Assembly: GCA_036172245.1 (NCBI GenBank)
Contig: JAYWIR010000024.1
Location: forward strand, 1,860,001-1,924,000
DNA: 64,000 bases
Direction: 5' to 3'
Source of the DNA: Raillietiella orientalis
Taxonomy: Eukaryota
The notes under the pieces were generated by a model. The model was not told where the DNA came from, ran no database searches, and worked only from the letters and a program-made list of their open reading frames with translations. Position numbers and translations under genes: made by a program. Shown here piece after piece: positions 1-64,000 of this stretch. How positions within the stretch are numbered: position 1 is the first letter of the stretch; each line of letters begins with the position of its first letter.

Positions 1-790
1 GCTGTGACCACGGTAGCCGTGGTGGTGGTGGTGCTCGTGATCGATGGTTAATGTCTGAGATGGTGACGGCGGATATGACGATGACGAGGGTGAGGGACGA
101 GAGGGGCGGTGGTGTTTATGTTGATGGTGATCGATGGTCGATGGGTGATGATGACAATTACGACCACCATAACGAGATGATGATGATGACGACGAGAGTG
201 ACAGTGATGGTGGTGATGATACTGACGATGATGGTGTTGGTGGTAGTGGTCGTTCTGGTTGTGGCAGATTGATGGTTCCAACGATGAAGATGACGACGAC
301 GAAGGTGACAGTGGCGGTGGTGCCTGCTCGTGATCAATGGTTAGTGACTGATGACAACGATGGATATGAGGATGACGACGATGACCATAAGACATGAGAT
401 GATCAGAAGGAGGGTGACAGTGATGGCGGTGGTGCTGACCAATGATGGTGACGGCTGTGGTGGTTGTTCAAGCCGTGATCGATAATTGATGACACCGACG
501 ATATGATAATGGTGATTGCAGTGGTAATTGCGCTGGTCGGGATCGATGGTTAACGACTGCGATGGCGACAGTGGGTATGATGATGTCGATAGAGGCGGTG
601 GTGTTTGTGTTGCTGTTAGCGACGATATGATGATGCGGACCAAGACGACTACCATGACAACATGAGGATGATGTTGACAATGACAGCAGTGGTGATAGTG
701 GTGGTGGTAATACTGACCAGTGATGGTGACGGCTGTTGTGGTTGTGTCGATCATGACCGATGGTCAGTGGCTGTGATGACGGCGGTTGGA
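1..790. repeat. Degenerate (GAT/GGT/GAC)n low-complexity tract
   Basis: Continuous imperfect GAT/GGT/GAC triplets; His-, Val- and Asp-rich ORFs here are by-products of the repeat. Confidence 0.9.
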
Positions 791-1781
791 TGCAAGTATG
801 GCGGCTAATGAGATGTTTGTGACGTTTCATGGTACAAGGAGGGATGCCTCCTCCCCCGCCAGTTCAGCCAGCTCCAACTCTTCCCCTCCCACAGTGTGTG
901 CAGCTCTTCTCTTTGTTCCGGTAGAGGTTCGACTGCTCCCACAGGGGGCATCTCCCGTTCTTCCTCATCAAAATCGTCCAGTGCCCGCAACACCTCCTCC
1001 AGGACTGCAGATGCACGAGGGCATCTCCCGTCGCCACGAACGTCGTCTCCACTCAGAGGAGAGGGACGCCTGCTACTGAGACGGTCGTCGTCATCTGCGC
1101 GTCAGCGAAGATCTCGATCGCTCGGAGGCTCCGAGCAGGCTGACCCGCGCTGCAAGACAAATGAAATGTCGCCGCGCGTCGACTTTCCGTGACCCGGGAA
1201 CGCCTCAAGCTACGTTCCGGTGTGCGACCACTCTCAGAGACCATCGTTTGGGAATCGTCAAATTTCGCTTTTCTGTGCCAATGCAGCAATCGAAGAGTTG
1301 CGCACGGGTGCGTGAAAGACGCAGCATTCCCCGTCAAACGGTTTGCGGTCGCCATCTTGAAGCGACCATGCCGATGCCACTGCCGTGCCACCAGGGCGCC
1401 CCTGGCAATGGCCATTCTCTCTGGATGCTGCAGTATCCATGACGGCAATGTTTCGAACGTTAAGTGGGAGGACACCAGGGTGGCGCAGGAAAAGGAGGGT
1501 GCTTATCGTTGTTCCTTCTTGTCCACTAGAACGACCACTCCTCAGGCCAGCGTGAACAGCGACTGTCCTGCGGTTCCTCCGCTTGCCCTTTCCGGGGAAC
1601 CGGGGATGCTGAAGGACGCGAGTCGAGCAGTTTGCTCTTCGCTTGGCAGAGCCCCCCGAGCCGACGCGGTAATCTTCCCCGATGGCTGGAGGAGGCTCCG
1701 TTGTGTCCGTCCTGGGTGCCAACAAGGGGCTCGCAAGCGCTCGGGGCCGACTGCCGCGTTCCCAAAAACGTCCCCAAAGTA

Positions 1782-1831
1782 TTAAATAAATCAGTCGGGA
1801 ACACTGGCGTGTTCACGACTGATTTATTTAA
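1782..1831. repeat. Near-perfect 50-bp palindrome with AATAAA on both strands
   Basis: TTAAATAAATCAGTCGGGAACAC-TGGC-GTGTTCACGACTGATTTATTTAA: 23-bp arms, 22/23 complementary, 4-nt loop. Confidence 0.9.
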
Positions 1832-2480
1832 GACTTCCCAATCGAAGACAAAAGGGGAGAGTCTCCCGACACATAGGTCAGGACAAGTTGAGAATGGGTG
1901 GGAGGCGACAAGAAATAAATAAGGGGTGGGTGGGGATAGGGGTTACCGGTGTCGATCGTTCCTTCCTTTTCGAGCTGGCGCTGGATGCAGGCAGCGGAGG
2001 GGAAGGGACAAGCAAAAACAAAAATAAAATGAAAAATGAATAAAGAAAACTCGAAGCGGTACGGGAAGGGATCACTGTCCGCCGGAGGGCGTCCTCTGCG
2101 TCCTTTCCAGGATGCCGGCAAGTTCCATCAGAGTATGGGTCCCACGTGAGGCCATCTTGCTGCCGTCCGCAGGAAGCGGGCAGAGGGAAGCGGATGGTGT
2201 CCTCATGATGTCGTCCTCCTCTCGTGTAGCTCCAGACTCCACCACAATCCTGCGTAGGCAGCAGCAAAGAACTGCTGAAGATGAGACAGAAAGAAGAGCG
2301 TCGCTCACGAAGAGGCTCTTCATCACGTCCCTTGGGTTGACCGTTGCTGCACCAAGGGGAACCATAGGGCCGGAGGGCAGCACAGCCTGCTAGGAAGTGT
2401 AGGAGCTTGGATTCCCGTTGTCCGCACCTGCAACCACACGGGTAACCTCCCGTCGGCTGCGCCTGCATCTACAAGACGTG
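1809..2480 (-). mobile_element. Tx1/L1-clade LINE, 5'-truncated 3' fragment (family A)
   Basis: ORF2 C-terminal zinc finger (CGRCGQRESKLLHFLAGC), stop followed by TGATCCCTTCCCG, U-rich 3' UTR and AATAAA; resembles 25900-26616. Confidence 0.8.
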
Positions 2481-2489
2481 GCAGGCCGT

Positions 2490-3895
2490 CATAATGGCAT
2501 GGCAGAGCGATGACCGCGGTCACTGCACCCGTCGAGAGGCTCTTCCGGCGCGAAGACCTGCCGCAGCAGGTGGAGAGTGGTGCCCTCCTTATGCAGGAGC
2601 GGTGGCGTCAGCCTCTGCCACAGTTCGTAGAGGACACAGAGGTCCAAAAGCAGGCGCGGAGGGATCGACTTCGCCGACCCCGCATCTGACCCGCAGAGTT
2701 TTCGGAAACGAGAGTGCCGGTGTCCGTCACACTGAAATCCCCAGCTCATGAAGAGCACTGCCTCCAGGAGAGCGGGAGCGTAAAAGCGTTCAGGCATTAG
2801 GAGAGGGGGAGGGAGGCGACACTCGGAATCTGACACCGCCGAAGGAGTCCCGTCTCCGGAGCACGCAGAGTGGCAGCATCCTTCGACTCGCGCGTCTCCC
2901 AGCCTCCAAGGAGTTTCTTCTTTTCCCCTGCGATGGCGCGGAACTCCCAGCTCGCCATCGGTGTGCAGCCATCTCCGCTCGCCCTGAGAGCGGACGGCTC
3001 TGCGGTAAGGGGTGTGGCGGACAGGGTCAACCTCTCTGACGTGTTCTGCTTCGCCATTTCCAAAGGTAATGGTAGGAAGTGTTCTCAGGAGACAAAGTTC
3101 CCCCAGGCGTATTCCCTAGAAGGTCACCATCTCTGCAGGGAAGCAGTCCCTCCACCCTCTTGGAGAGCCTGTCGGAGGTCGCCTCATCGAGACCAGGTGC
3201 TTAGGGCCATCAACCGATGCTTTTAGCACTCCCTCTCTTAATGGGCAGGGCTCTCCAGAGCACCGTCTGGTTTCCCACTGTTCCCACGCCTTCTCTTTGA
3301 ACGCTTCGCCGCTGGCAGGGCCGACTCGAAGTCCCGACGATCCTGCGGATGCTCTTCAGCCCTTCCAGAGCCACCATAGAGTTCACGGGAAGGGGTGGAC
3401 GAGCATCTTCCACACCCCCTCTGGAGCACGGTCCCGCTGAAGGTTCAAGTCCATTCTCAGGAATAGGCTGGCTGGGGACGGACTGCCAGCGTTTCGGGAG
3501 ACCCTCCCGTCTTCCGGCAGTATCAGACTGCAGCTCGGATGCAGCCACCAAGGGCGCTGTCGAGTGAGTCTTCTCCTCCACCCGTCACATCCTGTTCACG
3601 CCGCTCCCTCTCGAAGACGCCATCGTGGGCCACATCCGCGTGGACGATCCACGGGCGGCAAGCGTTCTTCATCGAGCAGAAAACGCCCCTCTTGATGCAA
3701 GATTTTGCCCCATGTGGGATGTACGACCCGTCCTCTGTGGTCGCGGAGGCTGCGTCGTGGCGCAAAGTGGGCAGTAACCTCCCTCTCTCGCGCACCCATA
3801 GAAAGTCGAATCTACGAACGCGGCTTTCGACTCTCAGGCCGGAGGTAAAAGATCCATGGTTGGACCTCCAGGAGGGAGTGGGGCGAGCTGCCTAG
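2490..3895 (-). mobile_element. Degenerate Tx1 ORF2 C-terminal fragment (family B-like), 3' end missing
   Basis: WGFQCDG...RLLLDLCVLYELWQRL...LLRQVFAP aligns by eye with the ORFs at 4372-4869 and 10554-10914; the right boundary is approximate. Confidence 0.65.
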
Positions 3896-3910
3896 GAAGA
3901 GGGGGGGGGG

Positions 3911-4023
3911 ATAAGCAGTATCCTGCAACAACGGAAGCTGTCCTTCGCCGCCCACGCATCCCCTAAGGATGAGACTCACAGAACGGCACATCGGAACACC
4001 GCTGGAAGTCGACTCTTGGGAGG
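3911..4023 (+). pseudogene. Probable N-terminal remnant of a LINE APE endonuclease
   Basis: Open frame ISSILQQRKLSFAAHASPKDETHRTAHRNTAGSRLLGG; ExH...GG spacing like the APEs at 10130-10276 and 15844-16010. Confidence 0.4.
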
Positions 4024-5300
4024 TTTTTCACCCGGTAACGCCGGGGCGTTTATTTGAAGTCGGAAACACGCTGGTTCCCAACCGAAGACAGCAAGAAACA
4101 AAGGGGAGGGTCCACTGGCACACAGGTTAGGAAAACGGAAAGTCCGGAACGGGAGAGGAACGAGGGGGACAACAAAAACAAACAAAATGGGAGGAGAGGG
4201 GCAGGGATCTTTGGTGACGTTCCGTAATCACTGGGATACAAAAAAAAAGCACCAAGAAAGCTATGGAGCGAATGGAAACAGGGAATGAGAAAAATAATAA
4301 TAAAATGAATGGAGGGAAGGGATAAGCATCACCGGGTTCGCTGTTCCAAACCGTTCATCAACCGGCGTTCATCAACAGGGGGTGCCGGCGATCTCTTCCT
4401 TTGTTTCTTCTCCCAGGTAAGGCCACCTTGCAGCCTCTCCGATGTGAATGGCTGACATCCTGGAGACCTCTCTTCGATACACGGTGATTTCCTGCACGTG
4501 TCGGGCCAAAACGATGGCGCGGATGCGACTCACGGTTGCAATAACAGCGCCCGTCGAGAGACCTCTGGGCGCGAAGAACCGCCTCAGCACGTCTCGGATG
4601 GTGTCCTCCTGGTGCACAAGTGCTGCTGCCAGCCTCCTCCACAGTTCTTGGAGAACATCACAGTCCAAAAGCACGTGCGGGATTGACTCCGTCGACCCAC
4701 ACCTGCCACAGTTCGGAGATGCAACCCCTCCGGAAACTCGATGCCTTCGCTCGTTACACTTGAATCCCCTGTAGATGAAGAGCAGTACGGCCTGCTTCCA
4801 GGCAAGGGGGAACAACGAACTGTCCACCAAATGAGGAGGGATCACTAGTTCTTCGGGAGCAACACTCAAGAACTCTCCCCATCAAAGGAGTCCCTTCGCC
4901 AAAGCACACGGAGGGGCAACATCCGCCAGCTCGCCCGTCTTCCAGCCGCCGAGGAGTCCAGTTGTTCCTGCGAGTGCAGGAAAACTCCCACCTCGCCGGT
5001 TGCCTACTGTCGTCTCTTGTCCTGAGGGCAGAAAGCGCTGAGGCGACGGGTGTGGTGGCCAAGGACGAAAACTTCAGGATGCTAAAGCCGGCATCCCGCC
5101 ACGGAGTAGCCAAGTCTTTGAGGCGGATCCTGGACCTCGCGGATCTGGATCGGGACCTCTTTGCCAGTGGTCGCCCCTTGCGAGGGCTTTCGTAGGGCTG
5201 CTGGCAAAGACGCAGTCGGAGGGCTTGTGCCAACAGCGGCACCCTCCATTGCGAGCACCGTCTCCCCGACGGGGTTTGCAGGAAACCCGGCAGAGCAACG
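4024..5300 (-). mobile_element. Tx1 LINE 3' fragment (family B)
   Basis: ORF 4372-4869 with CGRCGSTESIPHVLLDC zinc finger; RRGMPAL region near 5100 resembles the GGLGL motif; terminus AATAAACGCCCCGGCGTTACCGGGTGAAAAA. Confidence 0.85.
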
Positions 5301-7240
5301 AAGGGACGCGGAGGTTAAGGAAGGCGCCCGCAAAGGGTCAATGCCTTACAAAACGCAAAGCAGTCCGGGAGAGGAGGAGGATCAGGGAATGCGGGCGGCT
5401 TCCTGTTTTGAGAGGGAAGGAGAGGCTCAGACCTGGACCTCGAGGGGAGGACGAGGGAGCCGGGGGGGGGAGGGGAGGAAGGGGAATCTTCCATCAGACC
5501 ACCCGCAGGAGTCGGAAGCCGCCCCGGGCCCGACTGCCTGGAGTCCATCACGCACGCCTCCGTGGCGAGTGGGGCCTGCGCGGTCTCCCCGGGATCGGGC
5601 GCGTTCCCGGGACTACCCGCGTCTCGTCCGCGGAGGGAATCCACGCCGCCGCCTCCGCTTCCCGTGGTATCGTCGCAATGGACCGGCCGGTCGTGGCAGC
5701 ACGGATCCAGAACGGCGGTCTGAGGTCCACCCTTGTCCTTCGAGAGGAAGAGGAGGAACTTCGGTCCCGTCGCGGGTTCCCGGACGTCCGGGGTAGGGGA
5801 GGGGCGGCATCCGGCGGGGGGGGCAGGTGCGTTCCGACTATCTCGCGGGCGCTGCCTCGCAGCTCGGAGGGACGACATCCGGCGGACCGGACCGGAATGG
5901 GGTCTCGTGAGTCCTCCCGGTAACGGGTCCGGTGCTGCAGGAAGAGGAACGACCCCTCGAGTCCCCTTTCCCCCTACGGAGACTTTAGCGGAGACCCGGC
6001 GCTCCCGTTCTCGGCCCTGCACCCATCTTAGGAATCCCGCAGGGCCAAGCAGGGCCTCTCAGGGAGGAGATTGCGCACGCAGCCCTCTCTTTTGGACCTG
6101 CCGCCGTCAGGGGACGCGCGCGCCGCGAGGATGGACGGCGTTCCCTGCCGGCCGAGGCAAACCCCCACGCACCCTCAAGCGGCGACCGGGGAAGGAGCGC
6201 GCGTCGGACTGGAGGACTCCCTGGTTTCCCCAGAAACAGGTCGCTCCTCTCCCTGCCGGTCCTCCCTTCGCGCCACCGGATGGGGAGGACAGGCCGGTGG
6301 TCTTTCGGTAGTTGTTGATCCCAAGTCTGCCCCTCATGGGGTGAGGAAACCCAGAAGGGGTCAAAGCCCTCAGGGAGAACGTCGAGCGCGTCGCCGCCGC
6401 TGGTCAAAGCCATGCACTTCCCGGGGCCGAGGACTTCGGGCGGCTTCATTCCTGCTCCTGCTTCTTTCGTCGGAATCTCCAAAACCGCTTCCGCAGGAAA
6501 CTGGGAATCTTTTCGGGAGCATTTCTCTCTCCCTCCTCCTCCTCCCCCAGAGGGAGTTCCTCCTTGTCTTCGGGGTCTTGTTCGTCACTCGTTCCTCCCC
6601 TCCGGCAGCGGGAAAGGGGGAAGGAGAAGAGGGAAGAGGAAAGGGAAATCCCTCGGGTCCTCCCAGCATCCAAGTCAGCGCAGCGGCGTGGAACCCCTGG
6701 CGTGCAGATCGCCACCTGGATTTCCCGTCGGAATGGTGTTGGCCGGCCGGCACGGTCTGCACCGGAAACGCGTAGGGACTTCGTCGTCCCCAAGGGGAGA
6801 AAGGGAGGGGCAAGAAACGCAATCCCCTCCGCTGAGGGGATGAGAGATGCTTTCCGATTCGGAACCCCCTGGGCTGCCCTCCTCAGGAGGGCGCTTCCGG
6901 AAGGTCCTCTTCCTCTCACGGACCCCCAGGGGGTTCCTTCCTCCCGGCTGCGGGGGACGTTGCCCGGGTTCCCTTGCAGTCCTCCTTCACGAGAAGCTCG
7001 CGGGCAGCCTCTCGTGAATTCGCCTCCGGAGGGGTCTCTCGATCTTTGGGGAACGTGGTCTCCCTGTAGGACCGGCTCCTCCCTTCCTTCCTGCACCCCT
7101 CGACCCCCGGGCGGAGCGGCGCTCGCGTTCCGAGACGGAGGGTTCAAGAGTCGACCGACCTCAGAACTGATCCCCTCTGGCGCGTGCCGGGCAAAGCGCC
7201 AGAGGGACCCTCGTGGGCATGGTGGGTTGAGGCAGGTCAA
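5300..7240 (-). mobile_element. Highly degenerate, probably LINE-derived DNA
   Basis: GC-rich, no clean domain; weak resemblance to ORF2 C-terminal segments around 5500-5760; enclosed by LINE fragments. Confidence 0.25.
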
Positions 7241-7570
7241 GGAAGGGATTTTTATCCAGGCTCTCCGGGCGCTTCCCTTTGCCCCGCAGTGCTTTCAGCG
7301 AGGCCCCTGCCTGGGGAACAGGCAGGAAGCGAAGAAGAAGGGCAGAGAGGATAGAAGCGAAACGCGAAGGGCCGCCTGCGGGATAAAAAAGAAAAACAGA
7401 AGGGAGGAGGGAAGGGGGAATCGTCCCCCCACCCTTTTTGGGTAGCAGGAGTCCTCCGCACCCCTATACGGGACGAGTCTTGGGGGGGTCCACCCTGACG
7501 CGATCCGCGGGTTACAAAGTCGCCTACCACTGCACCCTGCCTCGGCAGGGCCGACCCGCAGGAATGACGG
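7240..7570 (-). mobile_element. Short 3' UTR-like retroelement fragment, homologous to 9815-10030
   Basis: Shared GCCCCGCAGTGCTTTC(A/G)GCGAG(G/A)CCCC, GAAGCGAAACG and GGATAAAAAAGAAAA blocks in both copies. Confidence 0.55.
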
Positions 7571-7573
7571 CGA

Positions 7574-8200
7574 GGTGTGCGGACGGTGTCAGGGGAGAGG
7601 GGGAGAAAAAAGGGAGTCCCCTACTGTGCTTCCGCGGTGGACACCTCTGCAGCAGCGGGCGCGAGCCGGAACCCGCTGCTGGACGGAGTGGGGCCGATAG
7701 GTTCGAGGGTGGGGGAAGGGGATTCCCGCATCATGTTGATGCTCCTGGACAATTGGGGGCTGCGAGACCTGCAGCCGCGTTTCCATTCCACAGTGCTTTA
7801 GCGAGGGAGGAACCTGGCTGCCTCAACACTGGGAGAGCCGAAGAGCGCAAAGGCATCGTACGGAGCCGCCATGGAAGGGAAAGGAGGGGTAAGAGAAGCT
7901 GCCTACCCCCACACCCACCCACCCACGTGCCCCGCGAGCACCGGGCTCGCCTGGACCCTTGTCTGGACAACGGCCGACTCCAGGATCCACCGATAACCCC
8001 TGCTGGAGCGGACGCTCAGCGCGCGACGACCGCCAAGCGGAACCACCTCCGAGTTCCTCAAGAGTTGGTCATTCGTTCCGATCCCCTGCGGCATATCAGC
8101 TGGCATCCGGTGAGAGAGCACGGGGGATGGTTGTGAACCAGCAGAGGTTCTCGCCGGTGGCTCGCGACAGCGGCATGGCGCAGCTGGCGAGGAGCGATCA
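7574..8200 (+). pseudogene. Degenerate APE endonuclease continuation
   Basis: VSGERGRKKGVPYC (like the SG...GVAIL motif), LLDNWGLRDL and RARLD; joins in frame to 3911-4023 if 4024-7575 is removed. Confidence 0.4.
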
Positions 8201-8259
8201 TCCCTCTTCGAGGAGCCCAACCCCAGACGAGCGCGGCGAGCGCCGCACCCGAAGCCGCA

Positions 8260-10276
8260 CGGAAGTGTTTTCGTTCGCTCCGCGGCTGGTGTGTCGACTA
8301 TCTTTTTAAGTGTTTTATGTGGATTCGGTGGTGGCTGAGGCAGCGATGTCTGACACCACCACCAAGGAAGGCTGTGGGGGAGATGTGGGTATCTTCCCCA
8401 GAGGCTGTGGAGGTAGGGGCGACCGCCCCTACAGAATCGTCCCTCGCGTCAGCGAGGGCATGGAACGCCGTGACCACGGCCCTGTCGCTGGAAGCCATGG
8501 CCAAACACCAAGCCTACTTGAGAATTGCATCCCAATCCTCCTCTACAAGGTAGGCAATTTGTATAATCCGGAGAGCGCGTGCGCCTTCTCGAAGGCGATG
8601 TACACTAGTGCAAGAGGCGTAGTGCAAGAGGAGCTTCTTATTATGACTTATTATTATGGAGCGGGAGTCGACGTGTAGAGGTCGTGTTTAAGGAAGCAAG
8701 CCTGACCCAGCGACTTCTGCGGAATCCTGTTGGGATGGGAAGCAGAAGACTCTTCCCGATAACGGTTGACCACTCGGAGGTGGTCCACCTTCTCAAGGTA
8801 ATGGCCAAATTGGCCGTGCGCACCGAACTAACAAAATACGTAACGGTTCACGCGCTGTGAGTGAGGCCGTCTCCCTTCGTGGAGCACAGCGGGTTTCCGG
8901 GGGGCCTTGCTGCAGAGCGGATCACCGTCCACGAGATCCTTGAGCTGCCCCATCAACTACACGTCGATCGGTTCCACTGCCACACTCAAGGACACTTGAA
9001 GAAAAGGTGTCATCAAACACAGTGCGAAGTGTGCGCAACGATGGGTCCCATGCCAAAAGGGTGCCGCCAAAACACAGTCCGCGTCGCGGCTGCGAAAAGC
9101 AGGAAAAAGCACGAGGCAAAAAGAGGAGAAAATCGCCGCGAAGAACGCGGAAAAAAAAACACAGCGACCAACGTTTCCCCAGCAACACCATGTCAGGTTA
9201 CCTCGGAAACCCCAGCGGAAGAAGCTGGAAACGTCGAGGAAGACGGCCAGGAGCCTGAATGGCAGCTGGTAAGAAACAGGGGAAAACAAAAGGAGAAGGA
9301 GAGGAGAGAAACGGAAATCGCGAAACTGGGCGAAGACAAGCCGAGACGCAACCCCTCGAAGAACTGCCGGGTAGCCGTCGAACGCGCTACCGCCATCGAG
9401 CGATGTACGGCAGCCGAGCACGCTGCTGCCAGCGTAAAACCCTCGGAAGAAAAGGAGGAGGGGAGCGAGGCGGTGGCGTCCTTCGCCGTCGTCGACGACG
9501 TCGAATTCTCATGGGCAGCGGAGGAGCTCGAAGCCATCCTGCGTAAACACCTCAAGGCGACGAAGGTCATGAGGCGTCCCACAACTCCGAAAGCATCCGA
9601 GATTTCGGACCTCGGACGCGGAAATCGGAAAGGCGTCCTCCGTCGCCGCACCCTCTCATAAGTCTGGACGAAAGTCCAAGACTCCCAGGAGGCACATCTC
9701 CTCTTCCGAGGGAGAGGAGGTGGCTTCTAGAAAGAGAGGGAGTAATGAGCGTCAGAACGCGGGAACCCTCGTCGGAGAAACTCCCACGTGCCGACGCGGT
9801 AGAGACGGCCCACAAGCCGGAGGGAATTTTTACTCGGTCGCTCCGGGAACTTCCCCTCGCCCCGCAGTGCTTTCGGCGAGACCCCGGCCTGGGAAACGGA
9901 AGGGGGGGGGGGCTAAGAAGGAGATCAGGGGGACAGAAGCGAAACGGGAAGGTCAGCCTTCCGGATAAAAAAGAAAAAAAGGAGGAGAAAGGAGAAGGGA
10001 AAGGAGAAGCGCTCCTCCCCTTTTTTGCGTCGCTGACAGCTCCTCCCATCCACTCAGGTGGACGGGAGGAGCCGCAATACCACGTTCCCAGCTTTAATGC
10101 CGGGAATCGCCCCCTGCCTCAAATCACGCATCGCCTGTTGGAACGTCAACAGGCTTCGCGACGACGGCAGGAGACGAGACGTGGTCGCCACCCTGCGGTC
10201 CTTCGACCTCTTACTCCTGCAAGAGATCTCTGCAGAGCAGGCACAAGATATCGAACAGATAGCGGGTGGCCAACTG
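8260..10276 (+). mobile_element. Tx1 LINE 5' part: 5' UTR, disrupted ORF1 (CCHC knuckles), start of ORF2 APE
   Basis: ORF1 pieces LLYKVG, FHCHTQGHLKKRC, CEVCATMG homologous to 16033-18679; TAATG at 10095-10099 opens MPGIAPCLKSRIACWNVNRLR...LLLQEIS. Confidence 0.85.
9815..10030 (-). mobile_element. Short 3' UTR-like fragment inserted near the end of ORF1
   Basis: Homologous to 7240-7450; absent from the equivalent ORF1 region of the minus-strand element; no TSD found. Confidence 0.5.
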
Positions 10277-11339
10277 TTTTTCACCCGGGTGCGGCGGGTG
10301 TTTACTAAAAACTATCTGGGAACAAAGTTCTAGACAGAAGGAACAGAAGTTTGAGGGGAGGGCTCCGCGACACGCAGATCGATAATACCGAAAGTCTGGA
10401 ACGGGAGGGAGGGATCACAAATAAATATCTAAAAAATAAAAAAAAAGATATGGGAGGTATGGGGACAGAGGTGTTGGATTCGACCGTCCCTTCCTTTCAG
10501 AACCGGCGTGGGATGCCGGAGATCTCCTTCCTCACGTCTTCTGGAAGATGAGTTCACCTAGCAGCTGTCGTCATGTCGTCGGCGCTTGCGATGGTATCTC
10601 GAGGGATCGCCTGTGACTCCAGCTGGAGGCGGACCGTGACGATGGCGCGGATGTAACAGACCGTTGCGACCCCCGCACCTAACGATAGGCTGCCTGGCGT
10701 GAAGAAGCGGCTCATCAAATCCCTCGCAATGTCCCCTTGGTGCAAGAGCGCTGAAGCCAGCTTCCGCCACAGTCGTTGGAGGACACTGCAGTCCAGGAGC
10801 AGATGCGGGAGCTGCTGCTGCTCCGCACCTTTTACAGTTCGGGGAGGAAACTCCTCCGGAAACAATGTTCGCGCGCTGGTTGCAATGAAAGCCCCAATGC
10901 ACCAGCAAGATCACGTCCTGCTTTCATGGAAGAGGGAACACAGAAGTGTCCACGCACGAGGGAGGGACCACAAGTTCTTCGGGGAGCACACTCAAGTTTG
11001 CTCCACCGAAATAGCCCCTTGGGGATATTGCGAGGCGTGGCGGAGTCTGCCAGCTCGCTGGTTCTCCAGCCGTCCATGGGTGGGGTTGCTCCTGAGATCG
11101 TGCAGCCGACCTCCCATCCCACCGGTTGGAAACTGCCATCTCTTGCTCTTAGGGCAGGCAGAGCTGCGGCAGGGGGCGTGGCGGACAGGCTAGTCCACTT
11201 GTCTTGATCTTGCCTCACATCTTCCAACGGAAGATAGGGATGGCAGCGAGTAGCCAGCTGTAGTGGCATTGCAGCTCTCGGGTCGCTTTCCTCTTTCAGC
11301 CGGGCGTCGCGAGGGCCGCAAAGGACGTGCACTTCGACA
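10277..11339 (-). mobile_element. Tx1 LINE 3' fragment (family B) inserted antisense into an APE gene
   Basis: PHLLLDCSVLQRLWRKLASALLHQGD; terminus AGTAAACACCCGCCGCACCCGGGTGAAAAA abuts APE codons GGQL; 5' side cut by the element starting at 11340. Confidence 0.85.
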
Positions 11340-12172
11340 TTTTCACCCGGTCAAGCCGGAGCGTTTATTTAAAAACTTACAGTATTTGCGGTACAAGGCC
11401 CCGCTGCGGCCAATAGTTCTATGGAGCTGTCGGGTGGTCGGTGCGCAGACCAACTTGACACTCCACGTCAACGGATGGGGTTGGGGGAAAAACAAAAATA
11501 AAAAAAAATAAAGAAAAAGAAAAACACTTGTCATCTGGAGGGCCGGGAAGGGATGACTGTCCGTTGCGTGGAGCTTTCATCCCTTGCAGGATGACGACGA
11601 GGTCCTGGTACAGATTTCCCAGGTGGGGCCATCGGGATGCTATTCGCAGAAAGCGAGCTGCATACTCCATGGCATCCCTTCCGTTAACATCTTCTGCTTC
11701 GTCGGATCCACTCCAAGCTGCCACAATACCGCGTACGCAGCAGAGAGCTGCTAGGACAGCGGCTGGCTGCAGGGCGTCCCGTACGAAGAGGAGCCGAAAA
11801 ACGTCTCTGGAAGGGCTACCTTCCAGGAACCCCAAGGTGGAACCGAACCGTTCCCACAGGGGCCGGAGGGCAACACAGTCAACTAAAAGGTGCGGGAGGG
11901 TTTCCCGCTCTCCACACCGGGCACCGTTTGGGTTCACACTTCCCCGTATCCAGTGATGGCGGCGTGCATTGCAGGGGAGTCCCCAGTGCAACAGCATAAG
12001 CGCCGACTCCTGCCATTTTAGAGGAAGGATCCTTGTTTCGGTTATCACTGGAGGTCACTTCAGGTCATCCGTCGTGATGCCGAGCAGCTCGCCCCATTTT
12101 TTTTAGTCCTTGCGGAAGGACGCTCTGGGTTGTGGCGTCCGCCAGCTGTCCCATTGTCCAGCCGCTCAGCAA

Positions 12173-13663
12173 CTTCTCTCTGCCTGCGATACGGCATCAG
12201 ACTTGCCACCTCGGCTTCCGGCTGTTCTGAAGCGCCCTCCGGGGGAAGGGCATCGCCGTAGCAAGGGGTGTCCCTTCCGCCCACGTGCAACTCGCTGGAA
12301 ATTCAAGAATTTCATGCAGAGTGCGGCGGGCGTAGATGCCGACTCGCAGGCAGTTCCACGTCTCGTGGTTCCTCTCATTAATCTTCGCCCACGTGCCAGC
12401 AGTCTCCTCCAGCCATGCGGAGGAGTTGGCGGGGCTGCAGAGCATCCAGCCGTTCTCCTTTGCCAAGGTGGACATGCGTCCGAGGAGCAGGCCGCATCTT
12501 CTTATCTTCCTTCCACGACATAAAAGAAGAGATGCAAGTCCTCCGGTTCCGGATGCACGTCTGGCGAGGAGGCGGGCAGGAACACACCAAAGGGTGCTCC
12601 ACAACTTCGCTGCGATGGCCAAGGTGCGCCATCGCAGCTGGATTTCCAAGCGCTCCAGTGTCAGGAGGCCTAGACCACCATCACGACGCGATGTGCACAA
12701 GTTCTTCAACAGGACTCGGGGCCTCCCTTTGCCCCAAAGGGCGATACGGAGGTGGTCCCTCGTCCGTTTCTTAAACTGAGGGGGGACGGGGCAAACAAAA
12801 AGCAGGGGGCGAACGTGGATGGGGACCGCGAACGTGTCCCATACCGCAGTCCTTTCCGGCAAGAGGAACTTGCCCTCGAGGAACGGGCCGATTGCCAACT
12901 CTACCTTCTGGAGACGGCCTGACCATGCTTCTGACGGGCAGAAGTCCCCCAGCGGAACGCCAAGGTATGTCAGATACCTGGCCGGGATCCCCAGGCGGAT
13001 CCAGTCAGGCCGTCCAACTCACGACGCACCAACCGCCACCATCGACGATTTTGCCCTGTTGACCCTCAGTCCCGTCCCGCGGCTTAGCAGATCGAAAAAA
13101 TATTCGACTGCCGTTGCCGGGGCAGACATTGGGAACAGGAGCAGCAGATCGTCGGCATATGCGGACACGGCAGGCGTGCCGGAACACGAGCTCGGCAAGG
13201 GGGCCAAAGTCGCCCTGTACGCTCTCAGCACCAACTCGAAGTAGGTGCTAAAGAGCAGGGGACTGAGGCTATCGTCCTGCCTGATGTCACGCCGTACCGG
13301 CACGCTGTACACGATTAGTCCTCTGAAAGAGATGTTCGTCAGCGCGGCGCGCCAGCAGGAGCGCAGGTATGTGAGCAAGGAGGGTGGGAAGCCCATTCGA
13401 TGCAGAAGTTCCAGGAGAAGCTCCTGGTCCACGCAGTCGAACGCCTTATGGAGATCGACCGCGATCGCTAGGGCCCCCTTCCCCGCCCGAGATTCCCTTC
13501 CCTGTCCGACTGGCGGCCCCAAAGCGGGGTTGTCGACTGATAGTCGTTTCATTGTGTCGCTCCGCTGCGTATAGAACCATGTGCTCGTGAAAAACAGGTT
13601 GGCCTCCATACTTCGCCCGGGAACAGCGTAAGTCTGCTCCGGGCTAATTATGGAGTCGGCCAC
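12173..13663. repeat. Direct repeat copy 1 (apparently identical to 20970-22460)
   Basis: Constant offset 8797; ORF-track translations inside the tract are identical. Confidence 0.9.
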
Positions 13664-14967
13664 TTGTCCCAATCACGCAGCCCACAGTCCGGCAATCAAC
13701 TTGGCGTCCGTATTCATGATTGTGGTCGGACGCCAGTTGCTTAACTTCCTGAGGTCTCCTCCCTTCGGAAGAAGCCTCACCCTGGCTGACCGAAACGAGG
13801 CGGGAACTTCGCCTTTGTCTCGGATGAACCTTGTCAACTCGAGCACCAGGGGGGTCAGCTCTGCAGCGAAGCACTGAAAGAACTCCGCCGGCAAGCAAGC
13901 CTCCCCTGGCGCCTTACGCCTCTTGAGCCTTTTAATCCCGGCGAGAATTTCATCGGTCGTAAAAGGCTCGTCGAGGCTTTCCTTCTCCTCCTCCCCTATC
14001 GCCAAGGCTCCATCCGAGAGCAAGAGCCATGAAGCGTCTCGTACCAGGAGTGCCCTGGCGTAAAGGGAGGAATAAAAACTCCTCACGAGTTGCCTTACCG
14101 CCGCCAGGGCAGAACGTTCCCGGTCCAGATCGTCCAGCAGGCTGGGCGACCCGGATTGCCAGGCTTGGCGCTCGGCCCCGCCTCGATACTCGGCCAGGAG
14201 ACGGACATTGAGGGTCCTTTCGTAACAACGGGCCTGTGAATAGCACCTTCCGTTGCGAGCCTCCCCTCGAAATCCGGTGCGCAGGCGGTGCATGGGGAAC
14301 TCCTCTCAGAACTCGCGGACTGAGTCCTTGAATCGGTCCCAGTTCGTGAGATTCTGGAGCTAACGCCTCTCAGGAATTGGTGAAGATGTTTTTTCTCACC
14401 TGAGAGTCTCGTCCAGTCTCCCGGCAAGTGCCACGCCCTGGATGGCAGTTCCTTGTCGCGCGGGCATAACTCGAAATTTAATCGGGAATGGTCCGACAGC
14501 GTCGACGGCAATTTTCCTCGTTCTCCGACCCGTGAGCACAGGTCGTCGTCGAGAAAACCGTGGTCGATACTGCGGACCATTGCTTCCACGTCCGGCAACA
14601 AGTTGCGCGCTCGTATGGAAGAGCACAACTCTTTCATCGCGTTCCCCTGTCCTCCAGGCTGATCTGAGAGCAGGCGGAGATTGAAATCCCCTGCTATCAG
14701 ATGAACCTTTCGCACGTCCATTTCCACCAGCCAGTCACGCTTCAGGATTTCCAAGAACGCATTTCGTTCCTGGTACCTCTGTTTACCACTGGGAGCGTAC
14801 ATGTTTGTGATGATGAGGTCGATCGAGTCGGACCATCTGAGAGTCAGTTGGCCGACCCGACTATCGTCATCAAAGCGCACGCCCTTCGCGGCAGCGTCGA
14901 CGGCTGACTTGACGAAGAACGCGACCCCACAGGTGTTCCGGGCGCCGCATCGCCAGTACAACCAACC

Positions 14968-15843
14968 AGTGATGACAGCTGCCTACCGGCGAGGTGGGAG
15001 GTCGCCTGCACCATTGCAGGAGCAACCCGACCCATGGGCGGCCGGAGGACTTGCGAGCTGGCAGACGCTGCCACGCCTCACAACATCGCGAAGGGTCTCC
15101 TTCGATGGAGCGAACTTTTGAGTGTGCCCCCCGAAGAACTTGTGGTCCCTCCCTCCTGTTTGAACACTTCCGTGTTCCCTTTAACTTGGAAACAGGACGT
15201 CATCATGCTGGTGCATTGGGGTTTTCACTCCAACCAGTGGATGAACCGTGTTTCAGGGGGAGTTGTCTCCCCGAACTGCAAAAGGTACGGAGAAGTGGAA
15301 ACGCTCCGGCACCTGCTCTTGGACTGCTGTGTCCTCCAAGGACTGGCGGAGGCTGGCCTCAGCTCTCCTGCTCCAGGGGGACACCGCAAGGGATTTGATG
15401 CGCCGCTTCTTCCCGCCAGGCAGCCTATCGTTAGGTGCGGGGGTCGCAACGGTCTGTTGCACTCGCGCCATGGACAAGTCCCACCGACAGCTGGAGTCCC
15501 AGGCGATTGGTCGAGAGGCCACCGGAATAGCCGAAGACCACATCACGTCGGCTGCCGAGTGGGCCCATCTTCCGGAAGACGTGAGGAGCGAGGTCTCCTG
15601 CATCCTCTGCCAGTTCTGAAGGAAAGGAACGGCCAAAGCCAAAGACCCCTGTCCCCTACCCTCCCCATATCTTTATTTATATTTTTTATATGAGCACTTG
15701 TGGTTCCCTCCCTCCCGTTCCGGACTTTCGGTTTACCGACCTGCGTGTCGGGGATCCCTCCATTCGTTTTTTTGTGTCCCTTGTCCGGGAACCCTGTTCC
15801 CGGATAGTTTAGTAATAAACGCCCCGGCGCACCCGGGTGGGAA
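14968..15843 (+). mobile_element. 5'-truncated Tx1 LINE (family B) inserted antisense into APE, 10-bp TSD
   Basis: TSD ACAACCAACC (14958-14967) / ACAACCGACC (15844-15853); removal restores IVGGRLYWRCGARNTCGVAFF; terminus AATAAACGCCCCGGCGCACCCGGGTGGGAA. Confidence 0.92.
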
Positions 15844-16032
15844 ACAACCGACCCCCCACTATCGTCTCGATCTCCTGGACGTCTGCTGCGATGATCACGT
15901 GGATCTCCTGCAGGAGCTCCAGGTCGAATTCTCGCAGGGTGTCGGCCGTATCTCGTCTGTTACCGTCGTTGCGCAGCCCGTTGACGTTCCAACAGGCCAC
16001 GCGGATACGACGGCGACAGGCGAGTCCAGGTG

Positions 16033-18679
16033 TTATGCCTGGAAACCTGGCGGTGGGGCTCCCGCCACCTTTTTGAGCTGGACGCTAGAAGGGGGGTGGC
16101 TTTCGCCCACCAACTCCCCATTCTTCTTAGGTGCCGACGTGTCCGGCTCCTCATGAGAAGGCGGTGTTTCGCCTACCTGTACGCCCTCCTCCATGGGGGC
16201 GGGCTGTTCAGGCTCGGCGCATGCAGGGGGTATTTCTCTCCCCTGAGCACCTTCCCCCATGGGAGTCGCCTGCTCGCCGGCTTCCGCGCGTGAGAGATCC
16301 CCGTCTTGGGCTCCCACGCTGCCGTCCAAGTGCACGGTGTCCATCGCATCCTTCTCTCTCGGAGCCGGAATGCACCTTCTTGGCTTTTGGGACTTCCGTC
16401 CCGCTTTCCGAGGAGATGCCTCCGCGGAGGAGGATGAACTTCCGGCCTCCCGGTCCGACTCACCTGAGGGGGCCACTTTCGCCGGAGCCGGCCTACTCAC
16501 GCCCTTGCTCGAGGGGTTCTGACGTTCGGCGAGCGCCTTGCCGCGAGCTCCTCCGCCGCCTTCTCGAAGGCCGCGTCCTCGCTGTCGGCGATGTTGTCGC
16601 TCCACTGACCCTCCACGCAAGCAGAGGGTGCGCCTTCGCGAGCATCGATCGCGGCGGGAACAGCGATGGAAGGAGTTTCGCCTCGGGTGGTGTCTGCGGG
16701 AACGGCAATGCGTTCCAGCGTCACCCTGCACTGACGGAGAGTATTTACTCGCGGCACGGATGTCACTTTCGATACGGTCGCGGTTTTCTCCTTTTTTTTC
16801 GGGACACTCTTGTCCTTCTTTACTTTTTTGGCTTTTACCAGCTGCCAGCCCTCTTCTCCCTCTACGATTTCGGGGACCTTGTCCTCCGAAGCCGGTTTTG
16901 GGGATTGGAGTAATGGCAGCTGTTCTCGGCCAGTTTCCCACATATTTGATTTTTCTTCCCCCGCGCGTTTCCCTTGCGCCTTTTTGGCGACCGGGGGAAT
17001 GGGGGTGGGGAGTTTCGGGCACACACAACGGACGTGGCCCTTCTCCCCGCACATGTAGCACTCGATGTTCGGGCGCCTTTTCCTCAGGTGCCCTACTGCA
17101 TCGCAGTAGCCGCAATATCGGGGTTTTCCCACGTACCAGAGGTTGACAGACTCGTCCGCGACCTCTAGTTTGTGTGGAAGCCCTCCCTGTTCATCAACAG
17201 TGACACGCGCTGCAGCCATGCCCCCGAAAAGGCTACCGTAGCCCTCGAAGATCGTAGGCTTCGGCCACAACGCGTGCACGTCTCCATATTTCTTTAACTC
17301 ATCACTAACCACAGACCGCATCATGCGCTTAGTGATGCCAGTGAGATGGACCACTACCGAACGGTCCATGGACTCCGGGAAGATCTTTCGGCCATCCATG
17401 ATCAGCAGGGTGTTGATCAGGCGCTGGGCCAAGCTGATGTCTTTGCAGACAAGCTCGACGCGCTGCGCCCCGCTGAGGACGGTAAGACCGTCCAGATCCT
17501 CTTCTTTCACATTTAGAGACTGCAACGCTCTTGTGAAAGAGCGTGCAGTCTTCCCATCAAACAAAGGGCCTACCTTATAAACAAGGGAAGGCTTGTTTCC
17601 GGTGGCCCTATATGCAGCGTGTTCGGCCAAGGCTTCCGAGCTAGGCGCGGCCACCATGGCGCTCCAACTCCTCGCTGGTGCCCGCGTCGGAGGCTTTGTG
17701 GTTAAGGCTTCCGCGCGTGGCACCATGCGTCGCGGGTTCGAATACTTCGGCAGATAACTTGACGCCATTGCGTCGTTTGGGTTCCGAGTTTCTCCTGCAA
17801 CGGCGCTAGTTTGCCGAGACATTCGGGCGTGGCCCCGGCGGTGGATAAAGCCGGCGGCCTCCCGATGAAGGCCGGAACAATGGGAGTCGACCTTCGGGTC
17901 CTCCCAGGAATAAAGGAGTGAGGAGTTCCCCCTCCTGTGTGCAAAGGAGAGTGGACCCCCGTCACCGGGGGGACCGCCTCCGGTTTCAAGATGGAGCAGA
18001 AGCCCTCACGGGCACCTCTCCAGTCGTTCAAAGGAACGGACCCCCCTGTTGGGGGGTCCCTCCGAGTCGTCGCCTCTTCACAGAGTGTGTACAAAGGAAA
18101 GAAGCTAAGCGAGAGCGATTCCCTGCGGGAAGCTGCAGCGCCCCTTCTGAGTTTCGGAAGCACCCCTGTGGGGGTTGTCTTCAGAGGAGTGAATAAAGGA
18201 GCGGTTCCCTTGCGGGTTCCCTCCGGAGAAGAAATTCCTAGAAGCGGATCCTTTCCGGGTTCCCTTCGGAGAAGTTGAAATGGAGAGGACCACCACCCCG
18301 CAAGGGGGGGTGTCCCTCCGGAGAGAATGAGGAAGAAGAGATTCCCTTCGGGGTTCCCCTTCGGAGACAACCAGGGTGGGAGGTGAGATCCCCCCCGTCC
18401 GGGGGGATCCCTCCCCAAGCGTGAGAGGAACGGACTCCGAGCCCTTCCTGGATTCAATAGGGCGGACCCCATCGCGGGGTGCCCCCTATCCTGAAGAATA
18501 TTACACTGAAGAATCACACGCCCCCCCCTGCGGGTTGCCGCGGACAGGCGTGGAAACAAAACTCCTCGCTGGTGGCAAAGAGGATCCCGGGGCAGATGCC
18601 CCCATCTCCGCAGGTTGTGAGGGGAGACTTGACTCCTCACACCTACCTCCATCGCGGTCTCCTTAGGCATCGCTGCCAT
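16033..18679 (-). pseudogene. ORF1 (gag-like, two CCHC knuckles), interrupted by a SINE at 17681-18559
   Basis: CGYCDAVGH and CYMCGEKGHVRCVC; removing the SINE and one TSD gives AEMGASAPGSSLPPARSWSAM, matching VEVGATAPTESSLASARAWNAV of the plus-strand ORF1. Confidence 0.88.
17681..18559 (+). mobile_element. tRNA-derived SINE-like element, 879 bp, 15-bp TSD
   Basis: Head with D-arm/A-box-like GGCTTTGTGGTTAAGGC and B box GGTTCGAAT; perfect TSD AACTCCTCGCTGGTG at 17666-17680 and 18560-18574; three further copies in the window. Confidence 0.88.
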
Positions 18680-18796
18680 TGGACACCGACGATCCACACT
18701 ACACACCACACAAAAAAATAAAGAAAACGCTTTTCCAGGGACTGGTTCACGGAGAGCCTTAAAAAACACGTCCGCCCAAACCAGGATTCGGAGATG

Positions 18797-19494
18797 CCAC
18801 CCGGATACGCCGGGACGTTTATTTAAAACCTCTTGCATGGTCAATACAAAAAAACGTGGTACAAGGCCCCACTAACGGCCACGCAACAACGGACTTGACG
18901 GGACACCGGGACGCAGCCTGGTGTGACTCTCCTCGGCAATGGAAGGGGATGGGGGAGAAAACAAAAATAAAAATAAAATTGAGAAAAAAAACAAAAAGAG
19001 TTTGGAGGGCCGGGAAGGGATCACATTCCACTACGGGGAGGGCCCATCCTTTGCAGGATGCCCTCGAGGTCCCCCTTCATTCTTCCCAGCTGGGGCCATC
19101 CGGCAGCTCTCTGCATGAAGCGAACTGCATAGGGGATGAATTCCATCTCGTTGGAATCAACATCTTCGTCCTGGGCATCACTCCATGCCGCCACGATGCC
19201 CCGGATGCAGCAAAGTGCTGCAAGGACTGCGGAGGGCTGCAGGGCGTCCCGCACGAACAGGAGTCGTAAAACGTCTCAGAGCTCGCTGCCCACCGGGACC
19301 CCGAGGGTCCTCCCAAAATGTTCCCAAAGGGGCCGGAGGGCAGCACAATCAACAAGAAGGTGGGGGAACGATTCACGCTCTCCGCACCTGGCACACTCAG
19401 GCTTTACTCTCCCCGCGTCCAGTGGAAGCGCCGCGAGTTGCTGGGTAACCCCCAATGCAACAGCAGCAGCGCCGATTCTTGCCACTTCAGGGGG
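18797..19494 (-). mobile_element. 5'-truncated Tx1 LINE 3' fragment (family A)
   Basis: CARCGERESFPHLLVDC; closely similar to 20130-20825; AATAAACGTCCCGGCGTATCCGGGTGG terminus. Confidence 0.9.
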
Positions 19495-20070
19495 ACCACC
19501 TACGTGGAAGAGATTGACGAATCTTTGGGCAAATCGCTCAAGAAACTCAACCAGCCCAGCGGTCCCCAAGAGGTCCGCCAAACGTTCCTGGAAAACAAAA
19601 TCGGCAATCTGAGGGAATTTATCCGGATCGCCTCCGCCTATGTCCACCCTCATCACTACCTGATCCTGCAGTCGCTGCTGTACATGGAGTCCTTGTGCTT
19701 CTCGCTGATAGACTTCCGCCTGCTGAGAACCGACGAACTGGCCGAGGTGTCCAAGGCCTACGCAACACTGACGGAGATTAGGCGGATGATCCATCCAGGA
19801 GTCGATCGGTACGGCCTCATTTTGGAACTGGAGCTAAGCCTCTACGGAAGCATGCGGTTAATCCTGCTGCAGAGGGAAGAAACGCAGTCCATCAGCTCTC
19901 TCGGCACTCAGATGGCAATGCGTGAAGCACAGCTGCAGTGGCTTAAAAATCTAATCAGTCTGCAAAAGAAGAACAATATCTTTAGCACCTGGGAGGTGGA
20001 GCAGATAGAAAGGAATATCCAGCTGTTCACCGAACAAGAGGACCTCAACCCAGATGACTCTGCACAATGA
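19495..20070 (+). pseudogene. 3' fragment of a SET/MYND (arthropod SmydA-like) gene, uninterrupted frame
   Basis: About 190 open codons with VHPHHYLIL and IHPGVDRYGLILELEL, resembling the SmydA C-terminal HPNHY / PG..R.RG..L.EL motifs; stop at 20070, AATAAA at 20107-20112. Confidence 0.65.
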
Positions 20071-20129
20071 CCTTCATCCCGTCTAGCAGCCGCCTCATCC
20101 TTCCTCAATAAAACCAGGATTCGGAGATG

Positions 20130-22468
20130 CCAACCCGATACTCTGGGACGTTTATTTAAAACTTCGCATTGGTCAATACAAAAAAAACGTGGTACAAGGC
20201 CCCACTAACAGCCACGCAATACCGGACCTGCCGGGACGCCGGGACGCAGCCCGGTGTGACTCTCCTCGGCAGTGGAAGGGGATGGGGGAGAAAACAAAAA
20301 TAAAATAAAATTCAGAAAAAAAAACAAAAAGAGTTTAGAGGGTCGGGAAGGGATCACATTCCACTACGGGGAGGGCCCATCCTTTGCAGGATGCCCTCGA
20401 GGTCCTTCTTCATTCTGCCCAACTGGGGCCATCCGGTAGCTCTCTGCAGGAAGCGAACAGTATACTGGATGACGTCCGTCACGTTGCAATCTTCATCTTC
20501 GGCATCACTCTAGGCCGTTACAATCCCACGGATGCAGCAAAGTGCTGCCAGGGCTGCGGCTGGCTGCAGGGCGTCCCGCACGAAACGAAGGCGGTAAAAC
20601 GTCTCTGGGGTTGCCACCAACCGGTATCCCAAGGGTCGTCCCGAAAGATTCCCAGAGGGGTCGGAGGGCAGGATAGTCAACTATTAGGTGGGGGAGAGAC
20701 TCCCGCTCCCCACACCTGGCACACGCAGGATTTACTCTTCCCCGCGTCCAGTGGAAGCGGCGCGCGTTGCAGGGTAGACCCCAATGCAGCCACAGAAGCG
20801 CCGACTCTTGCCACTTCAGGGGAAGAATCCTGGATTCAATTAGAACCGGGGGCCACTTCAGGTCATCCGACCGGATGCCGAGCAGCTCGCCCCATCTTTT
20901 TAATCCATGCGGCTGGACACTAGGGGTTGTAGCGTCTGTCAGCTCTCCCATGGTCCAGCAGCTCATCATCTTCTCTCTGCCTGCGATACGGCATCAGACT
21001 TGCCACCTCGGCTTCCGGCTGTTCTGAAGCGCCCTCCGGGGGAAGGGCATCGCCGTAGCAAGGGGTGTCCCTTCCGCCCACGTGCAACTCGCTGGAAATT
21101 CAAGAATTTCATGCAGAGTGCGGCGGGCGTAGATGCCGACTCGCAGGCAGTTCCACGTCTCGTGGTTCCTCTCATTAATCTTCGCCCACGTGCCAGCAGT
21201 CTCCTCCAGCCATGCGGAGGAGTTGGCGGGGCTGCAGAGCATCCAGCCGTTCTCCTTTGCCAAGGTGGACATGCGTCCGAGGAGCAGGCCGCATCTTCTT
21301 ATCTTCCTTCCACGACATAAAAGAAGAGATGCAAGTCCTCCGGTTCCGGATGCACGTCTGGCGAGGAGGCGGGCAGGAACACACCAAAGGGTGCTCCACA
21401 ACTTCGCTGCGATGGCCAAGGTGCGCCATCGCAGCTGGATTTCCAAGCGCTCCAGTGTCAGGAGGCCTAGACCACCATCACGACGCGATGTGCACAAGTT
21501 CTTCAACAGGACTCGGGGCCTCCCTTTGCCCCAAAGGGCGATACGGAGGTGGTCCCTCGTCCGTTTCTTAAACTGAGGGGGGACGGGGCAAACAAAAAGC
21601 AGGGGGCGAACGTGGATGGGGACCGCGAACGTGTCCCATACCGCAGTCCTTTCCGGCAAGAGGAACTTGCCCTCGAGGAACGGGCCGATTGCCAACTCTA
21701 CCTTCTGGAGACGGCCTGACCATGCTTCTGACGGGCAGAAGTCCCCCAGCGGAACGCCAAGGTATGTCAGATACCTGGCCGGGATCCCCAGGCGGATCCA
21801 GTCAGGCCGTCCAACTCACGACGCACCAACCGCCACCATCGACGATTTTGCCCTGTTGACCCTCAGTCCCGTCCCGCGGCTTAGCAGATCGAAAAAATAT
21901 TCGACTGCCGTTGCCGGGGCAGACATTGGGAACAGGAGCAGCAGATCGTCGGCATATGCGGACACGGCAGGCGTGCCGGAACACGAGCTCGGCAAGGGGG
22001 CCAAAGTCGCCCTGTACGCTCTCAGCACCAACTCGAAGTAGGTGCTAAAGAGCAGGGGACTGAGGCTATCGTCCTGCCTGATGTCACGCCGTACCGGCAC
22101 GCTGTACACGATTAGTCCTCTGAAAGAGATGTTCGTCAGCGCGGCGCGCCAGCAGGAGCGCAGGTATGTGAGCAAGGAGGGTGGGAAGCCCATTCGATGC
22201 AGAAGTTCCAGGAGAAGCTCCTGGTCCACGCAGTCGAACGCCTTATGGAGATCGACCGCGATCGCTAGGGCCCCCTTCCCCGCCCGAGATTCCCTTCCCT
22301 GTCCGACTGGCGGCCCCAAAGCGGGGTTGTCGACTGATAGTCGTTTCATTGTGTCGCTCCGCTGCGTATAGAACCATGTGCTCGTGAAAAACAGGTTGGC
22401 CTCCATACTTCGCCCGGGAACAGCGTAAGTCTGCTCCGGGCTAATTATGGAGTCGGCCACCTGCCCCA
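20130..22468 (-). mobile_element. 5'-truncated Tx1 LINE (family A) with most of RT
   Basis: RT from QVADSIISPEQTY through YADD, GGLGL, zinc finger, 3' UTR and terminal motif. Confidence 0.9.
20970..22460. repeat. Direct repeat copy 2 (apparently identical to 12173-13663)
   Basis: Constant offset 8797 from copy 1; identical ORF-track translations. Confidence 0.9.
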
Positions 22469-22469
22469 A

Positions 22470-25400
22470 ACGCGATATGCCCAAACTGCCCCCAGGATTT
22501 GAAAAAGGCGTGATGAACGAGAGGTCGTACCTCCACGCCCGACGCTTTTCCAGGAAAGTTCGAGGAGCATCGAGCAGGGGCCGAGCGCCAAGCCTGGCAA
22601 TCCAGTTCAGCCAGCGGGCTGGACAACCAGGGTCAGGACCACTCGGACCTGAAGCAGGTGAGACGCCCCGTGCGGCGCTTCTATTCTTCCCTCTACACAG
22701 AGGCACCCTACGAATGCGAAGCTGCGGAGCGTCTGCTGCCCGAGGGGGTACCTGCGTTAAGGGAGGAGCAACAAAAAAGCCTCGAAGAGCCTCTCACGAG
22801 GGCAGAGATCATCTCCGCCATCGGAAAGTTCAAGAGGCCCAAAACACCAGGGAAGGACGGACTGCCCTCGGAATTTTATCAATGTTTTGGGACAGAACTC
22901 GTTCTTCTGGTTCATACATTGTGCACGCTGATACGCGAACGAAGCGAGGTACCCGCCCCGTTCCCTTCAGTCAGAGTACGTCTCCTCCCTTCGGGAAGAG
23001 ACCTACAAAACATCGGCAGCTGGCGCCCCATCACGGTCGTGAATGCGGACGCCAAGTTGGTTGCCAAGCTGTGGACAGAGCGACTGAGGCGGGTGGCCAA
23101 ATCCGTGATCATCCCGGAACAGGCATACGCTGTTCCCGGACGGACCGTGGGGCCAAGCTGATCCTCGAGAACTCATGGTGGCAACTTCAAGAACGGGTTG
23201 CGTCGTCAGGTCACGGGAATCCCAGATTCTCCTTTGACCAGGGAGGGAAAGGTCCACCAGAAACGTTTGGACTCCTTGCGGTCGCGGTCGATTTGCGCAA
23301 AATTTCGATTTTCACCCGGATTTCTCCGAGTCGTTTATTAAAAAAATAAACTTTGTAAACAAATTATTAATGGCTGTGGCAATGCTCCAGCCAGAAGCTA
23401 AGAACCACGGCGCCTGCCAATTCACCGGTTTCTAGACCGGTATGGTCCACCAAGGCAGCAGGGGAAAGGGGAAAAACAAAAAAAACTAAACAAAAAAAAA
23501 AAACAAAGGGTGGGAGGGAACGGGAAGGGATCACTGTTGCTGCTGGGGCCGCATCATCCCTCTCAGGATGCTGGCAAGCTCTTGTTTGTTGTGAACATCC
23601 AGGTGGGGCCATCGCGACGCCCTCCTCAGGAACTCGGAGGAGCACTGGATGGCTTCCTGATCGCTAGGTCCTCCCGTCGCCGTGCTCCAGGCGGCGACGA
23701 TCCCACGAAGGCAGCACAAGGCTGCTATCGAGGACGCTGGCCACAGGGCGTCGGCAACGAAGAAGGCTTTTAGTGCGTCCCTGGGGTTGCTGCAAGGGAT
23801 ACCGATGGCCGCGGCAAAGCGGAACCAAAGGGGCCGAAGGGCAACACAATCCACTAGGAGGTGGGGGAGGGACTCCCGTTCCCCGCACCTTACACAATTG
23901 GGATCCACCGCTCCCCAGGTCCAGTGGTGTCGACGGGCGTTGCAGGGGAGTCCCCAGTGCTGCAACAGGAATGCCGACTCTTGCCATTTTAGGGGGAGGA
24001 TGGAAGTGTTCATAAGAATCGGGGGCCACTTCAGATGTTCAATCGGAACATCCAGCAGCGCTCCCCAGCGCAGAAGTCCATTAGGAGGCGTACTCGGGGT
24101 CGCAGCATCAGTTAGCTGGCCCGTCTTCCACTCTCTCTGCTTCTTCTCCTTCCCGGAGATTTTTATTGTAACCTCCCACTTCGCCGCAACATCGCTGTCC
24201 TGATGTTCCACTAGGGAGTCCAGCGCAGCAGCGAGGGGGGTTCTTCCTGACCACGCTCTCTTCTTAGGATCCTCCAGGATCTCACGGAGCGCGCAACTTC
24301 TGTAACACCCAAACAGGAACCTTCGTTCCTGATGAGAGGGTTGCATGCCGAACTGTCCCCACGTACGAACGGTTTCCTGCAACCAGGCACTACCGTTCGC
24401 GGGGAGACAGGTGATCCATCCTTGATTTTTCCTTGCCAGCGCAGCCACCCTCCGTAGCTGAAGCCCACATCGGTTGATGCGGCTTCGATGGAGTGCAAGA
24501 AACGACGTAAGTCCCAAAATTTCGACTGCGTCGACCAGGAACTCCTTTCAAAGAACCTGGAACACATGGGTTTTCCGGGAATCTTTTTGACCTATCTGCG
24601 CTCCTACTGGCGCCATGCATTGATTGAATTTTTTTTTAGCGTCCGGTACGTGTATGGCGAGCCCTTTCGCCGTGGCGTTAAGACAGGGTGACAGTCTATG
24701 CCCCCTGCTCTTCAGCATCTACTTTGAGTTTGAGGAGATCCTAGAAACCATGCTGAGATCTTGTAAGGTCACGCCTGCCATGTTGACTTGTGCAGACGAT
24801 CTTCTGCTGCTGCTCCCCATGACCACCCCGAAATAAGTGCTTGAAGGTCTCCTCGAGTTGCTTAGCCACGGGACTGGACTTAATGTGAACAGGTCGAAGT
24901 CGTCCATAGTGCCGACTCGCTCGACATAAGCCGGACGGTCGGATTGGGTTCTCTTGGGGATACCCACGGTCTGATACTTCAAGTACCTCGGCGTTCCGTT
25001 AAGCGACTTCTGCTCTGCAGAAGCGTGTTCCGGTCGTCTTTAGAAAGTAGAAAGGTCGCTCGGCATGTTTCGGGACGGCAAGTTTTAGTTGACGGAATGG
25101 GCTGCGGTTTGGAAGGTGTTCGTGGCCCTCCCCCTTGCTTTTTGTTTTCCCCGTCCCAGCAGCAATTCGCAAAAGGACCGAAGACTCCAGTAAAGTCCTG
25201 TGGGGAGCAAGGAGGCCCAGAGTCCTTAAAAGACCTCTGTGCTCCGCATAGGGACGGTGGACTGGGTCTCCTTACGCTTAAGCGAATGGAGCGACAGCTC
25301 CGATTTCGCAGATTCGCCCTTGCGTTCAAACTCTGGACCACTCCTTGATGTGCTCCGGCAAGAATCCTTGCCAAACAGGCAACCGGCTGCGAAGGACTGA

Positions 25401-26616
25401 CTTCGGTCGTCGTGGCCACCGAGCGAAGTCTGGGCCATCTTGGCCCTCAGCTCCGACACATGGTTGCCTTTGTGCAGAAGAACTGGATCTCCGTCCTCCC
25501 CGCTGACTGAACAATCTGGACAAGAATCAACGGCACGAGTGAGAGGGAGTGCGCCTGACTACGAAACAGCAGATACTCCCGCCAGCCGCTGAAAGAGCTC
25601 CTGAGGAACACCAACGATCCTCTGTGGGCTTCGTTCATCTCCCTCGACCCAGTGCTGCCCTTTCTAAGGAGAGCAATGGAAAGCCAACTGCCAGCGAGGT
25701 AGGAAGTGACCTACGTGATAGGGAGCAAGAAAAAACATCTGGATGTGTCGACACCTCGGGAGCTGTAGGACGCCACGACCCCGAGTGTCCCACCAAAAGG
25801 ACTGCTACTCTGGGGGAAGCTGCTAGAAATTCCTCCGGAGGAGGCACAGTGATCCCTTGTGTGTTGGAACAGTGTCACACTCCCCCTAGGGTGGCGGCAG
25901 CCGGCACTGATGCTGCTGCACTGAGGCCTCCCGTGCAACGCCCACTGGCATCTATTTACACGAGGAAAAAAGGGGGGACCCAAACTGTGCAAGGTGCGGG
26001 GAGCAGGAATCCCTCCCACACCTCCTGTGGCTGCGGTTTCTCCTGTTTGCGCAGGAGCAGTACTAAAATCGCAGTGGACTGTGTTGCCCTCCGTTCCCTT
26101 GAGGGACTCTGCTGCAACTCTTGGAACCCCCGGCAGCAACGCCAGAGACGTTTCGAAGCGCCTCTTCCTGCGCGACGTCCTCACGCCGGCCGCATCCCTA
26201 GCAGCACTACCCTGTCCACGCGGCGGGACCGTGGCTTCATGGAGCAACGCCAGAGGAGGCCGAAACGACAGAGACGCCATCCATTTTGCTGTACTCTTCA
26301 TGAGGATAACGTCAAAATGGTCTCATCTGGGAGTCATGAAGCAGGAACTTGCCGGCATCCTTACAAGGATGCGGAGGTTACCCTCCAGCACACAGTGATC
26401 CTTTCCCGAAACTCCCCATTTTTTGACTGTATGTTTTTTGTTTTATTTTATTTTTTATTTTTGTTGTTCCCCCCTTCTCCTGTGCTGCCGAGGGGAACCC
26501 CGCTGGCCTGCACGGCGGTTCTCAGAAGGTTCTTTCTGTACATTTTGTAACGTGGCAGGATCACGCATCTTGCCACTGGCGTCCAAGTTTTATTTTTAAT
26601 AAATAGACGCCCCGGG
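22470..26616 (+). mobile_element. Tx1 LINE ORF2 (linker-RT-zinc finger) and 3' UTR, degenerate, interrupted at 23309-24514
   Basis: KTPGKDGLPSEFY, WRPITVVNADAK, IIPEQAYAVPGR, VDLRKNF|DCVDQELL, LRQGDSLCPLLF, CADD, RDGGLGL; ends AATAAATAGACGCCCCGGG. Confidence 0.9.
23309..24514 (-). mobile_element. 5'-truncated Tx1 LINE inserted antisense into RT motif A, 11-bp TSD
   Basis: Perfect TSD CAAAATTTCGA (23298-23308 / 24515-24525); intact 328-codon ORF2 C-terminus with CVRCGERESLPHLLVDC, suggesting a younger insertion. Confidence 0.93.
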
Positions 26617-26853
26617 ACGATCAGATATCAAGACCCCAGAGCGCAGCTCTTTCTATTTCTCTGAGGGGATGGAAGGTGCTGCCAGAGCAGAGGAGCCATC
26701 GCCATGGACGCCCGAAGAGCACGCTGAAGGTGTGATCCCAACTTGGCGACGGTCACCTAATCCCTCGATGGAACGAAATCCCACGCGCCCGAGAATGCAT
26801 CTCTGCGAAACCCCGTTGCGGGTGAATTCGCAGTCCGACCAGCGGTGGGACGA
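26617..26853 (+). mobile_element. Displaced upstream segment of the sequence continuing at 32742 (minus), probably part of the NeSL-like element
   Basis: Ends in GACCAGCGGTGGGACGA (DQRWD), the partner of the reverse complement of 32743-32759. Confidence 0.5.
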
Positions 26854-27777
26854 GGTGCGAGCAGCATCGGAGTTAGGAAGAAACTTCTGTGCACGTGGAC
26901 AACTCAGCAGCTCACGTCGCCTCTGCGACCCCGAGTGTCCCGCCGAAAGGACTTGTACGCTGGGGAGAGCTGCTCCACATTCCTCCGGAGGAGGTGAAGC
27001 GACCCCCAGAGCTCTGGAACTGTGGAGCCCTCCGCTCGAGTGGCAGGAGTTGGCATTGCTGGTGGTGCATGAGAGAATCCCGTTCAAAGAGCACCTTCAC
27101 CACTGGACACGAGGGAGCGTGGACTCTCAGTGCGGCAGATGCGGGAAGAAGGAGACTCTTCCGCACCTGCTGGTGGACTGTGCCGTCTGTCCTTCGACCC
27201 CTCTGAGATCGCCTCGTGACGATCCTAGGTATCTAAGAACTTAGAATGGGCAGGCCCAGGGACATTTTCAGACGCCTCTTTGTGCGTGGTGCCGCAATGC
27301 CGCCAGCCGTGTCCCTCGCAGTTCTCTGCCGTGTTCGTGGAATCACGACGGCAGCCTGGAACGCGGGAAGGAGTGGCAGCGACGCCATTCACTGGGCGCG
27401 GATCTTCCAGAGGAGCGCCTCGAGATGGCCTCACTCGGGAGAGACAAAACGGACAAAACTTGCCAGCATTCTGAGCAGGAGGCTGAGGACGTCTCTCAGC
27501 GACACGTGACTTCATACTCGGTCTCCTCTCCAATGAAACTTTTCCTCCCGTTTTTCCTTTTTGTTTGTCTGTTTGTTCTATTCCACCCCCCCTTCTCTTT
27601 TCCCAGTTTTCCGTTCCCTGTCGCTAGGGAAAAACGGACCTCGCAGGTCTACGTACCGGTCGTGGCAAGTTGCGTGCACGTGGTGAAGCCAAGTGTTTCA
27701 ACACAACTCAACATTTTCACGGGACTTTCATCATTATTTTGCTTACCAATAAACGCCGCGGCAAAACCGGGTGGAAA
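26854..27777 (+). mobile_element. 5'-truncated Tx1 LINE 3' fragment; left arm of an inverted pair
   Basis: CGRCGKKETLPHLLVDC; 26911-27777 nearly identical to the reverse complement of 32760-33625. Confidence 0.9.
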
Positions 27778-28642
27778 ACATGCCCTCTTTAATCGTTCCT
27801 CAGAACCGAGGAGTAGCCGAGAAGGGGGCCGCTCCTCCGGGTGCTGTCGCTTATTTCCAGTCGCCGAGAGCAACATCCTCGCCTCTACCCCTCACTCGCT
27901 CCATGAAGACACGACTCCTTGATGGAACGAGTCCAGAAGGCTGCCAGCGACCCCAACCAGGTGTCCATTCTGCAGAGGACTCCTTGTCGAGGTGTGACCT
28001 GGTACTGCGAAAGGAGGAAAGGGCTTACCATCTGGAGTCTGCTTCCCTTTGAAAAATACGATAGCGGTCTCCAGAAAAACTCGGGATGAAGTGAAGGTCA
28101 AACGTCTCGAGACGGCTCTCCTCTGTCCTCTGGCGGTCTTGAAGCCACGGTAAAGGCTGAGGCGATCGATTTTCTTATTAGCCTGTGGGGTTCATGTGGT
28201 GATGACTTGTATTTTTACAGACAGAGCTTTGGGTCTTTGAGCTTCTTTCCAGTGGATGGTTGATGGAGGATGTGTTTGCCATATCAGCGGCACTGCGGAC
28301 GGGCACGCTCCGACTTCGAAAGAGTGCCACCCGAGTGGTGGTTCCGTGGGAGGGTCACTTGTCTTCATCATGGAGCTCTTACGAGGGTTAGGCTGTAGCT
28401 GTTGTGCCGCCCGCGTGAGGGACGCTGGGGTAGGTATGGAGTCGCTGGAGCGCTCCGTGCAGGTCATGGGTTCGCAAGAACTTCTGGATCCTACCACGGA
28501 TTGGGACAGGTGGCCGTTTGAGCCTACTCGAAGCTGCTAAATAACTCGACTGACCTCGTGACAGCCCTCGTAGACCGAACAAGAGATCCCACCTGGAAAA
28601 GAAAGCCGGAACAAGAAAGTGATGGCTCACCGTTTTAAAACA

Positions 28643-28995
28643 CAGTGGTACCTCGGTACTCGTTGATCATTCGTTCCGGAACCCATGACGAGGGTCGAAA
28701 CCGCCAAGTACCGAACGGGTTCCTTTCTAGGCTTCGTGGTATCAATTTTCACCATTTTAGGAGCCATGAGCAGCGCTTAAAATGCACAAAAGGGGAACGA
28801 CGCGGGAGGCACTCTATGGAAGTGTTCGGCATTGTTCTTGAGACACCGTGAGACGAAAGCGTTCACTCGTTTCATCATGAGTGGGGTGTCGAGTTCCGAG
28901 CATGCGCCGAGTGTGGAAACATGTTTTTTGCGTCAAAATGCGACGATGACTGAGTTTGACGAGTTCCGACACCGTCGAGTACCGAGGTACCACTG
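28643..28995. mobile_element. Tigger/pogo-like MITE (353 bp)
   Basis: Perfect 20-bp TIRs CAGTGGTACCTCGGTACTCG / CGAGTACCGAGGTACCACTG; TA on the right, CA (mutated TA?) on the left; no transposase ORF. Confidence 0.85.
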
Positions 28996-29101
28996 TAGTG
29001 CCTAGGAGTAAAGGAACTGTGGGATGAGAAACTGGCCTCAGTGATCCCTTGCTTCCTTCCCGTTCCATGGGAGACGGCGCAATGGATACACCAAAGGAAG
29101 C

Positions 29102-29830
29102 CTAGGATGAAGGAAGATTCGACGCTGAGAATCGCTCGCCACCATTGGCAACCTCCATTGAGTGCGACCGTTTCGCCATACCCAACAAATCAAAGGAAGA
29201 TTCGCCCGCAGGACGCGCGTATTTTGGAAGAACCAAAACAACTACGCGTGGTCTAAGATAATGAAGAAAGGCCTCCGGGAACTCTTTCCTGCAAAAAACG
29301 AAAACCAGGATGCTGCTTACTACGGCTGCCAGCCACCACGGGATCCGAAACGTGAAACTGAGGGCGGTCAGAGGGACACCGCGGGGGAGCGACCCACCGC
29401 CGGACACTCAGGATGCTTCCTGATGTTTTGCCAGGGAGGAACACTTCATGGCTTGAGAGTGGACAGGCAACAGCCGAGATAAGTTCTACAAGGCATGTGG
29501 AGTCAGGGAAACCCAGCTCCAGGTTCTCACCCGCTCGACGCTGAGCCAGAATCGGGCGATGCTGAAGACCGTGACGGGACCGCAGACGACTACGAAGATG
29601 GGGATAATGGCGGGAATGTTCGAAAGGAACGGGAACGTTCCTTGACACAGTCCCACGGTCCGCACTTCCATCTCCCTCTTTATTACCAGCATGACGATAA
29701 GAAGGGCGAGAATGCAGAACACCTGAGCGAAAGTGCCTGCTGCTGCCATTTTTACAAGGAGTATTCCAGAGGGAAATAGGCATCAGGAATTGCGGCAGAG
29801 TACTCGCCTGGCAGAGTACATCCAACACAT
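29102..29830 (-). pseudogene. Possible remnant of a multi-pass (7TM/GPCR-like) membrane protein gene
   Basis: Hydrophobic segments FCILALLIVMLVI, IPAIIPIFVVVCGPVTVFSI and WLAAVVSSILVFVFCRKEFPEAF in one frame broken by stops. Confidence 0.3.
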
Positions 29831-29834
29831 ACTG

Positions 29835-32742
29835 TCTTTAATACTTTAAAAGATACAGGGTTCCCCCTTTGGAAGGAGCTCGTATACAAGATGAACGGAA
29901 ACAAGACTAATATTGCCTATTCACGGCATCCATAGCATCATTTGCGAGTTCCATCCCGCCCTCAGCATCCTGCTCAGGGTTTTGTGAATGCTCAGGGGAT
30001 GAATGTTCCGAGATGCTGGATCTCATTTGATGCGACGTCACCCATGATCGTGGGATGCTTTCGTCCGTTGATCTTGGGAGTCGCACTAGATGTAGCTCTT
30101 GAGAAGGTCTCTTCGAAGAAGCTGGGGTGGGGTTCTGGTATTCCACGGCGGCTCCTCCGTTTTCATAGGGCCGCGGGAGGCAAACAGGAAGCGGCATGGC
30201 TTGTGGAGGTTTTCACTTTTCGAGGGATTTCACTAGTGAGTGGAGGGTCGGATTCTTCAGGGCGATCCTCACTAGCTGCATCCTCGTATCAGCTAGTGTT
30301 GTTATCTTCCACGCCGTGTTCCTCAGCACACGATTCGGCGTTGTTGACTCAAGATGTTCTGGAACATAGTGAGGGAACGGGGCTGCGAACCGTATGTACA
30401 GACGGCACAAGTGGAACACCGAGCGTGGGGTTGGGGTTAGGGCTAGCCGGGCGGGGAGGGTCGAGGTTTGCTAGGCAGGGAAACGCATCCAGAGCCTCGG
30501 TGGACGGTTGGTACTCGATGTGTTTCGCGTAGATGTCTCAGGATGCTCTTATGACGGCCGAGATCGTTCTGTCCCTGAGGGCTTTCGCGTGCGGCTTGGG
30601 TATGCCAAATCTGGCAAGGCCTTCATCCTTCCTTGAGTTCCAGGCTCCCAGTGTGCCGATGATGAATGCATCAACGTAGACCGTCCTGCCGTCTTGCGGA
30701 AATACTTGGCAATCTGAACATACTTTTTGACTTTTTCTGCCCGCGCAACTCTGAAGGAGTCCCGACGGTTCTCAAAGGGAATGGCCACATCGATAATGGA
30801 AGCCTGGTCACAGACAACAGGGTCGGGTCAAAGGGAGGAGTTTAAATCGCCCACTTGTTGGTCGGTTCGAAGTCTGAACCAGTAAGGGCGCGAGGCTTCG
30901 GCGAATTGCCAAGGTGGTATTGGCAGTGGGCGAGTAAGTGGCAGAGAGATTCCTTGAGCCAGATGCATCTTCCGCATCTCTCAAAGAAACCGGGCGCTTC
31001 ATGTTTCCATTGAGGGGCAGCAAAACTCAGCCGCTCTCGGTGGATGAATCTCTAATCTGAAAGACAGAGAGACTCACATCATCTCTGCAGAAAGCTGTTG
31101 GAGGCAGGATGCAGGGAGACACTCCATGATTGGACCCTGATCAGGCTTGCTGAGCAGAGCCGATGTTCTGCCCATCCGCTGCATCGAGCGGATCGTTCTG
31201 GCCGCTTGCCAACGCTAATAGGAGGTGATTCGCTTGCCAGAAATCGAAATGTCAATGGAGTCATCCTGGGCGGACAAGGACAGAGGCTTGCCTCACTGCT
31301 GACCAGAAGCTCTTTGGATTGAGAGAAGGCATTAAAAGGGGGGTCACAGTCACCATTCAGGAAGCGAGCAATGGTAGTGTTCGTTAGGAGAGAGAGGGAT
31401 TTGCGCCTCACCACTTCACCCAATGAATTGCGCGCGAATTCACGCACCATTGGCAAAGGACAAGAGCTTGAAAGCGGAGTCCACGCACATGATGGAGCTC
31501 ACTTCCTGGAGAACGGGACATCCCATGCCTCCAGCAGGAGCAGCTATATGAAGGTACTCTGCGGAAGCGGCTTGAGGAAGGGTAAGAACCTGAGGTTTCA
31601 GTGCATTCTTAATGATGTCCATCCGCTTCCAAAGGCTGAGGAGCTTGAGGTGCAATCGAAGAGAGCGGATGGGGGAAGGAAAAAAGAAGACCTTGAGGGC
31701 ATCTAATTTCTGCCAAGAGGTCAGCGAAGAGTCTGAGGAATTCACTCTTTTCCAGCATCCGGTCTCGGGGAATCGAACCCTACTGGTTTGCCCAGTTACT
31801 CGTACGTTTCATGGTCCTGGAGTGCTGGGACGGGGGCTTCCCCAATGCAGAACTGCTTAGGTCTTGTGCCAGTGGGAACGCGATGTGATATGCGAAGGGA
31901 GCCGCACTTATTGGGGTTGATCGAAAGGCCACATCTTTTAAACGTCTTCGTCATACAGTCCATCTCATCCTACAGGTGGACTGTTGAAGGGGAAAGGAGG
32001 ACTACGTCATCGTTATATGCTGGGTATGAGGCATCGGGACAAATACTGTTCAGCCTGCGCAGTATAGGTTCCAGCGCGAGGTTGAAGAGAAGGCCACTCA
32101 GCGGGCACCCTTGCGCAGCTCTGCACCAGGCTCGATGTGCCCCGTTTTGTCCGAAAGCACGTCGATGAACCAGCATAGACATCCTTGATGATGCCACAAA
32201 AGTCATCCCCTGTTCCGAAGTGCCTTCGTGTTTGCAGGAGGCATTCGTGTAGTATGGATGCGAATGCATCCTTAAAGTCGATCCAAGCGATGCATACGTT
32301 GCGCTTACGCCTTCTGCAGTTTTCTGGATGCTCCGCAAGAACGAAGTTATGTTCGAGAGCGCGGTCGGAGGAGAGGAATCCTCTCTGACGGGGATTGATG
32401 ATTCCATTGCGGAGGATCCAGTTAATTAGTCGTCCCACCAAGCACTTGGCGACGAGCTTGCCCAGCACCATGGGCTGTCGATCGCCACCGCCTAATTCGT
32501 TCTCACCCGCAAGGTTGTGCTTCAGGATAAGATTCGATCTTAGCCAAGAGGCCTTGAAGAAGATGGCGGAAGAGTGAGTGGAATGTCCACCAATTCCTAA
32601 AGACTCCTCCCGTCCCAGAGGAAAGTTGAACGCGAACCACAGCTGGTGCACTTAGTGCCGGCAGCTTTCTGTGCAGAACACTCAACAGAGTGTCCGCAAA
32701 CACGTGTGATTGTTAGAATGGTTTGCAAGTCATACAATAAAT
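29835..32742 (-). mobile_element. RLE-type non-LTR retrotransposon (NeSL/Utopia-like), degenerate
   Basis: RT: QRGFL..EHNFVL, AWIDFKDAF, QGCPLSGLLFNL, AYNDD; C-terminus: RFIHRERL..LPLNG, RCGRC..ESLCHLLAHC, IIDVAIPFENR..ARAEKVKKY, IIGTLGAW, DIYAKH. Confidence 0.88.
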
Positions 32743-32759
32743 TCATCCCAACGCTGGTC

Positions 32760-33625
32760 TTCCACCCGGTTTTTCCGGGGCGTTTATTGGTAAACAAAAT
32801 AATGATGAAAGTCCCGTGAAAATGTTGAATTGTGTTGAAACACTTGGCTTCACCACGTGCACGCAACTTGCCACGACCGGTACGTAGACCTGCGAGGTCC
32901 GTTTTTTCTTAGCGACAGGGAACGGAAAACTGGGAAAAGAGAAGGGGGGATGGGGTAGAACAAACAGACAAACAAAAAGGAAAAACGGGAGGTAAAGTTT
33001 CATTGGAGAGGAGACCGAGTATGAAGTCACGTGTCTCTGAGAGACGTCCTCAGCCTCTTGCTCAGAATGCTGGCAAGTTTTGTCCGTTTTGTCTCTCCCG
33101 AGTGAGGCCATCTCGAGGCGCTCCTCTGGAAGATCCGCGCCCAGTGAATGGCGTCGCTGCCACTCCTTCCCGCGTTCCAGGCTGCCGTCGTGATTCCACG
33201 AACACGGCAGAGAACTGCGAGGGACACGGCTGGCGGCATTGCGGCACCACGCACAAAGAGGCGTCTGAAAATGTCCCTGGGCCTGCCCATTCTAAGTTCT
33301 TAGATACCTAGGATCGTCACGAGGCGATCTCAGAGGGGTCGAAGGACAGACGGCACAGTCCACCAGCAGGTGCGGAAGAGTCTCCTTCTTCCCGCATCTG
33401 CCGCACTGAGAGTCCACGCTCCCTCGTGTCCAGTGGTGAAGGTGCTCTTTGAACGGGATTCTCTCATGCACCACCAGCAATGCCAACTCCTGCCACTCGA
33501 GCGGAGGGCTCCACAGTTCCAGAGCTCTGGGGGTCGCTTCACCTCCTCCGGAGGAATGTGGAGCAGCTCTCCCCAGCGTACAAGTCCTTTCGGCGGGACA
33601 CTCGGGGTCGCAAAGGCGACGTGAG
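32760..33625 (-). mobile_element. 5'-truncated Tx1 LINE 3' fragment; right arm of the inverted pair
   Basis: Near-identical inverted copy of 26911-27777, including the same frameshifts. Confidence 0.9.
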
Positions 33626-35369
33626 TCGTCAAGAGGGCACGTGGATCAACCTCTAGATGGTAAAGCAAAGCTACACTCTGAGGGTGAGAAAACAGCTGAA
33701 GCTCCACTTCGCATCCAGCAGGGAAAGCCTTCCCAGATGGATGCAGGTAAACTTCCCTTCTCAATACTGGAAGGGAAGGTCATGGCCCCAACTACCACCT
33801 CCGGTTCTCCTTGGTCAAACGTCCCCCCCACCCCACGTCTGCAAACATCTCACTTGTTCAAACATCCCTTTGTCCGCGGTCTGCGAATATCACCACTTTG
33901 GCGACCAAAATCTTCCGATCCTTTCTCCGAGCATGGAACTTCCGAGGTCCACATCGATCCTCGACTTTTTTCAGTCGCAACCACACGCAGGGTCTCCTGG
34001 GAAGGTTACAGGACATCAGGATCCAGAGGGACCAGCAGTTTGAAGAAACCATCGATGGTAAAGTGTCGACTTTGTAGGTCCTGCTGGGAGATGGACTGTC
34101 CTCACATCATTCCACCCTTAAAGATGCTGGATCTGGTAGGTTAAATGGATGTCAGACCCCATTTGATCAGGTGCATCAAAAGAATCCGATCGGTAGCATC
34201 TTGGCAATCGAGATGAACGGAAACAAGGAATCATCGGAAAGCGATCCAATTTTTTTTTTTTTTCTAGACACAGGAAGTCAAATCTGAAAATCCTCAACGT
34301 CAATCTCGGTGGATGAAGTGCACTACCGCTTTTCTGGAGGCCTTGCAACCAGAATGGCGGAGTCGAGGAGGTTCCAGAAATGATCCTTAAGTGAAAAGGA
34401 GACAAGGACAGCTATAACAGCGACCTACGATGTTCGGAACAGGATGAATAATTTGAGTCCGAAATGCAGACATTGCGGGCTCAATCATTCGATGGTGCAA
34501 TTGCATCCCAGCCCTCACTGTACACATCCACTGGGATCTTCATCGAGAATCTCCCACTTTCTCTGTTTGGTGCTTTGGATGAAGTGGAACCTATTGCTGC
34601 CTTGGGAGAGGAAGAAGAGAAGTTTTTTATGCTGGATAGCTTAACTATGCACATAGTTTTTTGCATCCTAATGAGCGACGGAGAAAGCGGAAGTTTCCTC
34701 CGAAATATCCGACGTGCGGAATGCACGTCGAAGCAAAGTCCCTCGTGGATTTTGGAGACCAGAGTTCGTTCTGGTAGCACTGACTAGCGAAATTGACGTG
34801 TGGTATCGATTTTGCAACAGCCTGCATCAGGGTGATTTGACATTGGGAAAACAGAGCGCAGACTTATTGCTCTCGTAGCCTCATAGCATTCATTACGTTC
34901 ACATGGCTCCGGAATAGCAGCCCGAGTTTCAGGCAATTCGGGGAACACAGTCCAAGAAACTAAAGGACCAGAAAAAAAAAAAAAAAAGCAAGCGATCCTA
35001 GGCTGCTGATGGAAGGAAACAAGCTTTCCCGATCCATGAATCTATTAATTACATATGACACATGAAGTTAAGACGAACGCATTTTTTTTTTTTGTTGTCG
35101 AAGGAGAGGCAAAGAATTAATCTTTTTTGTCTCTGTAAACAAGAGACTGGACGTTGGGTGATATAATCTGATTTCTTGCGAACACAGAGGTCAGGAAATA
35201 CCCAACTTCGTTCAGTTGATGATGATGAGCGACAGAGCACCAGCACGCGCACGATCCTAGCTGAAAGTCTTTTCGTCTCCGTGTCCAGAGCCAACAGCAG
35301 ATGGAGCAGAAGGGGAAGGATAGGTCGACCTCTCGCGAAGACCTCTGCGAATCCTCCAAGACCGAGAGA

Positions 35370-36056
35370 TATGGGGAGTACCCCGGGTGGGGGGTCCGCC
35401 CTATCAATCCAGGAAGGGCTCGGAGTCCATTCCTTCCGGGCCTGGGGAGGATCCTGCAAGGGAACCTCCAGCTTGGTTGTCTCCGAAGGGAATCTACTTC
35501 CTTATTCCCTGCAGAGGGACTTCTGGAGGGGGTCCGCCCCATTTTTCTTCTCTGAAGGGGACCACAAAGGATCCCCTGTCAGGAATTTCTTCTCCGGAGG
35601 GACCCCCCGGAAAGGGAACCGCTTCCGTTTACTCCTCTGAAGAGAGTCTTGAAGAGATGCTTCCGAAATTCAGAAGGGCGCTGCTTCCCCGAAGAGATCG
35701 GCGTACTTCTCTGCGCTCTCTGGAGAAGTGGAGACACACCTACTCCATTAGTGCAACGGCCCCTTCAGAATGGGAGGTTCTCTCCTTCACAACCGGAGAC
35801 GAACTCCCACTCCTTGATTCCTGGAAGCACCCGAAGATCGACTCCCATTGTCCCGGCCGTCATCGGGGGCATCCGATTTAAACCACTACCAGTCCTGCAC
35901 CCGAATGTTTGTAGGCCAAGCCGCGTCATCTTGCAGGAGGAACTCTAACCGACGCGACGCACTGCGTCGGTTCATTTCGGAGTATTCGACCTCGCGACGC
36001 TTGGTGGTGGTCACGCAGGTAGATCACCGTAATCACGCGGGCCCCACCGCAGCGGC
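35370..36056 (-). mobile_element. Copy of the tRNA-derived SINE family
   Basis: Colinear with 17681-18480 in reverse (e.g. GGGGTCCGCCCTAT..AATCCAGGAAGGGCTCGGAGTCC; CCCGAAG(A/G)TCGACTCCCATTGT); degenerate B box. Confidence 0.8.
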
Positions 36057-38715
36057 GAAGTGTTTGTGACCGGAACTCGGTCCGAATCACGCTTCTTCAG
36101 TTCTCCCATTCAGGGAGCCGGACTTCTTCCTGTTTACACTCACTGGGCACTTACTCTTCACATCGACAAACAGGAAGTGACTGGGAGCGTGTGCCGGGCG
36201 TCCAAACGATTTGTCTTTCGGACAATTCCTAGTTCGAGATTCAGCTCGCTGACTCCTTGCAAATTAATTTTCCCCAATTTTCAAAACGAATCCTGACAAG
36301 GGTGGGGCAGCAACCCGGTTCAGGAAGTAGGCAGGAGGGAGACCCCTTCAGAGTCAGCCGAAGAATCCGAATCTCGGATCCAAGGGGCTTTATCTGATTA
36401 TAGGTAAGGCCGGATTACAACTGACAAGGAATCAGGTCCGTTCCAGCCCTGGGAGCGCAGCCTCAACCCCTCTTTCAGGAGATTCATGGGATGTTCAGTC
36501 GCATAGGATGTATAACTCCCGTTAGCGTTCAGAAGGCTGGATTCCCCTTCCAAACTTTTCTTTACATCCATAGGCTGGATTTCAAGAAAAATAAGCCTTT
36601 TTTCAAAAAAGGAAAAAGGGAGAGAGAGAAGAAGAGAAAAGGGGAAGAAACCGGCAGCAAGGAGGGAGTGGGAATCTGTGAATGACGAGGAATCCCTCCG
36701 AAAAGGCGCTGTCTGTTCAAAAGCAAAGCGCTCTGCAACGGAATGAATGACTTATGCGTCTCCCCCCCCTTCCCTCCACATTCAGATTTCCTCATCCGAT
36801 GAATCAGCAAATCTCCAAGGGTCTTTTTTTTTTCCCCTCCCCTTTTTTTTTTGTGTGAGTGTGTGTGCTGGAGGCAGTTCCTGCTATCCCGGCCAACCTC
36901 ATGAGAGTTTTTTAAATTTATGGTTCTGCTCGAGGAACTTAGCTCGGTTCCTTCCATGGCTTCGTCCCGCTATCAAAGTATCTTTTCAAGCTGTTGCTCC
37001 TGTCGCTCCCATCACCAATCCTTGATAAAACACGTTTCTCAGTTTCCAGATGTTCGGGGCTATTGATCACGCCTCACGTCTTGGCCTTCCGAAGCTCCCT
37101 CCGTGCGGAAAAATTTCCTCCTGCCTCTCCATGAGAGAGGCAGAGATTGGCAGACACCTAGGGAAGCGTCCGAAACCCTTTCCTTCCCTTGGAAAGTAGA
37201 AAGGTTCGATCCGCTCTTCCTTTCACCTACGTTTCTTCGGTTATTCCCCTCACGAAAATCTTTTATTAAGAGTGCTGGTAATACCTGCAGGTTGTAGCTC
37301 TTGGAAACGCGCAGATCTTTCACCGGAAGCAGTGGAGCGCGGTTTCCAGAAAGTGCACTTCGAGAAGAAAGCAGAATTGCAGCATAAAGTGGCACGAAAA
37401 TACAGCAGCTGCGCATCCTCCTGGCAAAATGTCAACCTAAGAACGTACTGATGTTGCGAGACCCGGTCCCCTCTCTCAAGAAGACCCCACAACAGCGGGA
37501 CGACGGAACTTAAGGAAAGTACACACAAAAATCCATACGCTGCTCCAGAGATGAAAGGATTTTTTGTGCTGTTCTCGTAGTCGGTTCTGTCCTCACGCTG
37601 CTCGATAGATGAAGACTTCATCTCCGGAACACGAGACTGCCTCCGAAATACGCGCACTTGCTCTCTTCGTGCGAAGAAGAAGAAGAGGAGGAAAAACAAG
37701 GGAAAGGAAAGCAAACGAAACCGCTTTGGCGGGAAGAACTGACCTCGCAGCCATCTATAGAACGACTTCGTTGGCAACAGCAGTCTCCTGGGATTCAGAC
37801 GATTCTTTGACAAGTACGTTCGCTGCTGCCTCAAACTGACCCAGCACAACACCCAGTACATGCGTGGGAGTCCGAAAATTCGTCATGCCCAGATGATTTC
37901 GACGAGAAGCAGCAGTGGAGCACTTCTACCGCTGCTGCTTCTCCGACGGTTCTCAGCATCCACTGGGTGAAGCTCCAGTTGCGTAGCACGAGGCAAGCAC
38001 AAGGCATTCTACAGGACCGAGACCTTCCATCAATCTAATGTGGACGGGAGCATGGAGGCGGTCTCGAATAAAGACAAAGAGTAACTCATGGAGTGGCTGA
38101 ACCAAAACGAAAGACGTCGGATCCTCGGTTGGAATGTACAGAAAGGTGAAGCAGTTCCCGATGCATTGTCCTCCGAGCATATCGAAGATTTCCTCCTTCT
38201 TGCTCCTTGCAGTCGTCATCGTTTATGTTTACCAAAGCACACCACGGAATTCACCTGTGAACGAACAACGGTGCAGCCATGCCAGAACTCCTCGGTTTCA
38301 CTCGCATCACTAAAGAAAAAAAAAACTGAACCGGTTCAGCAGCCGATCAGAGACAAGTATCTCTTCTTCCGCATCGATCACATACATGAGACCTGCCTTC
38401 TGTTCCCACAGCGGTCCAAGGGAGCGGCGCCCCAGCTGCTGGGTAGCTGCGAAGCCTGCCTCGGGAATCTCGATGCGTTCTGCTGAGACCCCCAGATTGA
38501 ATCTTCACTTCCATCCTGACCCGCATACAGAGCAGCGCGTGTCAGCTGCGAGGTGTACATGTAGGTTCTCCCGTGATCTCTCGCCACCGGAACACGGCGA
38601 GATGATACTTTTCCAGCCTCCTCAGTTCGGGTGAGCCGTCCAGGCAACATGTTTTGAATCCTTTCCTCCCGCCTCCTTACGTTTCCCCAAAAGTCTCTGC
38701 TTATTGCATTCATAC

Positions 38716-39109
38716 CGATTGCATTTCCTCTTCGGACCTCGCGCAACTCCGTCCTGACTGCGAAGGCAGGACACGCTGGTTGTCATGAAAACAGCCCATC
38801 TGTCCGTAAACAGGGCGCCTTGGGGCTCTTTCCTCGCTTCCGCATCGGTAGGAGCCTGTAATCCCTGAGATGATTTTCTCCTACTCTTCCTAGAAGAGAA
38901 GGCACGCTCATGCCGCTGACGATCGGACCAGCACGCGCAATGATGCAGCAAGTCAGAAGCAACGTTGACCAACGTGACTCTTTCCCTGTGGCATGGAGAA
39001 ACACTGGTCTGATGATCAAAGACTTTCTCGGGAATGTTCACAAGGGTGAACCTCAAGCATATTGCACGGAACCTTGCATGCTTGTCACCATCACGTTGGA
39101 GGCAGGAAC
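38716..39109 (-). CDS. Candidate internal exon of an unidentified host gene
   Basis: Polypyrimidine acceptor TTTTCCTCTCCCCCTTCCCAG, an open frame of about 130 codons, donor GTATGA; no recognisable domain. Confidence 0.25.
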
Positions 39110-42100
39110 CTGGGAAGGGGGAGAGGAAAAGCGGGTCGCAGGAAATTCTCTTTCTTCTGGCGTTATTCCCGTGGGTAGCTTCCTTCCAGACTCCTACATA
39201 GGAGGTGAGTAGCGTAATTCTCTAGACAGAGAGAACCCTGTTGATCGTCTTCTTCGAGTCTGTAGGAGATGTCCGCCTCATCCTCTTCTAGCACAGAGCG
39301 AGCTACGAAACTGGTGAGATGCATGAGGTGTGCTCATAGAGTGACGTGTAACTTGGATGGCTGGATCGCTGAAAAGTACGACGCACTCCATTGATTCACG
39401 AGGATGAAAACCCTGCTTAGGCAACCGGCACGGTCTCCAAAAGAGCACACGAAGAGAAAACATTGGATGAATCGAGAAAGGTCTTTCTGATTTCCAAGTA
39501 ACTCCTGAGAGCTTCCGTATTGCTGACAACCCGGAAAACCATCCTTAAACAAAGTTTAGAAGAACCAAGTGCCGTGAAAGATCCACGAGTGCACCCCACC
39601 CTGGCAGCGCAGTTTTAAGATGGGCGGTGTAGGACGAATGCGACGGACAGTGCATATCGATTCAGGCGAGATGGGCAAAGTCCGTTTATCGGCTCCATAA
39701 TACAGAGAGTTTCGCCATTTTTGCGCTTAAAACTCTTTTCCCACGAGGGTTTCCCATCATTCTCTTGTACCGAGGGAACTCCACAGACAACCGGAATAGA
39801 GAAACCGGCGGGCTACAACTTCGATTTGAGGTTACCAGCAGTTTGAATAAGCTCAGAAGAAACACAGTGGTTTTCGAAATGGAGTTTCACCAGAGCACGC
39901 CATTTCCATTCAGACGATGTCTTTCAGACCGGAAGTTCATCTCACTCGGGTTCTTCTCCCATTTAAGTGGTTCAAATGTGCCTTTCTCCATTTTCACGAT
40001 CTCCTGAGGTGGGGTTTGCCTGACATGCAAACGGCGAACTTGAGATGAGGAAATTACTCGAGGGCAGGTCAGATGAATCGTGGCAGCCGGTTTCTAGCTG
40101 GAACCCTCGCAAACATCAGATGAAGTCTGGGGCTGAACTGCAGTTCCAGAAATGAACATGGGTCCGGGATACAGAAACAAGATGCTACCACTTATTTGCA
40201 GTCAGATCCCTTCCTTTCTGACGGAATGCTTAAACCGGAAACGGAAGCCAGCTCGGTTCCAAGTGTTGTTTTTCCCTTCGGTTGGACTTCAGAAGTTTTT
40301 TTTTTTTTTTTTGCATAGAGTTGCTGCTCTGTCGTACGCGGCATGGCAGCAACTCTGTGCAAAAAATCACTGTGACATCCTGAAAGAGGCACAGATGACC
40401 CCGGTCAGTATTGCGTGTGATTTCGTTGTGACCCTCTGTTCCTAGGAAACCATTCCCACGGTGGACCTCAACTTCTCCGAATCTTCACTTCCTCTCCTGG
40501 GGCAGCGCATGCTCTGGAGCTCGGTGAACAGCCCTCCAGGGTATGGGAATGACGGACCTGTGCAACGCTAACGAGATGCGACCGAATGATCTTGCATTCG
40601 TGGATCCTGTTCAGATGGAATATCCGCTAAATCTGAGAGATATTTGAAAAGGATCTTCAGCAGAAGAAACTTTCAGAGCGGGACTCAAACAAAGTTTCTG
40701 CCACTTTGAGTAAGAGGAAGAGCGAAAAAGAGCAACCAACAGGGAGAAAAGGAAGAAAGCAAAAGGCGCCATGCAAAGGAAGGAGAATGGTCTGGGAATC
40801 CGCTCGTGCGGGGACGTTTGGATCTGACCAAAGCCGAGCTTTCCACCGTTGCGATCAACGGAAGGGTCGGATAGGCTCATTGGATCGAAAACCTGGAATG
40901 TCCAAAAAGCATCAAACAGAGCCTTTTCCTGATCGTTCTCATTTGGCAACGCAAATAAAGACGTGGTTCGTTTGTCCCTTTGTGAAGATGAACAGCCTGA
41001 GGAATCGAAAGTGCAAAAAAAGGAATGAGTGAAAACGATCTGCCTGATGAGGGAAATGTAACTGCTCCGCGGCCACAGAAGACCTATTTGCTTAACGGTC
41101 AGTTTCACGAAAGAACGTGGCAGCCAAATGATTATACAGCAGAGGAAATGGTTAGTGGTTGCTCTTTTTTTCTTTCCCTTGTTTTGTCTTGTTTTTTTGA
41201 GGAAATTGCTCCGGTGGAATCCAGAGGGCAGTAACAGCATCCAGGGAAAGATGGAACGGAAACAATGGACCTTTCTTCTTCCCTTTCTTTTTGCTCATAC
41301 CATTCCTTCTGATGGAGCTAACTGCACTCGAGAATCTCATTTTTCTCTCGAAAAAGTTATATCTCGCGGAAAACAAGAGTGGAGGGGGGGGAGTAAAGAA
41401 GAGGAGGAGGAAGAGGAGTAAGAGAAACTGCACGAGACGCGATCCAGCTAATGAGTTCCCGAAAAGAAAAAACGGAATTGCTGACAGAGCGTATCTTCTC
41501 GAGACGACTGCTGTTCCCGCCAGCGCCCTGCAGTGCCCGCCGTAAGCATTCGGATGAGAGCTGATTGATCCACTCAGTACCAGGAGCAGGTGAAGGTCGT
41601 GCGAGAAAGCTCACGAAAAAGTACAAAGTGAGAAGGGATCCCAAAGTCCCGGAAACCACGAGATCTTCGGTCGATGGGCAGTTTAAAGACGCGAAGCTCG
41701 CTTTCCACGGCTGTGAGGATTTTACTGCACAGTTCGTCCTAAGTGGCGAGGGAGTCGACAGCCGTACCAACCCAGGAAGGAAGGGCATTATAAAGTCGAC
41801 GCGAATCCAGGGAAAAAGCGGGGAAAGGGAGGAAAGGATTGAAAACAAAGAACAGGAGAGATGCTGCGTGGCTTCCACCTTGTCAACCGACGGCAGTTGT
41901 CCTGGCGTCCCGTTACCACAGTCTCGAACACCCTGACTGTTGATTCACCCTGACTCGATAGCAGATGCCTCGAAGGTCTCCCTCCGACGGGCCAGCGGCA
42001 GGGCGCAAGTATCCTACACCTCTGACCAACCCTCCCAGACCTTAAGAGGAAACAGGATTTTATTTTTTCTTCATTCATTCTTTCCCGGGGCTTCCGTTTA

Positions 42101-45100
42101 TGGGATAGACGGTCTCCCACCTGGACCCAGACGTGACCGGGTGGTGAATCTCCCACCCGAAAATCTCCTTTTCCTCTGCATCCTGAACTTCCTTCCCGAG
42201 ATCATCATCTCGGGAAAGGATCTCTCTCATCATTCCATACCCTGGAGAACTCCCGCACTCCTTGCCCCTCCTTTTCTCATTTCTCCTCCTTCCCCACCTC
42301 CTTCCTGCTGGTGTCCATAGTAACCGAGGATTTCTCGGGCCCCTGCGAAGCACTTTCCGAAAGAGTCCCGGAACACGGAAGCAAGATCAAGGAAACGATC
42401 CGTCTCTTCCTCTTTCTTTGCTAAACGCTTTCGTCGCATCCCTCCCTTCCCCCGTGATGGGATCCAAGGAACCCTCCTCGAAGTTCTTAGTGTTGCTTCC
42501 TAGGTAACAAAAGGAAAAAAAGAAAAGGAGGGAGGGAGTAGGATGGTGGATTTCATTCAGAGAAATTGGAAGAGGAGCGGAAGGGGATCCTCTGGAGGAG
42601 ATGGGCGAAGGTAATTCCGATGACAGGGACGACAACCCTGCGGAACGAAGGGTCCGGAGTAAGCGTCGAGGGATTAGCGCTCGAAGCCTCTTCAAGAGAT
42701 TTTCCCGCTCCATCCTTTTCAGTATCTATTTCTCCCGATTTCTCCCCCAATCATGTCGTCGAAAAGCAGAGAAAGGAGAAGGGTAAGCGATACGGAACAT
42801 AGACTGCCCCCTCCCCCCTCCCTTGATTTTCCTCAAATGCTACCTCAGATGCTACCACGAGGAGTTCTACAGCTGGAAACCGCGAATGCGCGAAACAAGA
42901 CATCCACTTTCTCCTCAAACTCACCTGTTCCTCTTAATCCATTTTGAATCAAGCGACACAAATGGTCCTCACTTGTGACTACGGAAGTCCAACTCCTGCA
43001 CGCCACGTCTTGTCAAACGAAAGCATTCTTTGAAGCAGCGTGATTCGGAGTACGAATGGACTTGAGGGATGTTCTTCGGGCAGCAGCAGATTTTTTTTGG
43101 CATTCCTCTGCCGCGAGGCCCCTTAGCCACTTCTTAGCCTGCTGGAATTCGCCCTTATGTCCTCTCGTCACATCGGGTCACCGGTGACTCGTAATCACAA
43201 GTCGATCCGGGATGACGACGGCATTGTTGCGTCACGGGATGCGTGCGTGCAGCCTCCCTCGCTTCTCCGGGAACCCCAGTCGAATAAAATACAAATCTCT
43301 CGTTCCGCTTTGAGCGTGGCAGATTCGTTCCTGGACGAAAGACAGATCGTTTCTGTTGATCTCAGCATCCAAGATCAAGAAAAGATCCGCGCCTATGTAG
43401 CTCACAGCTGAGATGAATTCCCATCCATTCCTACGCGAGTCGCACTGCAACTGTTTGTTTGTTTGTTTCTGTTTCTCAGATAAAATCGAAAACACGCGTT
43501 AGCAGAAACGCTTCCGCCTTTCTTTGGAGATCCGAAAAACCGCCATTCCTATAATGAATAGGTAATTTTCTCGTCTTGGTTCCCCCCATTGTGCTCGTAT
43601 TGCCAGAATATATGAATGCATACAAATGGTAAACATGTCAACAAAAGAGATCTCCGGGACAAACGAGAAATCTTCAGGGACGAGGAAAGCATCGCTACTC
43701 ATTGAAGATTGCATTCGGAGAGAAGGAATAGATGCTAATGAACTATCCCACTTGAACTTGGATTGATGCGAGCTTCAGAAAGCATGCAAAACTTCTCTAA
43801 AGCTCCCTGAAGATGGAGTTTGAGTGATACATTTTCAGATTTTCAGATTAAAGATGAGAACGCTAAATTCAGCTTTTATTTGACGATCTAGATATCCATG
43901 TAATCTATCCAGATTATGTAGACACTGAAGTATTCATAATAACACAATTGTAGCACAAGGAAACGACGTTTCATAAGACATCCCAGAATCATAGGAAGGA
44001 TAGAAGTTTTTATCGGTGGAGCATTAGGAAATGAAGGAGCCGATGGTTTGGGAGGCTGGGATCCTCGGGAGCAAAGTGGATTCGCAGGCCAGACGTAGTG
44101 ATCGAAGATTGTTCGCGGAGGAACGTGTCGAACTTCAAGACCTCATGGCTGAAAGTTGTAGCCTGCGTCAGTCACGATTAGGACATGGGCATGATTGGGA
44201 CAAAATCTTCACTTCAGTGAAGGAAACGCCCAGGCTTCTGCTTCCGCTGCAAGCTGCAGAAAAGCAGATCTAGGCAAGCAGAACAACTCTCAGAACAATC
44301 CCAGAGACAGACCTTTGTCCGGTCTGTTTTCGCTTGAGCGAGAAGCATTCGCCCCAAAAGAAAGACACTCCGTTTGTTCCTGTGGTACTTTGACCTAGGG
44401 ACGCGAGGGATGCTTGAGGAGACCTCATCCAACAGGGCAGGTATCTTGAGAGTTGACCACAGTGTGTCAATGACATGGGGTCTTCACTGGAATTGGAGGC
44501 GAGGCACTGCAAGTACCAGATCGAGCACGTCATGGTTTTGATAGTTGATCAAGAAATGTCCATCAGTACATCCTCCTCGGAACTGCTTGCGCTCGTCTTC
44601 AAGCATCCATTTCTGTGTTCTCCATTTTTCTATTTGGAGAAACGACTTTGTGAGGACAACGCGGAGTGAGGATATGATGAAGAGCATCAGCTGACCAATG
44701 TGGTCGGCTGGCACCCGTAAGGATCGAAGGGATTGATGGAACTTTGCTGCATCACTGAAATGCAAGAGTGCCAAGAAGAAACATCAAGAATTAGACTCCC
44801 TTCAGGCAGTTTCTACGACTCCTTATGGAGAAGAGAGGATTTGTCGAAGGACCTGCTGTACGAAACATAGCAACCATCTTATGGCAAGAGAAGCAGTCAC
44901 GTTTCTCAGAATCCACCAGGAAACGGAAAAGGATGCATCCTCCGGCAAAAGAATATCGCAAATACTCTCTGGAGGGATTCGATGGGACACCGCCGGGATG
45001 GCTCAGCGGAATAGGGCGGGGAACGGACTGGGTAAAACTGCGGGCATGCTTCCTTCTGGAAGGGATCTTCAGCCTTCCCGTTCGCAGCCACCACATGTCA

Positions 45101-45467
45101 TCAGCGTCTCTGAGGCCCTTCTTTCCTCGGACACTTGCGTCCGCTTGCCACAGACCTTTCGTCCTCGCCTGGCATGGCTCCCAGGGATCTTTACGGCCAC
45201 CGCTGCCGACCCTCGGCCGCCGAACTGTGCTCTCGGGAAGGTGGAGGAGCATTCGAGGGCATCTCAGAACCACGGGTGAAAGGCAGGAGGGGAGCAACTG
45301 AAGGAGCCGAAGGTCCTCGCTGAGATGTCCCCCGGACCCGGCACTGTCCTGTCCTCTTCCCCTCCCCTCCCCTCCCCTTCTCGGGCGGAGAGAAGCAGCA
45401 GCAGGATTCGCAAGGGCGGTGTACGGTCGTGCGCCCGAGGAGCAGAGAACCGCCCCCTGCACTCGCC

Positions 45468-47925
45468 TCAGGTGGTGGCGGCACTCCCCTTTCCGCGTAG
45501 CCACCGCCGCGCGGGACCGGCGGCGGCGGCGGTTGCGAGGAGCGCAGCAGCGGCGCCCTTCAGCCGGCGCCTCAGCTCGGCAGTCAGGAGAGCGAGCCGG
45601 CGGACGCCCTGTGCCTCGCGGCTGCGTCTCCGCACAAACGCGGCGATCCTGACGTCCCTGACGGACATGTGGTGCCTCAGGGAGGAGCGGCGCTCCTGGC
45701 CTCTCGTCAGCAGCCTGAAGGAGAAGGAGAGAGCTGAGGGAGCAAGCCAAGGGGCCGGGTCTGCTCACTTGGTGGCGTTCTCCCGGTGGCGCTGCAGCTC
45801 TGCACAGAGACGCGTCTCCGCTTCGCGCTTCCGTTCCTCCAGGGCCGCCCTGGCCTTTGCCCGCGCCCTCGAGATCTTCCCCTCTGTCTCCTCAGCTTCT
45901 CTCCGCCGTCGCGTCTGAAGAGCACCTGCCAACGCTGCCGCCGTCTGCCGAGCCGTCCAGCCACGCTGCTCCTCCAGCTTTCTGAAAGGATTGAGGCGAA
46001 AGGGAGTCTCCCACGGCCCATTCCCCACCCCAACTCTTAGGACAGTCACCGGGAGCGCAGGAGGCGGACCCGACGACACTCCTGGATCTGATCGTGCGCC
46101 TGGGAGGCCTCCGTCAGCTTCCGAGCGATCCGCGCCTCCAGGAAGCTCCTCCGGGATGCCTCCTCCTCCTCCGCCCGCCGGACTCGTCTCGCGTGGCCAG
46201 AAGACTTCTCCGCAGTGGAGACGTCGGAGACCTGCGGAAGCAATCCCCCTCTCCCCGACCATTGGGGGAGAGGGCTCTCGGTCAAGCAACTCAATGGCCG
46301 TCCCCTGAGGAGTCCCGCCTCTGGGAAGGCACACGGGTCGGCCGATGATCCTCTGTAAGAAAGAGAGGAGGGCTGACGTGGACCCGCGGGGGGGAAGCTG
46401 AGGGAGAGACGGCTTCCCGTTGGAAGCGTGACTGAAAACTGGGCGCGGTCTACGGCCGTCTTCTCGGGGCGTCACACAAGGCGCCTTCCTCGAGGACCAA
46501 CTGCCGCCGCCAGTGCTTCCATCTAATGGAGCGCGGAAGAGTTGTCCGCAGCCTGCGTGCAGGGTCTACCATTCGCGCGCGACCTGCAGCCCGCTTGAGG
46601 AGGTGGACAGCATTTGGGAAACCAGTAAGACGACCCGCGTCGTCGTGCTCCTCCCCCTCCCTGCTTCCCCGTCCTGATCCTCCTCCTGAGTGATCTGCAG
46701 CGGTCGCAACGTCGTCCTGCATGAGGAGCTGCCCCGCAAGATACCCACGAGAGGACCTTCCCGAGACCACGCGAGACGCGAGTCTTTTCGGACCGCAGGA
46801 CAAGATCGTCTTCCCCCTCCACCTCCCCCCCTCTTCCCCACACCTTCCACCCCTTCCTCTTGCTTTCCATCCCAAGCACCACCGCCGCGCCGCTCCAGGC
46901 AGTCGCGCAAGCAAGGAAGGGGGAGGGACGAGCAAAGGACAGGGAGGTCAAGGTCTCTTGCTGCGCCTCTTCGCACCTTCCTGCGTTTCTCCCACGTGGC
47001 TCGGCGCCTCCTCTCCGCTGACCTCAGCAGCGCGTCCTTGGCGGCGAAATGAGCCTGCCGCTCCCGCCTCGCACCCTCTTCCAGCCACTCCAGGTTGCCG
47101 CGCGCCTTTTCCAACCGGCAGGCCTCCTCCCTCTGCCTCGTCTGCAGGGCGTGCCTCTGCGGAAGGAGGGCGTTCCCTCACCAGGCTGCCCCTCCCTGCC
47201 TTTCCCCTCCCCACCCCCGCCCTGCCTCTCCCTTGGGAGAGAGAGGGGAGGATCGAAGGAGGAGGAGCAGGAGGACTTCACGGCGGTGCGAACCTGCGCC
47301 TCCCTGACGTCCAGGAGGAGGCCGGACCTGAGCTCGTCTCGTCTCCTGAGGGTGTCCTCCAGCTCCCGCCTGCGGTCCTCTCGCAGCCCCTCGGCACGCT
47401 GCCTCCGCCGCAGCAGCAACGCCCTCTCACGCTCCCTCTTCTCTCGGACCAGCGTCCAGTGCTTCCTCAGCGCCTCCAGACGCTCCTGCGAAGGGGACGG
47501 AAAAGAGGGGAGAGGTAAGGAGGGAGCGGCATCGCGTGGCGGCGCGCCCACTTACCGACTCGCGCGACTCGCGTTCCAGTTGCCACTCCCGGTGACTCAG
47601 CCAGGAGAGACGGGTCAGCGCCCCTTCCTCCTCGCAGCGGTCCAGCCACAGAGTCAGGATCTTCTTGTCGAGCTCCGGGATGCGCGATGTCAGGAGGCGC
47701 CTGCATTACCGCCGCAACCCGCAGTGACGCTCCAGGAAGTGTGGAAGGAAAGAGGGGAGGGAGGAGAAAAAGGAAGGGGGAAGGAGCGAGTCAGCTGCAG
47801 GAATCGCCATCCCTTCCATCCTCCCCCCCACTTCCCCGAAGCATCGCCACGCACCTTCTGAAATCGCCGCAGCTCCGGAAATCCGTGGGGATGGCGTCCA
47901 ACAGCTGCTCCTCCCCTCCCGACGA
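45468..47925 (-). CDS. Multi-exon gene for an Arg/Glu-rich coiled-coil protein (5' end not resolved)
   Basis: Short GT-AG introns that keep frame (45715-45768; 47486-47555) joining coiled-coil exons, e.g. EWQLERESRES|ERLEALRKHW and RHRENATK|LLTRGQERR; stop at 45468. Confidence 0.55.
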
Positions 47926-50900
47926 GGGCGGCGACGAAGGCGGAGGGAACCTCGCGAGCAGAGACAGCCCGCGGAGACCCGACGATGACGTGGTGGCCGA
48001 GCGCCTGCAGGGAAGTCAAGAGATGACAGGAAGAGCGGGAGGGAGGCGGGAGCTCTGGATTCCCTGCTTGTGGCGGGCAAGGCGGAGGAGGGTCTCTCGG
48101 CTTCCTCGTCCCTCGTCGGGAGCGGACGAGACCGCGCCTTTTCTCTACGAAGCGAGGAGGGCGAAAGCGGGGCGACGGACGGTCCTCTCCTCTTGCTCCC
48201 TCCACTACAGCTCCTCGGGGAGGATGAGGTGCGCCCGTTCCCTTGCCTCTCTCGTTCGCCCCAAACGCCACACGAGGGGTGGACGCCCCGAGCGGAAAAG
48301 AGGGCGGGCTAAGAGAGGAACGACGGATGTCGGCTTCTCTGCGGAAGAGGAGCTGCGCGAGAGGAACTTTGCGGAAGACATGCGAGAGGGATGCCCGGGC
48401 GGTCCAGGAGGCGGTGGAGAAGCATTCCGAAGGTGCCCAACGGCAGCAAGACCGAGAGAAGAGGGTGCGCGAGCGCGCAACGCGCCTCGCAAGATGCGCG
48501 TCGCTCCCTCCAAGCAGTCATCAGGCGATCCCGTGGATGCTGTGAAGGATCCGCGTATCGCAGAAAAACAAGAGCAGCAAGCGATCTCCTCCACTACTCT
48601 TTTAAACAAGAAAGGAGTGGGTGCGTTCCCTGGAGCTGTTGCCCTCACAGCCACCATTCGGGAGCCGCGGGGTCGTCCGCTGCACGCACAACCCACCAGT
48701 GCCCTACGGCTTGCACATCCATAGCGGAATCACACAGCGCACCTGACCACGGAGCGCGCTCACCAGATACAATCAAGACACTCACACTGATAATTCTGGT
48801 TCGCCGGAGGGAATGACGGCCCAATCCCAGAAGTCCGCAGAATAGACTCCCATCGTTGATACTTCAAGCATGCATTAATTTACAAGGTGAGAAGCACATA
48901 TCCAAACAACTCATAACACACCAAAGCCTGGGGGCAGGCAGCAGACGTACCGTGAGCGTTGAGAGATATGAGTTGGTTTGATGCATTTCGTTTTATTCAT
49001 ACGCTGTCTTCGCCCGTTTTCCTTAAATCTGTTTGCTCGACTGCTCCAAGAGATTCTCCTCTCCGTTTGCAGTGCGTCCCCGCTCTACACAAATCTTCGA
49101 AGGTTTTCCTTTTCTTTTTTTCAGTCGGCAGCGGCCAAGCGTGCGACACGTTCTCATCATAAAGTGCCGAAGGGCAAGCAGGAGGATGTCTCGGGGAAAA
49201 TGAGGAAAACGAAGGGGGGCCGGACCAGGCAAAACAGATCAGATCGGCCGCCGAGAAGGCAGCGCTGCTGCATCGGGCATATTGATGACCTCCGTAAGGG
49301 ATCTCATCCTCATGGAGCCACGGCTAAGAATCATTCGAACCGCACATGCATAAGTAATCATCATCCTGAGCCGAGACGGCAATTTCCTGTGGAAAGTCCT
49401 CCACAGGAAGCAACCGAAGCGTCCGTAGCAACGGGTAGCACGCAGCGCGGTGCTCCCGGAAGGATGCGCTTCGCCGGGCAGATGAGCGCGCACCGTTGCG
49501 CACGAACCGAGGCGGCAAAGATGGGAAGACTGGTCGCTTCCTGGAGACGGGTCCGGTGCATCCCAGGTGACGTGCGCGTTTCGGGGCCCAGTCGCGGGGA
49601 TCCGTGAGGGTGAGGGAGCTCTAGGTGGCAGGAAAGGGAAGATGGTGTCCGAGATACCTGGCTGCTTCCCGCCCTCTCCTCCTCCCCCTCTCGCGATCGC
49701 AGGAGAAGGACAGGTTACCGGAATCCTCTCCCGCGACGTGCGCATCAGGGTCCGAGGAGGTGGAGAAGTCCGACAGCTTCGACAGACTCCAGCAGGATCG
49801 GCTCCTCCCGTGGCTGGCTGTGCCCCTCAGGGAATCGCTGGAACAAGCAGAGCGGCGGTCGGTCACTGTTTGCTGGTCCGCTGCTTTACATCCCCCCTTC
49901 CCTTTCCCCGAAGCATGAGGAGTGTTGCGAATTCTGTCTGGGAGGGGAAGGTGGTGGAATGGTACTGCCTCCACCAGCTGGAGCAACAACCGTACATTGC
50001 AAGCTCCTTTTTCCTAGTCCTCCCCCCCACCCCAGGACCAGAAACAGAGAAGTGCTGGCCACTCCTCCAATTGAGAGCACCTGGCAGGGGAGAGGGGAGA
50101 CGAATAAGATCTCCGTAATAGGGAACTCTACCCCCTTTTCTCCCTGGCAGGGGAAAGTGGAAACTATCAAAGAGTAGGATGCTCAGAAGAAGACCCCAAC
50201 ACGAGATGCTCTTCTCTCACATGAGACGGGAAGCTTCTCCCCCCTCCCCTCCTTGCATTGTGTCCTATTTGAAGGCATCTGTGAGACTCTTGGGGAGCAC
50301 ATGGATCTTCTGCAAGAGTTAGCGATGTAATCTATCAGGAAAAAAGAAAAACACTCGCGCAACAGTTTTCTTTTCAGAAAGGTCGGTAAATGGGGGTGCA
50401 GTTCCCAGTGATAAACGCCCACCGTCTACATCGGAGGACAGAGGATGCCTGTTCAGGGAACATATGGAACGAATTTGGGATTTGTAGCACGATCATGGTT
50501 GGTGGTATCAGGGGATAGGGGAGGAGGGGGAAATGAAAGGGAATTTTTGCGTCGTAAACCCTGTCAAACCAAACCCGCGCCTCCAGCCATATCAGAGACT
50601 CTCCTTGAGAGTCAGATTTCTCCTTGCTCGCAGCACGTCGAGTCCCCAAGAGGCGGGAAGATCGTCCGCTCGCTTAATGTACTCTCATCCGGCACATCCA
50701 TGCTCGGGACCACTGCGTTCCATAGTATTCTACGAGCACGAGAACCGTCCAAGGGGTTCCAAGCTGTGCAACGTCGACTCCGAAGATGCACATCCAGCCC
50801 CTGCCACAGCTTTGAAAAACGGACGAAGTGCCTGCATTTTCAGTCGAGAGGTGTCCCCTGGCATCTTCCCGGCTGCTGTGGACAACCCCAAGACGCCCGG

Positions 50901-51123
50901 CCGAGGGGCGGAACACGCACACATTCGCGCGCGCGCGCGGCGAATGCCGTCCTCAGCGATCCCCGCCACGAGACAGTTCGCAGTCCTGCCGCCGGATGGC
51001 GCGCGCGTTCCCCCCGACTACGGAGGACCACCTCTACCCCTCTTCCATCGCAAGAGAGACGTATTGAGGAAGCGGCAGGAGGTGGGCTCCACCAGGGTGC
51101 CGAACGAGGAGGCAAGGCAAGTC

Positions 51124-51384
51124 TGGGATCCGGCAAAAGACAAAGAGCAGGTCTTGTCCTGCGATCTCCAGCGATCTCCTCCTGTCTCCAAAGGAATTTG
51201 AGGCGACGGAGGCGGGCCTAGACCTTCCTCTGCACTACACCCTTCACTCAAGGCTATGGTCTCACGAGGGTTTGTCAATCATGACCCGTAGCCTAACCTG
51301 TATGTCTTGGAGCACCCCGTCCTCATCATGGCGCTGAGGGATTCTCTTCAGCTCTCTCCACGTTTTGTCTTTTGCCGGATCCCA
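51124..51384. repeat. 21-bp perfect inverted repeat bounding 261 bp (possible MITE)
   Basis: TGGGATCCGGCAAAAGACAAA (51124-51144) and its reverse complement (51364-51384); no TSD seen. Confidence 0.55.
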
Positions 51385-51780
51385 TGATGCTGGAGATCAG
51401 ACGATCTCTTTGGCTTATGTGATTCCTCTATTTCTTCCCTCTCACCCTGGAACAAGTCCAGTCGCAGCCTGAAACCCGTTCCAGGGATGGACTGACCAAA
51501 GGCCACCGGCTCCTATTTTTCTCCAGTGGTCCTTTCGAACGGGGTAACCGGAGACCTCGATGGCCGTTCCCTCTCGCTCCAGAAGCGACTGCCGAATGAT
51601 GCGATGGAGCAGTTCCTCCCGCATCACGCATCTTTTGCACGCGGGACCGGTGCCGTCACCGGCGGGAGTCGTCGGCGCAAGCGAGAGTCGTCCCTCACTG
51701 ATGAATCCGTCATCTGCTGGAGTCTTGGATTTTCGCCGCAGAGCAGGAAATGCTCCGACGCACTCCCTACGTCACGACAA

Positions 51781-52410
51781 CCCGCGTTGGGGGCCGCGTG
51801 ACTGCGCTCTCCGCGCGTGGCACCGAGCGTTGCGGGTTCGAACCCCAGCGTGGAGGGTCGTCGCCGAGATGCGTCGGAGGGTGCGTCGTGAGCTTAGGGG
51901 GACCCTTAGGGAACCTTATCCTGCTTATCCTCTCCAGAGGGACCCCTCGGAGGGGACCTCCCGCAAGGGAGGCGCTCCTCGTTTCCTTTCCTGAAGAGGA
52001 TTCCGAAAGGACGCTTCCAAATTTCTCTGAAGGACTGTCCCCGAAGGGGTGCGGCACGCTTCTTTGCGCTCTGGAGAGACATTATCAATCCACCAGCTCC
52101 GTGGTGAAAGACGGAGGGTCCTCCCTGGAGGGGAGGGGTTGGCTCCTTTGCACAACCGGAATGGAACCCCAAAGGAAACCAAACTCCTTGATTCTGTTTC
52201 CTGGAAGGACGCGGAGGTCGATTCCAATCCCCCGTCACTCATCGGAGGTATCCGGTTTGAACCGCTACAGGTGCTGCGCGTCTCCAACGCTCTGGAGAGG
52301 CAACCCCCAATGGGGGTATCAACCAGCTCCATGGTACGCGATGGTGGGTCTCTTCCCGAGGGAAACCCCGAAGGAAACCGGTGCTTCCTGATTCCTGGGA
52401 GGACCACATA
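51781..52410. mobile_element. Rearranged SINE copy: plus-strand tRNA head followed by inverted, partly duplicated body
   Basis: Head CCCGCGTTGGGGGCCGCGTG...GCGGGTTCGAACCCC matches 17681; 51930-52280 matches the plus strand of 35580-35890. Confidence 0.7.
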
Positions 52411-55099
52411 GAGTTCCGGACCTCTGCTTTCTTAGAGAAGGCTCCTCAAAGGAGCAACCTTTGGATTTCCTTCCCCAGGGATCTCTCTCACGGCGGATGA
52501 GCAGCAGCACGAGAAAATAGTGCGGGAAAATCTGCCGCTGCAGCAGCAGCAGCAGCTCTAAACTTCCAGATTGTTTCAGCTCGAACTGTTGGCATGGCTC
52601 CGAGTGGGAAGTGGGGGAAGTCCCATTCAACAGTCCTGAGCTGATACTAAAGCCTTCCAGGGAAGATTCATTATTGGGGGGAGAATCACTCAACCGTTAA
52701 GTTGACCACTCGCCAAAGATCCCAGGTCCTTGACAGGAGCCCAAAGATAGGGAGGGAGGGGGGGACCAACCGACGGATCCCTTTGCGAAAAGGAATCACA
52801 AGATTTCTTCCCGGGAGCTCTCCCAGTTGCAAAGGAGGCGAGCCATGGCGTGTTCGCAAAAGTGCGCGGAGGAGCAGCTGGGAGAAGGGAAAAGGAGGAG
52901 AGGGGAAGAGGAAGGTCCTCCCGCGAACCTGCCGCATCCAACGAGGACCCCCCTCCATTTCTGTCCAGACCCGAGATCGTGCTATTCCCTGTTGAAGAGG
53001 AAGGGGGGGGAGGACTCCAGGAATGAACGAGTCCCCGACGCCCGGGAGGCCGCGCCCCGTGCGGACGCGTTTCCTTTCGCACCGCGTTCACGAGCCCCGC
53101 GCATGACGACCCCTGCTCCCGTTTACGGCCGAGGCGTCGAGAACCTTCTCGCTGGTCCCGTCCTCACGCGGGACGTCCAAGAGGGTCCCTGAGCCGTGAT
53201 GCGCGCAACCTCACGGGTCGCGCACCGGAGACTGCATTGCAGATCTCATAGCAGGGCGCAACAGCACGAGGCAAGACGACGTGAACGGATGTGACGTGTA
53301 CTTCACTTGAGATTCTAGCTTCACTCGCTAGAAGATCCAGGATGTGCAGATAATCTTGGAGGTTAAAGCGGAATTCCTGAACATTCTAAACTTCCCTTGG
53401 GGAGAACGCAACGTGTAGCAGACAGTTTATCTGTGGCTTAACTTTTGCATTTCCCGTACCCGTAGCCCAAGGGAATCCCATATCGGGGGAAAAGCATTCT
53501 AATCCCAAATGTTTATTAAATGAAATCGAGGATAAAATGATGATTAAAAATAACATGAACATTGACAAAACATACTTATATATCGTCCCTACTTAATTAA
53601 GCACATTTACAGTTACTCCTGGTATAAAATATGCGCGTGTGTTTGAGAGAGAAGTCAAATCCCCATAGTAGCTGCGAAGCGCCATGCTGGAGCAAACCAA
53701 TCAAAAACCGTGCCATGTGTGTTACCTTCCACAACGTAACGGGAAATAGTCTTGGGATTTCTCGTTGAACACTAATCCTATCATCTCCCTTCGGACAGAT
53801 AGATGACTCATGTAGAAGGTTCGACGTCATCTATGAGAATGCTGGACACCCAGCTCCACAAATCGAACAGGTAACCCTTTTTTTATTTATTCATTCGTTT
53901 TTGATGAATGGTCGGAGATTGCTTGCACAGAGATATCTATTCTATACATTCCGATCAGCAACCTTGAAAAATTCTACCCTTTGGGCCTTGATGACCGCAT
54001 TCGGTTCAAGGAGTACCTCAGAAAGAAAATTTGAAGGTAAGTACGAGAAGCTTATGGTATTTGCAGAAAGGCAACTGCCATCGGCTTAAAGGCAAGGAAG
54101 ACTGATGTGGAAATGCATCATAAGGTGTAGAAATCCACGTCCAACCGAAGCGAAGTTACAGAAGACCGAAAGACGAATACAGTACGTCTTCAGTACAGTT
54201 CAAAAGTGAAGCTAGAAAAGCTGTTCCTTGGCTCCTTTATCACTCCTCCCGAAGGAGAATGAGAAGGGCATCAAGAAGGGCTTTGTCTTGTTTTTGACTT
54301 GTCTGTGTACATTGGGAAATCAGCTGGACTTGGGTTGTCACCCCAACAACCAGAGACCCAGTGGCAACCCTGCCTACTGGGTGACCGCCGTGACCAACCA
54401 CCTTAAAAAAAAGTGCGTTTGCCGTCAACAAATGATTCGACTCTCGCAAAGAGGAAAGTGGCTTCATCATGCAGAGAAACAGAACGGTACGTATGAAGCA
54501 TTCCACATGGACTTCGAGCTAAAACTGAATAGCACGTAGGAAGGTATGCATACCTTTCCATCGTACGCAGCTAGAGGGAACACCGCAGTGCACCATGCTC
54601 TCGATACATGGAGGAGACCAGTGAGGGTGAGAGCTGGCTGTGGCAACGATATGCAAAATCACTCTGGATCGAAAGTGCAACACCTCGGACTAGACATCCC
54701 AAGAAAACCTCAGGAGGGCACTCACGAAGTGCAAGATTCATCTAGCTCATTGAGAAGGCTGATGAGCCGGAAAAGGATGAAGCCAGAGGGTTCCTCCCGC
54801 TGCCGTGCAAACGCAGGAATCCCTTTCGCCGCAGGTAGTTCCATATCTACTGGAACAAAAGCAAGTGCAGTGGAAAGATGAGCAGATGCATCGTCGATGG
54901 ACCGTGATGCATAGAACGATTTGTTCATCGCCGACCAAGCGGTTCGCCGTGGTCCATCCACGAATCTGCAGTCTGCCTGCTCAGAAAAAAAGCATGGAGA
55001 ATCGGAATTCTGGACGGAAGACGCTTCATCTTCCACGACGATTACCCCATCAAGTCCATTTGTGGTTGGAAACGGACTTCGGACTTTGTTCCTGCAAGG

Positions 55100-55100
<1 letters not shown>

Positions 55101-55176
<76 letters not shown>
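55101..55176. repeat. (TG)38 microsatellite
   Basis: Perfect dinucleotide run. Confidence 0.98.
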
Positions 55177-55177
<1 letters not shown>

Positions 55178-56289
55178 TACTCAACTTGAATGCTTGCATT
55201 GAACACCGGCACCCCCTGTTTGCAATTAGAACTACAATTTCGTACCCATATACTCGTACGTACCACAAACTACTCACACACTCGCAAACGAGCAAAGTGG
55301 AAGATCGTGTTGCACTTGAAACATATCGGCGCAGTTACTTCACTCGCGAATCGACTGGAACTGCGGGAAGAGGCTGTGATAACGACGTGAGAAAGACGTT
55401 GGGGAAAGGCGGACCCTAAAACAAAGTCCAGCCCGACGACGCTTCCAGGTGTCCCACATTTCCGGCTCCACGAAGAAATCGGATTAAAATTGAGCGAAAA
55501 CAAGGGCTCAGCTCAGGAATCATAACGTCTACTGGGAACCCCTTGGAAGAACTGTGCGAGCCGCTTCCTGGAAACAGCGTCGCCGGCGAAGCAAAAACAC
55601 TGGGCGTGGTTCCCCGTAAAATGGCAGGGAACTCGGAAGAGGTCGGATCGCTGGTGCGTAGTGCGAGTGGGTGGGTGGGGTGAAAGGGAAGGAAAGCACT
55701 GGAAACTCGAGGTGCAAAAAGAGCTCGGTTAACCAAAGGGCAGAAAGCAAGGCAGGAGAAGAGTCAAGCCGATACTTGTGGGCGCATTTTTCTCGACAGC
55801 TTCGCCCACGTTATCCCGATCCCGAGCTGCAATGCTCCTGAAACATTTTGAGCCACGCTGAAGGTCGCTCGAGAACTGGGAGGACGTCCGCAAAGAATGG
55901 TAACTGCCATTTCTTTTATACAGGAACCACTCCCTGAAAGAAGCTGTCGTGTTTGCTGAGGAAAGACTTGTGCCATCAGGAGAAAATTTAGAAGAAAAAA
56001 AAAACGAGCAACTAATTCTCACCAGTGAACGCCACTCTCTACATCCGATGCATTTCGTTCCCAAATGCTGGTTGAACACAGGGAATCTAAAAAAAGAAAG
56101 AAGCATTGACATTCTGTCTTTCCATGCTAAACGATAAAAGCGCCGTCTGACAGACGATTTGTCGCCAGCTGTACGGTGCGGCTTTTCGGGTCTTCCCTCG
56201 TTTTGTTATGGGGTTTCGCCAAGTGCTGAAGAACCGTTTGCCTAAGGGGCTCGCGAAGCTCTTTAACGCTGTTCCTCGACACCCGGGGG

Positions 56290-56893
56290 TGAGTGTTGAC
56301 TCTTCGAGATAGGAGGTACCACCTTCGAGAAGGAGGGGACCACCCTAGGAGTCCAGGAAGACTCCGGAGGAAGGAGTCCGTTCCCCTTAAGCTCGGTAGG
56401 CAACTCTGCAGGGAAATCTCTTCCTTGTTCTCTCCGGAGGAACCCCCGAAAAGGATCCGCCCCCTGGTTCCTCCTCTGAAGAGAATCCCGAAGGGACGTT
56501 CCCCGTTTTCTCTGAAGGACGCTCCCTAAGAGAGCAGCGTGCTTTCTTGATACTCTGGAGAGGTATCAACCAACCAGCTCCAAGGTACTCGATGGAGGGT
56601 CCTCTCCGAGGGGGAAGGGATGGCTTCATTTTCACAACCCGAGAAAAAAACCCTAGGGGCTCCTTGATTCCTTGCAGGACCCCAGAGGGTCAACTTCCAA
56701 TCCCGACGGCCAGTCAGCGGGGCATCCGGCTTCCCCAGTGCCTCACCCGAACAGGCCGACCAGCGTCATCGTGAGGCAAGGACTCGAAACCCATTTCTTG
56801 GTGTCGGTGCTTCCCCGGGTGGGATTCGAACCCGCGACGCCTGGTACCACGCGAAGCTGGAAGCACCGCAGCCACGCGGCCGCCAACGTGGGC
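56290..56893 (-). mobile_element. Copy of the tRNA-derived SINE family
   Basis: Head GCCCACGTTGGCGGCCGCGTGG...CGCGGGTTCGAATCCC with canonical B box; body similar to the other copies. Confidence 0.8.
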
Positions 56894-59800
56894 AAAAACG
56901 TACTTGCAAAAAACTGCACTCAACGTAAGAAGTCTTTCCTTTGTGTCGGATCCAGGGGCTTTTGAAATTAAAAGGTGAACTCGTGCTTCTTCTTAAAAGC
57001 GTGGCGCGATCGGTTCGCCCTGGCTCTGAAACACGAGGAATCGGAGGAAGAACTCGGTCAGCCTGCGCACACTAAACCAGGGTCATCACCGTTAGCAGCT
57101 AAGAGTAAGAAGAGTTATAACACGTTCACGCCGGGGCCGCAACTCATAGCATCACCGCAGGGCGGCCTCAGTTATTTACGATTCCCTTCAGCGGACGGGG
57201 CCGATTTGCATAAAATCACATGATGTTGCCTGGCTCACCTGTTTATCCTTCCTTCTGAATATAAGATGGCCAAAACAAAAACATGCATTCTCTCATTTCC
57301 TCCAAGGTCTCGGCTCAGCAGCTCTCCTCATTTGTTTTTGTTTTTTTTTTAATTTTAAGATACTTTCATTTTATATGTATGTATACATATATTAATTCTC
57401 ATGTATGTTAAAAATAATTCTTTAAATTCAAGCAACTATCTAGTTTTTTGTTCATTTATAGACTTTTTATAGATTTTATTTAAAAAAAGGCAGGTAAAAG
57501 TGATTCGATCTGTTTGTACCACCGTTGGGACATCCCGCACGATGAGATACCATTGGTGTACCACCAGTGGTGCATCCCGGCGTGGAACTGTTGAAAAAAA
57601 ACTCTTACTACAAATATTTACTGTTGATCCGAATGCACGGTAACGGCCTTTGTGTGTGGAGCTCATCAGATTTAAACGTTCTGCGTGGACGGCACGCGAG
57701 TCGCAGTGGCGATCCCCGTGGACGGAACGCTTTTTCGCGTTGTTCCGCGTACTCTATCAGAGGTACCAATCGACTTTATAAAGTGCTGATTAACGTTACT
57801 ATGACAATTGTTTACTTACACCACATCAGATAAACTATTTTCCTTTTTCCCAAACATATGTTATTTATTTAAAAAGTATAATTATAATTCCAATGAAATC
57901 AATGATTAATTTTGGTTTGGTACACCTCAATACCAACTTATATCCCACGCCAGAAAAAACGAGTCATTAGCCGATATAAATAGAATTTTGTTTGCTGTCG
58001 TTGCTAAGGGAATTATAAGAACGTAAGTGTGTGTGTCCATCTCAAACACGGATAGTGTTGACTTGTGTCGCGAGTACAAGGTAAAAACATTTGCCAGACG
58101 CAAATTTAGAGTGTTCATAGAGCACTCTGATAGTTTTCGTCGGACGCATAGATGCGTCCATAGCACTCGAAGGGTTAACATCAACTTCAGGAGATCCCTG
58201 GCACGCGTATAACGCGACCCCTCAAAGAAAATGGCGTCCTCGTATGATGCGGTCAATCAGCCCCGTGAGATGCCGTGGATAAATTCCAATTCTGTGGCAC
58301 AGTGTCAGCCCGGCTGTTTTTGAAAAGGACACGGGCACGTGATTTAAGTGGGTTGACTTTCGTTACCTTCAAATTTTCGTGATTGAAACAGCGCGTTTCT
58401 CGGCAACGAGAATGGCAGAGCGGAAACCATGGAAGCGACGAAACGGATGTAGCATGAATATGATTCTAAAGAACATTCTTTTTTTTTTTTTTACTTTGAG
58501 TAAGGTGACACAAATAGGTACTTTTAATTTTTCTGCTTTCGAGTGGAATACGTACATCCTCGTAGTGTACCTTTTGTCAATTCCATCACATTATCCATGC
58601 CTAACCGATGGGGCTCGTATAACGCGCGCAACGCATCTTCCGCGCTATACGGTGGTCTACCGTAGTGGACGTGTGTCCGGTGGAATGGAAGTTCGATGGA
58701 AGTTTCGTCCAGAAAATCTTCAGTGCCACTCTACGGCTCCTAATTAGGTTCGAAATGGCAAACTGCCACCACCGTGACTAGCTGAATGCTGCTTTTCGTT
58801 TCGGTTTTTTTTTTCTTCTTCTTCCCTCGCTCGTCCATAACGAGGTGATGATCTTGGCCGAGAGAACTTCGTTCCATGTGGACCCCAGCTGGATCCAGAT
58901 ACGATCGTGCGCATCTTCCGTGTCTCAAAATGCGCACACAGCGTGTATGTTGGTGAGCTGCCGGCTTTGGAGGTGTCTCTTCGAGACTCTCGCAGGTTCG
59001 CAGCTACGCAACGAGTCCGAAGTTTCGTTTTGCAGCATCCATCAGCTTCCTGGGAGGGCTGGTTTATCTGGTACTTTAGTCCGAAATTTCCATAAATCAT
59101 GGCGGGACATGTCCGGAGATAGCCTGTGGTCGCCGTTAGAGTACCGTATGCCGCCGCAGGTCATTTGCATATGAGCTGAAATGGCGAACAAAATAGAATG
59201 TAGATGCCGTTTTTGCTCAGGCAGTGGGAAAGTGACGGATGAATGCTCTCAAAGTCTTGAGCTTTGATTTTCTTCTTTGTTCTTTCAGAACAGCTCACAT
59301 GATGCGGCAGCATCCCGAAAGCACATCTGCGATAAAAGGAGGGGGGCGACGCAAAAAAAAAAAAAAAAAATCTCCAGTTTTGGAGGTTTTGTACTTTTCG
59401 CTGCATCTGAACATCTGTTCGCGACGCCTTTGATAAAGGTGGACGGTCGCCGAAGAAGTTGCGCAAAAATTGGAACACAAAACCCCCTGAACGGCGACCA
59501 CAAAAAACTTCTTCGCGACTCTTTGCACGCAGCGAAAAGGAAAGCTTCAAGAAGTGAATTACCTGGAGTGTTCAAGAATTCCCGCTCCGAAGAATCCAGG
59601 TATTTGATTTTCTCGGGATGCCGTTTCCCCGGAATTTCCATAAGGTTCGTGGTGCTGCTCACCTTCGCCCTTCTTGAAGGTTGAAAAATCATCACTCGAT
59701 AAGGCGCAAAGTGCTCTTCAAAGTGTTCATCCGATTGAACTGGTAGCGATAAACCGAACACCAGAAACACCCATAGCAATTTGGGGGGAACGGTAACCAA

Positions 59801-61623
59801 AGGCTCTTTTCTTTTTTTGCTTCCTGCGCGCAAGATTGCGATTCCTTAACGATCCCCCAGATCGAAATCTTTTGGAAGATACTTCGTCCTTCTAGTCACG
59901 CACTTGGTGAAACACTCCTGTATACACGGGGCCTCTTGTGTACGGACTCGTGCGATCCGGTGAAAGACAAAAGGGGATCCAGCGTACTGGCTGTGTGAGA
60001 AAATTAGAATGAGAAGGAAACTGTTCCCCGTTCCTCACAAGGAGCAGTCACGATCTTGCTGGTGTTGATGACTCGCACCCGGACGCGGTTAGCTGGAGTG
60101 GGGTCATCGTCTGCACTGTAAAAAAAAAAAAAAAAAAAAGAGAAAAAAATAGGATTGTAGGCCGCGTCGCTCGTGGGTGATCGCATATTCCTGGGAGCTG
60201 CTGTGTGTTCCTGCTTCCCAAACAGCAGAATACGGGACCAGCGATTCTGTAAACACAGGAGATGATGATTCGGCGAATCCATGTGGATTCTGCAAGAGCG
60301 AGAGACGTGTGTTTTTGTGTGTGCTGAGGATCCCTAGCTCGCATGACTTTGATCGCTAAGCGGTAGGCAACGATTGAAAGAACTTTCCTAGCTTCAGCAG
60401 GACAGAACGAACTTAAGAAAACGATGTGCATCTTCCTTCTTTTTTTTTTTTTTATTGCAATACGGGAAGATACGTATATCCTCCCACTACGCTGTAGCTC
60501 CAGGGAAGCGCTTAAAAGTATTTCCTGTCCTTCAAGGAATTGCCATTCGATTCATTTACATAACAAGTGCATCGGAGCCTTCGGAGAAACGTGGTCCATC
60601 TTTTATTGATTGATGTATTTCTAGCCTTTTAGATTTTTGCGTCCATAAATTTCCTTTACAGTCGCCAGCCAATGTGGTGGCGAAGAGCACTGGCACCCCT
60701 GCACCAACGAACGGCGTGCGTTTCGTTCGATGCGAGTTTCCCGCTTTCTTTTCTTTTTTTTTTCGGGGTCTCTCGTCCAATCATCGACATGCCTGTTGGA
60801 AATCGCAAGTTCCTATTGGTGAATCTGTGACGGAGCGGATACAAACAATCCTTCCTTCCTCAGCAATCATTGTTGGCTCTGCGGTCGCACCGGTCCTGCC
60901 GCCGTGAGGGAGGACTCACCGTACATAACACAGAGCTTATCTTCGTACATATGAGAATGCAGATGACGAACAGTGTTGCAAGAATTAAAGGATGGACGCG
61001 CATCCCATGCATAGCTGGAAAGATTCGTGCGCAGGTGCTCGCGCGTTCTTTGGGGTCCGAGATCGGCACTTCCCATCCGGCCTCCCCCATGGGGAGGGAC
61101 CCTCCTCGTTGCCGCAAATCGTTCTGCGTACGAAAAACTTTCGCCGGCAGTTCCAAGCTAATGGCCGTTTGAGAGTGAAATGAGACCGCAAAATCGGGAC
61201 GAACACATCAGGATGGCGAGAGACACGTTTCCCCTACTGGCGCTCCCCTCAGCTTGCTGCGTCGCCGCTGCCTCTTCGGGCTCCGGCGATCTAGTGCACC
61301 ATCGATCAAACCGTGCTCGATTTCATCGAACCAGCGTTTCATCCCTGTCAGATTCCTGTAAGCACACAACCAGAACGGGAGCGCCTGAAGTACCGAAGGG
61401 AACAAAGCAGTCCTTCAAACACGGCTTCCTTCCTCGGGCGCAGCAACCCTTGTTCGACTCTGCTGTCTCATCGATCTTCCCGCAGTGCGGACGGGGGAGA
61501 GAGGGGGATGTATACCGTGCGCGCACCAGCTCTCATTTTCGTACACGTCAGCAATGTAGATTAGGGCGGGTGCCGCCGCATGAATGAAGAGGATGCACGC
61601 AGTTCGCAGGCTGACATTTTATT

Positions 61624-63415
61624 TCACACGGGTGCGACGGTCGGAAAACACGACTCGCTGAACCCCAGCTGACTCAGCTTCGACCGGTCTTCCTCGTCCA
61701 GCTCTATGCTTGCGCTCTTTTCCAAGATGCTTTCCTTCAGACGGACCTTGCAGGCCTGCAGGGACTGCAGGGAGATCTCGCACTGCGTGAGGGCAATCGT
61801 CAGTGCGCGACCTCTTGGAGTACGCTTATTTTAGTTTATTTTTTACTCACGGTCTGTTTCTGCTTCTGCAGATCCGTCGCAGTGCTCCTCAAGTCTTGAA
61901 TCTGCTGCAGAAGCATCTCTTGAGCATCATCGCTGCGAAAACGAGCAGGCGGGAAGGGAGGGTAATAGAGGGGGGGGGGGGGGAAGGGAAGGAAAAAAAT
62001 ATATATATATATCAAACAACTGCTCTTGTGTCTTACAGGACTTTTTCGCTCAGAGGGCGCTGATTGCGTATCGAAATTCTTGCTTCTGCCAGCGACTGGA
62101 ACGGGACTCGTTTCTCCGCGAAGGCGGACAGAGTGACCATGAAATGTTTGATGCTTTTTATCTGATCTTCCACCTGGAAGGAAACGCTTCTTTTTCTCTC
62201 CGGAGGGCGCCTCGAGGTGGCAAATTCATATGTTCGAGAAGCTTTCGCAAGAAGACCCGGACCGCGAGGTGGAGTTCTCGGTGGAATCAGAGAGATGCAC
62301 TGGAAGGGAGGAAAGGAAGGAGGGAAGAAAGAAAGAAAGCAAAGGGGGGAAGGAGGCAGTGGTCCCAGGAAGCATCGATCGCGGCACCTTTCTTCTGCTA
62401 GAGGGAACTTTACCTTTTCCAGGTGCTCTTGCAGCTTGTCTTTGTCTTGCTTGAACGTTTCGATCCTGGTCTGCAGGACCTCGTCGACGATGTTCCTGTA
62501 CTGCAGGCAGATGATGTCCCGTTTTTGGTCCAGCTTCGCTTCCAGGCCGACCATTATCTTGTAGCTCTTCTCGATCAGTGACTGCACGTCCTCGCAGATG
62601 GCCATGGATTCCATCTTCCAGTCGTCGAAGGGGAGGAAGCTGAAACGCACGTTCTCGCTGTTCTTACTCGGCAGCAAGTGCGGCACTCGAGCCACCTCTC
62701 CGTTCCTCTGAAAGCGCAGTACTTGTGGAGGTCCTCGCTGGCCACGGTCAGCGAAAGCGCCTCCAGGTTCTTCTGGAGGCTCCTCTCCTTGTCCGCTCGC
62801 ACCTTGCATAGATGGTAGTTCAGGGCCCTCATCTGGCGCTTCCTCTCCTCGATCTGCGTTTCCGCTTCCTTCAGCACGTCCAGCACGCTTTCGAGGTGGT
62901 CGCGCATGGCCCGCAGGTGCAGATCCGCAAGATCGGGGCCGGCTTTCAGGACGAACATCGAGCGGCCCTCGGGGTCGCCGCTCCTCCTGATCAGGCTCGC
63001 TCGCCTCCGCTCCAGACACGACCGGGTGACCTCGAGCAGCCTCTCGTAGAGCAGCTTCTCGGCGTCGACCCGGCACCTCCGTCCGGAAAGGTTGTTCAGG
63101 CACCGGCCGATCTCCGAAATCGCGAGTTCGATCTCGTCTTTCCAAAACGTCACGTCCTTTATGCTGGTTTCTTCGGCACCGGTTACACGACCTCATCCAG
63201 CAGTATCCGCACTTACCTAATTTTTCGTTTACCTCGTTCGTGCTGTGCTGATAAAACTCTACCGTTTCGTCGCACAAGAGCGATATCCCTTTCAGAACTT
63301 TGTCGGCCTCCTCTCTGTATCTTTGGGTGTCCTCCAAGAGCTCCTTCATGTCGTATTTCTCATCTTCCTTCAGGTCTTTGTTTGGCTTCATCTCGGCAGC
63401 GTCAACCCTAACCAT
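61624..63415 (-). CDS. Tektin-family protein, 6 exons, about 425 aa
   Basis: Exons 63415-63217, 63170-62696, 62639-62414, 62173-62037, 61932-61851, 61782-61624, all GT-AG, total 1278 nt in frame; tektin-like KLETSIKDVTFWKDEI, CLERR, VDEVLQTRIET, ARISIRNQRP, EKSASIELD; AATAAA directly after the stop. Confidence 0.88.
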
Positions 63416-64000
63416 TTTAAAAATAACACCGCCAAATGAAGAAAGAGAGGAGAGAAGAGAAGAGGAGGAAGCAAAACAACAGCACGTCTCGGATAAATCT
63501 GATCGATCGGCTCCTCCACGGGCCACACATTCCCCTCCGCAGCGGCCATTGGCTGAGCTCGCACTTTGTCAATCAATGGTGCTGCTTCGCGAATTGCCGA
63601 CGCGCATTCCAAGTGTGTTCGCAGGCCTCTCGAGGTGAGCCAGTGGTCGTCAGGCACCGGAAAGCATCCGGCAGCATCAACCGGACTCCTTGCCACTTCC
63701 AGTTCGTGGCCCCCACGAACGTGCCCGGAGGCGTCCGTGCCCACGGCGTGTCCTTCCGCAACCGAAAGGTGTGCAGCGTGAAACTCTTCCTGCAGCTCCC
63801 GCGAACACTGCGGAAGACGCCGAAGCCAAGCAAAAGTCGCTGGAAACGCCTCGCGCGCCCCAGTCTGGGTGGTTGGTCACACTTGAGACGCCGTCGGGAT
63901 GACGGATTCGCCGCGCACGCTGGCAGCGACCGGATTCAATTTCGCACGGATTTTCGGGGCAGAACACGCTGTAATGGGGATGTTCGAAACCGTGATCCCC

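Follow-up and report, generated by a model that had tools for sequence, protein, structure and literature searches.

The DNA analysed here is a 64,000-nucleotide stretch of contig JAYWIR010000024.1 of Raillietiella orientalis (the window), which carries a GC-rich nest of LINEs in its first 34 kb. At least 11 LINE 3' parts are located in this nest, about 5 of them with a 3' end that adjoins LINE sequence; the GC content is 55-64%, compared with 47-53% in the 34-44 and 52-62 kb segments. Two of the LINEs, H1 and H2, are each interrupted in the N-terminal part of the APE region of ORF2 by the 3' fragment of a third LINE, family B (copies B1 and B2). A more distant relative, B3, lies upstream of H1 (Table 1).

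Table 1. Positions in the window of the two host LINEs, the family B copies and the target-site duplication
Feature	Position	Strand	Description
B3	4025..5104	-	Separate but related family; blastn identity to B1 and B2 about 68%
H1 ORF1	8446..9661	+	RRM-like region and Cys-His knuckles; tblastn match to H2 ORF1
H1 ORF2 start (APE N-part)	10037..10277	+	Ends ...QEISAEQAQDIEQIAGGQL at the junction; Pfam Exo_endo_phos, E 6.9e-6
B1	10278..11339	-	5'-truncated family B copy: ORF2 C-terminus and 3'UTR; 3' end at 10278
H2 3' part	11340..14967	-	APE body, RT, C-terminal domain, 3'UTR
B2 target-site duplication, copy 1	14958..14967	.	ACAACCAACC, read from the sequence
B2	14968..15843	+	5'-truncated family B copy within the H2 APE, antisense to H2
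B2 target-site duplication, copy 2	15844..15853	.	ACAACCGACC, 9/10 identical to copy 1
H2 5' part	15844..18005	-	ORF1 16497-18005, inter-ORF spacer, APE N-part 15844-16084 (...QEIHVIIAADVQEIETIVGGRL)

The six-frame translation of the window was searched with a profile of the APE N-terminus (the APE profile), for which the ORF2 proteins of 22 unrelated LINEs were used. Three significant matches were obtained (E <= 1.7e-5; next best, E 4.5), corresponding to the H2 N-part (profile positions 3-55), the H2 body (59-175) and the H1 N-part (4-50). A second profile, covering the whole ORF2 and built from 27 proteins, agrees with the first, matching H1 at 4-58 and H2 at 3-56 and then at 59-276. In the 3' part of H2, the ORF2 profile is met in order at 59-276, 387-539, 545-737, 755-882 and 983-1077, and the RT matches Pfam RVT_1 (E 2e-11). 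The spacing between the end of ORF1 and the start of ORF2 is approximately 436 nt in H1 and 464 nt in H2. The 5'UTR of H2 probably extends to about 18760, and the remainder of H1, past the APE N-part, is missing from the window. In each host, the B insertion would truncate ORF2 after about 80 codons.

Family B is seen only as its last 0.9-1.1 kb, namely ORF2 profile positions of approximately 996-1055 and the 3'UTR; the 5' half and the endonuclease of B are absent from the window, and a zf-RVT match (Pfam, E 6.8e-4) occurs only in the relative B3. The ends of B2, 14968 and 15843, are the exact limits of its alignment with B1. B1 is the longer copy, and the 5' truncation points of the two copies are 196 nt apart. 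The homology of B1 to B3 reaches 11230, past the 5' end of B2 (E 1.7e-6), and the open reading frame of B1 continues to 11344. At 11340, B1 adjoins the 3' end of H2, which is itself located within the ORF2 of B1, and B1 has no checkable target-site duplication. A reading of the H2 flank at 11339 as antisense RT motif A was dropped, because the B frame remains open there.

Read in the sense of the host, the H1/B1 junction is ...GGCCAACTGT followed by TTTTCACCCGGGTG, with the break after 10277 and after the codons IAGGQL; the H2/B2 junction is ...GGTCGGTTGT followed by TTCCCACCCGGGTG, with the break at 15844/15843 and after the codons IVGGRL. A single blastn alignment (10068-11143 against 16062-14968; 77.4% over 1100 columns) spans both host/insert junctions uninterrupted, and both profiles put both junctions at one APE position, 56-58 before the break and 59 after it. 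The two insertions therefore occupy the same nucleotide in the same orientation, antisense to the host APE, in two hosts, which confirms the original prediction of antisense family B 3' fragments at the same codon of two APE ORFs. The position had been given as about 15 residues past the QE motif and was measured here as 17-20. In addition, the predicted 10-bp target-site duplication of B2 is present, its copies agreeing at 9 of 10 bases, and the excision of B2 leaves H2 with no missing or extra profile position, the APE being collinear across the insert in both profiles (56-58 before, 59 after). Both of the detectable APE N-terminal regions in the window are occupied, and both copies of the B1/B2 lineage are found there (n = 2). 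On the other hand, the proposed resemblance of a G-rich target to the terminal CGGGTG arm of B finds no support; of the targets, that of H1 alone contains CGGGTG. The suggestion that B disables its competitors is likewise unsupported. Pairing of the RNA 3' end with the primer strand was also considered and dropped; by eye, no complementarity beyond 1-3 nt is seen.

The relationship of the two hosts bears on how these insertions arose. With H2 ORF1 as the tblastn query, H1 ORF1 is recovered at only 30.9% identity (324 aa, E 8e-31), and the APE N-parts are 53% identical at the protein level. The host flanks of the insertions are identical at 121 of 177 aligned bases (68.4%), whereas B1 and B2 are identical at 693 of 864 (80.2%); the hosts are thus more divergent than the inserts, as had been claimed (Fisher p = 0.0009). 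The next 400 nt of host upstream are 48% identical, which means that they are not alignable. From these comparisons, H1 and H2 are different LINE families.

A single ancient B insertion that was subsequently copied by segmental duplication, retrotransposition of the disrupted host, 3' transduction or gene conversion would make the two loci paralogues. The continuous alignment across both junctions is in line with such a history. Close to the junctions, moreover, the contrast is modest, with the host flank at 68.4% and the adjacent B 3'UTR at 76.9%, and a tract of conversion-like exact identity is found nearby. However, the 5' truncation points differ; the stretch by which B1 exceeds B2 is B3-homologous and has an open frame, and it is the shorter copy, B2, that is bordered directly by the duplication. 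Nor are the divergences of host and insert equal, as one duplicated insertion would have them: the host upstream of the APE is unalignable and ORF1 is only 31% identical, yet the inserts retain 80% identity. For these reasons the copied-insertion history is disfavoured and is judged very unlikely, and B1 and B2 are, on the sequence evidence, independent insertions. A reading of H1-B1 as one inverted element was dropped as well, because the same family is also present as B2, an insertion bounded by a target-site duplication, and the host of B2 has a different 3' end of its own.

The tract of exact identity comprises 12173-13663, in H2, and 20970-22460, 1,491 bp without a mismatch within elements whose identity is otherwise about 75%. 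It shows recent conversion or assembly smoothing in the region, and raises the question of whether the junctions could result from mis-joined repeats in a LINE-rich assembly. The block stops approximately 430 bp short of the APE region, however, and the junction loci are only 77% identical and so cannot be collapsed copies of each other. The target-site duplication and the profile collinearity are marks of a real insertion. An assembly artefact is therefore considered highly improbable.

A third insertion at the APE site had been proposed for B3, with its 3' end at 4024 and an APE-like continuation at 7577. When a B1+B2 profile is searched with nhmmer, B3 is matched at E 3.8e-100 and 7.4e-15, and the last profile position is met at 4025. 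Nevertheless, neither the APE profile (E <= 50) nor the ORF2 profile (E <= 1) finds a match in 3896-4024, the flank of B3, and a search upstream of this flank found no ORF1. The scores of its local alignments with the H1 and H2 flanks are equalled by 139 and 163 of 500 shuffles for DNA and by 606 and 796 of 2000 shuffles for protein. In addition, 7446-7800 gives no alignment with the H1 APE, and the continuation at 7577 is not APE. B3 was consequently rejected as a third case; the closest relatives that B has in the window, B3 and c1, both lie outside detectable APE sequence. The original claim that family B is site-specific keeps its core, the independent, co-located and co-oriented insertions in two divergent LINEs, and loses its third example.

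The surroundings of the insertions suggest a further explanation, in which B itself lacks specificity at the codon level. LINEs would nest in LINEs in the manner of Zepp, and the APE site would be a local hot spot, maybe nicked by the endonuclease of another family that mobilises B RNA in trans. The window does have a Zepp-like pattern, a GC-rich island in which LINEs, mostly as 3' ends, are inserted into LINEs; Zepp is described as inserting into its already present copies (PMC8226300, PMC3446292). All LINE families here end alike, with AATAAA, a CCCGG-N5-CCGGG hairpin and TG(A/G)AAA, and since this 3' stem-loop is common to all of them, B RNA could have been mobilised by the protein of another family. 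The location of B3 and c1 outside APE also fits a hot spot. Against it, the remaining nested insertions are at unrelated positions, such as that of e8, which interrupts e9 in RT motif A and has an 11-bp duplication; the nesting of LINEs in one another is thus not enough to explain the APE position. Both occupants of the APE site are B, other families being absent there, and a hot spot would still mean a site-specific endonuclease, only one encoded by another element. We regard this explanation as unlikely, although it is less so than the two considered above.

Site specificity of B itself is argued for by the same nucleotide and orientation in two divergent hosts, the differing truncations, the target-site duplication and the greater divergence of hosts than inserts. 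On this basis, family B is probably a site-specific LINE with its target in the APE gene of other LINEs (n = 2). For a host of approximately 6.5 kb, a random second hit on the same base and strand would be expected at about 1 in 13,000. A look-elsewhere effect applies to the two events, which come from scanning many windows for oddities. The two cases suggest a jumping gene aiming at other jumping genes, and a claim made on two events is a well-founded lead rather than a result.

A possible mechanism may be outlined as follows. B would be a LINE of the APE type, using target-primed reverse transcription to insert at a single defined site in the DNA of the APE N-terminus of other LINE families, always antisense to the host element. 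The sequence shows that the host-sense strand is nicked first, following ...GG(C/T)C(A/G)(A/G)(C/T)TGT, in H2 between GGTTGT and ACTGG; a second nick 10 bp off gives rise to the duplication. A sequence-specific endonuclease would choose the site, as it does in Tx1L, R1 and other target-specific LINEs. Read-through transcripts of resident B copies, carrying antisense APE sequence, may pair with the next target and reinforce the choice. Family B could then be hyperparasitic, its endonuclease, possibly aided by this read-through RNA, homing to an APE-gene site conserved in a number of other LINE families that offers a renewable multicopy landing site, each target being inactivated in the process. 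This fuller picture is plausible but held more tentatively than site specificity as such.

The known targets of site-specific LINEs range from host RNA genes and simple repeats to telomeres, DNA transposons and LTR elements. R1 and R2 (28S rDNA), Keno and Utopia (U2 snRNA) and Kibi and Koshi (microsatellites) are strictly target-specific LINEs with a multicopy safe site; each of these aims at a host RNA gene or a simple repeat, whereas the target of B would be a gene of a mobile element. Closer to B are Tx1L of Xenopus laevis and the transposon-targeting Tx1 families, which are likewise APE-type LINEs inserting at a defined position in a multicopy transposable element; the endonuclease that they encode determines the target (PMC4494074). 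Among the targets of Tx1 families are DNA transposons of the piggyBac, Mariner and Harbinger groups as well as LTR retrotransposons (Tx1-Mar inserts into Mariner-N4_AMi, Tx1-9_AMi into Harbinger, and Tx1-8_Crp and Tx1-4_AMi into LTR retrotransposons), and co-transcription with the target can reinforce LINE targeting (PMC4494074). The targets of these Tx1 families are DNA transposons or LTR elements, in contrast to the endonuclease coding sequence of other LINEs in the case of B, and Tx1 specificity is established from hundreds of copies, compared with 2 for B, for which "Tx1" is the label of the original prediction. The green algal L1-type LINEs Zepp and ZeppL resemble the window in their LINE-in-LINE, GC-rich clusters mostly of 3' ends (PMC3446292, PMC8226300), a likeness in the pattern of nesting. 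Zepp is described as nesting in its own copies and forming tandem arrays, and the text consulted mentions no site fixed to the codon within an endonuclease gene of another family. Since transposon-targeting Tx1 and LINE-nesting Zepp are already known, the novelty here would be the LINE endonuclease gene as the target. No LINE aimed at the endonuclease gene of another LINE was found in full-text searches of the literature outside subscription journals and Repbase Reports.

If the proposal is true, the target list of site-specific LINEs gains the machinery of their own kind. This would constitute a new target class for site-specific retrotransposons, a direct transposon-transposon conflict and a natural case in which one retrotransposon knocks out others. 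A further gain would be an APE-type endonuclease whose recognition site is long and definable, of the kind sought for engineered targeted integration, and the proposal would help account for the growth of LINE-rich nests.

Relatives of these elements were searched for in several collections. Word-indexed protein searches gave no match for the H2 APE body or the B2 C-terminus among longer proteins, nor, in a search for further occupied sites, for the ORF spanning the H2/B2 junction. A metagenome scan for the common 3' motif returned 17 loci, which are chance matches, since none of the 17 shows LINE similarity (E < 0.2). A HMMER search with the H2 RT against 1.84 billion representative proteins gave 5,598 matches, only 3 of them at E <= 1e-30, and no close full-length relative among these representatives. 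P0001 and P0002 are short H2-like fragments, and P0003 consists of RT fragments in repeated form. P0001 has no match in viral contigs, and its sole match in prokaryote genome contigs is an unrelated LINE (26% identity) in a contaminated bin. At the level of known structures, the H2 RT matches those of R2 and human L1 ORF2p, with E values of 3e-13 to 1e-9.

By self-comparison of the window, a single continuous alignment was obtained between 10068-11143 and 16062-14968 (77.4% over 1100 columns), and at both loci it passes from a host LINE into an inserted fragment of LINE family B. At locus 1, the ORF2 start of host H1 matches Pfam Exo_endo_phos (E 6.9e-6); this part of the N-terminal endonuclease (APE) ends with ...QEISAEQAQDIEQIAGGQL and is followed directly by the reverse complement of the family B 3' end (insert B1), the junction reading ...GGCCAACTGT / TTTTCACCCGGGTG. 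At locus 2, the APE N-part of host H2 ends with ...QEIHVIIAADVQEIETIVGGRL and meets the same B terminus (insert B2; junction ...GGTCGGTTGT / TTCCCACCCGGGTG). The two junctions lie at the identical nucleotide of the identical codon, and B is antisense to its host at both. The original prediction had placed B antisense at one APE codon of sister LINEs; for these two hosts the junctions match to the nucleotide, and its coordinates for both inserts were right. In the window, B occupies both detectable APE N-terminal regions, and the B1/B2 lineage has its two copies at the APE site.

Coordinates of the host LINEs, the family B inserts and the shared LINE 3' termini, with the positions matched on the APE profile
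Feature	Coordinates	Strand	Locus	APE profile positions
H1 ORF1 (followed by a spacer)	8446-9661	+	1	
H1 ORF2 start (APE N-part)	10037-10277	+	1	4-50
Insert B1	10278-11339	-	1	
H2 ORF1	16497-18005	-	2	
H2 APE N-part	16084-15844	-	2	3-55
Insert B2	14968-15843	+	2	
H2 APE body		-	2	59-175
LINE 3' ends with the shared terminus	4025, 10278, 11340, 15843, 18778-18800, 20111-20135, 23309, 27777, 32757			

Insert B2 is bordered by a target-site duplication, ACAACCAACC (14958-14967) and ACAACCGACC (15844-15853), with 9 of 10 positions identical. When an APE profile made from the N-termini of 22 database ORF2 proteins was run against the six-frame translation of the window, with the H2 pieces left unjoined, three significant matches were found (E <= 1.7e-5), and the next best had an E of 4.5. 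On this profile, G77 of the H2 N-part occupies position 55, the G, R and L that follow occupy 56-58, and the body restarts with Y at 59; the whole-ORF2 profile concurs (H1 4-58; H2 3-56, then 59-276). Since H2 is collinear with the profile across B2, excision of B2 together with one duplication copy would neither remove nor add an endonuclease position. The remainder of the H1 APE is absent from the window according to both profiles.

The insertions of B1 and B2 are independent events, as judged from their truncation points, their host families and a step in divergence. The B1/B2 alignment ends at 11143/14968, where H2 resumes, and B1 runs 196 nt further, to 11339. These extra 196 nt are B sequence, in that 10883-11230 aligns with 4757-5104 of the relative B3 (E 1.7e-6) and the frame is open to 11344. 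Because the duplication directly adjoins the shorter copy, B2 cannot have arisen by deletion from a B1-like insertion. With ORF1 proteins 30.9% identical over 324 aa and APE N-parts 53% identical, the two hosts are on this sequence evidence members of different families. A single old insertion that was copied later would give equal divergence throughout, whereas a step is observed at the junction: as had been predicted, the hosts are the more divergent, with 121 of 177 aligned host bases identical (68.4%) and 693 of 864 in the inserts (80.2%; Fisher p = 0.0009), although the contrast directly at the junction is modest (host 68.4%, adjoining B 3'UTR 76.9%). Over the next 400 nt upstream, H1 and H2 are unrelated (48% identity in a global alignment).

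B3 (3' end 4025) is a true relative of B, as shown by blastn (68%) and by nhmmer with the B1+B2 profile (E 3.8e-100), whose last position is reached at 4025. However, the third APE case that had been proposed, in the B3 flank (3896-4024, ...DETHRTAHRNTAGSRLLGG), failed all APE tests. No match to the APE profile at E <= 50 or to the whole-ORF2 profile at E <= 1 was found in this flank; in shuffling tests, its top local alignments with the flanks of H1 and H2 were equalled in 139 (H1) and 163 (H2) of 500 DNA randomizations and in 606 and 796 of 2000 protein randomizations, and no ORF1 was found upstream. Similarly, the supposed APE continuation at 7577 could not be upheld, as 7446-7800 has no alignment to APE. 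The neighboring 7241-7446, situated some 1 kb ahead of H1 ORF1, is a paralogue (74%) of the spacer between the two H1 ORFs (9819-10033) and loses homology about 64 nt short of the ORF2 start position; it may belong to a second H1-like element that is interrupted there. A more distant relative of B, c1 (~1790-3070, minus strand; nhmmer, same profile, E 1.9e-37), has no detectable APE sequence around it in the window. The B site observation is real in two of the three cases.

Over its first 34 kb, the window is a nest of LINE fragments with high GC (55-64%, compared to 47-53% in 34-44 and 52-62 kb). Mapping by tblastn with pieces of H2, the sole nearly full-length element, and by a profile from 27 unrelated LINE ORF2 proteins revealed at least 11 LINE 3' parts in the window, on both strands. 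All LINE families of the nest share a 3' terminus, in which AATAAA is followed by a hairpin CCCGG-N5-CCGGG and TG(A/G)AAA (CACCCG-N7-CGGGTG in the B1 hairpin). This hairpin is likely the stem-loop recognized by the reverse transcriptase (RT), so that cross-mobilization would be possible. Nesting of LINE in LINE is frequent here, so the landing of B in some LINE is unsurprising; however, the other nested insertions use other sites. LINE copy e8 (23309-24514, minus strand) has inserted cleanly and in antisense into RT motif A (DLRK.FDCVD) of the plus-strand LINE e9, flanked by an 11-bp duplication, CAAAATTTCGA (23298-23308 and 24515-24525), and H2 adjoins the B1 ORF2 in sense orientation, joined right after TTCGACA (11333-11339). 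The lineage of e8 and the related H2 may have a nicking preference for TTCGA(C).

By our own estimate, a random hit on the same base and strand of a ~6.5-kb host would have a chance of about 1 in 13,000. The case is weakened by the small number of events (two) and by the choice of this pattern from a scan of very many windows. Based on these two insertions in one window, we lean towards reading family B as a LINE that inserts site-specifically, at a target of a new kind. Such specificity, if real, would be confined to the B1/B2 lineage; families related to B may, by analogy, have other targets, and differing targets among related families are usual for Tx1 (PMC4494074).

B1 and B2 are both 5'-truncated insertions of the duplication type that share one site and one orientation, with the duplication itself checkable only at B2, as the 5' side of B1 adjoins the H2 3' end at 11340. 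By the established mechanism of target-primed reverse transcription, priming would start from a nick on the host-sense strand just past ...TTGT (H2) or ...CTGT (H1), with the other nick 10 bp from it. The site would be picked by a sequence-specific APE endonuclease; by hand count, H1 and H2 share 21 of the 31 bases that precede the nick, including GATAG-GGG-GG. The proposed likeness of the G-rich target to the element's terminal CGGGTG is unsupported, this motif being in the H1 target only. Likewise unsupported is the suggestion that selection has favored B for disabling its competitors. Read-through transcripts of resident B copies would bear antisense APE able to pair with new targets, and co-transcribed target sequence has been discussed as an aid to targeting for R2 (PMC4494074). 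On the other hand, since the 3' hairpin is common to all LINE families here, B RNA might be used by the protein of another family, rather than B having a specificity of its own.

If family B is site-specific, its target is new in kind, while LINEs aimed at other transposons are already known. Within the Tx1 clade, as described in PMC4494074, Tx1L targets the piggyBac-type Tx1D, the crocodilian Tx1-Mar families target Mariner-N4_AMi, Tx1-9_AMi has a target site ~300 bp into Harbinger elements, and Tx1-8_Crp and Tx1-4_AMi target LTR retrotransposons. Green-algal Zepp LINEs insert into existing copies, giving GC-rich clusters of 3' ends (PMC3446292; PMC8226300). No LINE aimed at the endonuclease gene of different LINE families was found in the full-text literature searched, a coverage that excludes subscription journals and Repbase Reports. 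For the H2 RT, matches were obtained to the structures of R2 and of human L1 ORF2p (E 3e-13 to 1e-9) and to 5,598 entries of the protein database, only 3 of them at E <= 1e-30; the nearest proteins are unnamed.

Several further features were observed in the window. LINE copies e6 and e7 (18758-18800 and 20091-20135) have a common 21-nt tail, GGCATCTCCGAATCCTGGTTT, beyond the terminal hairpin and diverge thereafter; the tail is either part of the family's 3' end or a common target. Between them, 19520-20110 (plus strand) is non-LINE sequence with an open frame, higher in A+T and leucine and without a Pfam match, and may have survived from the original locus. A block of 1,491 bp is exactly identical in H2 (12173-13663) and the 5'-truncated e7 (20970-22460); outside it, the two are ~70-82% identical on one side and unrelated on the other, and the block ends at the e7 truncation point. 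Its origin lies in recent gene conversion or else in smoothing by the assembly. Two inverted copies of 869 bp (26911-27779 and 32757-33625; 98.4% identical) have the same 5' start (CTCACGTCGCC...) and different flanks on both sides, and may represent a young, short element or family with continuing activity, instead of having arisen by segmental duplication. Just past the 3' end of LINE copy e11, on the same strand, another LINE has left an RT fragment (32016-32651, minus strand; Pfam RVT_1, E 3.4e-7). A 511-codon open frame at 62036-63568 (minus strand), with a sub-threshold Tektin family match (E 9e-7; 28.4 bits, cut-off 34.3), probably represents an exon of a host gene, from a eukaryote with flagella or cilia. 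Finally, 1-860 is of low complexity, with several frames open, abundant His, Ser and Thr codons, and an internal repeat (16-253 and 518-745, 69%).
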